From Anaeromyxobacteraceae bacterium (GTDB lineage: Bacteria; Myxococcota; Myxococcia; Myxococcales; Anaeromyxobacteraceae): a DNA stretch of 64,000 nt. The stretch spans positions 1,440,001-1,504,000 of the forward strand of contig JASGHJ010000002.1 of assembly GCA_047602405.1 (NCBI GenBank). The letters are read 5' to 3'. A program made the translations under genes and the position numbers. The notes beneath the pieces were generated by a model. That model saw only the letters and a list, made by a program, of their open reading frames with translations. It ran no database searches and was not told the DNA's origin. Shown piece after piece: positions 1 through 64,000 of this stretch (position 1 is the stretch's first letter; each line of letters opens with the position of its first letter).

Positions 1-155
1 ACGCCGCCACCTGGGCCCGGCTCGTCCCGGACCTCGTGTTCGACGTGGGCGGCCTCGCGCTCCTCGCCTTCGTGGTCCGCGCCATCGCGATCGACCTCCG
101 GGTCCGCGCGGCGCGGCCGGTCGAAGAGGTCGCCGAGCGCGCGAAGGCCGCCTGA
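1..155 (+). CDS. 3' end of a membrane protein, possibly quinol-dependent nitric oxide reductase (partial)
   Basis: Frame from nt 3 reads AATWARLVPDLVFDVGGLALLAFVVRA...KAA* (TGA 153-155). It resembles the last helix of qNor (W-x-R...D-x-x-F-x-x-G), but only 50 aa are visible. Confidence 0.4.
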   Translation, partial: AATWARLVPDLVFDVGGLALLAFVVRAIAIDLRVRAARPVEEVAERAKAA

Positions 156-275
156 CGGCCGCCCGGCCGCCGGGCCGGCATCCGTGAAGCAGCATCCCGG
201 GGAGGTGGCCACCGCGCCGCCTCCCCGGGCGCGTTCCGGGGGGCGTGCCCAGCTTGCCCCGAGGAGGGAGGCCCC

Positions 276-767
276 GTGAACGCGATCGACCTGTTGACCC
301 AGCAGCACCGCGAGGTGGAGGACCTGTTCGAGGAGTTCGAGGACGCCGGCGAGGGCGCCCTGAAGACGAAGGAGCGGCTCTGCCAGCGCATCTCCGACGC
401 GCTCGCGGTGCACGCGGAGATCGAGGAGAAGATCTTCTACCCGGCGGCGAAGCGGGACGACACCGAGGAGCTGCTGCGGGAGTCGCTCGAGGAGCACCTC
501 GCCGTGAAGCGGCTCGTCGCGGACCTCGTCCAGGACGCGCCGGAGGGCGCCGAGCTCGACGCCAAGATGCAGGTGCTCCGGGAGCAGGTGGAGCACCACG
601 TCGAGGAGGAGGAGGGCGACCTCTTCCCGAAGACGAGGAAGGCGCTCTCCCGCGAGGAGCTCGAGGAGATCGGCGGCCGGATGCAGGAGCTCGCCGACGA
701 CCTGGAGTCGAGGGGCAGCCCGCGGGACGCCGTCCCGGGGCAGACCGACGCGCCCCCCAAGATCTGA
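276..767 (+). CDS. Hemerythrin (HHE cation-binding) domain protein
   Basis: QQHREVE, HAEIEEKIFYP, EEH and HHVEEEE motifs; GAGGAGG RBS upstream of the GTG start. Confidence 0.9.
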   Translation: MNAIDLLTQQHREVEDLFEEFEDAGEGALKTKERLCQRISDALAVHAEIEEKIFYPAAKRDDTEELLRESLEEHLAVKRLVADLVQDAPEGAELDAKMQVLREQVEHHVEEEEGDLFPKTRKALSREELEEIGGRMQELADDLESRGSPRDAVPGQTDAPPKI

Positions 768-805
768 GCGGACGCTCCCGGGGGGCCCCAGGTCGGGCGG
801 CCGGG

Positions 806-834
806 TTGCCCCGGGAACGGCGCGGGCTTACAAA
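806..834 (+). promoter_or_regulatory. Putative sigma70 promoter of map, leaderless
   Basis: TTGCCC-N17-TACAAA ending 6 nt before the GTG start; no Shine-Dalgarno sequence. Confidence 0.5.
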
Positions 835-840
835 CCCGGG

Positions 841-1842
841 GTGACCGAGACGGGTGTCATCGCGGGGTCGAGGCCGGGGCGGAACGACCCCTGCTGGTGC
901 GGCAGCGGCCAGAAGTACAAGAAGTGCCACCTCGAGGCGGACGAGGGCAGGGCCCCCGCGCCCGCGGGGGCGCCGGCACCGGCGCGCGCCCAGCGGAAGC
1001 CGCTGCGCGCGGGCCGGGTCTCGCCGATGCGGGCCGTCCCCGCGTCCGTCCCGCGGCCGGACTACGCCGCGGGCGGACGCCCGAAGGCGCAGGGCAAGGA
1101 CGTGAAGACGCCCGGCGAGCTCGCGCGCCTGAGGAACGCCTGCCGCGCCGCGGCCCGCGTGCTGCGGGTGGCCGGCGAGGCCGTCCGGCCCGGCATCACC
1201 ACCGATGCGCTCGACGAGATCGCCCACGCCGAGTACCTGCGGCTCGGCGCGTACCCGAGCCCGCTCAACTACCGCGGCTTCCCGAAGTCGATCTGCACCT
1301 CGGTGAACGAGGTCATCTGCCACGGGATCCCGGACAGCCGGCCGCTCGAGGCGGGCGACATCGTCAACCTCGACATCACCGCCTACCTCGACGGCATGCA
1401 CGGCGACTGCTCGGCCACCTTCCTCGTCGGCGAGGTCGACGCGGCGGGCGCGAAGCTCGTGGAGGCCGCGCGCACCTGCCTCGAGCTCGGCGTGGCGGCG
1501 GTGCGGCCCGGCCGGCCGATCTCCGACATCGGCCGTGCCATCGAGGCGCACGCCTCGAGGCAGGGCTACGGCGTGGTGCGCTCGTACTGCGGACACGGGA
1601 TCGGCGAGAGCTTCCACACCGCGCTCCAGATCCCGCACCACTACGACCGGAGCATGAAGCGGGTGATGGAGCCGGGCCTGACCTTCACGGTCGAGCCGAT
1701 GATCACCGAGGGGACCTGGCAGGACCTCCTGTGGGACGACGGCTGGACCGCGATCACCGCGGACGGCAAGCGCTCGGCGCAGTTCGAGCACACCGTCGCG
1801 GTGACCGAGGACGGCGTCGAGGTCCTGACCGTCGAGGCCTGA
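841..1842 (+). CDS. map: Type I methionine aminopeptidase with N-terminal SEC-C zinc motif
   Basis: GRNDPCWCGSGQKYKKCH (SEC-C), then CTSVNEVICHGIP, GHGIG, FTVEPMI and SAQFEHT MetAP motifs. Confidence 0.95.
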   Translation: MTETGVIAGSRPGRNDPCWCGSGQKYKKCHLEADEGRAPAPAGAPAPARAQRKPLRAGRVSPMRAVPASVPRPDYAAGGRPKAQGKDVKTPGELARLRNACRAAARVLRVAGEAVRPGITTDALDEIAHAEYLRLGAYPSPLNYRGFPKSICTSVNEVICHGIPDSRPLEAGDIVNLDITAYLDGMHGDCSATFLVGEVDAAGAKLVEAARTCLELGVAAVRPGRPISDIGRAIEAHASRQGYGVVRSYCGHGIGESFHTALQIPHHYDRSMKRVMEPGLTFTVEPMITEGTWQDLLWDDGWTAITADGKRSAQFEHTVAVTEDGVEVLTVEA

Positions 1843-1844
1843 GC

Positions 1845-1898
1845 ACCCTGGAAGGCCGGGGGTACCCTGGAAGGCCCGGGGAACCTAGAAGGCCCGGG
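1845..1898. repeat. Short imperfect tandem repeat (~19 bp x3) between convergent genes
   Basis: accctggaaggccgggggt / accctggaaggcccgggga / acctagaaggcccggg; the third copy overlaps the MCP stop codon. Confidence 0.6.
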
Positions 1899-4521
1899 CC
1901 CGCGCGTTCGCGGCCGCGCGCCCCGCGAGCCGCGGCGCCGGCGCGAGCGCTCCGCCGCGCTCGAGCCTGAACGAGCCCACCATCGCGGCGAGCTCCTCGG
2001 CCTGACCGGAGAGCTCGGAGGCCGCCGAGGACGACTCCTCGGCGCTCGCCGCGTTCTGCTGGGTGACCTTGTCCATCTCGGACACCGCCGAGCGCACCTG
2101 GTCGATGCCGCCCGCCTGGTCGCGGGCGGCCGTGGTGATGGTGCCCACGATCCCGCTCACCTTGCCGATGCCGGCGACGATCCCGGCGAGCGTGTCGGCG
2201 ACGCGGTGGGAGGCGGCCTCGCCCTCGCCGGCCTCGGCGACCGACTGCCGGATGAGCGCCTCGGTCCGCTGCGCGGCGTCCTTCGCCCGGAGCGCGAGCG
2301 AGCGGACCTCCTCGGCGACGACCGCGAACCCGCGGCCCGCCTCGCCGGCACGGGCCGCCTCGACGGCGGCGTTGAGCGCGAGGAGGTTGGTCTGGAAGGC
2401 GATCTCCGAGACGTCCCGGATGATCTGCCCGGTGCCCTCGGCGGACGCCCGGATCCGCTGCATGGTCCCCTGGAGCGCCTGGACCGCGGCGGTGCCCTGG
2501 CCGGCGGCGTCGCGGGTGGAGGCGGCGAGGCCGTTGGCCTCCTCGGCGCTCCGGGCGGAGGCGCGGGTCTGCTCGGCGACCGACTCGAGCGACGCGCCGG
2601 TCTCCACGAGGGAGGCGGCCTGCTCGGAGGCGCCGGTGGCGACCGCCTGGGCGGAGGCGGCGATCTGCGAGGAGGCCGACGAGACCTGCTCGACCGCGGC
2701 CGCCACCTGGGCGAGCGCGTCGTGCAGGGCGCCGGCGGTGGCGTTCACCGCCTCCTTCATGCGGGCGTGGTCGCCGCGGAACTCGCCGCGGACCCGGGCG
2801 CGCAGGTCCCGCGCCGCGAGCGTCTCGAGCACGGCCGAGGACTCCGTCACGGGCGCGATGACCGCGTCGAGCGTGGCGTTCACGCCCTCGACGATCCGGC
2901 GCCAGTCGCCGGCGTGGGCGGAGGCGTCGGCGCGCACCGAGAGGCGGCCGGCGACGGCTGCGTCCACGAGCGCGCGGGTGTCCGCGACGAGCCGGTTCAC
3001 GGCGGCGATGCAGCCGTCGAGGTTGCGCTTCAGCGCGGAGAGGTCGCCGGGGAAGGCGCCCTCGATGGCGCCGGGGATCTCGCCCCGCGCGATGCCGTCG
3101 ACCGCGCGCGCGGCCGCCTCGAGGGGGCCGACCACCGCGTCGAGCGTGCGGTTCATGCCGTCCACGATGCGGCGGAACTCCCCGGGGTGGCGGGTGGAGT
3201 CCGCGCGCACGTGGAGCTTCCCGGCCGCGCCGGCCTCGGCGAGCCCGTTCACGTCTGCGACGAGCGCGTTCACCGCCTCGATGCAGGCGTTGAGGTTCTT
3301 CTCCATGGCCGCGAAGTCGCCGCGGGAGGTCTCGGGGACCCGCGCCGGGATCTCGCCGCGGGCGATGGCGTCGACGGTGGCGGCGGCGCGCTCGATGGGG
3401 CCGACCACGGCGTCCAGCGTCCGGTTCACGCCGTCGACGATCCGGCGGTACTCGCCCTGGTGGCGGGAGGCGTCGGCGCGGGTCCTGAGGCGCCCCTCGG
3501 TGCCCGCCTCGGCGAGCGCGGTCACGTCGGCCGCGAGCGCGGTCACGCCGTCGATGCAGCCGTTGAGGCTGCGCTGGATGCGGTCGAAGTCACCGCGGAG
3601 CGCCTCGTCGAGGCGAGGGGGGAGCTCGCCGCGCCCGAGCCGCTCGAGGTGGTCCACCGTGAGCCGGACCGGGCGCTCGTAGGCGTCGAGGATCTCGTTC
3701 ATGCCCCGGACGATCGGGCCGAACTCGGCGCTCATGCGGGAGGCGTCGCCGCGGACGTCGAGGCGGCCCTCGGCGACGGAGGAGGTGAGCCGGCCCGCCT
3801 CCGCGGACAGGAAGGCGAGGGGGCGGGTGATCGAGCGGCCGAGCCAGAACGCGAGGCCGGCGGCCGGCAGGAGCGTGAGGGCGACGGTGAGGAGGATCGC
3901 GTAGAGGGCCTCCCGGCGCGCCTGCTCGGTGGCGGCGCGCTTCGCCGCGACCAGGGTGTCGATGTCGTCGACGTAGTTGCCCGTGCCCACCACCCAGCCG
4001 AACGGCTCGAAGGCGAGGGAGTAGCCGCGCTTCGGGAGCGCCTTGCCGCCCTCGGCGCGGGGGAACGCGTAGTCGGTGTAGCCGCCGCCGGGCTTGCGCC
4101 CGTTCTCGAGGATGGCGCGGACGAGGGGGAAGCCGTTCGCGTCCCGCTGGTCGAGGCGGCTCTGACCCTCGATGGGCCTGCCGAGGAGCACGACGTTCAC
4201 GCCGTCGTAGGTGTCCGCCCAGAAGTAGTTGCTCTCGCCGTAGCGCAGGCCGCGCAGGAGGTCGGCGCCCTGCTTCCGCGCCTCGTCGAGCGTGAGCTCG
4301 CCGCGCTGCGCGCGCGCCGCGAGCTGCCCGAGCAGGGAGACCGCGGTCTCGACCTGGCTGCGCGCCTCGCGGTCGAAGGCCTCCCGCAGGGTGCGGTCGA
4401 GCCCGGCCACCTCGCGCTCGGCGGCGTCGTGCCCCTGCTTGACCATGAAGCCGCCGAGGGCGGCGGCGACGACGAGCCCCGCGCCGACGCCGAGGGCGAT
4501 GATCTGGGTGCGGATCTTCAT
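1885..4521 (-). CDS. Methyl-accepting chemotaxis protein (Cache sensor, poly-HAMP)
   Basis: Likely start is ATG 4521 (MKIRTQII). TM-Cache (NYFWAD...[13 protein letters not shown])-TM, repeated HAMP units, and [34 protein letters not shown] signalling domain. Confidence 0.95.
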
Positions 4522-4779
4522 GCCGCGACCGGGTTGCAGGCGACGTGCCGTCGCAGGCCGAGGGTCGACCGGTCGAAAGCAGGCGGTATCCGGTCGCTTC
4601 CCGGGGGCGGGCGGGGGCGGCGTTACGTCCGGGTGGTATGGGACCGCCCCAGCGCGACCCAGCCCTGACCCGGTGCGAGGAGGTGCGAGCGTGGTTGCCC
4701 TCGTGCCGCGCCTCCGTCCATCATGGCGCGGACCTCGGCGCGCCCCGCGCCGGGTCCCTCGGAGGCCGCAAGGGACACC

Positions 4780-6457
4780 ATGAAGCTCGCGCTCGAGCTC
4801 GTCGAGGTGCTCGCGGTCTTCGTGGTGATCTTCTACCTGTACTGCCACTCGCCCGCGTTCCGGCCGCTGAAGCCCGACTGGCCCCGGCCCCGCGGCAAGG
4901 TGCGGCTCTACCTCGTCTTCACCGCCATCGCAATCCTCGGGAACTACCTCGGGGTGCCCGTCGTCGAGGGCCAGGCGATCGTGAACGCGCGCGCGGTGGG
5001 CGCCGTGCTCGCCGGCCTCGTGGGCGGCCCCTGGCTCGGGCTCCTGGTGGGCGTGACGGCGGGCATCCACCGGGTCACCGCGCTCACCGGCTCGGCCGCG
5101 CTCGCGGGGGCGGTCGCGACCACGCTCGAGGGCGGGCTCGCCGGGCTCGTGCACCTCGCGCTGAAGCGCCGGCCCGAGACGCTGATGACGCCGCCGGTCG
5201 CCTTCCTGACGACGCTCCTCGGGGAAGTCCTGCACATGGGCATCGTGCTCCTCCTCACGCGGCCCTACGCGCAGGCCCTCGCGATCGTCCAGGCCATCGC
5301 GCCGCCCATGGTGCTCGCGAACCCCATCGGCTCGGCGCTCTTCATGACCGTGCTGCGGGAGCGCCAGCGCGAGGAGGACGCGGTCGCCGCGGCCTCCTCC
5401 GCGCGCGCGCTCGAGGTCGCGGAGCGCACCCTGCACCTGATGGGCCGGGGCCTCCGGCCCGAGGTGGCCGCCGAGCTCGCCGCAATCGTGCTCGAGGAGA
5501 CCGGGGTGGGCGCGGTGGGCGTGACCGACACCGCGCGGATCCTCGGGTGGGCGGGGCTCGCGGGGGATCACCACCGCCCCGGGAACGCCATCGCGTCGCC
5601 CCACACGAAGCAGGCGATCTCGACGAGCAAGGTGGTGTTCGCGGACGGGGAGCGCCAGTCCTACGACTGCACGCTCTCGCCGTCCTGCCCGCTCGCCTCG
5701 GTGCTGATCGCGCCGCTCACGGTGAGCGGGGCGGTGGTGGGCACGGTGCCAGCTCTTCGAGCCCCGGGGGCGGCGGTTCCTCAACATGAACCGCTCGCTC
5801 GGGGAGGGGCTCGCGGCCCTGCTCTCGAGCCAGCTCGTGCAGTCTCGCTTCGAGGAGCAGAAGGATCTCCTGGTCCTCTCCGAGCTGAAGCTCGCCCGGG
5901 CGCAGGTGAACCCGCACTTCCTCTTCAACGCGATCAACACCATCGTGGCCGTGCTCCGGCGCGACCCGGAGCGCGCCCGGGGGCTGCTCGTCCACCTCGC
6001 CGGCTTCTTCAGGAAGAACCTCAAGCGCTCCACCGAGCTCTCCACGCTCGCCGAGGAGCTCGAGCACGTCGGCGCCTACCTCGAGATCGAGAAGGCGCGC
6101 CACGAGGGGCGGGTGCGGGTCGAGACCGACGTGGACCCGGCGCTCCTCGGCCTCGCGCTGCCGAGCTTCACGCTCCAGCCGCTCGTCGAGAACGCCTTCA
6201 AGCACGGCGTCGCGAACGTGCTCGGCGAGGGGCGCGTCACCGTGCGGGCGCGCGTCGGCGACGGGGGGCCGGTGCTCGAGGTGGAGGACACGGGGGGCGC
6301 CTGGAAGGCGCCGGTCCCCGGCAACGCCGGGCTCGGGCTCCAAATCGTCGACAAGCGCCTCAAGAACCTGTTCGGCGCGCAGTTCGGCGTCGAGGTCACC
6401 TGCGTGCCCGACGCGCTCACCCGCGTGTCGGTCCGGCTGCCTCCCCCGGGGGCCTGA
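4780..6457 (+). CDS. LytS/BtsS-family sensor histidine kinase (5TM-LYT, GAF, His_kinase); +1 frameshift near 5749
   Basis: N-terminal [16 protein letters not shown] membrane domain; C-terminal [13 protein letters not shown] and [12 protein letters not shown]. The frames join if one C at 5749-5750 is removed (GTV-QLFEP). Confidence 0.9.
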
Positions 6458-6460
6458 AGC

Positions 6461-7165
6461 GTGATGCGTGCGATCCTGGTGGACGACGAGGTCCATGCCC
6501 GCGAGGAGCTCGCCTCCCTCCTCGAGGAGACCGGCGCCTTCGAGCTCCTCGCGCGGTGCGCGAACGCCGTCGAGGCCATGCAGGCCATCCGGGCCGGGCG
6601 GCCCGACGTGCTCTTCCTCGACATCCAGATGCCGGGCATCTCCGGCTTCGAGCTCCTCTCGATGCTCGAGGACGAGGCGCCGCCGGAGGTGGTGTTCGTG
6701 ACCGCCCACGACGAGCACGCGCTCCAGGCCTTCGAGGCGCGGGCCATCGACTACCTCCTGAAGCCGGTGAGCCGGGAGCGGCTCGCGAAGACGGTGGACC
6801 GGCTCAGGCGGGGGCAGGGGGCGGGGCAGGCCCGGCAGCTGCGCGCGCCGATCCGCCGGATCCCGTGCCTGGTGGGCCGGGCGATCAAGCTCGTCGACGT
6901 CGAGGACGTCGAGTTCGTCCGCTCGAGCGAGGCCGGGGTGCACGTGAACACCGCCGCCGGCGAGCTCTTCACCGAGCTCACGCTCAAGGTGCTCGAGGAG
7001 CGCGCCGAGCTCGTCCGCTGCCACAAGCAGTACCTCGTGCGCGTGGAGCACATCGACGAGGTCGTGCTCGAGGACGGCGGCGCCACCCTCAGGACCCGCA
7101 GCGGCAAGTCGGTGCCCGTGAGCCGCCGCCTGCTCGGCCCGCTGCGCGAGCGGCTCGGGATCTGA
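6461..7165 (+). CDS. LytTR-family response regulator (BtsR/YehT-like)
   Basis: Receiver (LVDDE, FLDIQMP, FVTAH, DYLLKP) plus LytTR domain (RCHKQYLV, VPVSRR). Confidence 0.93.
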   Translation: MMRAILVDDEVHAREELASLLEETGAFELLARCANAVEAMQAIRAGRPDVLFLDIQMPGISGFELLSMLEDEAPPEVVFVTAHDEHALQAFEARAIDYLLKPVSRERLAKTVDRLRRGQGAGQARQLRAPIRRIPCLVGRAIKLVDVEDVEFVRSSEAGVHVNTAAGELFTELTLKVLEERAELVRCHKQYLVRVEHIDEVVLEDGGATLRTRSGKSVPVSRRLLGPLRERLGI

Positions 7166-7181
7166 CGCTCCGCGGCACCGC

Positions 7182-7232
7182 GCCGCTCACCCCCGCGTAC
7201 ACCGCCGCTCGCTGCCCGCCTGCGACCAATCG
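7182..7232 (+). promoter_or_regulatory. Putative LytTR direct-repeat binding site upstream of the lactate permease
   Basis: GCCGCTCA (7182), GCCGCTCG (7204) and ACCAATCG (7225) at 21-22 bp period; similar to the E. coli YehT/BtsR site ACCRCTYA-N13. Confidence 0.55.
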
Positions 7233-7328
7233 CCAGGAACCCCGCACGGGGCCCTCCGGAGGGTGTGACCTCGGGTCCGTCTCCCCACCGCCGTCGCTGT
7301 CGGACACCCCGCACCCCGGAGGCCCGCC

Positions 7329-8957
<1,629 letters not shown>

Positions 8958-8999
8958 GCTCCGGCACCGTACCCCCCGACGGTGCACCGGAGGCCGCCC

Positions 9000-9743
9000 G
9001 TGAAGGTCGCGATCTTCGTCCCGTGCTACGTGGATCAGCTCTACCCGCAGGTGGCGCTCTCGACGGTGCGCCTCCTCGAGAAGCTGGGCTGCGAGGTCGT
9101 GTTCCCCGAGGAGCAGACCTGCTGCGGGCAGCCCATGGCGAACGCCGGCCACGCCGGCGCCGCCGTGCCGCTCGCCCGCCGGTTCCTCGACGTCTTCGAC
9201 GGCTTCGACCACGTGGTCTGCCCGTCGGGGAGCTGCACCTCCATGGTGCGGACCCACTACCCGTCGCTCGTCGGCGACGACCCCAGGCTCGCGAGGGTGC
9301 GCGGCGCGACGAAGGAGCTCTGCGAGTTCCTCGTCGACGTGCTGAGGGTGGACCGGGTGCCGGGGCGCTTCCCGCACCGGGTCGGCCTCCACCGGAGCTG
9401 CCACGGGCTGCGCGAGCTCCGGCTCGGCAGCGGCAGCGAGCGGAACGTGGCCGCGCACGACAAGGTGGCCTCGGTGCTCTCCGGGCTCGAGGGGCTCGAG
9501 CTCGTGCCGCTGACCCGGGCCGACGAGTGCTGCGGGTTCGGGGGCACGTTCGCGGTCGTGGAGGAGGCGGTCTCCGGCCTGATGGGCCGCGACCGCCTCG
9601 CCGACCACGTCGCGGCCGGGGCGGAGATCGTGACCGGCACCGACGTCTCGTGCCTCATGCACCTCGAGGGGCTGGCGCGGCGGCAGGGGACGCCGCTGCG
9701 CTTCCAGCACGTGGCCGAGGTCCTCGCGGAGGCGCTGACGTGA
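9000..9743 (+). CDS. lutA: Lactate utilization protein A (CCG Fe-S oxidoreductase)
   Basis: PCYVD, QTCCGQP, SGSC, HRSCH and ECCGFGGTF motifs; GTG start at 9000. Confidence 0.92.
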   Translation: MKVAIFVPCYVDQLYPQVALSTVRLLEKLGCEVVFPEEQTCCGQPMANAGHAGAAVPLARRFLDVFDGFDHVVCPSGSCTSMVRTHYPSLVGDDPRLARVRGATKELCEFLVDVLRVDRVPGRFPHRVGLHRSCHGLRELRLGSGSERNVAAHDKVASVLSGLEGLELVPLTRADECCGFGGTFAVVEEAVSGLMGRDRLADHVAAGAEIVTGTDVSCLMHLEGLARRQGTPLRFQHVAEVLAEALT

Positions 9744-11116
9744 CCGCCGGACACCCCCGCGCCGCGGCGGCGTTCCTGAAGGACGAGCCGCGGGCCCACT
9801 GGCACGACCAGGCGCTCTGGTTCGTGCGGCTGAAGCGGGACCGGCAGGCCCAGGCCCAGCCGGACTGGGAGGCGCTCCGCGCGCGCGCCTCCCGCCTCAA
9901 GGCGCACACCCGCGCCAACCTCGCCGGGTACCTCGAGCAGTTCGAGCGCGAGGCCACCGCCCGCGGCGCCGTCGTGCACTGGGCCCGCGACGCGGCGGAG
10001 CACAACCGGATCGTGCACGAGCTCCTCGCCGCGCGCGGCGTCACCCGGCTCGTGAAGTCGAAGTCGATGCTGACCGAGGAGTGCGGGCTCAACCCGTACC
10101 TCGAGGCCCGCGGCATCGAGGTGGTCGACACCGACCTCGGCGAGCGGATCGTGCAGCTCGCGGGGGAGCACCCCTCGCACATCGTCCTGCCCGCCATCCA
10201 CAGGAAGAAGGAGGAGATTGGCACGCTCTTCGAGCACCACCTCCACACCGAGCGGGGCAACGCCGACCCGACCTACCTCACCCGCGCCGCCCGGGCCCAC
10301 CTGCGCGAGAAGTTCCTCACCGCCCAGGCCGGCCTCACCGGCGTGAACTTCGGGGTCGCGGAGAACGGCGCGGTGGTGGTCTGCACGAACGAGGGCAACG
10401 CGGACATGGGCACCCACCTGCCCCCGGTCCACATCGCCTGCATGGGCGTCGAGAAGCTCGTGCCGCGCGCCGAGGATCTCGCGGTCTTCGTCCGCCTCCT
10501 CGCGCGGTCCGCGACGGGCCAGCCCATCACGACCTACACCAGCCACTTCCAGGGGCCGCGGCCGGGCGGCGAGCTGCACGTCGTCATCGTCGACAACGGC
10601 CGCTCCCGCCTCCTCGCGGAGGAGGCCTTCCGCGAGGCGCTCGCGTGCATCCGCTGCGGCGCCTGCATGAACACCTGCCCGGTGTTCCGGCGCACCGGGG
10701 GCCACAGCTACGGCTGGACCATCCCCGGGCCCATCGGCTCGGTGCTCGCGGCGGGCCGGGACCCGGCGGCGCACGCGTCCCTGCCGTTCGCCTCCAGCCT
10801 CTGCGGCTCGTGTGACGACGTCTGCCCGGTGAAGATCCCGCTCCACGAGCAGCTCCTCGAGCGGCGCAAGCAGCTCGTCGCCCTCGGCCACGACCCGGGC
10901 TGGAAGCGGGTCGCGATGCGGTTCATGGGCTGGGTGTTCGCCTCGCCGGCGCGCTACGGGTGGGCCGGGCGGCTCGGCCGGCTCGCGCTGCGGGTGCTCC
11001 CGCGGGCCCTCCTGAACGTCCGGTGGAACGCGTGGGCGCGGCAGCGGGAGCTCCCGCCCGCGCCGCCGAAGAGTTTCCGCGAGCTCTGGCGAGAGGGGGC
11101 CGGCCGTGGCCGCTGA
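9740..11116 (+). CDS. lutB: Lactate utilization protein B (LUD + 4Fe-4S)
   Basis: VKSKSMLTEE, TDLGE, PSHIVLPAIH, NEGN, CIRCGACMNTCP and SSLCGSCDDVCP; GTGA overlap with lutA. Confidence 0.93.
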   Translation: MTAGHPRAAAAFLKDEPRAHWHDQALWFVRLKRDRQAQAQPDWEALRARASRLKAHTRANLAGYLEQFEREATARGAVVHWARDAAEHNRIVHELLAARGVTRLVKSKSMLTEECGLNPYLEARGIEVVDTDLGERIVQLAGEHPSHIVLPAIHRKKEEIGTLFEHHLHTERGNADPTYLTRAARAHLREKFLTAQAGLTGVNFGVAENGAVVVCTNEGNADMGTHLPPVHIACMGVEKLVPRAEDLAVFVRLLARSATGQPITTYTSHFQGPRPGGELHVVIVDNGRSRLLAEEAFREALACIRCGACMNTCPVFRRTGGHSYGWTIPGPIGSVLAAGRDPAAHASLPFASSLCGSCDDVCPVKIPLHEQLLERRKQLVALGHDPGWKRVAMRFMGWVFASPARYGWAGRLGRLALRVLPRALLNVRWNAWARQRELPPAPPKSFRELWREGAGRGR

Positions 11117-11723
11117 TCCGAAGGCGGGCCGCGCGGCAATCCTCTCCGCGCTGCGCGCGGCGGCGCCGGCCGATCCCGGCCTCCCGGGGCCCGCCGAGGT
11201 GGCGCCCCCGCGCTGGCCCGACCACCCCGCGCGGTTCGCCGAGGCGGTCCTCGCCGTGGGCGGGTCGGTGGAGCGCGTCACGAACGGCGCGGCGCTCGCG
11301 ACCGCGGTCCAGGTGCTCGCCGCCGATCTCGGGGCCCGCCGGGTCGTCTCGGAGGTCCCGGAGGTGCCAGGCACCGAGCCGCTCGCCGCGCTCGCCGACC
11401 CGCACCTCCTCGACGGCGTCGACCTCGCCGTGCTGCCCGGCGCGTTCGCGGTGGCGGAGACCGGCGCGGTCTGGCTCCCGGCCGGGAAGCTCCCGCACCG
11501 CGCGGCCTTCGTCGCGGTCGAGCACCTCGCGCTCGTCGTGCCGGCGGACGCGCTCGTGAACGACATGCACGAGGCCTACGCGCGCCTCGGCGCGCTCGGT
11601 GCCTTCGCGGGCGCAGGGTTCGGCGTGTTCGTCTCGGGCCCGTCGAAGACGGCGGACATCGAGCAGGCGCTCGTGCTCGGCGCGCACGGCGCGCGGACCT
11701 GCCGCGTGTTCCTCGTCGGTTAG
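11106..11723 (+). CDS. lutC: Lactate utilization protein C (LUD domain)
   Basis: AVAETGAV and SGPSKTADIEQALVLGAHG motifs. Confidence 0.92.
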   Translation: MAADPKAGRAAILSALRAAAPADPGLPGPAEVAPPRWPDHPARFAEAVLAVGGSVERVTNGAALATAVQVLAADLGARRVVSEVPEVPGTEPLAALADPHLLDGVDLAVLPGAFAVAETGAVWLPAGKLPHRAAFVAVEHLALVVPADALVNDMHEAYARLGALGAFAGAGFGVFVSGPSKTADIEQALVLGAHGARTCRVFLVG

Positions 11724-11808
11724 CGCTTCCGCCCAGCGCACCCGCCGCTCCGCGGCGGGTGCCGTCCCTTCCCCGGGATCCCTGCGTCCTTCCGCCGCGC
11801 CCCGCGCG

Positions 11809-11858
11809 CCCGCTCGCCGCGCGCCGACGACCGTTCGGCGCTTCATGCCCACCGCTTG
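11809..11858 (+). promoter_or_regulatory. Second putative LytTR direct-repeat site
   Basis: CCCGCTCG (11809), ACCGTTCG (11830) and ACCGCTTG (11851) at exactly 21-bp period. Confidence 0.55.
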
Positions 11859-11925
11859 ACCCGCGTGAACGACGGCGCGTCCGGGGTGTGCTCGGATCCC
11901 GCCCATACCAGCGCCGGGGGCGATC

Positions 11926-12477
11926 ATGCTCGAGACGTTCCGTGCCAGGGCGGAGGCGGTCAGCGCACAGGTGCACCGCGCCGCGGGGAGGGCCGAGGCC
12001 GTGGAGGTCGTGCTCGCGCTCCTCGAGAAGGAGGGCGTCCGTCCGGAGCCCGGCCGCACGGCGGTCTGGGCACAGGGCGCGCTCCTCGCGGGGCTCGACC
12101 GTGCGGCGCTCGCGGCGCGCGTCCCCGGGCTCGGCTTCGAGGTGACCCGGGAGACCGCCGCGGCGGCCCGCGCCGGGGTGACCGAGGTGGACTGGCTCGT
12201 CGCGAACACCGGGACGATCGCCGCGGCCGCCGACGCGGTCGCGCCCCGGCTGGCGGCGTCGCTCCCCGACGTGCACGTCGCGGTGGCCGCTGCCTCGCGG
12301 ATCGTGCCGGACCTCGGCGCGCTCTTCGCGCGGCTCGGGCCGGCGCAGACCCGCTACCTGTCGCTCACCACCGGGCCGAGCCGGACGGCCGACATCGAGC
12401 GGGTGCTGACCATCGGGGTCCACGGCCCGGCGCGCCTGCACGTCGTCGTCGTGGACGACGCGGAAGGGAGGGCCTGA
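11926..12477 (+). CDS. Second LutC/LldG-like LUD protein
   Basis: TGPSRTADIERVLTIGVHGP motif. Confidence 0.88.
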   Translation: MLETFRARAEAVSAQVHRAAGRAEAVEVVLALLEKEGVRPEPGRTAVWAQGALLAGLDRAALAARVPGLGFEVTRETAAAARAGVTEVDWLVANTGTIAAAADAVAPRLAASLPDVHVAVAAASRIVPDLGALFARLGPAQTRYLSLTTGPSRTADIERVLTIGVHGPARLHVVVVDDAEGRA

Positions 12478-12479
12478 CC

Positions 12480-14612
12480 ATGCGCCCCGACTTCAAGGCC
12501 GCGATCGCGGAGGCGATCCAGAACCCCAACCTCGGCGGGGCGCTGGGGCGGTTCTCGGAGGCCTACCGGGTGAGCCGGGCGAAGGCGTACGAGGGCCACG
12601 ACTTCGAGGCCCTGCGCGACCGGATCGCCGAGGTGAAGGGCTCGGCGGCGAGGAAGCTCGACGCGCTCGCCGCGCGGTTCACCGAGGTCGCGACCGCGAA
12701 CGGCGTGAAGGTCTTCCGCGCGGGCTCGCCCGAGGCGGTGAAGCAGTACGTGGCGGACCTCGCCGCCCGGGAGGGCGTGAAGCGGGTGGTCAAGTCGAAG
12801 TCGATGGCCTCCGAGGAGATCCACCTGAACGCCCACCTCGAGGCGCGGGGCATCGAGGTGAAGGAGACCGACCTCGGCGAGTGGATCATCCAGCTCGCCG
12901 GGCAGCGCCCGTCGCACATGGTGATGCCCGCCATCCACCTCACGAAGGAGCAGGTGGCGGAGCTCTTCTCGAAGGAGGTCGACGAGCGGCTGCAGGCCGA
13001 CATCCCGTGCCTCGTGGCGGTGGCCCGCGCGCAGCTGCGCGAGAAGTTCCTCGCCGCGGACATGGGCATCTCCGGCGCGAACGTGGCCGTCGCCGAGACG
13101 GGCAGCCTCGTCCTCGTCACGAACGAGGGGAACGCGCGCCACGTGACGACGCTCCCACGGATCCACGTGGCCCTCGTCGGGCTCGAGAAGCTCGTCGAGC
13201 GGTTCGAGGACGTGGTGCCCATCGTGACCGCGCTCCCGAAGAGCGCGACCGGCCAGCTCCTCACGAGCTACCTCACGGTCATCTCCGGCCCCACGCCGAA
13301 CACCGACGGCACGCCGAAGGAGCTGCACGTCGTCCTGATGGACAACCGGCGCACCGAGATGGCCTCCGACCCGAAGTTCGCGCAGGCCATGCAGTGCATC
13401 CGCTGCGCGTCCTGCCTGAACGTCTGCCCGGTCTACCGGATCGTCGGCGGCCACGTGTTCGGGAAGACGTACACGGGCGGCATCGGCGCGATCCTCACCG
13501 CGTGGTTCGACCAGCTGAAGGCCTCCGAGGAGATCCAGGGACTCTGCATCCAGTGCGGGAGCTGCCGGGACGTCTGCCCCGGCAAGATCGACCTCCCGGA
13601 GCTCATCCTCGAGCTCCGCCGCCGGCTCGCGAAGGATCAGGGGCAGCCGGCGGTGCAGAGGGCGATCTTCGGGGTGGTGAACAACCGGCGGCTTTTCCAC
13701 GGCATGCTCCGGGCGGCCTCGGTCGCCCAGAAGCCCTTCGCGAAGCAGGGCTTCATCCGCCACCTGCCGTTCTTCCTCTCGAACCTCACCGGGGCCCGCA
13801 GCCTCCCGGCCATCGCCGAGGAGCCGCTCCGCGACACGATCCGGCGGATCCCGCAGCCCGACGCGCCGGAGAAGGCGGCGCTCTACGCCGGGTGCCTCCT
13901 CGACTTCGCGTACCCGGGGACCGGGGCCTCGGTGGTGAAGATCCTCAACCGGGCGGGCATCCGGGTGATCTTCCCGGAGGGGCAGACCTGCTGCGGCGCG
14001 CCGGCGCGCTACTCGGGCGCCTACGAGGTCGCCGCGAAGAACGCGAAGGACAACCTCGACGCGCTCCTCGCCGAGGACGTGCGCTGGATCGTCTCGGCCT
14101 GCCCGACCTGCACGGTCGCGCTGAAGCAGGAGTTCGCGGCGACGCTCGAGAGCGTGGGGGAGGAGACCTGGCTCGAGAAGGCGCGGGCGGTCGCCGCCCG
14201 GACGGTCGACTTCTCGACCCTGGTCGCGCGGCTCGTCGAGGAGGGGCGGCTCACGCTGCCGGAGGGCAGGCGGCTCGGCCAGCTCACCTACCACGACTCC
14301 TGTCACCTCCGGCGCACGCTCCGGGCCACCGAGGCCCCGCGGCGCCTCCTCGGCGCGGCCGGGCACGAGGTGGTGGAGATGTTCGAGAGCGACATGCGCT
14401 GCGGGATGGGCGGCTCGTACTCGGTGAAGCTGCCGGAGATCTCGGCGCCGATGCTGGAGCGCAAGCTCGAGTGCATCCGCAAGACCGGCGCGCCGCTCGT
14501 CGCCGCCGACTGCCCCGGGTGCGTGATGCAGCTGCGCGGCGGGGCCGACAGGGACGGGACGGAGGTCGAGGTCCGGCACACCGCGGACCTGCTCGCCGAC
14601 GCGCTGGGCTGA
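12480..14612 (+). CDS. LldH-like L-lactate dehydrogenase large subunit (LutB-LutA fusion)
   Basis: LUD domain (KSKSMASEE, PSHMVMPAIH), two 4Fe-4S motifs, then CCG domains (QTCCGAP, YHDSCH). Confidence 0.9.
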   Translation: MRPDFKAAIAEAIQNPNLGGALGRFSEAYRVSRAKAYEGHDFEALRDRIAEVKGSAARKLDALAARFTEVATANGVKVFRAGSPEAVKQYVADLAAREGVKRVVKSKSMASEEIHLNAHLEARGIEVKETDLGEWIIQLAGQRPSHMVMPAIHLTKEQVAELFSKEVDERLQADIPCLVAVARAQLREKFLAADMGISGANVAVAETGSLVLVTNEGNARHVTTLPRIHVALVGLEKLVERFEDVVPIVTALPKSATGQLLTSYLTVISGPTPNTDGTPKELHVVLMDNRRTEMASDPKFAQAMQCIRCASCLNVCPVYRIVGGHVFGKTYTGGIGAILTAWFDQLKASEEIQGLCIQCGSCRDVCPGKIDLPELILELRRRLAKDQGQPAVQRAIFGVVNNRRLFHGMLRAASVAQKPFAKQGFIRHLPFFLSNLTGARSLPAIAEEPLRDTIRRIPQPDAPEKAALYAGCLLDFAYPGTGASVVKILNRAGIRVIFPEGQTCCGAPARYSGAYEVAAKNAKDNLDALLAEDVRWIVSACPTCTVALKQEFAATLESVGEETWLEKARAVAARTVDFSTLVARLVEEGRLTLPEGRRLGQLTYHDSCHLRRTLRATEAPRRLLGAAGHEVVEMFESDMRCGMGGSYSVKLPEISAPMLERKLECIRKTGAPLVAADCPGCVMQLRGGADRDGTEVEVRHTADLLADALG

Positions 14613-14620
14613 GGACGGGG

Positions 14621-16453
14621 CTACACCTCGAGCCCGACCGCCCGCATGAGGGCGATCGCGTTCGAGTGGCCGACCACCCCGGGGCGCAGGCGGTAGTCGA
14701 AGGCGATCTCGCCGTCGACGACCTGATCCTCGAAGTGCGCGTTCGCGAGCGCGCCCGCCGGGGCCGCCGCGAGCTCGGTGAGCGCGAGGTCGTGCGTCGT
14801 CACGAGCCCGATCGCCCCGCGCTCCACGAGCCCGCGCACGAGCGCCTCGGCGCCGACGCGCCGGTCGTGCGAGTTGGTCCCGTGGAGGATCTCGTCCAGC
14901 AGGAAGAGCAGCGGGTGGGGGCCGCGCGCGAGATCGGCGAGCGCCTTCAGCCGCGTGATCTCGGCGTAGAAGCGGGAGCGGCCCGCCTGCAGCGAGTCCT
15001 GGATCCGGAGCGTCGCCCCGGCCTGGAGCGGCGTGAGGCGGAGCCGTGCCGCGGGGACCACCGCGCCGGCGAGCGCGAGCACGACGTTCGTCCCCACCGT
15101 GCGCAGGTACGTGCTCTTCCCGGACATGTTCGAGCCGGAGACGAGGAGCGCGCGGGGCGCGCCCGCGGCGCCGAGCGCGACGGGGTTCGCGACCGCGCCG
15201 CCGAGGAGCGGGTGGCGCAGGGCCTCGCCCTCGAGGAGCGGCGCGCCGCCCGCCACGAGCTCGGGCAGCACGTGGTCGGGGTGCTCGTGCCGGTGGCCGC
15301 CCAGCGCGGCGAGGGCCTCGATCTCGCCGGCGGCGTCCATCCAGGCCCTGAGCGCGCGGCCGTGGCGGGCCCGCCAGCGCTCGATGGCGGCGGCGTGGAG
15401 CGGTCCCCAGGCGAGCGCGAAGGCCACCGGCGCGAAGAGCTGGTTCCTGCCCCACTCGAGGCGCAACACGAGCGCGACGAGGCGGGAGATGGCCAGCGAC
15501 GCGGGGAGCTCGCCGGCGGCCCCGGCGCGGGCAGGGCGCAGGCGGGCCGCGAGCGCCGCGAGGCGGGGCTCGTCGAAGGGCTCCCGCTCGAGCCGCGCGA
15601 GGAGGAGCGCGAGCACGCGCAGCTCGGCGGAGGGGCGCTCGACGCCGCCCAGCACCGTGGCGATCGGCGCCTGGAGCGCGCGGCCGAGCGCGAAGAGGGC
15701 GGCGAGGACGACGAGGAACGGGATCGGCCCCAGGTCCAGCCACCCCCACGCGGCGGCGGTCCCCACCGAGGCGGCGGCGAGCGCGAGCGCCGCGGCGCCG
15801 GTCCACGACGGCAGGGCCGGCGGCGCCTCGCCCCACGCGGCGAGCCCCGCGGGCTCGACGCCGGCGCGGACGTCCTCGCCGAGCACCGCGAGATCCTCGC
15901 GCAGGTCGAGGGCCGGCGCGAGCGCGGCCGCGGCGCGCTGCCGCGCGGCCACCTCGGCGGCGCCGGCGGGCGCCAGCAGCCAGGCGGCGAGGCGGGCCTC
16001 GCCGGGGCCGGTGCGCGCCGTGCAGAGGAGCGCGAACAGCGAGGCCGGGCCGAAGAGGTCGAGGTCGGCCGCGTACGGGTGCTCCGGGTCGAGGAAGCGG
16101 TCGCCGGGGTTCGAGCCCGGCGGGAACCCGCCGTCCATGCGCGTGAGCGCGGCCTCGTGGAAGGCGATGGCCCGCCGCGCGCGATCCCGGGCGCGGAGCA
16201 CGCGATCGTGCCGGATCGCGAGCAGGAGGAAGGCGAGCGCCGGGGCGAGGAGCCAGGCCGGGGAGAGCGCCGCGCGCGCGAGCGCCGCCCACGCGACGGC
16301 CGCGCCCGCGGCGAAGGCCACGAGGCGCGCCCAGGCGAGCGCGGCGTCGGCGCGCTCCAGGCCGGCGAGCGTGGCGCGGCGGGCGGCGAGGCGGGTGCGG
16401 AGCTCCGTGCGGGGGTCGCGCGGGGCTCCCTGGGCCTGTCGAGAGGTGTCCAA
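14621..16453 (-). CDS. MutS-related protein (TM segments + MutS ATPase domain V)
   Basis: GSNMSGKST Walker A, SRFYAE, LLDEILHGTNS and TTHDL motifs; no mismatch-binding domain; TTG start is uncertain. Confidence 0.88.
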   Translation of the reverse strand: MDTSRQAQGAPRDPRTELRTRLAARRATLAGLERADAALAWARLVAFAAGAAVAWAALARAALSPAWLLAPALAFLLLAIRHDRVLRARDRARRAIAFHEAALTRMDGGFPPGSNPGDRFLDPEHPYAADLDLFGPASLFALLCTARTGPGEARLAAWLLAPAGAAEVAARQRAAAALAPALDLREDLAVLGEDVRAGVEPAGLAAWGEAPPALPSWTGAAALALAAASVGTAAAWGWLDLGPIPFLVVLAALFALGRALQAPIATVLGGVERPSAELRVLALLLARLEREPFDEPRLAALAARLRPARAGAAGELPASLAISRLVALVLRLEWGRNQLFAPVAFALAWGPLHAAAIERWRARHGRALRAWMDAAGEIEALAALGGHRHEHPDHVLPELVAGGAPLLEGEALRHPLLGGAVANPVALGAAGAPRALLVSGSNMSGKSTYLRTVGTNVVLALAGAVVPAARLRLTPLQAGATLRIQDSLQAGRSRFYAEITRLKALADLARGPHPLLFLLDEILHGTNSHDRRVGAEALVRGLVERGAIGLVTTHDLALTELAAAPAGALANAHFEDQVVDGEIAFDYRLRPGVVGHSNAIALMRAVGLEV

Positions 16454-16483
16454 GCGCCCGGAAGCTAACCCGGGAGGCGCACC

Positions 16484-18438
16484 TCAGGCCACCGTGGCGG
16501 GGGCCGGGGCACGCCGCTCGGCCGCCGACGCCGCGGAGGCCGGGGCCTGCGGCGGCAGGCGCGGCTTCAGCTCGTCGACCGAGAGGCCCAGCCCGATGGC
16601 GCCCTGCTCGAGCCAGGCGTGCTCGCCGGCGAGCACCTGCCGGCCCACCGCGTAGGCGGCCGCGTCGTCGTTCGCCCAGAGCGCCTCGAAGAGCCCCAGC
16701 ACCTTGCGGGTCGACTGCCGGCAGAACTGCGCGGCGAGCCGGGAGGCCTGGGCGGCGTCGGGGTGCCCCGCCTTCCTCAGCGCCTCGGCCCGGGCCACCG
16801 AGGCGGTCATGGCGAAGAGCTCGTTCGCGACGTCGACCGTGCGGAACAGGAAGGCTTGCTTGCGCTCCGCGGCGGCGCCGAAGACCACCATGCCGTGGAA
16901 GATCTCGCGGGCGAGCTTGCGCGCCGAGCGCTCGACGAAGCGCAGGTGGCGGGCGAGCCCGCCGAAGCCGGAGAACCGCGGCGCGAGGAGGCCGCGGAAC
17001 CAGAGCCCGAGGTACCAGGTCACGTAGAAGAGGCCGATGCGCGGCAGGGACGCGAGCTTCTTCGAGATCGGCACCTTCGGGTCGATGAGCCCGCCCGCGA
17101 CCTCGAGGTGCTTGTCCACGGCCTCGCGGGCCATGAAGAGGTGCATGATCTCGGAGGAGCCCTCGAAGATGAGGTTGATGCGGCAGTCGCGCATCCAGCG
17201 CTCGACCGGGGTGGGGGCCTCGCCGCGGGCCTCGAGCGACTCGGCCTTCTCGTAGCCGCGGCCGCCGCGGATCTGCATCGCCTCGTCGAGGAGGCGCCAG
17301 CCCTCGACGGTGTTCCACTCCTTCGCGGCGGCGGCCTCGAGGCGGATGTCGTAGCCCTTCTTGTCGGCGAGGTGCTGGCAGAGGTCGGAGACCGCCTCCA
17401 TCGCGTACACGGTCGACGCCATGTCGGCGAGCTTGTGCGCGATCGCCTCGTGCTTGCCGATCTCCTGGCCCCACTGCGCGCGCGCCGCCGACCACTTGCG
17501 GGAGAGCTCGAGGGCCACCTTGCCGCCGCCGACCACGGCCGCCGGGATCGAGAGCCGGCCGGCGTTGAGGGTGGTGAGCGCGATTCTTGAGGCCGCGGCC
17601 CTCCTTGCCGATGAGGTTCTCGACCGGGACCTTCACGTCGGTGAAGCGGATGACCGCGTTCGCGAGCGCGCGCAGCCCCATGAACCGGCAGCGGTGCACG
17701 ATTCTCGACGCCGGGCGTGGCCGCCTCGACCACGAAGGCGGAGATCTTCTGCGTCTCCGGGTGGCGGGCCATCACCACGAACAGCTCGGCGATGGTGCCG
17801 TTCGTGCACCAGAGCTTCACGCCGTTCAGGAGGTAGTGCTTGCCGTCGGGGGTGAGCGTGTAGCTCGTGGCGAGCCGGGCGGGGTCGGAGCCGACGTTGA
17901 TCTCGGTGAGCGCGAAGGCGCTGATGGCCCCCTTCGCGATGCGGGGCAGGTACTTGTGCTTGAGCGCGTCGGACCCGAAGAGCTTGAGCGGCTGGGGCAC
18001 GCCGATGGACTGGTGGGCCGACACGAGCGCGGTGAGGTTCGCGTCGTACGAGCCGAGGAGCCGCATGATCTTCCCGTACTCGACCTGCGAGAGCCCGAGG
18101 CCGCCGTACTCGGTCGAGATCTTCATCCCGAACGCGCCCAGCCGGCGCAGGCCGTCGAGGACGTGCGCGGGGTACTCGCCGGTGCGGTCGATCTCGTCGG
18201 GGTCCACCTCGTCGCGCAGGAACCGCTCGAACGCGTCGTGGAACGCCTTGAACTCGGGGCGCTCGGGCGCGTCGACCGGGTAGGGGTGCACGAGATCGAG
18301 CCGGAGCTTGCCGAGGAAGAGCTCCTTCAGGAAACCCGCGCCCTGCCACTCGGTCTCGCGGGCTGCCTCCGCGACCTCGCGCGAGTGCTGGATGTCGTCC
18401 TTCGTCCGCTCGGCGGCTCCGCCGTGATCCTGCGCCAT
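16484..18438 (-). CDS. Acyl-CoA dehydrogenase (long, ACAD9/VLCAD-like); two +1 frameshifts near 17702 and 17584
   Basis: AFALTEINVGSD, NGVKLWCTNG, LNAGR, QIRGGRGYE and RINLIFEGSSEI are spread across three frames that join at GATTC sites. Confidence 0.9.
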
Positions 18439-18480
18439 GGTGACCCCTCGCTCCGGCCTCGGGCCGGGTGCGACATTCGT

Positions 18481-18498
18481 GTTGATTCCCTAATCAAC
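18481..18498. promoter_or_regulatory. Palindromic operator upstream of acyl-CoA dehydrogenase
   Basis: GTTGATT-CCCT-AATCAAC, a perfect 7-bp inverted repeat that is AT-rich in a GC-rich background. Confidence 0.55.
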
Positions 18499-18569
18499 CT
18501 AACGCGATGCGGCCACCGTTCCAGCGTCCCCGTGAGGGGAGCGTGGAGGACCCGAGTGATCGCATTGGG

Positions 18570-20508
18570 TTAGGCGGTGCCAGCCGCCCGTTCGACCCGC
18601 GCGCGGAGGTGGCGGGGGTCGAAGGGCTTCTCGAGGCAGCGCTCGCCCAGGCGTCCGGCGAGCGAGCGGGCGGTGGGGCCATCCGGATCCGCGCTCAGGA
18701 ACAGCACGCGCTCGGCGAGGGCCGGGTCGAGCGCCGCGAGCGCGTCGTGCAGCTCCGCGCCGCCCATGCCCGGCATGGCGAGGTCCGCGAGGATGACGTC
18801 GTGGTGCTCGCCCGCCCGGATCCGCTCGAGCGCGTCGCGCGCGCTCGCCGCGACCGAGACGTCGTGGCCCGCCTCGAGCGCGCGGCGCACCGCCGCCGCG
18901 ACGAAGGGCTCGGCGTCCACCACGAGCACGGAGGGCCGGCCCTGCCCCGGGGCGCGGACCGCCTGCGGGCCGCGCTCGGCGGGCGGGAGGATCACCCGGA
19001 ACGTCGTCCCGCGGCCGACCTCGCTCGTGACCTCCAGGCTGCCGCCCATCGCCTTCACGAGGCCGTGGCAGACCGGCAGGCCCAGCCCGAGCCCGGAGCC
19101 GGGCGCGCCGGTGGTGAAGAAGGGGTCGAAGACGTGGGGGAGGTGCTCGGGCGCGATGCCCCGCCCCGTGTCGGAGATCTCGATGCAGACCCGCCCGGCG
19201 CGATTGGTGCGGGTGGCCGCCCGGATTCTCGTGCTCCCCGGGGGCGCCCTCCGGGATTGCCTGCGCCGCGTTCACGAGGAGCTTCAGCACGACCTGCGCG
19301 AGCCGCCCCTCGACCGCACGCACCGGGGCGACCTCCTCGAGCGCGCGCACGAGCCGGGCCCGCGCGCGGACGCGCCCCGACGCGATCGAGAGGGCGGTCT
19401 CGACCACCCGGCGCACGTCGACCTCGGCGAGCTCGGTCCCGTCGCCGCGGGAGAACGTCTGCAGGTCGCGCACGACCGTGCGCATTCGCTCCGCGGCCTC
19501 CCGCGCCTCGCGGAGCGCCGACGCGATCTCGTCGCCGCCCGGCAGCCCCGCGAGCGCCGGCTCGAGCTCCTCGGCGGTGAAGCCCAGGTTCGCGAAGAGG
19601 CTCGAGAGCGGGTTGTTGAGCTCGTGGGCGAGGCCGCCGGCGAGCGTGCCGACCGAGGCGAGCCGCTCGTGCAGCGCGAGGCGGGCCTGCACGAGGCGGG
19701 ACTCCGTGACGTCGCGGAGCACCACGAGGTGGCGGCCCGGCAGGATCCGCGCGACCGCGCCCCACTCCAGGGTCAGGGCGGGCCGGTCGGGGAGGCGGAG
19801 CGCGAGCTCGCCCTCCGCGCGCCCGCGCTCGCCGAGGTCCTGCCAGTGGGCCCGGAGCTCCGCCTGGAGCGCGCGCCACGCGGGTCCGGCGCCCCGGCCG
19901 CCTCCGAGGCCGAGGAGCCGCCGGGCCGCGGGGTTCGCCGCCACCCGCTTCCCGGCGTCGTCGAGCGTCACGAGCCCATCCTGGGTGTGCTCGAACACGG
20001 CCCTCGCCTCGCGCTCGCGCTCGGCGAGGGCCCGCTCCGCCGCGTGCCGGCCGACCGCCGCCGCGATGGTGTGCGCGAGCGTGTCGAGGAAGTGGAGGTC
20101 GTCGCGGGAGGGCATGCGGTCGCCGTCGAGGTGCGCACACAGCACGCCCCAGACGCCGGCGCGCCCCGGGACGACGGCCGAGGCCCGCCCGCCGCCCGGA
20201 GCGGGCAGGGGGGCGCCCGCGCGCGTGCCCACGAGGGCGCAGCGCAGGCGCCGGGCAGGCTCGCGCCGCTCGAGCGCCCCGCCCGCGCCGGCCGCGAGGA
20301 GGTGCACGTCGCCGCGCAGCACGCGCGAGGCGCGGCGCATGGCCTCGGGCAGGAAGGCGTCCAGGTCGGACTCGGAGAGCGCGAGCGCCCCGAGCGCGGC
20401 GAGGGCCTCGTGCTGCTGGGCGCGCTCGGCGAGCTCGCGCTCACGGGTCACGGCAGGACCACCCCCGGCAGGGAGCGCATCGTGGGGCGTGTCCGGGGTC
20501 GCGACCAT
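18570..20508 (-). CDS. Hybrid sensor histidine kinase/response regulator (GAF-like, PAS, HisKA, HATPase, REC); +1 frameshift near 19226
   Basis: AHELNNPL H-box, then in the shifted frame ISDTG, FDPFFTT, GLGL and a C-terminal receiver (LVVDAE, DLAMPG, KPF). Confidence 0.85.
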
Positions 20509-20831
20509 CGGCCGGAGTGATGTGCACGGACCGGGCGCGGCCCGATACCCGTACGGCGCCCGTGTTTATGCGGATTTGTGGGGAGGTTCTCCCGGGTCAA
20601 GTAGACCTCAGGTGTGGGGATGACCCATCTGACGCACCCATTGGCGCGCCCCGAAGAGGGACGACGCGGTGCGCCTCGACCCGGACGAGACGAGGCTTTT
20701 ACCTTCCGTGCCGCGAGGTCGCACCCCCGGGGTCGCGGGCGCTCCGGGGGTGGGTCCATCTCATGGGTCGACGGACGCACCGTTGAAACGACGCGCGAGC
20801 CGGACGGTCCGACCCGGCTTAGAGTGGCCGG

Positions 20832-23387
20832 ATGCACCGTCCGACCGACGCCGCCGACTACCGCCTGCCCCGCTCCGTCCGGCCGATCCGGTACGACGCC
20901 GCGCTGTCCCTCGACCCCGAGCGCGGCGCGTTCACCGGCACGCTCCGCCTCTCGCTCCTCCTCGAGGCGCCGTCCGCCGAGCTCGTCCTCCACGCGGCGG
21001 AGCTCGCGCTCTCGTCCGCCGCGGTCGTCGCGGGCGGGCAGCGGCTCGTCGCCGGGCCGCCCGCGTACGCGGCGCCGAGCGAGACCGTCACCCTCACGTT
21101 CCCCTCCGCCATCCCGGCCGGCGAGGCCACCCTCGAGCTCGCCTGGTCCGGCCAGGTGTCGAACGGGCTGCGCGGGCTCTACGACGCGGGCGCGGGCATC
21201 CTCGCGACGCAGTTCGAGGCGGCCGACGCGCGCCGCGTGTTCCCCTGCCTCGACGAGCCGGGGTTCAAGGCGCCCTGGAAGCTCGCGGTGGAGGCGCCGA
21301 AGGGCGCCGTGGTGCTCTCGAACGGCGCGGCCGTCGCCGACGAGGATCTCGGCGCGCGCCGGCGCGTCACCTTCGCCGAGACGCCGCCCCTGCCCACCTA
21401 CCTCGTGGCGCTCGTCGCCGGCCGGATCGACGCGCCGCCCGGCGGCGCCGCCGGGGCGGTGCCGGTGCGCACCTGGGCCGCGCCGGAGAAGGCGGCCCTC
21501 TCGGCCTTCGGGCAGGAGGTCGCCCTCGAGGTGCTGCCCCGCCTCGAGGCCTACTTCGGCGTGCCCTACGCGTTCGGCAAGCTCGACCAGGTCGGGCTGC
21601 CGGAGTTCGAGGCCGGCGCCATGGAGAACGCGGGGCTCGTCACCTACCGCGAGCTCGCGCTGCTCCTCGACCCCGCCACCGCCTCGCTCGCCCAGCAGAA
21701 GCGCGTCGCCGAGGTCGTCACCCACGAGCTCGCGCACCAGTGGTTCGGCAACTGGGTGACCATGGCCTGGTGGGACGACCTCTGGCTGAACGAGGCCTTC
21801 GCCACCTGGATGGCCTACAAGATCGTGGACGCCTGGCGGCCGGGCTGGCGGGTGTGGCTCGACTTCGACCAGGGCCGCGCGGCGGCGATGCAGCTCGACG
21901 CGCAGTCCACCACGCACCCGGTGCGGGCGGAGATCCGGAGCGTCGCCGAGGCGGGCGAGGCCTTCGACCTCATCACCTACGAGAAGGGCGGGGCGGTGCT
22001 GCGGATGATCGAGGGGTACCTCGGCGCCGACCGGTTCCGCGACGGCATCCGGCTCTACATGCGGCGCCACGCCCGGGCGAACGCGGTCGCCGACGACCTG
22101 TGGGGCGCCCTCGGCGAGGCCTCCGGCGAGCCGGTGGTCGAGCTCGCGAACGCGTGGATCCGGCAGCCGGGCTTACCGCTGGTGCGCGCCCGCCTCGAGG
22201 GCGCGCGCCTGCACCTCGCGCAGGTCCGGTTCCGCTCCGCCGGCCTCGACGACCGCGGCGGCGAGGCCTGGCCCGTGCCGATGGTGCTGCGCGTCCGCCG
22301 CGGCGGGCGCTGGTCCGAGGAACGCCACCTCCTGCGCGGGCAGCGCGAGACGATCGAGCTCGCGGGCGCGCCCGAGGCGGTGGTGCTCGACGCGGGCGCG
22401 ACGGGCTTCTACCGGGCGGCCCCGGACGCCGCGATGCTGGAGGGGCTGGCGGCGCACCTCGGCGAGCTCGCCCCCGCCGAGCGCACCGCGCTCCTCTCCG
22501 ACGCCTGGGCGCTCGTGCGCGCCGGGGAGCGCGACGCCGCCTCGTACCTCGCCCTCGTCACCGCGTTCGGCGGCGAGGAGGACCACGCCGTGCTCGACGA
22601 GCTCGTCGCGCGCCTCGCCGCGATCGAGCACCGGCTCCTCGACGACCGCGACCGCCCGGCGTTCGGCGCGCTGGTGGCGACGATCTTCGGGCCGATCCTG
22701 GCCGCGGTGGGGTGGGACCCGGCCCCCGGGGAGCCGGACGCGATCCGGCTCCGCCGGGCCGCCGCCGTCCGCGCGCTCGGGCTCGTGGCGCGCGGCCAGG
22801 GGGTCGCGCACGAGGCGGGCGCGCGCGTCGACCGGCTGCTCGCCGGGGAGCGCGGCGCGCTCGAGCCGAACCTGCTCGACACGGCCGTGGCGCTCGCCGC
22901 CCGCGACGGCGACGAGGCGCGCTGGGAGCGCTTCCGGGCGCTCTTCCTCGCCGAGAAGGAGCCGGCCATGCGCCGGCGCTGGCTCATGGGGCTCGCGTCG
23001 TTCGAGCGCCCGGCGCTCGCGGCGCGCGGGATCGGCCTCGCCATGGCGGGGGAGGTCCCGCTGCAGGACACCGCCGGCTTCGCCGCCGCGCTCCTCGCCA
23101 ACCGCGCGGCGCGCGGCCCCTTCTGGGCGCGGCTGAGGGCCGAATGGGGCGCCTACCGGGGCCGGCTCGCGAACGCGCCCATGCTGGTCCGGCGCGTGGT
23201 CGAGTCCCTAGGCTACCTCGTGGAGCGGCATGAGCTCGACGAGGCCGAGGTGTTCCTCGCGGCGAACCCGGTGGAGGAGGCGAGGCAGGCGATCGCCCAG
23301 ACGCTCGAGCGGCTGCGCGAGGACGTGGCCCTGCGGGAGCGCTCGCGCGAGAGCCTCGGCCGCTGGCTCGCGGCGCGGACGCGCTGA
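20832..23387 (+). CDS. pepN: M1 family zinc aminopeptidase with ERAP1-like C-terminal domain
   Basis: ARRVFPCLDEP, GAMEN, HELAHQWFGN and WLNEAFA motifs. Confidence 0.93.
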   Translation: MHRPTDAADYRLPRSVRPIRYDAALSLDPERGAFTGTLRLSLLLEAPSAELVLHAAELALSSAAVVAGGQRLVAGPPAYAAPSETVTLTFPSAIPAGEATLELAWSGQVSNGLRGLYDAGAGILATQFEAADARRVFPCLDEPGFKAPWKLAVEAPKGAVVLSNGAAVADEDLGARRRVTFAETPPLPTYLVALVAGRIDAPPGGAAGAVPVRTWAAPEKAALSAFGQEVALEVLPRLEAYFGVPYAFGKLDQVGLPEFEAGAMENAGLVTYRELALLLDPATASLAQQKRVAEVVTHELAHQWFGNWVTMAWWDDLWLNEAFATWMAYKIVDAWRPGWRVWLDFDQGRAAAMQLDAQSTTHPVRAEIRSVAEAGEAFDLITYEKGGAVLRMIEGYLGADRFRDGIRLYMRRHARANAVADDLWGALGEASGEPVVELANAWIRQPGLPLVRARLEGARLHLAQVRFRSAGLDDRGGEAWPVPMVLRVRRGGRWSEERHLLRGQRETIELAGAPEAVVLDAGATGFYRAAPDAAMLEGLAAHLGELAPAERTALLSDAWALVRAGERDAASYLALVTAFGGEEDHAVLDELVARLAAIEHRLLDDRDRPAFGALVATIFGPILAAVGWDPAPGEPDAIRLRRAAAVRALGLVARGQGVAHEAGARVDRLLAGERGALEPNLLDTAVALAARDGDEARWERFRALFLAEKEPAMRRRWLMGLASFERPALAARGIGLAMAGEVPLQDTAGFAAALLANRAARGPFWARLRAEWGAYRGRLANAPMLVRRVVESLGYLVERHELDEAEVFLAANPVEEARQAIAQTLERLREDVALRERSRESLGRWLAARTR

Positions 23388-23444
23388 GCCGGCGCGCCCG
23401 CCGCGGCGGCGGGACCCCGCGGGAGCCGCGGAGGAGGGCGCCCC

Positions 23445-25211
23445 GTGGCCGCGGTGACCCCGGACGATCCACGCCCCGCGCGCGGGGCGCCCCCGCTCTT
23501 CTACCGGTCGCTGTCCGACTTCCTCCGCGTCCTGCCCGGGGCGGCGCAGCGCTTCTGGCTGCTCGTCTTCGCGACCGGCGCGCTCGCCGGCGCCGGTGCG
23601 GGCGGGCTCCTGTGGTTGCTCCGCACGGTGCAGGCGCTCGCCTGGCCGGCCTCTCCCACCTTCGTCGAGGCCGTCGGCGCCACGACGCCGCTGCACCGGG
23701 TGGCGGTGCCGCTCGCCGCGGGCGCGCTCGTTGCGCTCGTGTTCGCGGTGTGGCCGCGCCTCCCGGGCGGGCACGGCACCGCGCGGATCCTCGAGGCCAT
23801 CTGGCACCGCGGCCGGGAGCTGTCGCTCGGGCGCACGCTCGCGCGGGGGGCCCTCTCGGTCACCTGCGTCGGCATGGGGGCCTCGCTCGGCCGCGAGGGC
23901 GCGCTCGTGCAGGCGGGCGCCTCGGCGGGCTCCTGGCTCGCGACCCGGCTCCGGCTGGACGAGGAGCGGACCCGGGTGCTCGTCGCCTGCGGCGCGGCCT
24001 CGGGGATCGCCGCCGCCTACGACGTGCCGATCGGCGGCGCGCTCTTCGGCCTCGAGGTGCTGCTCGGCTCCTTCGCCCTCGAGCTGCTCGGGCCCATCGT
24101 GGTCTCCTGCGTGGTCGCGACCGCCGTGGCGCGGATCGTGCCCGGCGCGCACCTCGCCTACCAGCTCCCGGAGTATGCGCTGCTGCGCCCCGGCGAGCTG
24201 TTGCCGGCGCTCGTGCTCGCGCCCGCGCTCGGCCTCGCGGCCGCCGGCTTCGTGCGGCTGCTCGGGTTCGTGGAGGTCGCGCTCGACCGCCTGCCGGCGC
24301 GGCTGCAGCCGTTCCTCCCGCCGCTCGGGATGGGGCTCGTCGGGCTCCTCGCGATCTCCTACCCGCCGGTGCTGGGGAACGGCTTCGACACCGTCCAGCA
24401 GATGCTCGTCGGCGCGCTCCCGCTCGCGGTGCTGCTCGCGCTCGTGGTGCTCAAGGTCGGGGCGACGGCGCTCTGCGCGGGCACCGGCGTGCCGGGCGGC
24501 CTCTTCACGCCGACGCTCTTCGTGGGGGCGGCCCTGGGGGGCTCGGCGGGGCTCGTGCTCGAGCGCATGGTCCCGGGCCTCGTGCCGCCGGGCGCGCTCG
24601 CGCTCGTGGGCATGGCGGGGATGCTCGCCGGCACCACCCACGCCGCCGTGTCGGCCGCGATCATCATCTTCGAGATGACCGGGGACTACGGCGTGATCCT
24701 CCCGCTCATGCTCGCCGCCGCGGTGGCGGCCGCGACCGCCCGGGTCGTCGAGCCCGACTCGCTCTACACGGCGCCCCTGCGCCGGCGCGGCGTCGCGCTG
24801 CCGGAGCTGCCGAGGCCGGAGTGGCTGCGCCGGACGCCCGTCGCGGCGATCGTCACGCCGGACGCGGAGCGGGTGGGGCCCGGGGAGCGCTTCGAGATCG
24901 TGCTGCGCCGGCTGCTCGCGCTCGCGCCGGGCCACGATCTCTACGTCACGGGCGAGGACGGCCGCCTCCTCGGCGTCATCCGCCTCGACGCGCTCAAGGG
25001 GACCATCCCGGATCAGGCCCACCTCGACATGATCGTCGCGGGCGACGTGCTCGACCGCGGGGTCGAGCCGCTCACCTCCGGGCTCTCGATCGACGAGGTC
25101 GCGCAGCGGTTCGCCGACGGGGACCTCGAGCGGCTGCCGGTGGTGGACTCCGAGCGGCGCCTCATCGGCACCGTCGGCATGCGCGAGGTGCTGGCCCTGG
25201 GCCGGTTCTGA
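23445..25211 (+). CDS. ClC chloride channel/antiporter with CBS domains
   Basis: SLGREGA, GGLFTPTL and FEMTGDY motifs; C-terminal CBS pair (LPVVD). Confidence 0.9.
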   Translation: MAAVTPDDPRPARGAPPLFYRSLSDFLRVLPGAAQRFWLLVFATGALAGAGAGGLLWLLRTVQALAWPASPTFVEAVGATTPLHRVAVPLAAGALVALVFAVWPRLPGGHGTARILEAIWHRGRELSLGRTLARGALSVTCVGMGASLGREGALVQAGASAGSWLATRLRLDEERTRVLVACGAASGIAAAYDVPIGGALFGLEVLLGSFALELLGPIVVSCVVATAVARIVPGAHLAYQLPEYALLRPGELLPALVLAPALGLAAAGFVRLLGFVEVALDRLPARLQPFLPPLGMGLVGLLAISYPPVLGNGFDTVQQMLVGALPLAVLLALVVLKVGATALCAGTGVPGGLFTPTLFVGAALGGSAGLVLERMVPGLVPPGALALVGMAGMLAGTTHAAVSAAIIIFEMTGDYGVILPLMLAAAVAAATARVVEPDSLYTAPLRRRGVALPELPRPEWLRRTPVAAIVTPDAERVGPGERFEIVLRRLLALAPGHDLYVTGEDGRLLGVIRLDALKGTIPDQAHLDMIVAGDVLDRGVEPLTSGLSIDEVAQRFADGDLERLPVVDSERRLIGTVGMREVLALGRF

Positions 25212-25225
25212 GTCTCGAGGGGGCG

Positions 25226-25272
25226 TCCCTCGACTCCGGCCCGCTTCGCGGGCCTACGCTCGGGATGAGCGG
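25226..25272. repeat. REP-like palindromic element between convergent genes
   Basis: tccctcgactccGGCCCGCttcGCGGGCCtacgctcgggatgagcgg: inner hairpin with outer pairing. Confidence 0.5.
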
Positions 25273-25308
25273 TCGGGCGGCTCCGCTCCGCTTCGCCGGG
25301 TTTCGGCC

Positions 25309-25692
25309 CTACTCGAACTCGGCGACGACCTGGCCGGACTGCACGGCCTCGCCGACCTTCGCGTTGATGGCGGAGACCTTCGCGGCCATCGGGGCCGTGA
25401 TGTTGGTCTCCATCTTCATCGCCTCGAGGACGAGGAGGACGTCGCCGACCTGGATCGCCTGGCCGGGCTGCGCGAGCACGCGGACGACGGTGCCGGCGAT
25501 GGGGCTGCGGCACACCTTCGCGCCGTCGGCCGGCGGCGCCTTGCCGTTCGTAGGCCGCGGCGGCGCGGCGACCGGGGGCGAGGCGGGGACCCGCGGCGCG
25601 GCGGAGACCGGGGCCGGGCGGACCGGCTCGGGCTCGCTTGCCTCGACGTCCACCTCGTAGACCTTGCCGTCGACGGTGATCTTGAGCTTCAC
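25309..25692 (-). CDS. Biotin carboxyl carrier protein (transcarboxylase 1.3S-like)
   Basis: MKLKITVDGKVYEVDVE N-terminus, Ala/Pro linker, and EAMKM biotinylation motif. Confidence 0.93.
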   Translation of the reverse strand: MKLKITVDGKVYEVDVEASEPEPVRPAPVSAAPRVPASPPVAAPPRPTNGKAPPADGAKVCRSPIAGTVVRVLAQPGQAIQVGDVLLVLEAMKMETNITAPMAAKVSAINAKVGEAVQSGQVVAEFE

Positions 25693-25701
25693 GGAGTGCT
25701 C

Positions 25702-26050
25702 CTACCGCAGCGCGTGGGAACCCTGGATGGAGACGCGGCCGGCGTGCGCCCACCCCTCGGAGGAGAGGAGGCGGAATCTGCCGGATGACGGGCCGCTTGC
25801 CGAGGAACGCGGCGATGGCGGCGGAGAGGACGAGCACGACCTCCTCGGAGATGGGCTCCGGGGCGGCCGCGGGCGGCGGGGCGGCGGGTGCGGCCGACGC
25901 CGGCGGCGGGAGGGCGGCCGGCGCGGGCGCCGCCTTCGCGCCCTCGAGCGCCGCGAGGCGGTCGGCGAGCGCGGCGAGCTCGGCCTTCAGCGCGGCCACC
26001 TCGTCGAGCGGGCCCTCGGGCCCCTTCGGCTGCTTCTTCGGCGTCGCCAC
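25702..26050 (-). CDS. Small accessory subunit (OadG/MmdD-like C-terminus); +1 frameshift near 25776
   Basis: Coiled coil, Ala/Pro linker, EEVVLVLSAAIAAFLG, then in the shifted frame RLLSSEGWAHAGR...*; no N-terminal TM helix. Confidence 0.7.
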
Positions 26051-26058
26051 GGGATCTC

Positions 26059-27618
26059 CTAGAGCGGGATGAGGCCGTGCTTCTTCGGCGGGCGGAGCTC
26101 GCGCTTCGCGTGGAGGTACTCGAGCGCCTGGGCGAGGCGCTTGCGGGTCTCGGCGGGCTCGATGATGTCGTCGACGAGCCGGCGGCCCGCCGCCATGTAC
26201 GGCGACGAGAAGGTGTCCTTGTACTGCTGGATGAGCTCGGCGCGCTTGGCGGCCCGGTCCGGCGCCGACTCCATCTCCTTGCGGAAGACGATCTCGACCG
26301 CGCCCTCGGCGCCCATCACCGCGATCTCGGCGGTGGGCCAGGCGAAGACCCGGTCGGCGCCGAGGTCCTTCGAGCACATCGCGAGGTGCGCGCCGCCGTA
26401 GCTCTTGCGCAGGATGAGCTGGATCTTCGGCACGGTGGCCGCCGAGTACGCGAAGAGCATCTTCGCGCCGTGGCGGATGATCCCGCCGTACTCCTGCTGC
26501 ACGCCCGGCAGGAAGCCCGGCACGTCCACGAGCGTGACGAGCGGGACGTTGAAGGCGTTGCAGAAGCGGATGAACCGGGCGGCCTTGTCGGAGGCGTCGA
26601 TGTCGAGCACGCCGGAGAGGACCGAGGGCTGGTTCGCGATGAAGCCGACGGACCGCCCCAGGAGCCGGGCGAAGCCGACGACGATGTTCATCGCGTGGCC
26701 GGCCTGGACCTCCAGGAAGTCGGCCCCGTCCACGATGCCCTCGATGACCCGGCGGACGTCGTAGCCCTGCTTCCCCTCCACCGGGACGAGCTTCGCGAGC
26801 TCCGGGTTCGGCTCGACCGCGTTGTCGCTCGGCAGCCGGGGCGGGTCCTCGAGGTTGTTCGAGGGCAGGAAGGAGAGGAGGCGGCGCGCCAGCGCGAGCG
26901 CCTGGGCGTCGTCGTCGGCGACGAAGTGGATGACGCCCGAGTGCGCCATGTGCGCGTCGGGGCCGCCCAGCGCGTCGGCGGTGATCTGCTCGCCGGTCAC
27001 CTGCTTGATGACCTGCGGGCCGGTGATGAACATCTGGGCCTGGCGGGTCTGGATGATGAAGTCGGTGAGGGCGGGGGAGTACGCCGCGCCGCCCGCGCAG
27101 GGACCGCAGATGATCGAGATCTGCGGGACCGAGCCCGAGAGCATCACGTTGTGGTGGAAGACCTGGCCGTAGCCGGAGAGCGAGTCGATGCCCTCCTGCA
27201 CCCGGGCGCCGCCGGAGTCGTTCACGAAGACGAAGGGCGACCCGGTCCGGAGCGCGTGGGCCATCACCTCGGCGACCTTGAGCGAGTGGACCTCGCCGGC
27301 GGTGCCGCCCATCACGGTGAAGTCCTGGCTCGCGAGGTGGACGAGCCGGCCGTCCACCGAGGCCGCGCCGGTGACGACGCCGTCCGCGGGGACCTCCTTG
27401 CCCGCCATGCCGAAGTGCTCCGCGCGGTGGCGCGCGAAGAGCCCGAACTCCTCGAAGCTGTTCCGGTCGACGAGCGCGTCGATGCGCTCGCGGGCGGTGA
27501 GCTTCCCGCCCTCGTGCTGCTTCGCGACCCGCTCCGCCCCGCCGCCCGCGAGCACCTTCGCGCGCTGCGCGCGCAGGTCCTCGGTGAGCGCCTCCATCGT
27601 CCTCGCCTTCGTCGCCAT
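26059..27618 (-). CDS. Acyl-CoA carboxyltransferase (methylmalonyl-CoA carboxytransferase 12S-like)
   Basis: GKLTARERI, QDFTVMGGT, DSGGARVQEG, DVPGFLPG and KKHGLIPL motifs. Confidence 0.93.
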   Translation of the reverse strand: MATKARTMEALTEDLRAQRAKVLAGGGAERVAKQHEGGKLTARERIDALVDRNSFEEFGLFARHRAEHFGMAGKEVPADGVVTGAASVDGRLVHLASQDFTVMGGTAGEVHSLKVAEVMAHALRTGSPFVFVNDSGGARVQEGIDSLSGYGQVFHHNVMLSGSVPQISIICGPCAGGAAYSPALTDFIIQTRQAQMFITGPQVIKQVTGEQITADALGGPDAHMAHSGVIHFVADDDAQALALARRLLSFLPSNNLEDPPRLPSDNAVEPNPELAKLVPVEGKQGYDVRRVIEGIVDGADFLEVQAGHAMNIVVGFARLLGRSVGFIANQPSVLSGVLDIDASDKAARFIRFCNAFNVPLVTLVDVPGFLPGVQQEYGGIIRHGAKMLFAYSAATVPKIQLILRKSYGGAHLAMCSKDLGADRVFAWPTAEIAVMGAEGAVEIVFRKEMESAPDRAAKRAELIQQYKDTFSSPYMAAGRRLVDDIIEPAETRKRLAQALEYLHAKRELRPPKKHGLIPL

Positions 27619-27630
27619 GGCTCCGCTCTG

Positions 27631-29145
27631 TTACGCCGGGGTGACGGTGACCTGGTGCGTCCGGTCGCCGAGCTTGATCTCGTAGCTGACGGGGGCCCGC
27701 ACCGGGCCCGCGCCGTTGCCGGCCGCCGGGGCCGCGCCCGCCGCCGGGGCCGCCGCCTTCGCGGCCGGGTCCTTGCCCACGTTCTTCGGCCCCTCCGCCC
27801 GGGTGCCGAAGAACTTCGGCGCGACCTGCGGGAACATCGCGTAGGTGAGGACGTCCTCGTCGGTACCGTCGCAGCCCTTGAGCGCGAGCGCCTGGCTGCG
27901 CAGCTCGTCCCACTCCGGCTTCAGGTGGTCGGCCGGGCGGTCGGTGATGGGCTCCTTCTTCGCGTGCTTCGCCGCGGCGCGCACGACGTCCGCGTCGCGC
28001 TGGCCGAGCGTCGCGCCGTAGTAGCCGAGCATCAGGTCGGCGAACTCGCCGGTGAGCACCTTGTACCGGCCCATCAGCACGTTGAAGACCGCCTGCGTGC
28101 CGACGATCTGCGAGGAGGGCGTCACGAGCGGCGGGTAGCCGGCGTCCTTGCGGACCCGCGGCACCTCGGCGAGCACCTCCTTGACGCGCTCGCCGGCGCC
28201 CTGCTGCTTCAGCTGGCTCTCCATGTTGGAGATCATCCCGCCGGGGATCTGGCTGTCGAAGATCTCGGTCTCGACGCCGATGAACTTCGACTCGAACTCG
28301 GCGTAGCGCCCGCGGACCTTCGCGAAGTGGTCCTTGATCTTCACGAGCCGCCCCTTGTCGAGGCGGGTGTGCCAGGGGGTGCCCTCGAGCATCTCGACGA
28401 GGGCCTCGGTGGGGTTGTGGCCCGGCCCGAGCGACATCGAGGAGATCGCCGTGTCGACGATGTCCACGCCGGCCTCGATGGCCTTCATGATGCTCACCAG
28501 CGTGACGCCGGTGGTGGCGTGGACGTGCAGGTGCACCGGGACGTGCTCGCCGCACGCCTGCTTGATGCCGCGGACGAGCTCGTGGGCGGGCTGGGGCTTG
28601 AGCAGCGCCGCCATGTCCTTGATGCAGATGGAGTCGGCGCCCATCTCGACGAGCTGCTCGGCGAGCTCGACGAAGTCGTCGATCGAGTGCAGCGGCGAGG
28701 TCGTGTAGCAGATGGTGCCCTCGGCGTGCTTGCCGGTGCGGCGGACCGCCTGCATGGCGCGGCGCAGGTTGCGGATGTCGTTCAGCGCGTCGAACACGCG
28801 GAAGACGTCCATCCCGTTCTCGGCCGACTTCTCGACGAACCGGTCGACGACCGTGTCCTCGTAGTGCCGGTAGCCGAGCAGGTTCTGCCCGCGCAGGAGC
28901 ATCTGCAGCCGGGACTTCGGCAGGAGCTTGCGGAACGTCCGCAGGCGCTCCCACGGATCCTCGTTGAGGAAGCGGATGCAGGCGTCGTACGTCGCCCCGC
29001 CCCAGCACTCGACGCTCCAGTACCCGGCCTCGTCGATCTCGGCGCAGATGGGCGCCATGTCCTCGAGCGCCATCCGCGTCGCGAGCAGGCTCTGGTGCCC
29101 GTCGCGCAGCGCCAGCTCCGTCACCTCGACCAGCTTCTTCGTCAT
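27631..29145 (-). CDS. Pyruvate/oxaloacetate carboxyltransferase (transcarboxylase 5S-like, ~504 aa, no biotin domain)
   Basis: LRDGHQSLLATR, WGGATYD, QMLLRGQN, IKDMA, HVH and LVTPSSQIVG motifs; ATG at 29145. Confidence 0.92.
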   Translation of the reverse strand: MTKKLVEVTELALRDGHQSLLATRMALEDMAPICAEIDEAGYWSVECWGGATYDACIRFLNEDPWERLRTFRKLLPKSRLQMLLRGQNLLGYRHYEDTVVDRFVEKSAENGMDVFRVFDALNDIRNLRRAMQAVRRTGKHAEGTICYTTSPLHSIDDFVELAEQLVEMGADSICIKDMAALLKPQPAHELVRGIKQACGEHVPVHLHVHATTGVTLVSIMKAIEAGVDIVDTAISSMSLGPGHNPTEALVEMLEGTPWHTRLDKGRLVKIKDHFAKVRGRYAEFESKFIGVETEIFDSQIPGGMISNMESQLKQQGAGERVKEVLAEVPRVRKDAGYPPLVTPSSQIVGTQAVFNVLMGRYKVLTGEFADLMLGYYGATLGQRDADVVRAAAKHAKKEPITDRPADHLKPEWDELRSQALALKGCDGTDEDVLTYAMFPQVAPKFFGTRAEGPKNVGKDPAAKAAAPAAGAAPAAGNGAGPVRAPVSYEIKLGDRTHQVTVTPA

Positions 29146-29331
29146 CGTGCCTCCCACCCCTCTCAACGCGGCCCGATCTACACGCCTTCCGGGGCGCGCG
29201 CGACGCCCCGCGTTGTCGCAGCACCCGAAGGATCTGTTCAGGGCCACGCAGGTTTGCACCTGTTGCACTGTTTTCACCCGCCGTACGCGCATCGGTTGCG
29301 TACGTCCCTCGACCCGTGCACGCTCGAAGGG

Positions 29332-30612
29332 ATGACCGCCCTCGTGCTCGCCTACCGCGCCCCGGTCCGCCACGCGCTCGACGTGCTGTGGGGCGCTGTG
29401 GAGGTGACGCCCACCACGGCGAGGCTCCCGGTCGTCGCCGCGGAGCCGGCGGACCTCGAGGGCGCGGTGCGGGCCGCGGTCGCGGCGCACGGCCGCGTGG
29501 TCGTCGCGTGGTCCTTCTACTCGGCGGGGTTCGAGGCGGCGGCCGCGGCGCTCGCCGCCCTGCGGGCCGCCTGCCCGGGGCCCGGCGTGCTCCACGTCGC
29601 CGGCGGGCCGCACGCGAGCGCGGCGCCCGCCGCCACGCTCGCCGCCGGGTTCGACCTCGTCGCGACGGGGGAGGGCGAGCTGACGCTGCCGGCGCTGATG
29701 GCCCGCGTCGCCGCGGGCGAGGACCCGCGCCTCGCGCCGGGCCTCGCCTGGCTGGACGGGGAGGGGAGGCTCGCGACGGGCGCGCGGCCGCCGATGATCG
29801 CGCTCGACGACTTCCCGCCCTGCGCGCCGGGCGCGGTGAGGCGCGGGCCGATCGGAATCACCCGCGGGTGCGTCTGGGCCTGCCGCTTCTGCCAGACCCC
29901 GTTCCTGTTCAAGGCGCGCTTCCGCCACCGCTCGCTCGAGGGCGTGCGGCGGTGGGCGCGCTGGCTCTACGGCACCGGCGCGCGGGACCTCCGGTTCCTC
30001 ACGCCCTCGGCGCTTTCCTGGGGCTCGGCGGACGGGGGGGTGGACCTCGACGCGGTCGAGGCGCTCCTCGCCACCGTGCGCGAGGAGGCGGGCCCCTCCC
30101 GGCGGGTGTTCTTCGGAACGTTCCCCTCCGAGCTGAGGCCCGAGCACGTGTCGGCGCGGGCGCTCGCGCTCGTGCGGCGCCACTGCGACAACGGCACCGT
30201 GCTCCTCGGCGGCCAGTCCGGCTCGCCGCGCGTCCTCGAGGCGATGGGGCGTGGTCACGGGGTCGAGGACGTGGAGCGCGCGGCGCGCCTGGCGGTCGAG
30301 GCGGGGCTCGTGCCGGACGTGGACCTCGTCTTCGGGTTGCCGGGCGAGGAGGAGGCGGACCGCGCGGCGACGCGGGCGCTCGCGGCGCGGCTCGCCGCGG
30401 CCGGCGCGCGCGTGCACGCGCACGCGTTCATGCCGCTGCCGGGCACGCCGTGGGCATCCGCGGCGCCCGGGGAGATCGACGCCGAGACCCGACGGCTCCT
30501 CGACCGGCTGGCCTCCGCCGGGCACGCGCACGGGCAGTGGAGGCGGCAGGAGCGGCTCGCGGCGGCGAGCAAACCGCCGCTTGCGCCCCATCGTGGACAA
30601 GTCGACGGTTGA
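29332..30612 (+). CDS. B12-binding-like/radical SAM protein
   Basis: GGPHAS and GEGE B12-domain motifs; TRGCVWACRFC (CxxxCxxC); C-terminal FMPLPGTP. Confidence 0.85.
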   Translation: MTALVLAYRAPVRHALDVLWGAVEVTPTTARLPVVAAEPADLEGAVRAAVAAHGRVVVAWSFYSAGFEAAAAALAALRAACPGPGVLHVAGGPHASAAPAATLAAGFDLVATGEGELTLPALMARVAAGEDPRLAPGLAWLDGEGRLATGARPPMIALDDFPPCAPGAVRRGPIGITRGCVWACRFCQTPFLFKARFRHRSLEGVRRWARWLYGTGARDLRFLTPSALSWGSADGGVDLDAVEALLATVREEAGPSRRVFFGTFPSELRPEHVSARALALVRRHCDNGTVLLGGQSGSPRVLEAMGRGHGVEDVERAARLAVEAGLVPDVDLVFGLPGEEEADRAATRALAARLAAAGARVHAHAFMPLPGTPWASAAPGEIDAETRRLLDRLASAGHAHGQWRRQERLAAASKPPLAPHRGQVDG

Positions 30613-30622
30613 TCCCCGTCAA
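30609..30622. promoter_or_regulatory. FNR/Crp-family box upstream of the cytochrome operon
   Basis: TTGAT-CCCC-GTCAA, a 9/10 match to TTGAT-N4-ATCAA. Confidence 0.65.
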
Positions 30623-30709
30623 GGGAGTGCGCTCCCGCCAGGGTGTAGCGTCGGCTGTCGTCCGGACGGAGGGCAGCGCCTCCATCCGGCCCCCCGGAGG
30701 CACCACAAC

Positions 30710-31291
30710 ATGAGAAGAATCGCCGTTTTCGGCGCGTTGGTCGCGGCCGTACTGAGCGTGCGACACGCCGCGGCATCGAGCCCCGGCGCTGCCGCGCCCG
30801 CGGCCCCGAAGAAGCCCGAGCCGCTGATCCAGGCCGAGCCGCCGCCCTTCTCCGAGGGCATCTACCCATGCTCGGCCTGCCACGCCGACCAGAAGAACGC
30901 CGAGAAGCGCGACCTCGCCTTCCACGACGATCAGGCGGGCGTGCTCGCGCACGGCGAGCGCTGGTGCCTCGACTGCCACGACTTCAACGACCGCGACGTG
31001 CTGCGGCTCGCGAACGGCGCGAAGGTGCCGTTCACCGAGAGCTACCGGCTCTGCGGCCAGTGCCACGGCGACAAGCTGCGCGACTGGAAGGTCGGGGTGC
31101 ACGGCAAGCGCACCGGGCACTGGGACGGCGAGAAGACGTACTTCCTCTGCGTGAACTGCCACGACCCGCACTCGCCCCGCTTCAAGGGCGTGGTCGCCGT
31201 CGAGGTCGCCGGGAAGAAGACCACCCGCTACACGCACGAGCGCGTGAAGCCCGAGCCGCGGCCCCGCCGCCCCGAGGAGATGTCCCGATGA
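30710..31291 (+). CDS. Periplasmic tetraheme cytochrome c
   Basis: Signal peptide; four CxxCH motifs (CSACH, CLDCH, CGQCH, CVNCH). Confidence 0.9.
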   Translation: MRRIAVFGALVAAVLSVRHAAASSPGAAAPAAPKKPEPLIQAEPPPFSEGIYPCSACHADQKNAEKRDLAFHDDQAGVLAHGERWCLDCHDFNDRDVLRLANGAKVPFTESYRLCGQCHGDKLRDWKVGVHGKRTGHWDGEKTYFLCVNCHDPHSPRFKGVVAVEVAGKKTTRYTHERVKPEPRPRRPEEMSR

Positions 31292-32229
31292 GCGCCCCGG
31301 ACACGAAGCTCCCCGTGCTGCCCGAGGGAGGCGAGGGCGCCCCCGCGGACCCCTCGCGCCGCAACTTCATGGCCACCGCCGCCGCCGGCGCCGCGATCGC
31401 GGCGGTCTCCGGCTGCGGGGTGGTGGACGTCGAGGAGGTCTTCCGCAAGCACTTCCGCGAGCTGTCGCCGGACGAGCTCGCGAAGCTCCTGAAGCGGATC
31501 GAGAAGAAGAACCTCGAGAAGTACGGCAAGCAGACCACCGTCACCGCCGAGGGCCCCCGCGCCGGCGTGCAGTTCGGCTACGGGCTCGACCTCTCCCGCT
31601 GCATCGGCTGCCGCCGCTGCGTCTACGCCTGCGTGAAGGAGAACAACCAGAGCCGCGAGAAGCCGCAGATCCACTGGATCCGCGTGCTCCAGATGGAGAA
31701 GGAGCACGGCGTCGATCTCGCGCACGCCGACGCGTACTACGAGCCGGAGACGGTGCCCGCGCCGGGCAAGTTCTACATGCCGGTGCAGTGCCAGCAGTGC
31801 CGCAACCCGCCCTGCGTGAAGTCCTGCCCGACCCAGGCGACCTGGAAGCAGGAGGACGGGATCGTCGTCATCGACTACGACTGGTGCATCGGCTGCCGCT
31901 GCTGCATGTCGGCGTGCCCGTACGGCGCCCGCCACTTCAACTGGGCGACGCCCAACCTGCCCGCCGAGCAGGTCAACCCGGTCCAGCACTACCTCGGGAA
32001 CCGGCCGCGCCCGAAGGGCGTGGTCGAGAAGTGCACCTTCTGCGTGCAGCGCACGCGCAAGGGGCTCTACCCGGCCTGCGCGGAGGTCTGCCCGGTGGGC
32101 GCGCGCAAGTTCGGGAACCTGCTCGACCCGGAGAGCGAGATCCGCAAGGTGATGGAGACGAAGCGCGTCTTCATCCTGAAGGAGGAGCTCGCGACGCACC
32201 CGCAGTTCTACTACTTCTACGCGACCTAG
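31288..32229 (+). CDS. Tat-exported 4Fe-4S protein (NrfC/DsrO-like)
   Basis: SRRNFM Tat motif; CIGCRRC, CQQCRNPPC, CIGCRCC and KCTFC clusters. Confidence 0.92.
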   Translation: MSAPDTKLPVLPEGGEGAPADPSRRNFMATAAAGAAIAAVSGCGVVDVEEVFRKHFRELSPDELAKLLKRIEKKNLEKYGKQTTVTAEGPRAGVQFGYGLDLSRCIGCRRCVYACVKENNQSREKPQIHWIRVLQMEKEHGVDLAHADAYYEPETVPAPGKFYMPVQCQQCRNPPCVKSCPTQATWKQEDGIVVIDYDWCIGCRCCMSACPYGARHFNWATPNLPAEQVNPVQHYLGNRPRPKGVVEKCTFCVQRTRKGLYPACAEVCPVGARKFGNLLDPESEIRKVMETKRVFILKEELATHPQFYYFYAT

Positions 32230-32241
32230 AGAGCCCGCCCA

Positions 32242-33498
32242 ATGTCCGGAATCCTCGACTTCGTGAAGGGCTGCGTCCGCCAGGTGCTGACGGGCGGCCG
32301 CGCCTACTGGGCGTGGATCGCGCTCCTGTTCGTGATGATCGCGGTGGGCGTCACCGCCTACGTGCACCAGGCCACCACCGGCCTCATCGCGACGAACATG
32401 CGCGATCAGGTCTCCTGGGCGTTCTACATCGGCAACTTCACGTTCCTCGTCGGCGTGGCGGCGGCCGCGGTGCTGCTCGTCGTGCCGGCCTACGTCTACC
32501 AGTGGAAGCCGATCAAGGAGGTCGTCGTCCTCGGCGAGCTCCTCGCGATCTCGGCGCTCATCATGTGCCTCCTGTTCATCACCGCGGACATGGGGCGCCC
32601 GGACCGGGTGACGCACATGATGCCGCTCCTCGGCACGCCCAACTGGCCGCGCTCGATGCTCACCTGGGACGCGCTGGTGCTGAACACGTACCTCGCGGTC
32701 AACCTGGTGCTGGTGGTCTACCTGCTCTTCAAGACCTACCGCGGCCAGTCGTACGACAAGCGGATCTTCCTCCCGCTCGTGCTCCTGTCGATCCCGGTCT
32801 CGATCTCGACGCACACGGTGACGGCGTTCCTCTACAACGGCATGGCCGCCCGCCCGTACTGGAACGCGTCGATCCTGGCCCCGCGCTTCATCGCCTCCGC
32901 GTTCTGCTCGGGGCCGGCGGTGATGATCATCCTCTTCCAGGTGCTCCGGAAGACGAACAAGCTGCCCATCAAGGACGAGGCCATCTGGAAGATCGCCGAG
33001 CTGATGGCGTACGCGATGTTCGTGAACCTGTTCCTGCTGGGCGCCGAGCTCTTCAAGGAGTACTACTCGGCGACCGAGCACCTCCTGTACACGCAGTACA
33101 TGTGGACCGGCATCGGGGAGCACCGCACCCTCGTGCCGTACGCCTGGCTCTCGCTCGCGGCGAGCACGGCGGCGTTCTTCCTGTTCCTCGTCCCGAGGAC
33201 CCGGAAGAACTACGTCACGCTCAACATCGGCGCGCTGCTCATCTGGGCCGGCGCCTACATCGAGAAGGGGATGGGGCTCCTCGTCCCCGGGTTCACCCCC
33301 GACACCCTGGGGGAGATCTACGAGTACTCGCCGTCCTTGACCGAATGGTCCCTCGCGGCGGGCGTCTTCGGCATCGGCTTTTTGGTCTTCACGATCCTCG
33401 TGAAGATCGCGACGCCGATCCTCGTCGGTACGTTCAGGGCCGAGGGGGCCCCCGCCCCTGGCGAGGACCCGCACTCCGCGGCCGCTCCGGCCGCATGA
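32242..33498 (+). CDS. NrfD/DsrP-family membrane quinol oxidoreductase subunit
   Basis: WAFYIGNFTFLVGVAAA, DMGRPDR and HTVTAF motifs; about 10 TM helices. Confidence 0.92.
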   Translation: MSGILDFVKGCVRQVLTGGRAYWAWIALLFVMIAVGVTAYVHQATTGLIATNMRDQVSWAFYIGNFTFLVGVAAAAVLLVVPAYVYQWKPIKEVVVLGELLAISALIMCLLFITADMGRPDRVTHMMPLLGTPNWPRSMLTWDALVLNTYLAVNLVLVVYLLFKTYRGQSYDKRIFLPLVLLSIPVSISTHTVTAFLYNGMAARPYWNASILAPRFIASAFCSGPAVMIILFQVLRKTNKLPIKDEAIWKIAELMAYAMFVNLFLLGAELFKEYYSATEHLLYTQYMWTGIGEHRTLVPYAWLSLAASTAAFFLFLVPRTRKNYVTLNIGALLIWAGAYIEKGMGLLVPGFTPDTLGEIYEYSPSLTEWSLAAGVFGIGFLVFTILVKIATPILVGTFRAEGAPAPGEDPHSAAAPAA

Positions 33499-33544
33499 CG
33501 TGACCCGCGGCAGGGACGCCGCGGGAAAGAAAGGGAAGGACACC

Positions 33545-33856
33545 ATGAAGAAGTTCGCGTTCGGCTTCGCGCTCCTCGCCGTCCTCTCCGTGGGCGCCGC
33601 CCGCGCCGACGATGCGAAGGCGGTCTTCGAGAAGAAGTGCGCCGTGTGCCACGGCAAGGACGGCCACCCGACGCCGATGGGCCAGAAGATGGGGGCGAAG
33701 GACCTGACCTCGCTGGCCGACCCGAAGGCCGACGTCGCCCCGGTCGTCGCGTCGATCACGAACGGCAAGCCGCCCAAGATGCAGGCGTTCAAGGGCAAGC
33801 TGACCGACGCGGAGATCGCCGACCTCGCGAAGTACATCCGCAACGGGATGAAGTAG
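33545..33856 (+). CDS. Monoheme cytochrome c (c6/c553-like)
   Basis: Signal peptide, CAVCH, and distal Met in KMQAF. Confidence 0.9.
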   Translation: MKKFAFGFALLAVLSVGAARADDAKAVFEKKCAVCHGKDGHPTPMGQKMGAKDLTSLADPKADVAPVVASITNGKPPKMQAFKGKLTDAEIADLAKYIRNGMK

Positions 33857-33889
33857 CTCCGGCGGCCTCGGGGCGCCGGGCCCTCGACC

Positions 33890-33912
33890 GGCGGGGTGCG
33901 TGGCACCCCGCC
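33890..33912 (+). terminator. GC hairpin after cytochrome c (possible terminator)
   Basis: GGCGGGGTGC-gtg-GCACCCCGCC; no U-tract. Confidence 0.35.
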
Positions 33913-33920
33913 TCGGTGGT

Positions 33921-35030
33921 ATGTCCCGGCGCCTCGTGAGCCCCGCCGTCGCCCCAGCCCCGGCCTCGCCCCGCCTCGCCGCCCTCGACGCGGCGCGCGC
34001 GCTCGGTGTCGTCGCGATGGTGGTGGGGCACACCCTCGACGCCCTCCTCTCGCCCGCGGCCCGCCTCGAGCCCGCCGTCCAGGCCTACTGGTCCGCGCGC
34101 GGCTTCACGCTGCCGCTCTTCCTGACCGTCTCCGGCTGGGCGGTCGCGATGGCCCTCGGCCGGTCGCGGGCCACGGGGCTCGCGGTCCCGCGCGCGCGCC
34201 TCCCGCGCGTGCTCCTCCTGCTCGCGATCGGCTACGCCCTGCGCTGGCCCGGCTGGGACGCCGCGGGGCTCCGGGCGCTCTCGCCGGCGCCCTGGGCGCA
34301 CCTGCTCGCGTTCGACGCCCTGCACCTCATCGCGCTCTGCCTGCTCGCCGCCGCGCTGGTCTTCGCGCTGCCGCTCCGGACCCGCCCGCGCGCCCTGCTG
34401 TTCCTCGCGCTCGCCGTGCTCGCCGCCTCGCTCGGCCTCACGCCGCCCCGGCCCCTCGTCCCGCCCCCGGAGGCGCTCCCGCGCGGCGCCGCCCTGGCGC
34501 TCGCGCAGGCCGTCGGCGGCTCCTCGCCGTTCCCGCTCGTGCCCTGGGCGGCGCACTTCTTCGTGGGGGCGATCGTGGGGCTCGCCGCGCTCCACGACCC
34601 GCGGCGCACGCTCCGCGCGCTCGCGGCCGGCGGCGCCGCGCTCGTGCTCGCGACCGCCTGGACCGGGGTCGGGACGATGCCCGTCGGCCACCCGCTGCTC
34701 CTCGCCTACCGCACCGGCGTCGTGTCGCTCGCGCTCGCCGCGCTGTTCGCGGTGCCCGCCGGGGTCGCGCGCGCCGTGGCGCCGCTCGGGAAGGCCTCGC
34801 TGGCGGTGTACGCGGTGCACGTGCCGATCGTCTACGGCTGGTCGACGACGCCGGGCCTCGCCTGGCGCGTGGGCCCGGCCCTCGGCCTGCCGGCCGCGCT
34901 CGCCGTGGCGGCCGCCGTGCTCGCCTCGAGCTACGCGCTCACGCTCGCGTGGGGCACGGCGCGTCGCGCGGCGGCCGCGACGCTCGCCCGCGGCCGGGCG
35001 GGCGGAGCGGGTGATCCCGGCGCCGCGTGA
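33921..35030 (+). CDS. Membrane acyltransferase-like protein (DUF1624/HGSNAT-like)
   Basis: RLAALDAARALGVVAMVVGH, FDALHLI, FPLVPW and LGKASLAVYAVH motifs; start codon uncertain. Confidence 0.75.
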   Translation: MSRRLVSPAVAPAPASPRLAALDAARALGVVAMVVGHTLDALLSPAARLEPAVQAYWSARGFTLPLFLTVSGWAVAMALGRSRATGLAVPRARLPRVLLLLAIGYALRWPGWDAAGLRALSPAPWAHLLAFDALHLIALCLLAAALVFALPLRTRPRALLFLALAVLAASLGLTPPRPLVPPPEALPRGAALALAQAVGGSSPFPLVPWAAHFFVGAIVGLAALHDPRRTLRALAAGGAALVLATAWTGVGTMPVGHPLLLAYRTGVVSLALAALFAVPAGVARAVAPLGKASLAVYAVHVPIVYGWSTTPGLAWRVGPALGLPAALAVAAAVLASSYALTLAWGTARRAAAATLARGRAGGAGDPGAA

Positions 35031-35069
35031 GGCGTGGCGGGCCGGCGGGCGCTCGGGTAGCTTGCGCGG

Positions 35070-36752
35070 ATGCCGCGCGCCCCGCTCCTCCCGGTCACGT
35101 TGCTCGCGTCGCTCCTCGCCGCGCCCCCGGCGCGCGCCGCCGAGGCCCCCGGGCGACCGGGCGCGCCCGTGGCGGTCGCGATCGTCGTCGACCAGCTCGG
35201 CGGCTGGCTCGCGGCGGAGCGGTGGCCCGCGCTGCCCGGGGACGGCGGGTTCGCGCGCCTCCGGCGAGAGGGCGCGTGGGTGCGGCAGCTGGAGTACCTG
35301 CACGCGAACACCGAGACCGCGCCCGGCCACGCCTCGCTCTTCACCGGGCGCACGCCGCGCGAGCACGGCATCCTCGCGAACGAGGTCGTCCGGGAGGATT
35401 TGCCGGGCAGGCCCCGGGGCTCGCTCCTCGAGGACCCGGCCACGCGCCTCGTGGGCGTGGCGAAGGAGCCCCCGGGGATCTCGCTCGCCCGGCTCGACGG
35501 CGACACGCTCGCGGACGCGCTCGTCGCCCGGGACCCGGCCGCCGTGGTGGTGGCGCTCTCCCAGAAGGACCGCGGCTCGCTGTTCGCCGCGGGCCGGCGG
35601 CCGCGGCTCGCGGCCTGGCTGGACCGCGACGGGAAGGGCGGCGCCGCCTGGGTGACCACGAGCGCATACCCGCCGCTGCCGGCCTGGCTCGTCGCCACCG
35701 CGCCCGACGTCACGAAGGCCTCTCCGCTCACCTGGGACCTCTCCGACCGCGGCTGGGTCGCCTCCCACGCCGGGACGCCCGACGACGCGCCCGGCGAGGA
35801 TGCGTCGGCGTGGGGCAGTCCCCGCTTCCCGCACGCGCTCGCGTCGGCCGTGGACGGCTGGCGCGCGTACCGGGCCGCGCCGTTCTCGAACGACCTCGTC
35901 GTCGACGCCGGCCTCGCGGCCGTGGCGCAGGTCCGCGATCCGGCGCACCCGATGCTGCTGTCCCTCTCGCTCTCCGGGCTCGACTACGTCGGGCACGCCT
36001 TCGGCACCGACTCCTGGGAGCACTGGGACGCGCTCCTCCGGCTCGACCGCACCCTCGCGCGGCTCCTCGACGGCCTCGATCGCGCGGTGGGGAAGGGCAG
36101 GTACACGGTCGTCCTCTCCGGCGACCACGGCATGGGCCCGATGCCGGAGGCGGTCCGCGCCCACCCGGCCGCGGCGTGCGGCGCGAGGGACCGCTGGGAG
36201 CGGCCCTGCGCGCCCGGCGCGCGCGTGCAGCTCGAGCCGGTGCGGGCGGCGCTCGACGCCGCGGTCGCGCGGGCGCTCGGCGCCCGGGGGGCGCCGGCGG
36301 GCCGGTACGTCGAGCGCTTCGTGGATCCGCTCGTCTGGCTCGGGCCGGAGGCCCTCGCCGCGCTCCCGGGCGCGCGCGGGACGATCGAGGCCGCGCTCGT
36401 GGAGGCGGCCGGGCGGATCCCGGGGGTCGCCGGCGCGTTCCCGGTCCACGAGGGGCCGTGCCCGGCGCCCGCGGACACCTCGCTCGCGGCGCTCGCGTGC
36501 CGTTCCACCCGGCCGGGGGTGGGCTTCGCGTACCTCGCCCTCGCGCCCGGCGCGAGCTTCGGGTACGAGGACGGCATGGGCCACGGGTCGCCGTGGCGCT
36601 ACGACCGGGCGGTGCCGCTCCTCGCCTCCGGCCCGGGGATCGCCCGCGGGAAGGCGATCGAGCGCGGCACCTTCGGGAGCTACCGCGCGACGCTCTGGTG
36701 GGCGCTCACCGGCGAGGCGAGCCCCGACCCGTACGGCGGGGTGGTCCGGTAG
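35070..36752 (+). CDS. Alkaline phosphatase superfamily protein (PafA-like)
   Basis: Signal peptide; VVDQL, TAPGHASLFTG, DYVGHAFG, SGDHG, HGSP and VPL motifs. Confidence 0.88.
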   Translation: MPRAPLLPVTLLASLLAAPPARAAEAPGRPGAPVAVAIVVDQLGGWLAAERWPALPGDGGFARLRREGAWVRQLEYLHANTETAPGHASLFTGRTPREHGILANEVVREDLPGRPRGSLLEDPATRLVGVAKEPPGISLARLDGDTLADALVARDPAAVVVALSQKDRGSLFAAGRRPRLAAWLDRDGKGGAAWVTTSAYPPLPAWLVATAPDVTKASPLTWDLSDRGWVASHAGTPDDAPGEDASAWGSPRFPHALASAVDGWRAYRAAPFSNDLVVDAGLAAVAQVRDPAHPMLLSLSLSGLDYVGHAFGTDSWEHWDALLRLDRTLARLLDGLDRAVGKGRYTVVLSGDHGMGPMPEAVRAHPAAACGARDRWERPCAPGARVQLEPVRAALDAAVARALGARGAPAGRYVERFVDPLVWLGPEALAALPGARGTIEAALVEAAGRIPGVAGAFPVHEGPCPAPADTSLAALACRSTRPGVGFAYLALAPGASFGYEDGMGHGSPWRYDRAVPLLASGPGIARGKAIERGTFGSYRATLWWALTGEASPDPYGGVVR

Positions 36753-40435
<3,683 letters not shown>

Positions 40436-40456
40436 CTAGCACGCCCCGCGCCCGCG

Positions 40457-41662
40457 CTACATCCGGTACCGCCGCACCGCCTCGCCGAGCCGCTTCGAGA
40501 CCTCGGTGAGCGCGAGCGTGCCGGACTCGATCTTCCGGGTGCCCTCGGCGCTCTCGTGGATTGCGCGGGAGAGCTCGGTGATGGCCGAGACCATCTGGTC
40601 GACGCCGATGGTCTGCTGGCGGGTGTTGTTGGCGATCTGGCGCGCGGCGACGGCGGACTCGCGGATGACGGTCGCGAGCCCCTCGATGGCCTCGCCGGCG
40701 CTCCGGGCGAGCGCCATCGCGCCGCCGGCGCGCTTCGAGCCCTCGTCGGTCGCGGCGGCGGCCTCGCGGGCGCTGCGCTGGATCTCCTGGAGGATGGCGC
40801 GGATCTGCACCGCCGCCTGCTTCGACTGCTCGGCGAGGTTGCGCATCTCCATCGCGACCACGGCGAAGCCGCGCCCGTGCTCGCCCGCCTTGGTCGCCTC
40901 GATGGAGGCGTTGAGCGCGAGGAGGTTCGACTGCTCGGCGAGATCCTTCACCGAGGTGATGATCTCGCCCACCTGCAGCGTGCGCTCGGCGAGCCCGGAC
41001 ATCGTCGCCGCGATCCGGTTCACCTGCTCGCCGAGGCTCGCGCTCGCCGACACCGCCTCCTCGACCGTCTCGAGGCCGGCGTGGGAGAGCTCGTCGGACC
41101 GCTTCGTCATCTCGATGACCGAGTCGGCGTGCTGGGTGGCCTGCTTGGAGGTCTGGCTGATCTCGAGGGCGGTGGTGGAGGTCTCGGTGATGGCCGCCGC
41201 CTGCTCGGCCGACATCGCGGCCTGGCGGGAGAGCGAGCCGAGGATGTCGTGGGCGCCCTGATCGAGCGCCTGCGAGGACTGGCGGAGGTCGCCGAGCGTC
41301 GCCTGGAGCTGCTCGATCATCGCCGCGAAGGAGGCCGCGAGGTCGGCCACCTCGGCGGTCCCCTCGGTCCCGACCCGCGCGGTGAGGTCGCCGGCGGCGA
41401 CGGCCGCCGCGGCGTTGCGGAGATCCTCGAGCGGCCCGGTCACGCGCCGGGCGAGGATCCAGGCGGCGAGCGTGGCGGCCGCGCAGGAGGCGACCGCCAC
41501 GGCGACGGAAGACCAGAGCGCGCCGTCCGAGACCCCGCCCGCGGAGGCGAGCCGGATGGCGAGCTGGATCGCGGAGGCGAACGCCGCGGCGAGGGCGGCG
41601 AGGCCGGCGATGCGGAAGCGGAGGCCCAGGCGGCGGCCGGCGGGCACGGCGGAGGACGCCAT
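40457..41662 (-). CDS. Methyl-accepting chemotaxis protein (minimal periplasmic loop)
   Basis: Two closely spaced TMs, HAMP, and [30 protein letters not shown]. Confidence 0.92.
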
Positions 41663-41723
41663 GCCCGCCCTTCTACCAGGGCCGGACCCCGCCCGGAAGT
41701 TCGAGACCGCGCCGGACGGGTCC

Positions 41724-43199
41724 TCAGGGCAGGACGCGGAGCGCGGCCGCCCCGGCGCCGGTCGCCACGTGGAGCGTGGGCGGGTTCGCCATCCGGTCCA
41801 CCTCGAGCGACTGCACGTCGTCGGAGGGCAAGAGGCCGTTCGCCGCGTTCACCGGCGCGGAGGTGCCCTTCGCCGGGTCCCAGATCACGACGCCGGTGCG
41901 CGCGCCGGCGAGGGCGAGGCGCCCGTCGGGCAGGCAGGCCAGGTCCTGCACCCCCGCCTCCGCGAGCCCCGCCGCCGAGGGCGGGTAGGGGGTGAGCGTG
42001 CGGCCGTCCCAGACCGCGATGGCGTGGCCGAGGTCGCGGGCGAGCCCGTCCTGGACGCCGGTGCTCGCGAACCAGACCCGGCCGTCCGGGCAGACGCTGA
42101 CCGCCGAGAGGTGCACCTCGTGGCCCTCCTTCGCGACCTCGAAGATGGGCGTGCTCCCGCCGCCGCCCGGCCCGTAGTACGGGTCGCCGAAGGCCGCCGC
42201 GAACGCGGCGCCGTCCCGGAAGTGCCAGTTGGCGGGGTCGGGGTCCCAGGTGATGAGGCCGGCGGTCCACTTCCCCGCGTGCCAGAGCGCGCCGTGCGCG
42301 TCGACGTCGAGCCCCATCCAGTCGCCCATCCGGGAGTCCTCGCGCACCGCGCACGCGACCTCGAAGCAGACGCGCGCGTGGAGGTGGTCGCCCATGTACT
42401 CCTTCTGCTGCGCGTCGAACCACTCGCCCGGGAGCGGCGCCCGCCACTTGTCGGGGAAGAGGATGTCCACGCCGTGCTCGGTCGCGGCGTAGAGCGTCCC
42501 CCGGTTCACGAAGTGGTCGAAGGCCATCCGGTTCACGGTCCGATCGTGCCAGTACTTCCCGCCCATCCCGGTGGTCGCGAGGTTGAAGCGGATCACCTTC
42601 AGGGTGCCGTCGGGCTGCAGCCGGACCCAGTCGATCTTGCCGGTGTGGCGGAGCGGATCGCAGTCGTCCCACTCCTGGCCGGCCTGGCAGAGGAGCGGAT
42701 CGGTGTGGGCGCCCCAGTAGCCCACGAAGACCTCGCCGGCGCGGCCGCCCTCCACCGAGCGGATGCCCGGGTCCACCGCGGCGCCGCTCGAGAGGGAGCC
42801 GCCGGCGCACGCCTCGCCCGGCTGCAGCTCCCGGTTGTCGCAGTACCGGGCGGGGTTCGACTGCAGGTGAAGCCCGTCCGCGGCGTCGTAGCGCCGCGCG
42901 GCCGTCTCGCCGGGCTTCACGAGGTAGAGCGCCGACTCCGTCGCGATCCACCGGTTCTGGGCCTCGTCGGTGGTGAGCCCCACGACCGGGTGTTCCCGGA
43001 TGCCCTGGGCATCGCCGTAGGTGACGTTCGCGACGTCCCACGGGCCCTTCGTCCCGAAGGTGAAGCCGCCGCCGCCGGACCCGCCGCCGTCCCCGGGGCC
43101 GTGCCCGCCGCCAGGCCCGCCCGGCTTCGCGGGGTCCGCGCCACACCCCGCGAGCCACACGCCCACCACCGCTCCGACCACCTGCCCGATCCCTCGCAT
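41724..43199 (-). CDS. Hypothetical lipoprotein, probable beta-propeller
   Basis: Lipobox WLAGC, Gly linker, repeated DxxGxxW-type blades; Cys/Trp-rich; GC3-biased frame. Confidence 0.7.
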
Positions 43200-43407
43200 C
43201 CCCACCCCCCGTTCGCCCGGTCACCGGGCGGCGCGCCCACGCCATGCGACCGCCGGGCCAGCGGCGAACCGCGCGGAATTGCACCCGGGCGCGTGGAAGC
43301 GGATGGCCACGGAGGGGAAGCGCGCTTCCTCACGGTGGGCGAACGCCGCGCGATCGAGGGACGTGCCGCTCGGTGCGCGGGCGGGCGGCCTTTGCTACCC
43401 TCCCGGT

Positions 43408-44439
43408 ATGCTGCCGCCGCTGCCGCCGCGGATCCCGCTCGCCCGCCTGCCCACGCCGGTCGAGCCGTCGCCGCGGCTGGGCGCGGCGCTCGGCGTCGAC
43501 CTCCTCTACAAGCGGGACGACCTGACCGGGCTCGAGCTGTCCGGCAACAAGGCGCGCAAGCTCGAGTTCCTCGTCGCCGAGGCCGAGGCCGTGGGCGCCG
43601 ACACGCTCGTGACCTGCGGCGGCGTGCAGTCCAACCACTGCCGCGCCACCGCCTTCGCCGCCGCGAAGCGGGGGCTCCGCGCGGTGCTGCTCCTGCGCGT
43701 GCCGGACCCGGCGCACCCGCCCGCGCCGGAGGGCAACGTCGTCCTCGACCGGCTCTCCGGCGCCGAGCTGCGCTACGTCACCGCCGAGGCGTACGGGCGC
43801 CGCGACGAGGTGATGGCCGGGGTCGCGCGGGAGCTCCGCGCCGCGGGGCGGAGGCCCTACGTCATCCCGGAGGGCGGCTCGAGCGCGCTCGGCACCTGGG
43901 GCTACGCGCTCGCCGTGCAGGAGCTCCTCGAGCAGCTCCCGCCGCCATGGCGGGAGGGGCCGCTCACCCTCGCGTACGCGACGGGCTCCGGCGGCACGGC
44001 CGCGGGGGTGGAGCTCGGCGTGCGCCTCGCGGGCTGGCGGCACGCGCACCCGGTCGCCTTCGCCGTCTGCAACGACGCCCCGTACTTCCGCGCCGTGGTC
44101 GGGCGGCTCTGCGCCGAGGCCCGCGCGCGCTGGCCCGAGCTCCCCGAGGTGCCCCCGCAGGAGGTCCGGATCGACGACGGCTTCGTCGGGCCGGGCTACG
44201 CGCAGGCGACCGAGGAGGGGCTCGCCCTGATCCGGCGCGCCGCCCGGGAGGACGGCGTGCTCCTCGATCCGGTCTACACCGGCAAGGCGCTCCTCGGCGT
44301 CGCGGGCCGCGCCCGCCAGCCGGGCGGGCTCCCGTCCCCCCGGGTCGTCCTCTTCCACACCGGCGGGGCGTTCGGGGCGTTCCCCTGGGCCGCCCGGCTG
44401 CTGGCCGATGGCGCCGGGTCCACCGGGGGTGCAACTTGA
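43408..44439 (+). CDS. D-cysteine desulfhydrase/ACC deaminase family PLP enzyme
   Basis: KRDDLTG, SGNKARKLE, QSNHCR, GSGGT, LDPVYTGK and HTGG motifs. Confidence 0.92.
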   Translation: MLPPLPPRIPLARLPTPVEPSPRLGAALGVDLLYKRDDLTGLELSGNKARKLEFLVAEAEAVGADTLVTCGGVQSNHCRATAFAAAKRGLRAVLLLRVPDPAHPPAPEGNVVLDRLSGAELRYVTAEAYGRRDEVMAGVARELRAAGRRPYVIPEGGSSALGTWGYALAVQELLEQLPPPWREGPLTLAYATGSGGTAAGVELGVRLAGWRHAHPVAFAVCNDAPYFRAVVGRLCAEARARWPELPEVPPQEVRIDDGFVGPGYAQATEEGLALIRRAAREDGVLLDPVYTGKALLGVAGRARQPGGLPSPRVVLFHTGGAFGAFPWAARLLADGAGSTGGAT

Positions 44440-44447
44440 AGAACGGC

Positions 44448-45647
44448 ATGGAGCGCACCGGCCTCGTCCTCTCCGGCGGCGGCGCCCGGGCGGCCTACCA
44501 GATCGGCGCGCTGCGGGCGATCCAGGAGATCGTCGGGCCCGGGCAGCTCCCGTTCGACGTCGTGACGGGGCTGTCGGCGGGCGCGATCAACGCCGTCGGC
44601 CTCGCCACGATGGCCGACGACTTCGAGGCGGTGATCGGGCGGCTCACGGAGGTCTGGAGCAACCTCACCCCGGATCAGGTCTTCCGCACCGGCACGTTCC
44701 GGCTCGCGGGCATCGGCTCGCGCTGGATCCGCGATCTCTCGGCGGGCGGGCTCCTGGGCTCCTCCGGGATCAACTACCTCCTCGACCCGGCGCCGCTCCG
44801 GTCGCTCGTCACCTCGGTGATGCCGCTGGGGCGGATGCGGCGGAACCTCCGGGCCGGGCGGGTCCACGCCGTCGCCGTCTCCGCGACGAGCTACCACACC
44901 GGCGCGGGCGTCACCTTCTTCGAGGGCTCCTCCGAGGTGAAGCCGTGGGCCCGCTCGACCCGGCTCGGCGTGCGCTCGCGGATCACCATCGACCACGTCA
45001 TGGCGTCGGCGGCGATCCCGGTCTTCTTCCCGCCGGTGCGGATCGGGGAGCGCTTCTACGGCGACGGGTGCGTGCGGATGAGCCACCCCCTGTCGCCGGC
45101 GATCCACCTCGGCGCCCGGCGCATCGTCGCGGTCACGGTGAAGTACCTCCGCCCGCCGCACGAGACGCGCAGCCGCGAGGCCGAGGACGGCGCCCCGGAC
45201 CCCGCGCTGTCGCTCTCCGACATCGCGGGCGTGCTGCTCAACGCGGTGTTCCTCGACTCGGTCGACTCCGACCTCGAGCGGCTCGACCGCATCAACAAGA
45301 CCCTCGCGCTCGTGCCCGAGGACCGGCGCACGCCCGGTGACGTCGAGCTGCGCGAGATCCCGGTGCTGGTGCTGCGGCCGTCGCTCGACCTCGGGAAGCT
45401 GGCGAAGGACGAGTACCTCCGCTTCCCGCGCATGCTGCGGTTCCTCCTGCGCGGCATCGGCGCGTCCAGCTCGGGCGGGGCCGACCTCCTCTCGTACCTC
45501 GCCTTCGAGCCCTTCTACCTGCGGCGCGTGATGGAGCTCGGGCGCTCCGACACGCTGGCCCGCAGGGACGAGGTCGAGGCGTTCCTGCTCGGCGGCGAGG
45601 CGACGCGGTCCCGCCCGCGCCCGCGGGTGGTCGAGCCGGCGGGGTAG
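44448..45647 (+). CDS. Patatin-like phospholipase
   Basis: LSGGGARAAY, GLSAG, ASAAIP and GDG motifs. Confidence 0.9.
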   Translation: MERTGLVLSGGGARAAYQIGALRAIQEIVGPGQLPFDVVTGLSAGAINAVGLATMADDFEAVIGRLTEVWSNLTPDQVFRTGTFRLAGIGSRWIRDLSAGGLLGSSGINYLLDPAPLRSLVTSVMPLGRMRRNLRAGRVHAVAVSATSYHTGAGVTFFEGSSEVKPWARSTRLGVRSRITIDHVMASAAIPVFFPPVRIGERFYGDGCVRMSHPLSPAIHLGARRIVAVTVKYLRPPHETRSREAEDGAPDPALSLSDIAGVLLNAVFLDSVDSDLERLDRINKTLALVPEDRRTPGDVELREIPVLVLRPSLDLGKLAKDEYLRFPRMLRFLLRGIGASSSGGADLLSYLAFEPFYLRRVMELGRSDTLARRDEVEAFLLGGEATRSRPRPRVVEPAG

Positions 45648-45654
45648 CGTCCGG

Positions 45655-46074
45655 TCAGGGCCGCACCCCGGGCGCCGGCGCGGGCGGCTTCGAAGCCGGC
45701 TCCTGGTGGAGCTCGATCCGGCCGCGCCGGGCGCTCCCCTCCGGGCCGGCCTCGGCCGCGAGGTAGACCGGCCGCGCGGACGGCGCCATCGCGAGGCTGT
45801 CCTTGTTGCAGACCTCCACGCACACCCCGCAGGCGACGCAGCGCAGGTGCTCGAGGGCGAAGGTGCGGGCCTCCTTCGAGACCGCGATGGCGGCCGCCGG
45901 GCAGCGGCGAGCGCACAGCCCGCAGAAGACGCAGGACGCGATGTCGACGGCCACGTGGCCGCGGGCCAGCGGCACGGGCGGCCGGACCTCGGCCGGGTAG
46001 CGCCGGGTCGCGGGCCTCGAGACGAGGTTCCTGAGCGCGAGCGGCAGGAGCGGGAGCTTCAGCGGGTTCGCCAT
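45655..46074 (-). CDS. echF: Ech hydrogenase 2x[4Fe-4S] subunit (EchF/NuoI-like)
   Basis: TRRYP, CVFCGLCARRCP and CVACGVCVEVC motifs. Confidence 0.85.
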   Translation of the reverse strand: MANPLKLPLLPLALRNLVSRPATRRYPAEVRPPVPLARGHVAVDIASCVFCGLCARRCPAAAIAVSKEARTFALEHLRCVACGVCVEVCNKDSLAMAPSARPVYLAAEAGPEGSARRGRIELHQEPASKPPAPAPGVRP

Positions 46075-46076
46075 CG

Positions 46077-47168
46077 TCAGCGCTCCGTGCAGCTGATGCA
46101 GGGGTCGATCGTGAGGATGATGTTCGGGACGTCGGCGAGGTCGCAGTCCTTGAGGAGCTGGATCATCGCGGGCAGGTTGCCGAACGTGGGCGTGCGCGCC
46201 CGGAAGCGCTCCAGGAACTTCGTCCCGTTGCCGCGCAGGTAGTAGACGACCTCGCCGCGGGGCTGCTCGAGCCGGACGAAGGCCTCGCCCGACGGCGTGC
46301 CGCGGACCTTCGCGACGAGCGGCCCGTCGGCGGGCGGGATGCGCGCGATGGCCTGCTTCACGAGGTCGATGGCCTGGTCGAGCTCGCGCACGCGCACCTT
46401 GCACCGCGCCAGGCAGTCGCCGTCCTGCTCGAGGACGGGCTCGAAGGCGAGCTCGTGGTAGCGCGGGAAGTCCTCGTCCCCGCCCATCCGGACGTCGAGC
46501 GCCACGCCGGAGGCGCGCGCCATCGGCCCCACCGCGCCGGTGCGCACGGCCTCCTCGCGGGAGAGGTGGCCGACGCCGGCGAGGCGGTGGTGGATCGAGG
46601 CGTCCTCGAAGAAGACCTTCCTGACCTCGCGGAGGTCCTCGCGGAGCTGGTCGAGCGTCCGCTCGATGTGCTGGAGGGCGTCGGGCGCGACGTCCCGTGC
46701 CACGCCGCCGATCCGGTTGACCGAGAAGATGATGCGCCCGCCGGTGGTCTGGTCGAAGAGGTCGATGACCCGCTCGCGCAGCCGCCAGCAGTGCATGAAC
46801 AGGTTCTCGAAGCCGAAGCCGTCCGCCGCGAGCCCGAGCCACAGGAGGTGGCTGTGGATCCGCGAGAGCTCCGCCCAGATCAGCCGGAGCCACTGGGCGC
46901 GGGCCGGGACGTCGACCTTCATGATCCGCTCGACGCCCATCGCGTAGCCCATGCCGTGCATGAAGCTGCAGATGCCGCAGATGCGATCGGCGACGTTGCC
47001 GAAGTCGGTGAACTCGACCTTCTCGACCATCGCCTCGAGGCCGCGGTGGACGTAGCCGATGGCGGGCACCGCGTCGACCACGCGCTCGTCCTCGAGGACG
47101 AGGTCGAGCACGATCGGCTCGGGCAGCACGGGGTGCTGCGGGCCGAACGGGATGAACGTGCGCTTCAT
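46077..47168 (-). CDS. echE: Group 4 [NiFe] hydrogenase large subunit
   Basis: GPQHP, RICGIC (L1) and C-terminal DPCISCTER (L2) with no cleavable extension. Confidence 0.93.
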   Translation of the reverse strand: MKRTFIPFGPQHPVLPEPIVLDLVLEDERVVDAVPAIGYVHRGLEAMVEKVEFTDFGNVADRICGICSFMHGMGYAMGVERIMKVDVPARAQWLRLIWAELSRIHSHLLWLGLAADGFGFENLFMHCWRLRERVIDLFDQTTGGRIIFSVNRIGGVARDVAPDALQHIERTLDQLREDLREVRKVFFEDASIHHRLAGVGHLSREEAVRTGAVGPMARASGVALDVRMGGDEDFPRYHELAFEPVLEQDGDCLARCKVRVRELDQAIDLVKQAIARIPPADGPLVAKVRGTPSGEAFVRLEQPRGEVVYYLRGNGTKFLERFRARTPTFGNLPAMIQLLKDCDLADVPNIILTIDPCISCTER

Positions 47169-47546
47169 GACACCTTGCCCCGGGCGGCGAGCCGCTCCTT
47201 GATGGCCTTGCCGGAGAACGGGACCTTCCGGGAGGTCCGGTAGAGCTCGCCGCGGAAGTCGACGGTGAGCCCGGTCACGTCCACGCCGAAGAAGCTCGCG
47301 GATCTCGTTCTCGTAGAGGAAGGCGGACCCGAAGAGGGCCGACAGGCTCGGCACCCGCGCGCCGTGCTCGACCCGCTCGCGCAGGTGCTGGAGCTTGCCG
47401 CCCTGCTCGAAGGTCCAGACGAGGTCGACGTCGCCCTCCTCCTGGCCGGCCGCGGGCGGCAGGCCGGTCGCGTTGATGAGGACGAGCCGCCAGCCCGCCT
47501 TCGCGAGGCGCTCCGCCTCCCCGAGGAACCGCTCCGCGTCGATCAC
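47165..47546 (-). CDS. echD: EchD (NuoC-like) subunit; +1 frameshift near 47292
   Basis: VPSLSALFGSAFLYENEIREL, continuing FGVDVTG in the shifted frame; overlaps both neighbours. Confidence 0.8.
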
Positions 47547-47965
47547 GACTCCCTCCGCTTCCGCTCCAGGATCTCCACGCCCCGCAGGACCCCGTCGATG
47601 ATGCTCTCGGGGCGCGCGGCACAGCCGGGCACGTACGCGTCGACCGGGATCACCTGGTCGATGCCGCCCTTCACGTTGTAGGCCCGGGCGAAGATGCCCC
47701 CCGAGCTCGCGCAGGCGCCGACCGCGACCACGACCTTGGGGTCGGGCATCTGCCGGTAGAGGTTCTGGACCACGTCGACGTTCCGCTCGTTGACGCTGCC
47801 GGTCACGAGGAGGATGTCGGCGTGCCGCGGGTTGCCGGTGTTGATCACGCCCAGCCGCTCGGCGTCGTAGAGCGGCGTGAGGCAGGCGAGCACCTCGATG
47901 TCGCAGCCGTTGCAGCTCGAGGCGTCGTAGTGCAGCACCCACGGGGACTTCGACAGGGAGGACAC
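47543..47965 (-). CDS. echC: Hydrogenase small subunit (EchC/NuoB-like)
   Basis: SSCNGCDIE, NPRHAD, GACASSGG and VPGCAARPE motifs. Confidence 0.92.
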   Translation of the reverse strand: MSSLSKSPWVLHYDASSCNGCDIEVLACLTPLYDAERLGVINTGNPRHADILLVTGSVNERNVDVVQNLYRQMPDPKVVVAVGACASSGGIFARAYNVKGGIDQVIPVDAYVPGCAARPESIIDGVLRGVEILERKRRES

Positions 47966-47966
47966 G

Positions 47967-48822
47967 TCACCACCCCCGGAGGGAGACGAGGAGGGCGTTG
48001 CCGCCGGCGAGGAGCAGCGTCGCCGCCCAGGCCGAGCGCAGCATGAGCTGCCACGTCGCGCGCGCGGTGACGTTGTCCACGAGGATCTCGAGGAAGAGCG
48101 CCAGGAGGGCGGCGCCGATCGCGAGGGGCACGCTCCAGTTGAAGAAGAGGCAGGACGAACAGCCCCAGCAGCACGGTCTCGATCCAGTGGCCGAGCTCGA
48201 CCCAGGCGAGGAGGCGCGCCGACATGTCGGAGGTGAGCCCGCGCACGAGCTCCTGGTGGGCGTGGTGCGAGGTCGAGAGGTCGAAGGGCGACTTGCGCAG
48301 CTTGATGGTGACCACGACGAGGAACGCGAGGAGCACGCCCGGCAGCGCGAGCGCCACCTTGACCGGCGAGGCGAGGACGCCGGGCAGGGTGCTCGCGCCG
48401 GTCACGCGGCAGACGAGCGCCGCGAGCAGGATGAGGAGCGGCTCGGTCGCGAGCAGCGCCACGAGCTCGCGCTCGGCCCCCGCCGAGCCGAACGGCGAGT
48501 CCGCCGACCCGGCCGCGAGCGTGAGCAGGAGGGAGGAGAGGGCGAAGACGAAGGTGGCGAGGAGGAGGTCGCCGCCGCCGACGACGAGCGCGCCGGCGAG
48601 GGCCATCGTGACCACGTGCCCGAGGAGCAGCGGCTCGGCGAGGCCGTTCACCGTGCGGACCTCCTTCGAGAGGAGCTTGCCGAGGTCGAAGAACGGCTGC
48701 AGGAGCGGCGGCCCGATCCGGCCCTGCATGCGGGCGGTGACGACCCGGTCGGCGCCGGCGAGGAGGCCGCCGGCGAGCGGGGCGAGGAGGACGAACGCGA
48801 GGGCGGACAGGAGCGGGCTCAC
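47967..48822 (-). CDS. echB: EchB (NuoH-like) membrane subunit; +1 frameshift near 48150
   Basis: DRVVTARMQGRIGPPLLQPFFD and KLRKSPFDLSTSHHAHQELVRG motifs. Confidence 0.87.
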
Positions 48823-50744
48823 GGCTTCACCACCGCGCCGAGGAGGAGGGTCGCGGCGACGACCACGGCACCGAGGGCCGCGCCGGCGCGGAACACGCGC
48901 CCGCCGTCGAGGAGGCCCCGCAGGTAGAAGTTGCGCGTCGAGAGCTCGCGCGCGCCCCCGCGCGGGGACGAGACCGTGTGCGAGGCGGAGACGGTCCGGC
49001 CCGAGACGTAGATGCCGCCGAGGTCGTGGGTGGGCCGCACCGTGAGACGCCACGCGGCGAGGGGCAGGAACGCGGTGGCCACCACCAGCGCCGGGGCCAT
49101 CCAGGGGTCGAGCGCGAGGAGCGGTCCCTCGCCCCCGGGGAGCGCGGCCTGGACCCACGGGGACACGACCGCGCTCGAGAGCACGCCCACGCCGCCGGCG
49201 AGCCCGAGCACGAGCGCGGCGTGGGTGGTCTCGGCGAACCACTCGAACCCGCTCACGCGGGCCTCGATGGCGCGCTCGGGCTCCGGGATCGCCCGGGTCG
49301 CGAGGACCTTCAGGAGCAGCTTCGCCCAGTAGTAGAGGGTGCAGCCGCTGCCGAACGAGAGCACGAGGAGGGCGACCGCGCCCGCCCACCCCGGGAGCAT
49401 CAGGAAGGCGCGGATGGCGGTCCACTTCGCGATCACCACGCCGAAGGGCGCGATGAACATGCCGGCGATGCCGGTGAGCGCGAGCACCGCCACCCGGGGG
49501 AGCCGCGAGACGAGGTGGTCGAGGTTCTCGAGGTCCTTCGTGTAGAAGCGGTTCTCGAGGGTGCCGACGACGAGGAAGAGCAGGCTCTTCGCGACCGCGT
49601 GGAAGATCACGAGCATCACCGCCGCCCAGAGCGCCACCGCGTTCGCGAGGCCGGCGCACGCGACGATGAGCCCGAGGTTCGCGAGGGTCGAGCAGGCGAG
49701 CACCTTCTTCGCGTTCTGCTCCCCGACCGCCACGAGCGAGGCGGTGAGGAACGTGAGGAGGCCGACGGTCGCCACGCCGCCGCCGACGACCGTGCCGGCC
49801 ATGGCGGGGGCGAGCCGGATGAGGAGGAAGACGCCCGCCTTCACCATGGTCGAGGAGTGGAGCAGGGCGGAGGTGGGCGTGGGCGCGTACATGGCGCCGA
49901 GGAGCCAGGACGAGAACGGCAGCTGCGCGCTCTTCGTGAGCCCCGCGAGGGCGAGCAGGCCGAGCGCCGGGACCGCGGCGGGGCCGAGCGCGCCGGAGGC
50001 GAGCGTGGCCACGTCGAGCCCGCCGGGGATGCGCGCGAGGAGGAGGATGGCGACGGCGAAGCCGAGGCCGCCGAGGAGGTTCAGCTCGAGGGCCCGGAAC
50101 GCGTACCCGATCGTCTCCTCGGTGCGCGTGTAGCCGATGAGGAGGAACGAGCAGAGCGTCGTCACCTCCCAGAACAGGTACAGGTGCGGCAGCTCGTTCG
50201 CGACGACGAGGCCGAACATCGCCGAGACGAACACGAACAGCAGGAAGAAGAACGAGGTGCGCCGGCCGGCGACCTGCGGGTGCTGCCGGTGGTAGTCGCG
50301 CATGTAGCCGAGCGCGTGGACGCAGATGAGCGTCCCCAGGATCCCGACGATCGCGATCATGACCACAGAGAGGTGATCGACGCGGAGCGCGCGGCCCTCG
50401 ACCGCCTCGGGGTGGCCGGTCCACTCGAGCCAGGCGCCGATCCCGAACTGCGCGACGGCGAGGGCCGGGGCGAGGGGCCGGCGGTGCCGGAGGCCCAGGC
50501 CGACGACGAGCAGGGCGAGCGCGGCCTCCACCGCGAGGACGAGGTGCGGCGGCAGCTCTACCGGCGCCGCGAGGAAGGCCGGGCCGGTCCCGGCGAACTC
50601 GACCGCGACGGCGAGCGTGGCCGCCGCCACAGTCACGCAGGCGGCGAGCACCACCGCGGTGCGGCGCGCCGGCCGGGTGGTGAAGAGCAGCGCGGCGCTC
50701 GCGGCGAGCGGGACGAGGAGGAGCGTGACGAGGAGCGGGAGCAT
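48819..50744 (-). CDS. echA: EchA (NuoL/Mrp antiporter-like) membrane subunit
   Basis: FWEVTTLCSFLLIG, KSAQLPF, APTPTSALLHSSTMVKAG and FHAVAKSLLF motifs. Confidence 0.9.
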   Translation of the reverse strand: MLPLLVTLLLVPLAASAALLFTTRPARRTAVVLAACVTVAAATLAVAVEFAGTGPAFLAAPVELPPHLVLAVEAALALLVVGLGLRHRRPLAPALAVAQFGIGAWLEWTGHPEAVEGRALRVDHLSVVMIAIVGILGTLICVHALGYMRDYHRQHPQVAGRRTSFFFLLFVFVSAMFGLVVANELPHLYLFWEVTTLCSFLLIGYTRTEETIGYAFRALELNLLGGLGFAVAILLLARIPGGLDVATLASGALGPAAVPALGLLALAGLTKSAQLPFSSWLLGAMYAPTPTSALLHSSTMVKAGVFLLIRLAPAMAGTVVGGGVATVGLLTFLTASLVAVGEQNAKKVLACSTLANLGLIVACAGLANAVALWAAVMLVIFHAVAKSLLFLVVGTLENRFYTKDLENLDHLVSRLPRVAVLALTGIAGMFIAPFGVVIAKWTAIRAFLMLPGWAGAVALLVLSFGSGCTLYYWAKLLLKVLATRAIPEPERAIEARVSGFEWFAETTHAALVLGLAGGVGVLSSAVVSPWVQAALPGGEGPLLALDPWMAPALVVATAFLPLAAWRLTVRPTHDLGGIYVSGRTVSASHTVSSPRGGARELSTRNFYLRGLLDGGRVFRAGAALGAVVVAATLLLGAVVKP

Positions 50745-51212
50745 CTAGCGGCCTCGACGGTGGGGCGCGCCGGCCGGGGCGCGGGAGGTCTCTTCCAGGA
50801 GGTGCTCGACCGCCTCGACGAGGACGGCGGGGGCGAGCGGCTTCTCGACGTAGCGGTGCACGGGGAGCCAGCCGTCGCGGTCCTGCGCCTCGAGGTCGGC
50901 CTCGTCGAGGTGGTCGTCCACGCCCGTGAGCATCAGGATTGGCGTGGCCGGGTGGGCCTTCGCCATCCAGCGCGCGAGCTCGAAGCCCGCGTCGAAGCGC
51001 TCCATCATCACGTCCAGGATCAGGAGGTCCGGGCGGAGCGCTTCCACGGCGGTGCGCCCCTCCGCGGCGGAGTGGGCGACCGAGGCGCGGTGGCCCGCCG
51101 CCTCGAGGACCGCCCGGTGCCGGGCGACGAGGTCGACGTCGTCGTCGACGATCAGGACGTGGGCGTGCGGGGCTTCGTGGACCGCGGACACGTGCGTGCC
51201 TTTCTCGGCCAC
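50745..51212 (-). CDS. Stand-alone response regulator receiver, first gene of the ech operon
   Basis: LIVDDD, LDVMM, MLT and EKP motifs; start codon uncertain. Confidence 0.85.
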   Translation of the reverse strand: MAEKGTHVSAVHEAPHAHVLIVDDDVDLVARHRAVLEAAGHRASVAHSAAEGRTAVEALRPDLLILDVMMERFDAGFELARWMAKAHPATPILMLTGVDDHLDEADLEAQDRDGWLPVHRYVEKPLAPAVLVEAVEHLLEETSRAPAGAPHRRGR

Positions 51213-51280
51213 GGAGGGTGGCCAGGAGGTGGTGCGGAGCCTCCACGCGGACCGGACGCCGGGCCGCCGCCGGGCCCTGG

Positions 51281-51297
51281 AGCAAAGTTCCGGCCAA
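51281..51297 (-). promoter_or_regulatory. Sigma54 (-24/-12) promoter of the receiver-ech operon
   Basis: Minus strand reads TTGGCCGGAACTTTGCT (GG-N10-GC). Confidence 0.7.
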
Positions 51298-51542
51298 CGC
51301 GAGGGCCCGGGCAGACCTGGGGCATTTCACCCAGGCCCGGCCGCGATCGGCGTCTGGCGGGCCGCGACCGGCGACGCGGGCCGTGAACCGGGACGCGCGA
51401 CCGCTCCACGGGTCATGGCGCGGAGGTGTGGCGTTGCGCCGCGCCACGGCGCGCGCTGCGCGATCACGCAGAATCCGCGCGTCCCGCACCCGTTTCGCGG
51501 TGGGTGCGGGCATTGCAGGGCACGACGTGAGGAGGATTTCGC

Positions 51543-53558
51543 ATGGAAACCGGGGTCTCGGATCGGAGGGCCGGCGCACGCGATGCGGAGCCCGCGCTCG
51601 TCTTCACGGCCGGGGACCGCTGCCGCCTCTGCTTCACGTGCCTGCGCGAGTGCCCGGCGAAGGCCATCCAGGTCAAGGGAGGCCAGGCGGCGGTCGTGTC
51701 GGAGCGCTGCGTCGCCTGCGGCCACTGCGTGCGGGTGTGCAGCCAGGGGGCGAAGCAGTACCGGCGGGACGTCGACGAGGTGCGGGCCCTGCTCGCCTCC
51801 GGCGCGCGCGCGGCGATCTGCCTCTCCCCCGTGTTCCCCGTGGAGTTCGACGACGTCCCGGAGCCGCGCCTCCTGGGCCGGCTCCGTGCCCTCGGCTTCG
51901 CGTTCGTGGTGGACGCCGGCTTCGGCAACGACCTCGTCGCGCGCGCCTACCGCGAGCTCCTCTCGCCGGAGGGGGGCGGGCGGCGCCGCATCGCCACGAC
52001 CTGCCCGGCCATGGTCGGCTACGTCGAGCGGTTCCACCCGGCGCTCGTCCCGGCGCTCGCGCCGGTGGTGTCGCCGATGGTGGCGATCGCGCGGTGGCTC
52101 CGCGCGGAGCACGGCGAGGACCTCCAGGTCGTCTACGCGGGCCCGTGCGTGGCGAAGAAGGCCGAGCGCCGGGCCCCGGACGTCGCGGGCGACGTCGCCC
52201 GGGTGCTCACCTTCGACGAGCTGCGGGAGCTGTTGCGGGGCGCGCCGGGCGACGCACCGGACGGCGGGTTCGACGGCCCGGCCGGCTTCGGCGCCCCGCT
52301 GAAGGTCCAGCTCGGCAGGCCGGGGGCGCGGCCGCGCCCGCCGCACGCGGTGGTCTCGGCCGACGGCCGGCTCCGGGCCTACGAGGCGGTCGAGGAGGCC
52401 GCCTCCGGCGCGGTCGAGGCGGAGCTCCTGCACCTGCTCTCCTGCCGCGGCTGCGTCGAGGGCCCGGGCTGCACGACCCGGGCGCCGCACTTCGCGCGGG
52501 TCGGGGCGCTCTCCCGCCACGCGCGGGAGCGGCTGACCCGCTTCGACGAGCCCGCCTGGACGCGCCGGCTGGACGCGGCCGAGGCGCTCCCGCTCGACCG
52601 GACGTTCGCCGCGCGCGACGTGCGGCAGAGGGCGCCGAAGGACGCGGTGCTGGACGGGATCCTCGCTCGCCTCGGCAAGGCGCGGCCGCAGGACGAGCTC
52701 AACTGCGGCGCCTGCGGGTACGAGACCTGCCGCGGCCTCGCCCGGGCGATCCACGCCGGGCTGGCCGAGCCCGACATGTGCCTCCCGTCGAGCGTGGAGC
52801 ACCTCCGGGCGGCCCTCTCCGACCTCGCCGACGCGAACCAGCGGCTCGCGAGCACGCAGGACGCGCTCGCGCACGCGGAGCGGCTCGCCAACCTCGGCCA
52901 GCTCGCCGCGGGCGTGGCCCACGAGCTCAACAACCCGCTCGGCGTCATCCTCGTCTACGCGCACCTCCTCCTCGACGCCTGCCCGCCCGAGCGACCCGAC
53001 CGCCCGGATCTCGCGCTCATCGCCGAGCACGCCGACCGCTGCCGCCGGATCGTGAGCGGCCTCCTCGACTTCGCCCGGCAGAACAAGCTCGTGGTGCAGG
53101 CGGTGGACCTCCCCCGGCTCGTCGCGAACGCGCTCCGCGCCGCGCCCCCGCCCGCCGGGATCGAGGTGGTCACGGCGCACGCGGGCGACCCGGTGGCCGC
53201 GCTCGACCGGGACCAGCTCGCGCAGGTGCTGGCGAACCTCGTCGGGAACGCCTACGACGCGATGCCCGAGGGCGGGCGCCTCACCGTGCGGACCTCGGGG
53301 GACGCGGATCGCGTGCGGATCGAGGTCGAGGACACCGGCACCGGGATCCAGCCCGAGCACCTCGGCCGGGTGTTCGAGCCGTTCTTCTCGACGAAGCCCA
53401 TCGGGCGGGGCACCGGCCTCGGGCTCGCGGTCTGCTACGGGATCGTGAAGGTCCACCGCGGCGAGCTCGCGGTGCGCTCGAACGCGGACCCGGCCCGCGG
53501 GCCGCGGGGGACGACCTTCAGCGTGGTGCTGCCCCGCCGGGTGGAGGCGTCGCCGTGA
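51543..53558 (+). CDS. [FeFe]-hydrogenase-like (HydS/group C type) sensor histidine kinase
   Basis: 2x[4Fe-4S], H-cluster-like motifs TTCP / GPCVAKKAE / SCRGC, FeS domain NCGACGYETC..C, then AHELNNPL HisKA and HATPase. Confidence 0.85.
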   Translation: METGVSDRRAGARDAEPALVFTAGDRCRLCFTCLRECPAKAIQVKGGQAAVVSERCVACGHCVRVCSQGAKQYRRDVDEVRALLASGARAAICLSPVFPVEFDDVPEPRLLGRLRALGFAFVVDAGFGNDLVARAYRELLSPEGGGRRRIATTCPAMVGYVERFHPALVPALAPVVSPMVAIARWLRAEHGEDLQVVYAGPCVAKKAERRAPDVAGDVARVLTFDELRELLRGAPGDAPDGGFDGPAGFGAPLKVQLGRPGARPRPPHAVVSADGRLRAYEAVEEAASGAVEAELLHLLSCRGCVEGPGCTTRAPHFARVGALSRHARERLTRFDEPAWTRRLDAAEALPLDRTFAARDVRQRAPKDAVLDGILARLGKARPQDELNCGACGYETCRGLARAIHAGLAEPDMCLPSSVEHLRAALSDLADANQRLASTQDALAHAERLANLGQLAAGVAHELNNPLGVILVYAHLLLDACPPERPDRPDLALIAEHADRCRRIVSGLLDFARQNKLVVQAVDLPRLVANALRAAPPPAGIEVVTAHAGDPVAALDRDQLAQVLANLVGNAYDAMPEGGRLTVRTSGDADRVRIEVEDTGTGIQPEHLGRVFEPFFSTKPIGRGTGLGLAVCYGIVKVHRGELAVRSNADPARGPRGTTFSVVLPRRVEASP

Positions 53559-54724
53559 CGCCGGCCGCCGCCGACGGGCCGCTCACCCTCTCGGTGCTCG
53601 TCGTGGACGACGAGCCCGGGATGCGCCTCGGGGCGGCCCGGGTGCTCGCGGGCTTCCGCTGCGCGCCGCCGGAGGCCGAGGGGCGGGAGGTCGCGCTGCG
53701 GGTCGAGGCCGTCGAGACCGGCGAGGCCGCGCTGGAGCGCATCCGGGCGGAGCGGCCCGACCTCGTGCTCCTCGACGAGCGGCTGCCGGGGCTCTCGGGG
53801 CTGGAGGTCCTCGCCCGCCTCGCGGCCGAGGCGCCCGAGGTGCTCACGGTCATGGTGACCGCCTACGCGACGCTCGGGGCCGCCGTCGCCGCGACGAAGC
53901 GCGGCGCGTTCGACTTCCTCGCGAAGCCGTTCACGCCCGACGAGCTCAGGGCCACCGTGGAGAAGGCGGTCCGGCACGCCCTGCTCCTGCGGCAGGCGCG
54001 CCGCCACGCCGACGAGCGCCGCCGCATCCGGTTCGAGTTCGTGTCGGTGCTGGCGCACGAGCTCAAGGCGCCGCTCTCCGCGGTGGAGGGGAACCTGCTC
54101 GACATGGAGGCCGGCGTGTTCGGCCCGGACCTCGCGAGCTACCGGGCCTCGGTCGCGCGCGGCGTCGAGCGGCTGCGCGGGATGCGGCGGCTCGTGGCGG
54201 ACCTGCTCGACCTCACCGCCATCGAGTCCGGGGAGCGCCGCCGCGCGCTCGTCACCCTCGAGGTCGGCGCGGTGGCGGCGGCCATCCTCGACGGGTTCTC
54301 GCGGGCCGCTGGGGAGGCGGGCGTCGCGCTCCGGCTGGCCCCCGCGGACCCGGTCTGGGCCGAGGTCGACCGGCGCGAGCTCGAGCTCGTCCTCACGAAC
54401 CTCGTCGACAACGCCATCAAGTACAACCGGCGCGGCGGCCGCGTGGAGGTCGCGGTGGCGCCGGTCGATGGCCGGGTCCGCGTGGTGGTGGAGGACACCG
54501 GCATCGGCATCGCGCCGGAGGAGGCCGCGGGCCTCTTCAAGGAGTTCGTCCGCGTGCGCACCGCCGAGACCCGGCACCTGCCCGGCAGCGGCCTCGGGCT
54601 CGCCACGGTCCGCAAGGTCGCGCAGCTCTACGGGGGCGACGCCACGCTCCGGAGCGAGCCCGGCGCGGGCACGCGCGTCGAGGTCGAGCTCGGCCCGGTC
54701 GCGGCAGGGCCCCGGGGGAGCTGA
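53555..54724 (+). CDS. Hybrid response regulator-histidine kinase (REC-HisKA-HATPase)
   Basis: VVDDE, LLDERLPG, KPF, then AHELKAPL, NAIKYN, DTGIG and GSGLGL; GTGA overlap with the upstream kinase. Confidence 0.9.
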   Translation: MTPAAADGPLTLSVLVVDDEPGMRLGAARVLAGFRCAPPEAEGREVALRVEAVETGEAALERIRAERPDLVLLDERLPGLSGLEVLARLAAEAPEVLTVMVTAYATLGAAVAATKRGAFDFLAKPFTPDELRATVEKAVRHALLLRQARRHADERRRIRFEFVSVLAHELKAPLSAVEGNLLDMEAGVFGPDLASYRASVARGVERLRGMRRLVADLLDLTAIESGERRRALVTLEVGAVAAAILDGFSRAAGEAGVALRLAPADPVWAEVDRRELELVLTNLVDNAIKYNRRGGRVEVAVAPVDGRVRVVVEDTGIGIAPEEAAGLFKEFVRVRTAETRHLPGSGLGLATVRKVAQLYGGDATLRSEPGAGTRVEVELGPVAAGPRGS

Positions 54725-54757
54725 GGCCCCCGGAGCGCGCCCGCGCCGCCCGGGAGC

Positions 54758-56494
54758 TCAGGGCGTGTAGACGCCCGCGGTGAGCCCCTTCGCCGCGCCG
54801 TCGACGGTCACGGTCCCGTGGCTGCCCGCGGGCGTACCCGTCGCCCCCTTCACCGAGAGCGCGCCGGCGAGCGTGGAGGTGCCGCCGGAGCTGTGCACGG
54901 TCACGAGACCGCCGTTGCCGCCGGCGCCGCCCGCTCCCGGCGGCCCGCCGTTCGCGAGCACCTTCGGCGCCGCGACGGTCTTGCCGCTCAGCCAGACCTC
55001 GTTCCCGTGGCCACCCTGACCGCTCGCGGCCGTGGCCCTGCCGCCGAAGGACTCGATCCCGGGCTCGATGCTCAGGGTGCCCGCGGGGGAGGGGGCCGCG
55101 CCCGCCACGGCCTGCGAGTACACCGAGAGCGGCCCGGCGTCGCCGCCCGCCTGCGCGCCGTCGCCGCCGTTCGCGAGGAGCGCGTCCAGGCCGGTGACGA
55201 CGAGGGGACCGGAGGTGCCCGGCGCGACCTCGTTCTGCCAGACCTGGAGCTCGCAGAGGCCGCCGCTCCCACCCACCTGGCCGTCGCCACCGGTGGCGTC
55301 GAGGCCGGCGTGCACGTACGCCGCGAGCGTGCCGCCCGAGCGGGCGGAGAGCGTGCGGCTCTGGAGGCCGATCTCGCCGCCGTCGCCGCCCTGGCCCACG
55401 GTGGCGCTGCCGTCGCCGCCCGCGGAGCGCGCCTCTCCCAGGAACCAGAGCGCGTCGTTCACCGCCTGGACGTCGATGTCGCCGCCGTTCCCGCCCTGGC
55501 CCGCGGAGGCGGCGCCGCCGCGCGTGTCGAGCGCGCCGGTCACCACGACGAAGCCCGCGCAGCTCGCGACCCGCAGGGACCCGCCGGGTCCGCCCGCGAC
55601 CGTGCCCGCGCCGCCGCGGTTCTCGACGGGGCCCGTGACGGCGACGTCGCCCTCGCCGGGCGTGTTGGAGTAGCAGGGGATGATGAGGCTGACGTAGCCC
55701 GCCTCACCGCCGGGCCCCGCCGTGCCCGCGCCGCCGCTCGCGCGGATCGTGCCCGCCTGGAGCCACGCCACCGAGCCCGCCTCGAGGACGATCTGGCCGC
55801 CTTGCCCGCCGGAGGTCCCGTCGCCGCCCCGGCCGTCGATGAGGCCCCGGTTCGTGATGCCCTCGACCGTCTCCACCTGGAGGGAGCCGCCCGTGCCGCC
55901 GGGGGCGCCGGTCAGCTCGACGACGCCGGTCTCGCTCACGTGCAGGGCGCGCGCGACGAGGCGCACGAAGCCGCGGTTCGCGGGCTGGGCCGCGCGGTAG
56001 TGCAGCCGGAGCGTGCCGTCGACGACGATCCCGTCCGCGAGGCGGATCGTCGCCCAGTCGCCCGCGTTCGGCGCGAGCGTGACGGTCGCGCCGGCCTTCA
56101 CCCAGAGCCCGGTGGCCGCGCCGGCCTGATCGCCCGGGACGTGGTCCGACAGGTCCGGCTGGAGGGTCGTGCTCGCGGCGAGGGTCCGCGGGTTCGCGCC
56201 CAGGCCCGGGACGCCGGGCGAGAGCGTCGGGGCGGCGGGCACGGTGGTCGACTTCTTCACCTGGATGTCGCCGCCGTACGAGACGATCCTCACCTCGCCC
56301 CCGGGCCCGCCGGCCGTGGCGCCGTCTCCACCGCGGGTCCAGCCACCGGCTGACGCGGTGGGATCCGAGCCGCCTCCGCCCCCTCCGCCCCCTCCACCTC
56401 CACCTCCGCCCCCTCCTCCTCCGCCGCCCCCGCCCCCACTGCAGGCGGCGAGGAGCGCGAGGGCGAGGGTGACGACGGCCGCATGGCGGGGCAT
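54758..56494 (-). CDS. Glycine-rich surface lipoprotein (repetitive beta-solenoid-like)
   Basis: Lipobox LLAAC, about 23 consecutive Gly, and repeated GG-x-G...GGxGGxI units; ATG 56494 with GAAGGAG RBS. Confidence 0.7.
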   Translation of the reverse strand: MPRHAAVVTLALALLAACSGGGGGGGGGGGGGGGGGGGGGGGSDPTASAGGWTRGGDGATAGGPGGEVRIVSYGGDIQVKKSTTVPAAPTLSPGVPGLGANPRTLAASTTLQPDLSDHVPGDQAGAATGLWVKAGATVTLAPNAGDWATIRLADGIVVDGTLRLHYRAAQPANRGFVRLVARALHVSETGVVELTGAPGGTGGSLQVETVEGITNRGLIDGRGGDGTSGGQGGQIVLEAGSVAWLQAGTIRASGGAGTAGPGGEAGYVSLIIPCYSNTPGEGDVAVTGPVENRGGAGTVAGGPGGSLRVASCAGFVVVTGALDTRGGAASAGQGGNGGDIDVQAVNDALWFLGEARSAGGDGSATVGQGGDGGEIGLQSRTLSARSGGTLAAYVHAGLDATGGDGQVGGSGGLCELQVWQNEVAPGTSGPLVVTGLDALLANGGDGAQAGGDAGPLSVYSQAVAGAAPSPAGTLSIEPGIESFGGRATAASGQGGHGNEVWLSGKTVAAPKVLANGGPPGAGGAGGNGGLVTVHSSGGTSTLAGALSVKGATGTPAGSHGTVTVDGAAKGLTAGVYTP

Positions 56495-56688
56495 GGACTT
56501 CTCCTTCACCCAGGGTTCCCGCGAGTGTAAAGGCGCCGGCGCGGGGCCGCACGGCCGCGACCTCGGAGGGTGCCCTGTGACGGGCGTCACGGCAGGCGCC
56601 TTCTCGGGGCGTGCATTTGCGGTCACTCGGCGGCGCTTCGTAGGATCGGGCCTCGCGTCCCTGCCCCTGCGGGCGCCTCGGGGGAACC

Positions 56689-57585
56689 ATGCGCCGCCTG
56701 CTCACGCCCTTCCTCGCCGCCGCGCTCGCGACGGCGGCCTGGCCGTCCCGGGCCTCCGGCCCCGCCGACGGCGACCGCGGCCCGGTCATCGATCGCGCCG
56801 ACGCCGACGCCGCGAAGGCGCACCTGTTCATCCGCGGGCGGAACCTCGGGCGCCACGGGCCCACCGTCACGCTCGGCAACGTGCCGCTCGAGATCGAGAG
56901 CGCGTCGCCGACCGACGTCGTCGCGCGGCTGCCGTCGCCGCTCCCCGACGCGAGCTACCGGCTCGTGCTGACGACCGGTGGCCGGCGCGAGGAGCGCTCG
57001 TTCCACGGCGGCGGTGGGAGGGACGCCTGGGGCGAGGCGGTGTTCGAGGTCGCGATCGGCGCCGGGGAGCCGGGGCCGGTCGGGCCCACGGGCCCGACGG
57101 GGCCGGCGGGCCCGCAGGGCGCGAAGGGAGACAGGGGCGATCCGGGCCCGCAGGGCGCCCAGGGCCTCGCGGGCGCGCCCGGCGCGAAGGGCGATCCGGG
57201 GCCGGCCGGGGCCGCGGGCGCCACCGGCCCGACCGGCCCGACCGGCCCCGCCGGTCCGCAGGGGCCGAAGGGCGACAAGGGCGACCCGGGGTCCGGGACG
57301 GTGGACGCGCGGTTCGGGAACGACACGAACACCTTCGCGGAGGGGCGCGGCCGGGAATGCACGCTCGGCGAGATCATCCTGAGCGCGAGCGCCGTCGTGA
57401 ACGGGGTGCCCGCGAACGGCCAGATCCTCTCGATCAGCCAGAACACGGCGCTCTTCTCGCTGCTCGGCACGATGTACGGCGGGGACGGCCGCACCACCTT
57501 CGCGCTCCCGGACCTCCGCGCCGTCGCGCCGAACGGGCTCACGTACTCGATCTGCGTGAGCGGGATCTTCCCGAGCCGGAACTGA
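56689..57585 (+). CDS. Secreted collagen-like protein with C-terminal phage tail-collar domain
   Basis: Signal peptide, Ig/IPT-like segment, 25 Gly-X-Y triplets, and [35 protein letters not shown]. Confidence 0.85.
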
Positions 57586-57798
57586 CCCGCTGCCCTCGGG
57601 CAGCCACCGCGTGTGGTCGTCGTTCCCGGACGAGCGAGCTCGCGCGGGAAATCACGCGGCCACGGGGGTTCCAGGGGTACCGCCCACCGCGACGCCGCCC
57701 AAGGGATCCACGGCCCGCGCTTCCTCGAGGATCCGGGAGCGCTGGACACCGCTGCGGTGGCGTACGGCGTCCCCCCGGATGGACCCCACGGACCCGGC

Positions 57799-58689
57799 TC
57801 AACCCGGTCGGCCCGCGAGCCGCTCGCGGATCATCGCGAGCACCGCCTCGCGCTCGGCGCCGGCGATCGCGAGGCGCGGCGCACGGACGCGCTCCGAGCC
57901 GAGCCCGACCACGTCCTGCGTGAGCTTGATGAGCTGGACGAACTTCGGGACCACGTCGAGCCGGAGGAGCGGCAGGAACCACCGGTAGAGCGCGTCGGCC
58001 TCGGCGTGCTTACCGGCGCGCGCGAGGTCGAAGAGGCGGACCGACTCCTCGGGGAGCGCGTTCACGAGGCCGGCGACCCAGCCCGTCGCGCCCGCGGCGA
58101 TGCCCTCCACGATGAGGTCGTCGACGCCCACGAAGAGCGCGAGCCGGTCGCCGATGAGCGCGCGGATCGCGGCGAGGCGGCGGACGTCGGCCGAGGACTC
58201 CTTCACCGCGGCGAGGTTCGGGTGGCGCCGGGCGAGCTCGGCGACCTGCTCGGGGCGCACGTCGGTCCCGTACGCGATCGGGTTGTTGTAGAGCATGCAC
58301 TCGAGCGGGGTCGCCTCGATCACCGCCGAGAAGTGCGCGAGGGTCTCGCGGTCGTCGCCCCGGTAGACGTACGGGGGCAGCACCATCAGGCCCTCGGCGC
58401 CGACCTCCCGGGCGCGGCGGGCGAGCGCGACCGCCTCGTGCGTCGAGAGCGACGCGATGCCGGCCACGAGCGGCGCCCTGCCGCGGAGCGCCTTCGCCGA
58501 GAGCTCGAGGATCCGGACCTTCTCGTCGAAGGAGAGCGTCGCCGACTCGCCGAGCGAGCCGAGCGCGACGAAGCCCTTGCAGCCGGCGGCGAGCATCGCC
58601 TCGAGGTGGCGAGGGATGAAGCCCTCGTCGATCGAGAGGTCCTCCTTGAAGGGGGTGGTGAACGCGGGGAAGACGCCTTGCCAGTTCAT
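57799..58689 (-). CDS. DHDPS-family enzyme, likely Delta1-pyrroline-4-hydroxy-2-carboxylate deaminase
   Basis: GSLGE, LPPYVY, YNNP and VKESS motifs; hydroxyproline-cluster context. Confidence 0.85.
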   Translation of the reverse strand: MNWQGVFPAFTTPFKEDLSIDEGFIPRHLEAMLAAGCKGFVALGSLGESATLSFDEKVRILELSAKALRGRAPLVAGIASLSTHEAVALARRAREVGAEGLMVLPPYVYRGDDRETLAHFSAVIEATPLECMLYNNPIAYGTDVRPEQVAELARRHPNLAAVKESSADVRRLAAIRALIGDRLALFVGVDDLIVEGIAAGATGWVAGLVNALPEESVRLFDLARAGKHAEADALYRWFLPLLRLDVVPKFVQLIKLTQDVVGLGSERVRAPRLAIAGAEREAVLAMIRERLAGRPG

Positions 58690-58696
58690 TCGGGGT

Positions 58697-59989
58697 TCAC
58701 TCCTCGAGGAGGGTGGAGAGGGCGACGGGGACGATGGGGCTGCGGGGCGTTGCGGGCTCGAGGCCGCGGAGCCGCTCGAGGGCGGCGCCGCAGACCCGGC
58801 CCTGGCACGGGCCCATGCCGGTGCGCGTCGCGAGCTTCGCCTCGCGGGCGGAGGTGGCCCCGGCGGCGTCGAGCTCGCCCGCGCGGACGTCCTCGCACCG
58901 GCAGACGACGAGGTCGGGCGCGAGCGGGCGGAGGAGCTCGGGGCGGAGGGCGTAGGCGCGGTCCATCGCGCGGGCGAAGTCGCGGCCCGTTCGGCGCTCG
59001 GCCACGGGCGCCGGCTCGGGCGGGAGGCCCGCCGCGGCGAGCCCCGCGAGCTGGCCCTCGGCGAGCGCGACCTCCACGCCGGCGACGCCGCAGAGCTCGC
59101 CCGCGGCGAACAGGCCCGGCACCGAGGTCTCCTGGTGATCGTTCACGGCCACCGCGCCGCCGGAGGCGGCGGCCCCGAGGAGGCGCGCGGCCTCCGCGGA
59201 GGGCACGAGGCCGAAGGACACCCCGAGGAGCTCGCAGGCGAGCCGCTCCTCGCGCCGGCCGTCGGTGAGGACCACGGCCTCGACGCCGCCCGTGCCCTCG
59301 GCGCGCACGATCCAGGTGCCGGCGCGGAGCCTCGACCCGAGGGTGCGCCCGAGGCGCAGCGCCTGGCCGAGCTTGCCGGGCTTGCCGAGGAGGCGGAGCC
59401 CGAGGCCCGCGAGCGCGGCGGTCCCGGCCTGCTCGGCGACGGCCACGACCTCGGCGCCCGCGTGCTCGAGCGCCTCGGCAGCGGCGAGGAGGAGCGGCCC
59501 CGTGCCGCCGAGCACGATCCGCTTGCCCCGCACCTCGAGGCCCCCCTTCACGAGCGCCTGCAGCCCGCCCGCGCCCGCGACGCCGGGCAGGGTCCAGCCC
59601 GGGAAGGGCAGGAGGAGCTCGCGGGCGCCGGTCGCGAGCACGACGGCGCGGGCGTCCACGTCGAGGCGGACGGGGCCGCCGCCCTCGCGGTGCTCGGCGG
59701 AGAGCCGGAAGCCGTCGCCCGCGCACCGCGCCTCGAAGAGGGCCGCGTGTCGCAGGACCTCGGCGCCCGAGCGGGAGAGGCGCTCGAGCCAGGGGCGCGC
59801 CTCGGCCGGCGGCGCGCCGGCCGGCGCGTGGCGCCAGATCTGGCCGCCCGGCCCGAACCCCTCGTCGAGCACGGCGACCTTGCGGCCGCCCTCCGCGGCG
59901 CGGCACGCCGCGGCGACGCCGGCCGGGCCGGCGCCCACCACGCAGACGTCGGCCGCGAGGCGGCGTCTCGAGGGGCGGGCGGCGCTCAT
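58697..59989 (-). CDS. FAD/NAD oxidoreductase subunit of D-hydroxyproline dehydrogenase (HcnB/OoxA-like)
   Basis: GAGPAG, GGQIWR, LATGARE, CRCEDV and GMGPCQGRVC motifs. Confidence 0.85.
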   Translation of the reverse strand: MSAARPSRRRLAADVCVVGAGPAGVAAACRAAEGGRKVAVLDEGFGPGGQIWRHAPAGAPPAEARPWLERLSRSGAEVLRHAALFEARCAGDGFRLSAEHREGGGPVRLDVDARAVVLATGARELLLPFPGWTLPGVAGAGGLQALVKGGLEVRGKRIVLGGTGPLLLAAAEALEHAGAEVVAVAEQAGTAALAGLGLRLLGKPGKLGQALRLGRTLGSRLRAGTWIVRAEGTGGVEAVVLTDGRREERLACELLGVSFGLVPSAEAARLLGAAASGGAVAVNDHQETSVPGLFAAGELCGVAGVEVALAEGQLAGLAAAGLPPEPAPVAERRTGRDFARAMDRAYALRPELLRPLAPDLVVCRCEDVRAGELDAAGATSAREAKLATRTGMGPCQGRVCGAALERLRGLEPATPRSPIVPVALSTLLEE

Positions 59990-60258
59990 CCGGTCACGAC
60001 CTCCATGCCGGCGCGCACGGGCTCGAGGCAGGCGCGCCGGTCGCGGGCGCCGTCCACGGTGACGCGGCACTCGTGGCAGATGCCCATGCCGCAGACCGGG
60101 CCGCGGGGCTCGCCCGAGGCGGAGCGCCGGAATGCCGTGACGCCGGCGTCGAGGAGCGCCGCGGCGAGCGTCTTCGCCGGCGAGACGCTGAGCGCGCGCC
60201 CGTCGACGTGGATCACCACGTGCGGCGGCGCGGGGGCGGGTGGCGTGCGGTCAGGCAT
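59986..60258 (-). CDS. [2Fe-2S] subunit (HcnA-like)
   Basis: PVCGMGICHECRVTVDG..RAC motif. Confidence 0.85.
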   Translation of the reverse strand: MPDRTPPAPAPPHVVIHVDGRALSVSPAKTLAAALLDAGVTAFRRSASGEPRGPVCGMGICHECRVTVDGARDRRACLEPVRAGMEVVTG

Positions 60259-61363
60259 GGGCGGTGGGCGTGCGGATGGGCGAGTACGGCGCGGGATCGA
60301 GCGGTCCGCGCCGGCCGAGCACGAGGTCGGCGACGAGCTCGCCGGTGCCGGGCGCGGTCGTGATCCCGAGCCCCTCGTGGCCGGCGGCGACGAGGAGGCC
60401 GTCGATGGCCGGGTACCAGCCGACGAGCGGCAGGTTGTCGGGCGTGCACGGCCGGAAGCCGCACCACGTGCGGAGGGCGGGCACGCCGGCGAGCCCGGGC
60501 AGGAAGTCCATCGCGCGCGCCAGCATCCGCGCGCGCAGCGGCGCATTGAGCGAGGCGTCGAGCCCCACGAACTCGCGGGAGGAGCCCACGAGGAGCTGCC
60601 CGGTCGCGCGCGGCTGCACGTTGAACGCGACGCTCTCGGCGCCGCCGCCGTGGGCGCTCTTCAGGTACCCGAGCTCGACGAGCTGGTGCCGGACCATGCC
60701 CGGGACCCGCCCGGTCACGACGAGCTGGCCCTTGCGCGGCCGGAGCGGCAGGGTCGGCACGAGCCGCGCCGCGGCGAGCCCGGCCGCGAGCACGACGGCC
60801 CCCGCGTCCATCCAGCCCGCAGCGGTCCGCACGCGCCGCGGGCCCAGCTCGAGCACCTCGACGCCGCCGCGCACCTGCGCGCCGAGCCCGACCGCGCGCG
60901 CGAGGAGGAAGCGGGCGGCGGCGGGCGGGTAGAGGACCCGGTCGCCGGGGACGAGCATGCCGCCCGCGAGCCCCGCCCGGAGGGACGGCTCGGCCTCGGC
61001 GAGGGCGCGGGCGTCGAGCAGCTCCGCGGCGACGCCCGCGGCGCGGTAGGCGGCGGCGCGCGGGGCGACGAGGCGGAGCTCCTCGTCGTCGGAGGCGACC
61101 CAGAGCGTGCCGCAGGCCGAGTCCTCGGCGCCGCGCGGGAGCTCGGGCGCGAGCGCTGCCCAGAGGTCACGGCTGCGCCGGGTGAGGGCGAGCTGGGCCG
61201 GGCCGTCGTCCATCACGACCACGTGCCCCATCGCGGCGGCGGTCGCGCCGCCCGCGGGGAACCCCGCCTCGAGCACGAGCACGCGCAGCCCCGCGCGCGC
61301 GAGCGCGTCGGCGCAGGCCGCGCCCACGATGCCGGCGCCCACGATGACCGCGTCGGGGCTCAT
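60251..61363 (-). CDS. FAD-dependent D-amino acid oxidase-family subunit (D-hydroxyproline dehydrogenase)
   Basis: GAGIVG, PRKGQ, GFRP and GHEGLGITTA motifs. Confidence 0.87.
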   Translation of the reverse strand: MSPDAVIVGAGIVGAACADALARAGLRVLVLEAGFPAGGATAAAMGHVVVMDDGPAQLALTRRSRDLWAALAPELPRGAEDSACGTLWVASDDEELRLVAPRAAAYRAAGVAAELLDARALAEAEPSLRAGLAGGMLVPGDRVLYPPAAARFLLARAVGLGAQVRGGVEVLELGPRRVRTAAGWMDAGAVVLAAGLAAARLVPTLPLRPRKGQLVVTGRVPGMVRHQLVELGYLKSAHGGGAESVAFNVQPRATGQLLVGSSREFVGLDASLNAPLRARMLARAMDFLPGLAGVPALRTWCGFRPCTPDNLPLVGWYPAIDGLLVAAGHEGLGITTAPGTGELVADLVLGRRGPLDPAPYSPIRTPTAHA

Positions 61364-62342
61364 CGCGCCGAGGCGGGCTCCAGGATGCCCTCGGCGCCCA
61401 GCCCCGCGCGGAAGGGATCCGCGGGATTCGAAGAGGAGGGTCGTGCGCCCGGTCACGAAGGCCCGGCCCTGGATGCGGGGCCAGAGCTGCCCGTCCCGCT
61501 CCTCGAGCCAGCCCACGAAGCGGCTGCCGGTGATGCTCTCCTGCCGCCAGCGCTCGCCGGGGCGGAGCTTCCCGTGCGCGTGCAGCGCCGCCATCTTCGC
61601 GCTCGTGCCGGTGCCGCAGGGGCTGCGGTCGTACTCGCCACCGGGGCAGAGCACCCAGTTCCGGGCGTCGGCGTCCGGCCGCGAGGGCGGGCCGAAGAAG
61701 CTCGACGTGGTCGATCTCCGCGCCGTCGGCGCCGGTCACGCCCTGCACGCGGAGCGCGCGCATGATCGCGGAGGACACGTCGAGGAGCCGGTGGCGGTTC
61801 TCGAGCGCGAGCCGCTCGCCCTCGAGGTGCGCGAGGAAGAACCAGTTGCCACCCCAGGCGACGTCGCCGCGGATCCGCCCGAGGCCGGGCACCTCGACCT
61901 CGACGTCCGTCCGGTGGCAGCGGGCGGGGACGTTCTCGATCGTGACGAGGCCCTCCGCGGCGAGCTCGGCGGCCACGGAGCCGGCGGGCGTGTCGACCGC
62001 GATCCGCCCGGGGCCGATGCGCCCGAGGAACTCGAGCGTGCGGACGAGGCCGATGAGGCCGTGGCCGCACATCCAGAGCGGGCCGACGTTGTTGAAGAAG
62101 ACCACCCCGCAGTGGGCGCCGGGCGTCACGGGCGGCGTGAGGAGCGCCCCCACCACGGCGTCGTGGCCGCGGGGCTCGAGCACGACCCCGCGGCGGAGCG
62201 CGTCGAAGCGGGTCGCGACCTCCTCGCGGCGCCCCGGCATCGTCGGGGAGGCGAGCGCCGGCCAGCCGTCCACGACCACGCGCGTGGGCTCGCCCTCCGT
62301 GTGCGAGTCGACGACGTCGATCCGCGCGGGCAACCCGGTCAC
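61360..62342 (-). CDS. 4-hydroxyproline epimerase/proline racemase; two +1 frameshifts near 61698 and 61427
   Basis: DSHTEGEPTR, MCGH, GGNWF and DRSPCGTGTSA catalytic Cys pair, found across three frames. Confidence 0.88.
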
Positions 62343-63775
62343 GGGGTCACCTGCACCGTGCGGAGCTCGGTGTAGAACTCGCGCGCCGCGGGCCCCTGCT
62401 CACGGCCGCCGGCGGAGGAGCCCTTCACCCCGCCGAACGGCGCGTGCGGGTCGACGCCGGTCGTGTCGCCGTTCACGCGGACCATGCCGGCCTCGACGCG
62501 GCGCACGTAGCGGAGCGCGGCGGCGAGGTCGCGGGTGAAGAGCGCGGCGGAGAGGCCGTACGGCACGGCGTTCGCGGCCGCGATCGCCTCGTCGACGCCA
62601 TCGACCGGCACGACCGCGAGCGCCGGCGCGAAGAGCTCCTCGCCGAGGAAGGCGCTCGTCGGCGAGAGGTCACAGACCACGGTCGGGGTGAGGTAGTGGC
62701 CCCGGCCGAAGGCCTCGCCGGCGGGCGCATCGCCGCCCGCGAGCACCCGCGGGCGCTCGGCCTCGACGAGCGCCCGCACCCGGTCGACCTTCGGCCGCTG
62801 CACGAGCGGCCCGACCGCGCACGCGGCGTCGGCCGGCGGCAGCAGCGGGAGCGCCGCGACCGCCTTCACGAGCGCCGCCAGGAAGGGCTCCTCGACCTTC
62901 CGGTCCACGAGCACGCGGGAGGTCGCGGTGCACTTCTGGCCGGCGAAGCGCATGGCGCCGCCGGCGACGAGCGCCGCCGCGCGGCCGAGGTCCGCGTCGG
63001 CGAGCACGATGGCGGGGTTCTTCCCGCCCATCTCGGCCTGGTAGCGGACGTTCCGGCGGGAGCAGACGTCGGCCACCCGCGCGCCCACCTTCGCGGAGCC
63101 GGTGAAGCTCACCGCCCGGACGAGCGGATGCGCGAGGAGCGCCTCGCCCGCGGCGGCGCCGCCGGGGACCATGTTCAGGACGCCCGGCGGGAGCGCCTCG
63201 GCCGCCGACTCGCACAGGAGCCGCGCGCACTCGCTCGAGAGCTCGGAGGGCTTCCAGACCACGGCGTTGCCGAACGCGAGGGCGGGGGCGGCCTTCCAGA
63301 GCGGGATCGCGACCGGGAAGTTCCACGGGGTCACGAGGCCGACGACGCCGAGCGGCTCGCGGAGCGTGAACTGCAGGGTGCCGTCGAGCTGGGACGGGAT
63401 GACGTCGCCGGCATTCCGGACCGCCTCGCCGGCGTAGTACCGCAGGATCGCGACGGCGCGGGCGGCCTCGCCCCGGGCCTCGAGGAGGGGCTTGCCGACC
63501 TCGCGGACCATCGCCTTCGCGAGCTCCTCCCTCCGGGCGTCGAGCACGTTCGCCCAGCGCTGCAGGGCGTCGGCCCGGCCCGGGCCGGGGAGGTCGCGCC
63601 ACGCCGGCCAGGCCTGGGCGGCCGCCTCGGCCGCCGCGACGACGTCGGCGGGGCTGCCGGCGGGGACCTGCGCGACGAGGTCGGAGGTGTCGGACGGGTT
63701 GCGCGCCTCGAGGAGGGCGCTCGACGCGCTCTCGCGGAAGGAGCCGTTCACGAACGCGGGGATGGGGGTGGGCAT
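62339..63775 (-). CDS. Aldehyde dehydrogenase, likely 2-ketoglutarate semialdehyde dehydrogenase
   Basis: TPWNFP, FTGS, EMGGKN, GQKCTA and EELFAP motifs; ATG 63775 with GGAGG RBS. Confidence 0.9.
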   Translation of the reverse strand: MPTPIPAFVNGSFRESASSALLEARNPSDTSDLVAQVPAGSPADVVAAAEAAAQAWPAWRDLPGPGRADALQRWANVLDARREELAKAMVREVGKPLLEARGEAARAVAILRYYAGEAVRNAGDVIPSQLDGTLQFTLREPLGVVGLVTPWNFPVAIPLWKAAPALAFGNAVVWKPSELSSECARLLCESAAEALPPGVLNMVPGGAAAGEALLAHPLVRAVSFTGSAKVGARVADVCSRRNVRYQAEMGGKNPAIVLADADLGRAAALVAGGAMRFAGQKCTATSRVLVDRKVEEPFLAALVKAVAALPLLPPADAACAVGPLVQRPKVDRVRALVEAERPRVLAGGDAPAGEAFGRGHYLTPTVVCDLSPTSAFLGEELFAPALAVVPVDGVDEAIAAANAVPYGLSAALFTRDLAAALRYVRRVEAGMVRVNGDTTGVDPHAPFGGVKGSSAGGREQGPAAREFYTELRTVQVTP

Positions 63776-63854
63776 GGCGGTCCTCCGGATCATGCCCCGG
63801 CGCGCGCGCGTCCGCTTGTCGTTTCGCGCAGCCCGTGCTTCGCTTTCGGCACAG

Positions 63855-64000
63855 GTGGCCCGGGACGGTTCCATCGCGGAGAAGGCCCGCCAGGCCGGGT
63901 ACCTGCTCGAGCTCCTCGACCGGGTGCCCGACGTCGTGGTGTTCGTGAAGGACGCCGCGGGGCGCTACGCGGCCGTGAACGAGACGCTCGTGCGGCGGCT
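63855..64000 (+). CDS. 5' part of a PAS-domain protein, probably the AraC-family regulator of the hydroxyproline cluster (partial)
   Basis: LLDRVPDVVVFVKDAAGRYAAVNETLVRR, divergent from the ALDH gene; runs off the window. Confidence 0.6.
   Translation, partial: MARDGSIAEKARQAGYLLELLDRVPDVVVFVKDAAGRYAAVNETLVRR

Follow-up and report, generated by a model that had tools for sequence, protein, structure and literature searches.

The window, a stretch of 64,000 nucleotides from an Anaeromyxobacteraceae genome, contains a divergent locus in which a lone receiver gene and echABCDEF lie on the minus strand, and a soluble sensor histidine kinase gene and a receiver-kinase hybrid gene lie on the plus strand. 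Every gene lies where the initial annotation had placed it, and the Myxococcota-like organism it had proposed was in line with the names of close relatives.

The operon starts with the receiver (50745..51212, minus strand; start possibly at 51191), which belongs to an Ech-linked receiver family, retains its acceptor Asp67 and has a stop codon that directly adjoins the echA ATG. The remaining genes, all on the minus strand, encode an antiporter-like ion-pumping subunit (echA, 48819..50744; PF00361/PF00662), whose close relatives carry the JGI name 'ech hydrogenase subunit A', a NuoH-like membrane subunit (echB, 47967..48822; PF00146), the small Fe-S subunit (echC, 47543..47965; PF01058), which is 64-81% identical to EchC from other Ech loci, EchD (47165..47546), the [NiFe] large subunit (echE, 46077..47168; PF00346/PF00374) and a 2x[4Fe-4S] ferredoxin-like subunit (echF, 45655..46074) with Fer4 Pfam matches and eight cysteines that are invariant in alignment A8. 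EchE has intact nickel motifs, RICGIC and DPCISC (C64/C67 and C357/C360), and ends in CTER without a cleavable tail. Complex prediction for the receiver with EchE, EchC and EchF gave no interpretable result (score 0.00). On the plus strand, the kinase gene (51543..53558) is overlapped at its stop codon by the hybrid gene (53555..54724), the product of which has intact Asp74, His168, N and G boxes. All catalytic motifs at the locus are intact, and the third-codon GC of its genes (0.98-0.99) matches that of core genes. The genome encodes three [NiFe] large subunits, none of which is a group 2b [NiFe] sensor, and HypF (above the profile cut-off); no Rex was found in it.

In the assembly, echB and echD each carry one surplus base, which puts them out of frame; these bases (near 48151 and 47292, respectively) are located at the motif GCTCTTC. 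The same motif is found at the junctions of five split sigma-54 activator genes. Across the genome, 30 copies of GAGCTCTTCGGC stand against 12 of its one-base-longer forms, compared with 13 and 1 for the control GAGCTGTTCGGC. Because the motif is prone to error throughout the genome and contigs of a related strain contain neither surplus base, we judged both to be very likely sequencing or assembly errors.

A predicted sigma-54-type promoter sequence, TTGGC-N7-TTGCT (51281..51297, minus strand), faces the receiver and echA-F. This pattern, which was chosen after the site had been seen, has no other match in the window and 17 in the genome including this one, 15 of them intergenic according to a crude gene caller. 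Upstream of the receiver or the cassette in 20 other loci, only loose matches were detected. The genome contains rpoN and approximately 35 sigma-54 activators, and one Atlas cluster contains fusions of this sensor module with sigma-54 activators. We found no sigma-70 promoter and no convincing intergenic repeat. The locus encodes two kinases and two receivers only, with no HPt and no DNA-binding domain, so that the term phosphorelay, used in the initial annotation, is a loose one here; further partners may be encoded elsewhere in the genome.

The sensor kinase and its altered di-iron pocket

The kinase consists of two Fer4 clusters, an [FeFe] H-domain, a Cx2Cx4Cx16C Fe-S motif (C388, C391, C396 and C413), a coiled coil, HisKA with His460, and HATPase. 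Matches to the Fer4 pair, PF02906 (above cut-off), PF04060, HisKA and HATPase confirmed the order of ferredoxin, H-cluster-like, FeS and kinase domains proposed before. HisKA and HATPase are fused to the H-domain, with H, N and G boxes intact, and in the predicted structure a continuous helix (414-479) links the Fe-S motif to HisKA. There is no PAS domain match, unlike in group C M2f proteins of the TmHydS type. Among the structure matches listed, there was no solved group C or kinase-fused hydrogenase.

By domains and tree position, which set its class, the kinase is a member of a large family resembling HydDB group C1, a group labelled 'histidine kinase-linked (putative)' in the available text of PMC5037454. 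It is nested among canonical kinase-fused members, to which it is 47-58% identical. The usual position of the kinase in this family is downstream of hydABC, a bifurcating operon (45 of 59 loci); in 46 of the 50 loci with enough flank, it is followed by the hybrid. For Elusimicrobia, the accessible part of one preprint describes a kinase-fused group C protein adjoining trimeric group A and Rex (bioRxiv 10.1101/765248).

Together with three relatives known as metagenome proteins, the window kinase forms a derived clade with 67-80% identity among its members, which we compared in an alignment with 190 canonical rows, taking CpI numbering from the alignment with 4XDC. All 16 Fe-S cluster cysteines and the kinase motifs are kept in the four derived proteins, and the H-cluster cysteines C154, C202, C301 and C304 (CpI C300, C355, C499 and C503) are invariant. 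The surroundings of the di-iron site have changed. The motif S95-P96-V97 (51825..51833, plus strand) replaces the canonical A-P-S (CpI A230-P231-S232), where all 190 canonical rows have Ala and Ser/Thr at the first and third positions. The segment 244-275 (52272..52367, plus strand), which corresponds to CpI F417-V423 and the canonical FPxxGxL, is rewritten and shortened: it comprises 32 residues in the window protein and 29, 29 and 35 in its derived relatives, but 36-37 in 190/190 canonical rows. In predicted structures, its pLDDT falls to 72/65, compared with 92/90 in P0018, the canonical protein that is sister to the derived clade (support 98/91). A simple deletion of FPxxGxL was considered but set aside, since the alignment here is ambiguous and the segment has undergone substitution as well as shortening. 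In the third H-cluster motif, HLLSCRGC (52431..52454, plus strand), both cysteines are kept and the conserved Glu/Asp (88 and 12% of canonical rows, respectively) is His297 in 4/4 derived rows.

With the CpI cavity residues listed in the part of PMC10147833 available, the alignment gives Ser, Val, Ala, Leu and Arg in the window protein for A230, S232, I268, F417 and V423; in addition, E495 is replaced by His. The equivalents of K358, P231, S323, P324 and P354 are kept. At six anchor columns, for which the allowed residues were derived from the canonical rows, the derived rows deviate at three to six and 189 of the 190 canonical rows at none. For TamHydS, it is reported in the portion of PMC8163306 available that the pocket tolerates much change.

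The H-domain profile score is lower in 4/4 derived proteins than in all 190 canonical ones (z of -4.6 to -4.7), and the kinase module is normal (z of -0.5 to -1.1). The PF02906 score is 101.7 bits in the window kinase and 137.5-174 in 16 orthologues. The stem leading to the clade is long in the H-domain (0.70) compared with the kinase module (0.24). Within the clade, conservation of the H-domain core resembles that of matched canonical pairs (17-29% of pairs lower), the newly acquired, clade-specific residues V97, D124, Y198, H297 and L399 are fixed, and the predicted structure retains the fold (TM of 0.95 against canonical Atlas models). The Fer4 and C-terminal Fe-S domains of the derived proteins have drifted too (z of -2.1 to -3.7), with Fer4 identity within the clade lower than in 93-100% of matched canonical pairs, which could reflect general relaxation. 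A degenerate DNA pattern for the clade had 0 matches in GTDB contigs, a set that possibly lacks the window's own genome, and a metagenome scan yielded no further member among the matches listed.

The genome (completeness 98.38%) had no profile match to HydG, only GTPase-domain matches below the cut-off for HydF, and a single weak radical-SAM match for HydE. When it was searched by tblastn with real HydE, HydF and HydG from family loci, the best hit reached 67 bits and HydG gave none. PF02906 has no match in the genome other than the kinase, and no catalytic [FeFe] enzyme was found. HydG is present in all 22 other genomes with an orthologous kinase, namely 12 Myxococcota, one of which has HydG split into two pieces, and 10 of the Elusimicrobiota class. 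It is absent from 5/5 congeners in the test set, and congener G001 has both HydG and a catalytic [FeFe] enzyme. For the derived clade, absence of the maturases refers to one genome, the other three members being metagenome proteins without a genome. With HydE, HydF and HydG not found and the di-iron pocket altered, the H2 sensing through an H-cluster proposed in the initial annotation was not borne out.

Linkage of the signalling genes to Ech

The order receiver-kinase-hybrid-receiver-echA-F occurs in 2 of 80 Ech loci, and in two Elusimicrobiota an intact kinase lies upstream of ech. Starting from the kinase family, none of 80 loci had Ech. All nine receiver-led ech loci without a kinase carry Glu in place of the acceptor Asp. 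Receivers 77% like that of the window and the derived kinases P0002 and P0241 are found on contigs of equal size (8696 and 6339), as are P0018 and an EchA of the same subfamily (131602), which does not imply adjacency; among the best 120 EchA matches, there was no full-length EchA on the 8696 or 6339 contigs. In run X1, no contig among those listed joined receiver and kinase, and one extended across the intergenic region into the start of the kinase. A single origin of the window kinase and the ech-associated kinases of Elusimicrobiota was rejected (AU p=0.012; 30 rows, quick tree, no mixture model).

The window's Ech is present in 0/36 congeners and 0/400 phylum genomes, and in the closest relative, G010, the whole 9 kb are missing as a single block. 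The Chloroflexota class that has the nearest Ech yielded no match to the kinase in 251 genomes, a set without a positive control. The lack of conservation in relatives that the initial annotation named as refuting its proposal is thus seen in the genus and phylum samples, but not across phyla. The proposed tie between signalling genes and Ech stands insofar as the linkage recurs elsewhere and 'redox sensing' fits, but not as H2 sensing by an H-cluster. The cross-class link is present and is less new than had been implied, given the intact form in two Elusimicrobiota and the report that deletion of the hfs sensory [FeFe] operon lowers ech expression in Thermoanaerobacterium saccharolyticum (available text of PMC8924675, citing Shaw et al. 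2009). In the literature searched, which included few subscription papers, we found no description of a maturase-less kinase-fused hydrogenase or of one beside Ech.

A candidate redox sensor for Ech and its relation to known systems

Because no cofactor-making genes were found and the cofactor pocket is altered, we lean, by a modest preference, towards a redox rather than an H2 sensor: a group C1-type [FeFe] sensor in which the di-iron site has probably been lost, which would sense cytoplasmic redox state or O2 via four plain [4Fe-4S] clusters and which likely controls the adjacent Ech. Electron exchange with ferredoxin, or a reaction with O2, at the two Fer4 clusters would set how reduced the H-domain cubane and the C-terminal cluster are, which would tune autophosphorylation of His460 via the coiled coil. 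The phosphate may then pass to Asp74 of the hybrid, switching the kinase activity of the hybrid itself, and also to the lone receiver at Asp67. Ech output might be set by a sigma-54 activator encoded elsewhere that acts at the predicted promoter at 51281-51297, by the co-transcribed receiver acting directly on Ech, or by both. Reduced ferredoxin is the substrate of Ech, so that a ferredoxin gauge would turn Ech on when work is available. We regard it as evenly balanced whether this lineage, having lost the maturases, converted an [FeFe] hydrogenase with a putative H2-sensing role into a cofactor-free redox sensor that relies on Fe-S clusters and controls a [NiFe] Ech.

The sensor domain might alternatively sense nothing and serve as a folded scaffold that fixes the kinase state, leaving the receiver always phosphorylated or dephosphorylated, the same end point as in Glu-locked receivers. 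The Glu in 9/9 kinase-less receiver-ech loci indicates that this Ech subfamily can function with a locked output, and all sensor domains show some drift; however, the 16 cluster cysteines and V97, D124, Y198, H297 and L399 are fixed across proteins of 67-80% identity, and keeping up four clusters would presumably be costly for a mere scaffold, which makes this reading unlikely. We consider it improbable, and more so than a scaffold, that the protein is still an H2 sensor that obtains di-iron by a HydEFG-independent route, with the changed pocket as a tolerated variant. The four H-cluster cysteines, K205 (K358), E208 and S177-P178 are kept, TmHydS and TamHydS function with altered pockets (PMC8163306, as far as available), and active [FeFe] enzymes without HydEFG are reported from archaea and some eukaryotes in the accessible part of PMC11216029. 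Against this stand HydG in 22/22 other genomes with an orthologous kinase and the nature of the changes, which affect columns with 92-100% conservation as well as a segment of constant length, and include V423 to Arg.

Chance placement of kinase and hybrid beside ech, with unrelated targets and only the receiver belonging to Ech, is very improbable in our estimate: the 9 kb are absent as one block from G010, receivers of the Ech type accompany derived kinases, and the Asp-to-Glu change in the receiver tracks kinase absence. This reading could nevertheless draw on the occurrence of Ech in 0/80 family loci, on the descent of the kinase from A3-linked kinases, separate from the ech kinases of Elusimicrobiota (AU p=0.012), and on the roughly 35 sigma-54 activators of the genome. 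Least probable of all is a decaying relic, with ech broken by real frameshifts and a kinase drifting after the loss of its hydrogenase partners. In its favour are the broken frames of echB and echD as assembled, the absence of the locus from 36/36 congeners and the long stem of the derived clade (0.70 compared with 0.24). Against it, the frameshifts fit the genome-wide error motif and are missing in the related strain, the catalytic motifs are intact, third-codon GC resembles that of core genes, and conservation within the derived clade is near normal.

If the redox-sensor reading holds, one Ech subfamily would present three stages, with an intact H-cluster kinase in Elusimicrobiota, an H-cluster-less kinase in the window genome, and no kinase but a Glu-locked receiver in Chloroflexota. 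An Fe-S relay, rather than an H2-binding site, could then drive group C signalling, for which the choice between H2 and redox sensing is still 'putative' in the available text of PMC8924675 and PMC5037454. The window kinase and P0018 form a natural pair that differs mainly in the di-iron pocket and has autophosphorylation as a built-in readout; it would directly probe the need for di-iron in signalling, and the maturase-less form could be produced without cofactor chemistry in a standard expression host. The kinase also offers a candidate regulator for Ech, and surveys that equate PF02906 matches with H2 sensors will miscount such proteins.

The kinase would constitute a bacterial parallel of eukaryotic Nar1/NARFL (IOP1). 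Nar1 has a hydrogenase fold with the cubane only, without di-iron, and a role in cytosolic Fe-S assembly. It shares with our proposal the reuse of the fold, a likeness by analogy only, but is not kinase-fused and belongs to a separate lineage. HupUV/HoxBC, HoxJ and HoxA form a sensor-kinase-sigma-54 activator chain for a [NiFe] hydrogenase. As in this system, which belongs to group 2b as defined in PMC5037454, a hydrogenase-related sensor, a kinase and, here probably, a sigma-54 activator would control a [NiFe] hydrogenase, whereas the sensor here has an [FeFe] fold.

The Ech itself resembles group 4e enzymes (PMC5037454) in its six subunits encoded in the order echABCDEF, given the one-base corrections of echB and echD, in its single antiporter-like subunit, and in its intact nickel cysteines without an endopeptidase tail; unlike group 4e in general, it belongs to a subfamily with the receiver as the leading operon gene. 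TmHydS (group C, M2f) and TamHydS (group D, M2e) share with the kinase the two N-terminal [4Fe-4S] motifs, the H-domain and the Cx2Cx4Cx16C motif, but, according to the part of PMC8163306 available, they bind a full H-cluster with slow H2 turnover, where the window protein likely lacks the di-iron site, and TmHydS signals via PAS rather than through a fused kinase. HfsB of T. saccharolyticum, an [FeFe]-type sensor affecting ech, provides a precedent for cross-class control; in the accessible text of PMC8924675 and PMC11837493, it differs from the window kinase in being of the PAS and phosphatase type, acting in trans, and occurring in a host with catalytic [FeFe] enzymes. With HydDB group C1 and the kinase-fused group C of Elusimicrobia, the kinase shares the fusion of H-domain and histidine kinase without PAS, Thr for the proton-relay Cys299, Gly for Met353, and the receiver and hybrid partners. 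It differs from them in its rewritten di-iron pocket, in a genome where HydEFG and a catalytic [FeFe] enzyme were not found, and in its neighbourhood, where the canonical linkage rex-hydCBA-hydEG(aspA)F is replaced by Ech and a predicted sigma-54 site.

Gene map and assembly errors

The initial annotation had placed a receiver and echABCDEF on one strand and a kinase and a hybrid on the other, and this gene map was borne out. On the minus strand, the lone receiver (50745-51212) abuts echA, and the remaining genes, echB to echF, follow downstream as far as 45655. On the plus strand, a kinase of 671 residues comprises two Fer4 motifs, a PF02906 H-domain, a PF04060 Fe-S motif, HisKA and HATPase, and its gene overlaps that of a receiver-kinase hybrid of 389 residues. 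Both nickel CxxC motifs are present in EchE, which ends without a cleavable tail; the genome also encodes HypF. Two further [NiFe] hydrogenases are encoded elsewhere in the genome (C1:1949209-1950810 and C2:833388-834623); by our reading of the sequences, they are an uptake enzyme of group 1 type, accompanied by hyp genes, and a bidirectional enzyme of group 3 type.

echB and echD each contain one surplus base (positions 48151 and 47292), both at GCTCTTC; the same motif marks the junctions at which five sigma-54 activator genes of this genome are split. Genome-wide, one-base-longer forms occurred at 12 of 42 ELFG-coding sites versus 1 of 14 control sites, and neither surplus ech base is present in the related-strain contigs of run X1. 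From these sequence comparisons, the surplus bases are very likely assembly errors, and the GCTCTTC insertions probably result from misreading of a methylated motif in long reads. Given these insertions, many apparent pseudogenes of the assembly may be false. Flanking the locus, at 54758-57585, are a glycine-rich protein without a Pfam match and a divergent collagen-repeat/tail-collar protein, both present in the closest relative, G010; a hydroxyproline/proline catabolism-like cluster follows at 57799-63793 (aldolase-like, FAD oxidoreductases), including a frameshifted proline racemase-like gene, all named from reading of the sequence.

The kinase family and its altered H-domain

Of 7992 scored sequences, at least 3187 are related to the sensor part of the kinase at E 1e-30. 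Within the best 80 of at least 184 confirmed metagenome loci, the gene immediately upstream of the kinase is hydA of a bifurcating enzyme in 45 of the 59 with enough flank. The kinase is followed by the hybrid in 46 of 50 and adjoined by a lone receiver in 47 of 80, and Ech was found at none of the 80. Translations of twelve loci, with genes named by motif recognition, suggest the common order rex-hydC-hydB-hydA-(receiver)-kinase-(receiver)-hybrid-hydE-hydG-aspA-like-hydF. These features match HydDB group C1 (PMC5037454) and the kinase-fused group C enzyme described for Elusimicrobia (bioRxiv 10.1101/765248). The three signalling genes therefore form an already known cassette whose usual partners are [FeFe] enzymes. 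The Fer4/H-domain/Fe-S module is also fused to sigma-54 activators in Bacillota (Atlas cluster, 76 members).

Together with the metagenome proteins P0002, P0241 and P0003, the kinase forms a derived clade (67-80% identity, support 100). In the numbering of the reference hydrogenase CpI (4XDC alignment; cavity residues from PMC10147833), A230, S232, I268, F417 and V423 align to Ser95, Val97, Ala125, Leu253 and Arg259, and E495 to His297. P231, S323, P324, P354, K358 and E361 are unchanged, as are the four cluster cysteines. Segment 244-275, whose exact alignment register is uncertain, spans 36-37 residues in 190 of 190 canonical family rows and is shorter, at 29, 29, 32 and 35, in the four derived ones. 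Over the H-domain, each of the 190 canonical rows outscores every derived row (derived z about -4.7), a conservative comparison because the canonical rows were picked by likeness to this kinase; the Fer4 and C-terminal Fe-S scores of the derived rows are moderately lowered, and their kinase-module scores are normal. The stem to the clade measures 0.70 in the H-domain versus 0.24 in the kinase module. The fold is retained in an AlphaFold model of the kinase (mean pLDDT 89). Its confidence drops locally at 251-270, a dip that P0018, a canonical relative, does not have, and fold searches returned [FeFe] hydrogenases and kinases.

The kinase is the only PF02906 protein of its genome, which is 98.38% complete. 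Profiles for the di-iron cofactor maturases gave zero matches for HydG, only GTPase-domain matches for HydF and a single weak radical-SAM match for HydE, all of these below cut-off; five real maturases taken from family loci and used as tblastn queries reached 67 bits at best, and HydG gave nothing. HydG and catalytic-type enzymes occur in all 12 other genomes with an orthologous kinase among 400 phylum genomes (HydG above cut-off in 11, split in two in one) and in each of the 10 kinase-bearing Elusimicrobiota-class genomes. Because five congeners, each 98-100% complete, also have no HydG, its absence here fits the lineage; the derived clade is represented by this one genome. In one congener, unusually for this genus sample, a catalytic-type [FeFe] hydrogenase is encoded beside HydG (G001:C21:248154-255013).

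Linkage to Ech and routes of output

Neither 36 congeners nor 400 phylum genomes yielded an Ech of this type, and the whole 9 kb block is missing from G010, where other genes occupy the slot. That slot (L228:8469-11506), between flanks with about 92% DNA identity to the window, holds a different 3 kb with a truncated sigma-54 activator fragment, a MoeB/ThiF-like gene and an unknown gene, named from translations.

A receiver heads ech in 11 of the best 80 of 597 GTDB Ech loci. Two of these, from Elusimicrobiota (L127 and L128, 5702-14835), read receiver-kinase-hybrid-receiver-echABCDEF with an intact pocket, and their genomes also encode HydG and carry another copy of the kinase next to hydA. 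At the other nine (L117-L125; eight Chloroflexota, one Elusimicrobiaceae), the kinase is absent from the flank and from PF02906 matches, and Glu replaces the acceptor Asp in every receiver; Asp is kept in 30 of 30 scored receivers at hydA loci. Neither HydG nor the kinase was seen in eight genomes of Glu-receiver loci. Most of the Chloroflexota loci have hypA/hypB-like genes facing away.

The window's receiver clusters with Ech-linked receivers (support 98), and its EchA falls in the subfamily of the receiver-led loci. Contig sizes provide indirect matches: two contig sizes, 8696 and 6339 bases, are shared by receivers 77% like the window's and by the derived kinases P0002 and P0241, and another receiver, 71% like the window's, lies on contigs equal in size to those of the nearest EchA. 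In the kinase-module tree, P0018 is sister to the derived clade (support 98/91), and its longest contig and that of P0132, an EchA of the same subfamily, are both 131602 bases, again an indirect match. Because a tree joining the window's and the Elusimicrobiota ech kinases in one clade was rejected (p 0.012), the kinase would have joined, or been swapped at, Ech more than once.

No DNA-binding protein is encoded at the locus, and Rex is absent from the genome. At 51281-51297, a sigma-54 consensus is oriented towards the receiver-ech operon as a putative promoter. The window has this single match to the pattern, which was chosen after the site was seen, and the genome has 17 in all (15 intergenic by a crude gene caller); the pattern was not conserved at the other loci checked. 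rpoN and about 35 sigma-54 activators are encoded. That the receiver always stands first in ech, and is Glu-locked at the loci without a kinase, hints at an additional route on Ech itself.

Proposed function and known systems

On balance, we lean towards a kinase that would carry four [4Fe-4S] clusters and no di-iron site, the clusters reporting ferredoxin redox state or O2. His460 would donate phosphate to both the hybrid and the lone receiver, and Ech would be switched through a distant sigma-54 activator and/or the lone receiver. The initial annotation had proposed H2 or redox sensing across hydrogenase classes; this is partly supported. The tie between the signalling genes and Ech recurs in Elusimicrobiota and, by the indirect contig matches, with derived kinases; redox sensing fits, and H2 sensing lost ground with the missing HydE, HydF and HydG and the altered pocket.

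An H2 sensor whose di-iron site is matured by an unknown route is accordingly improbable, even with active [FeFe] enzymes reported without maturases (PMC11216029) and pocket changes tolerated by TamHydS (PMC8163306). A kinase locked in one state is unlikely, though less so. Within the derived clade, after the burst of change along its stem, conservation of the H-domain core is inside the canonical range and Fer4 is somewhat relaxed; that the locus is a relic is very unlikely, and we give scarcely more credence to the kinase being an unrelated neighbour of ech.

The hfs mutants of T. saccharolyticum are a precedent for ech control by an [FeFe]-type sensor (PMC8924675; PMC11837493), and group C is treated only as putative H2 sensors (PMC5520028, PMC6776011). 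Searches of the openly accessible literature listed no paper on a maturase-less kinase-fused member and none on one beside Ech. The window's kinase descends from group C1 but is without two features of its working members, maturases in the host and a conserved pocket. In Nar1, the hydrogenase fold is reused with the cubane alone, and by analogy the window's kinase may work in the same way.
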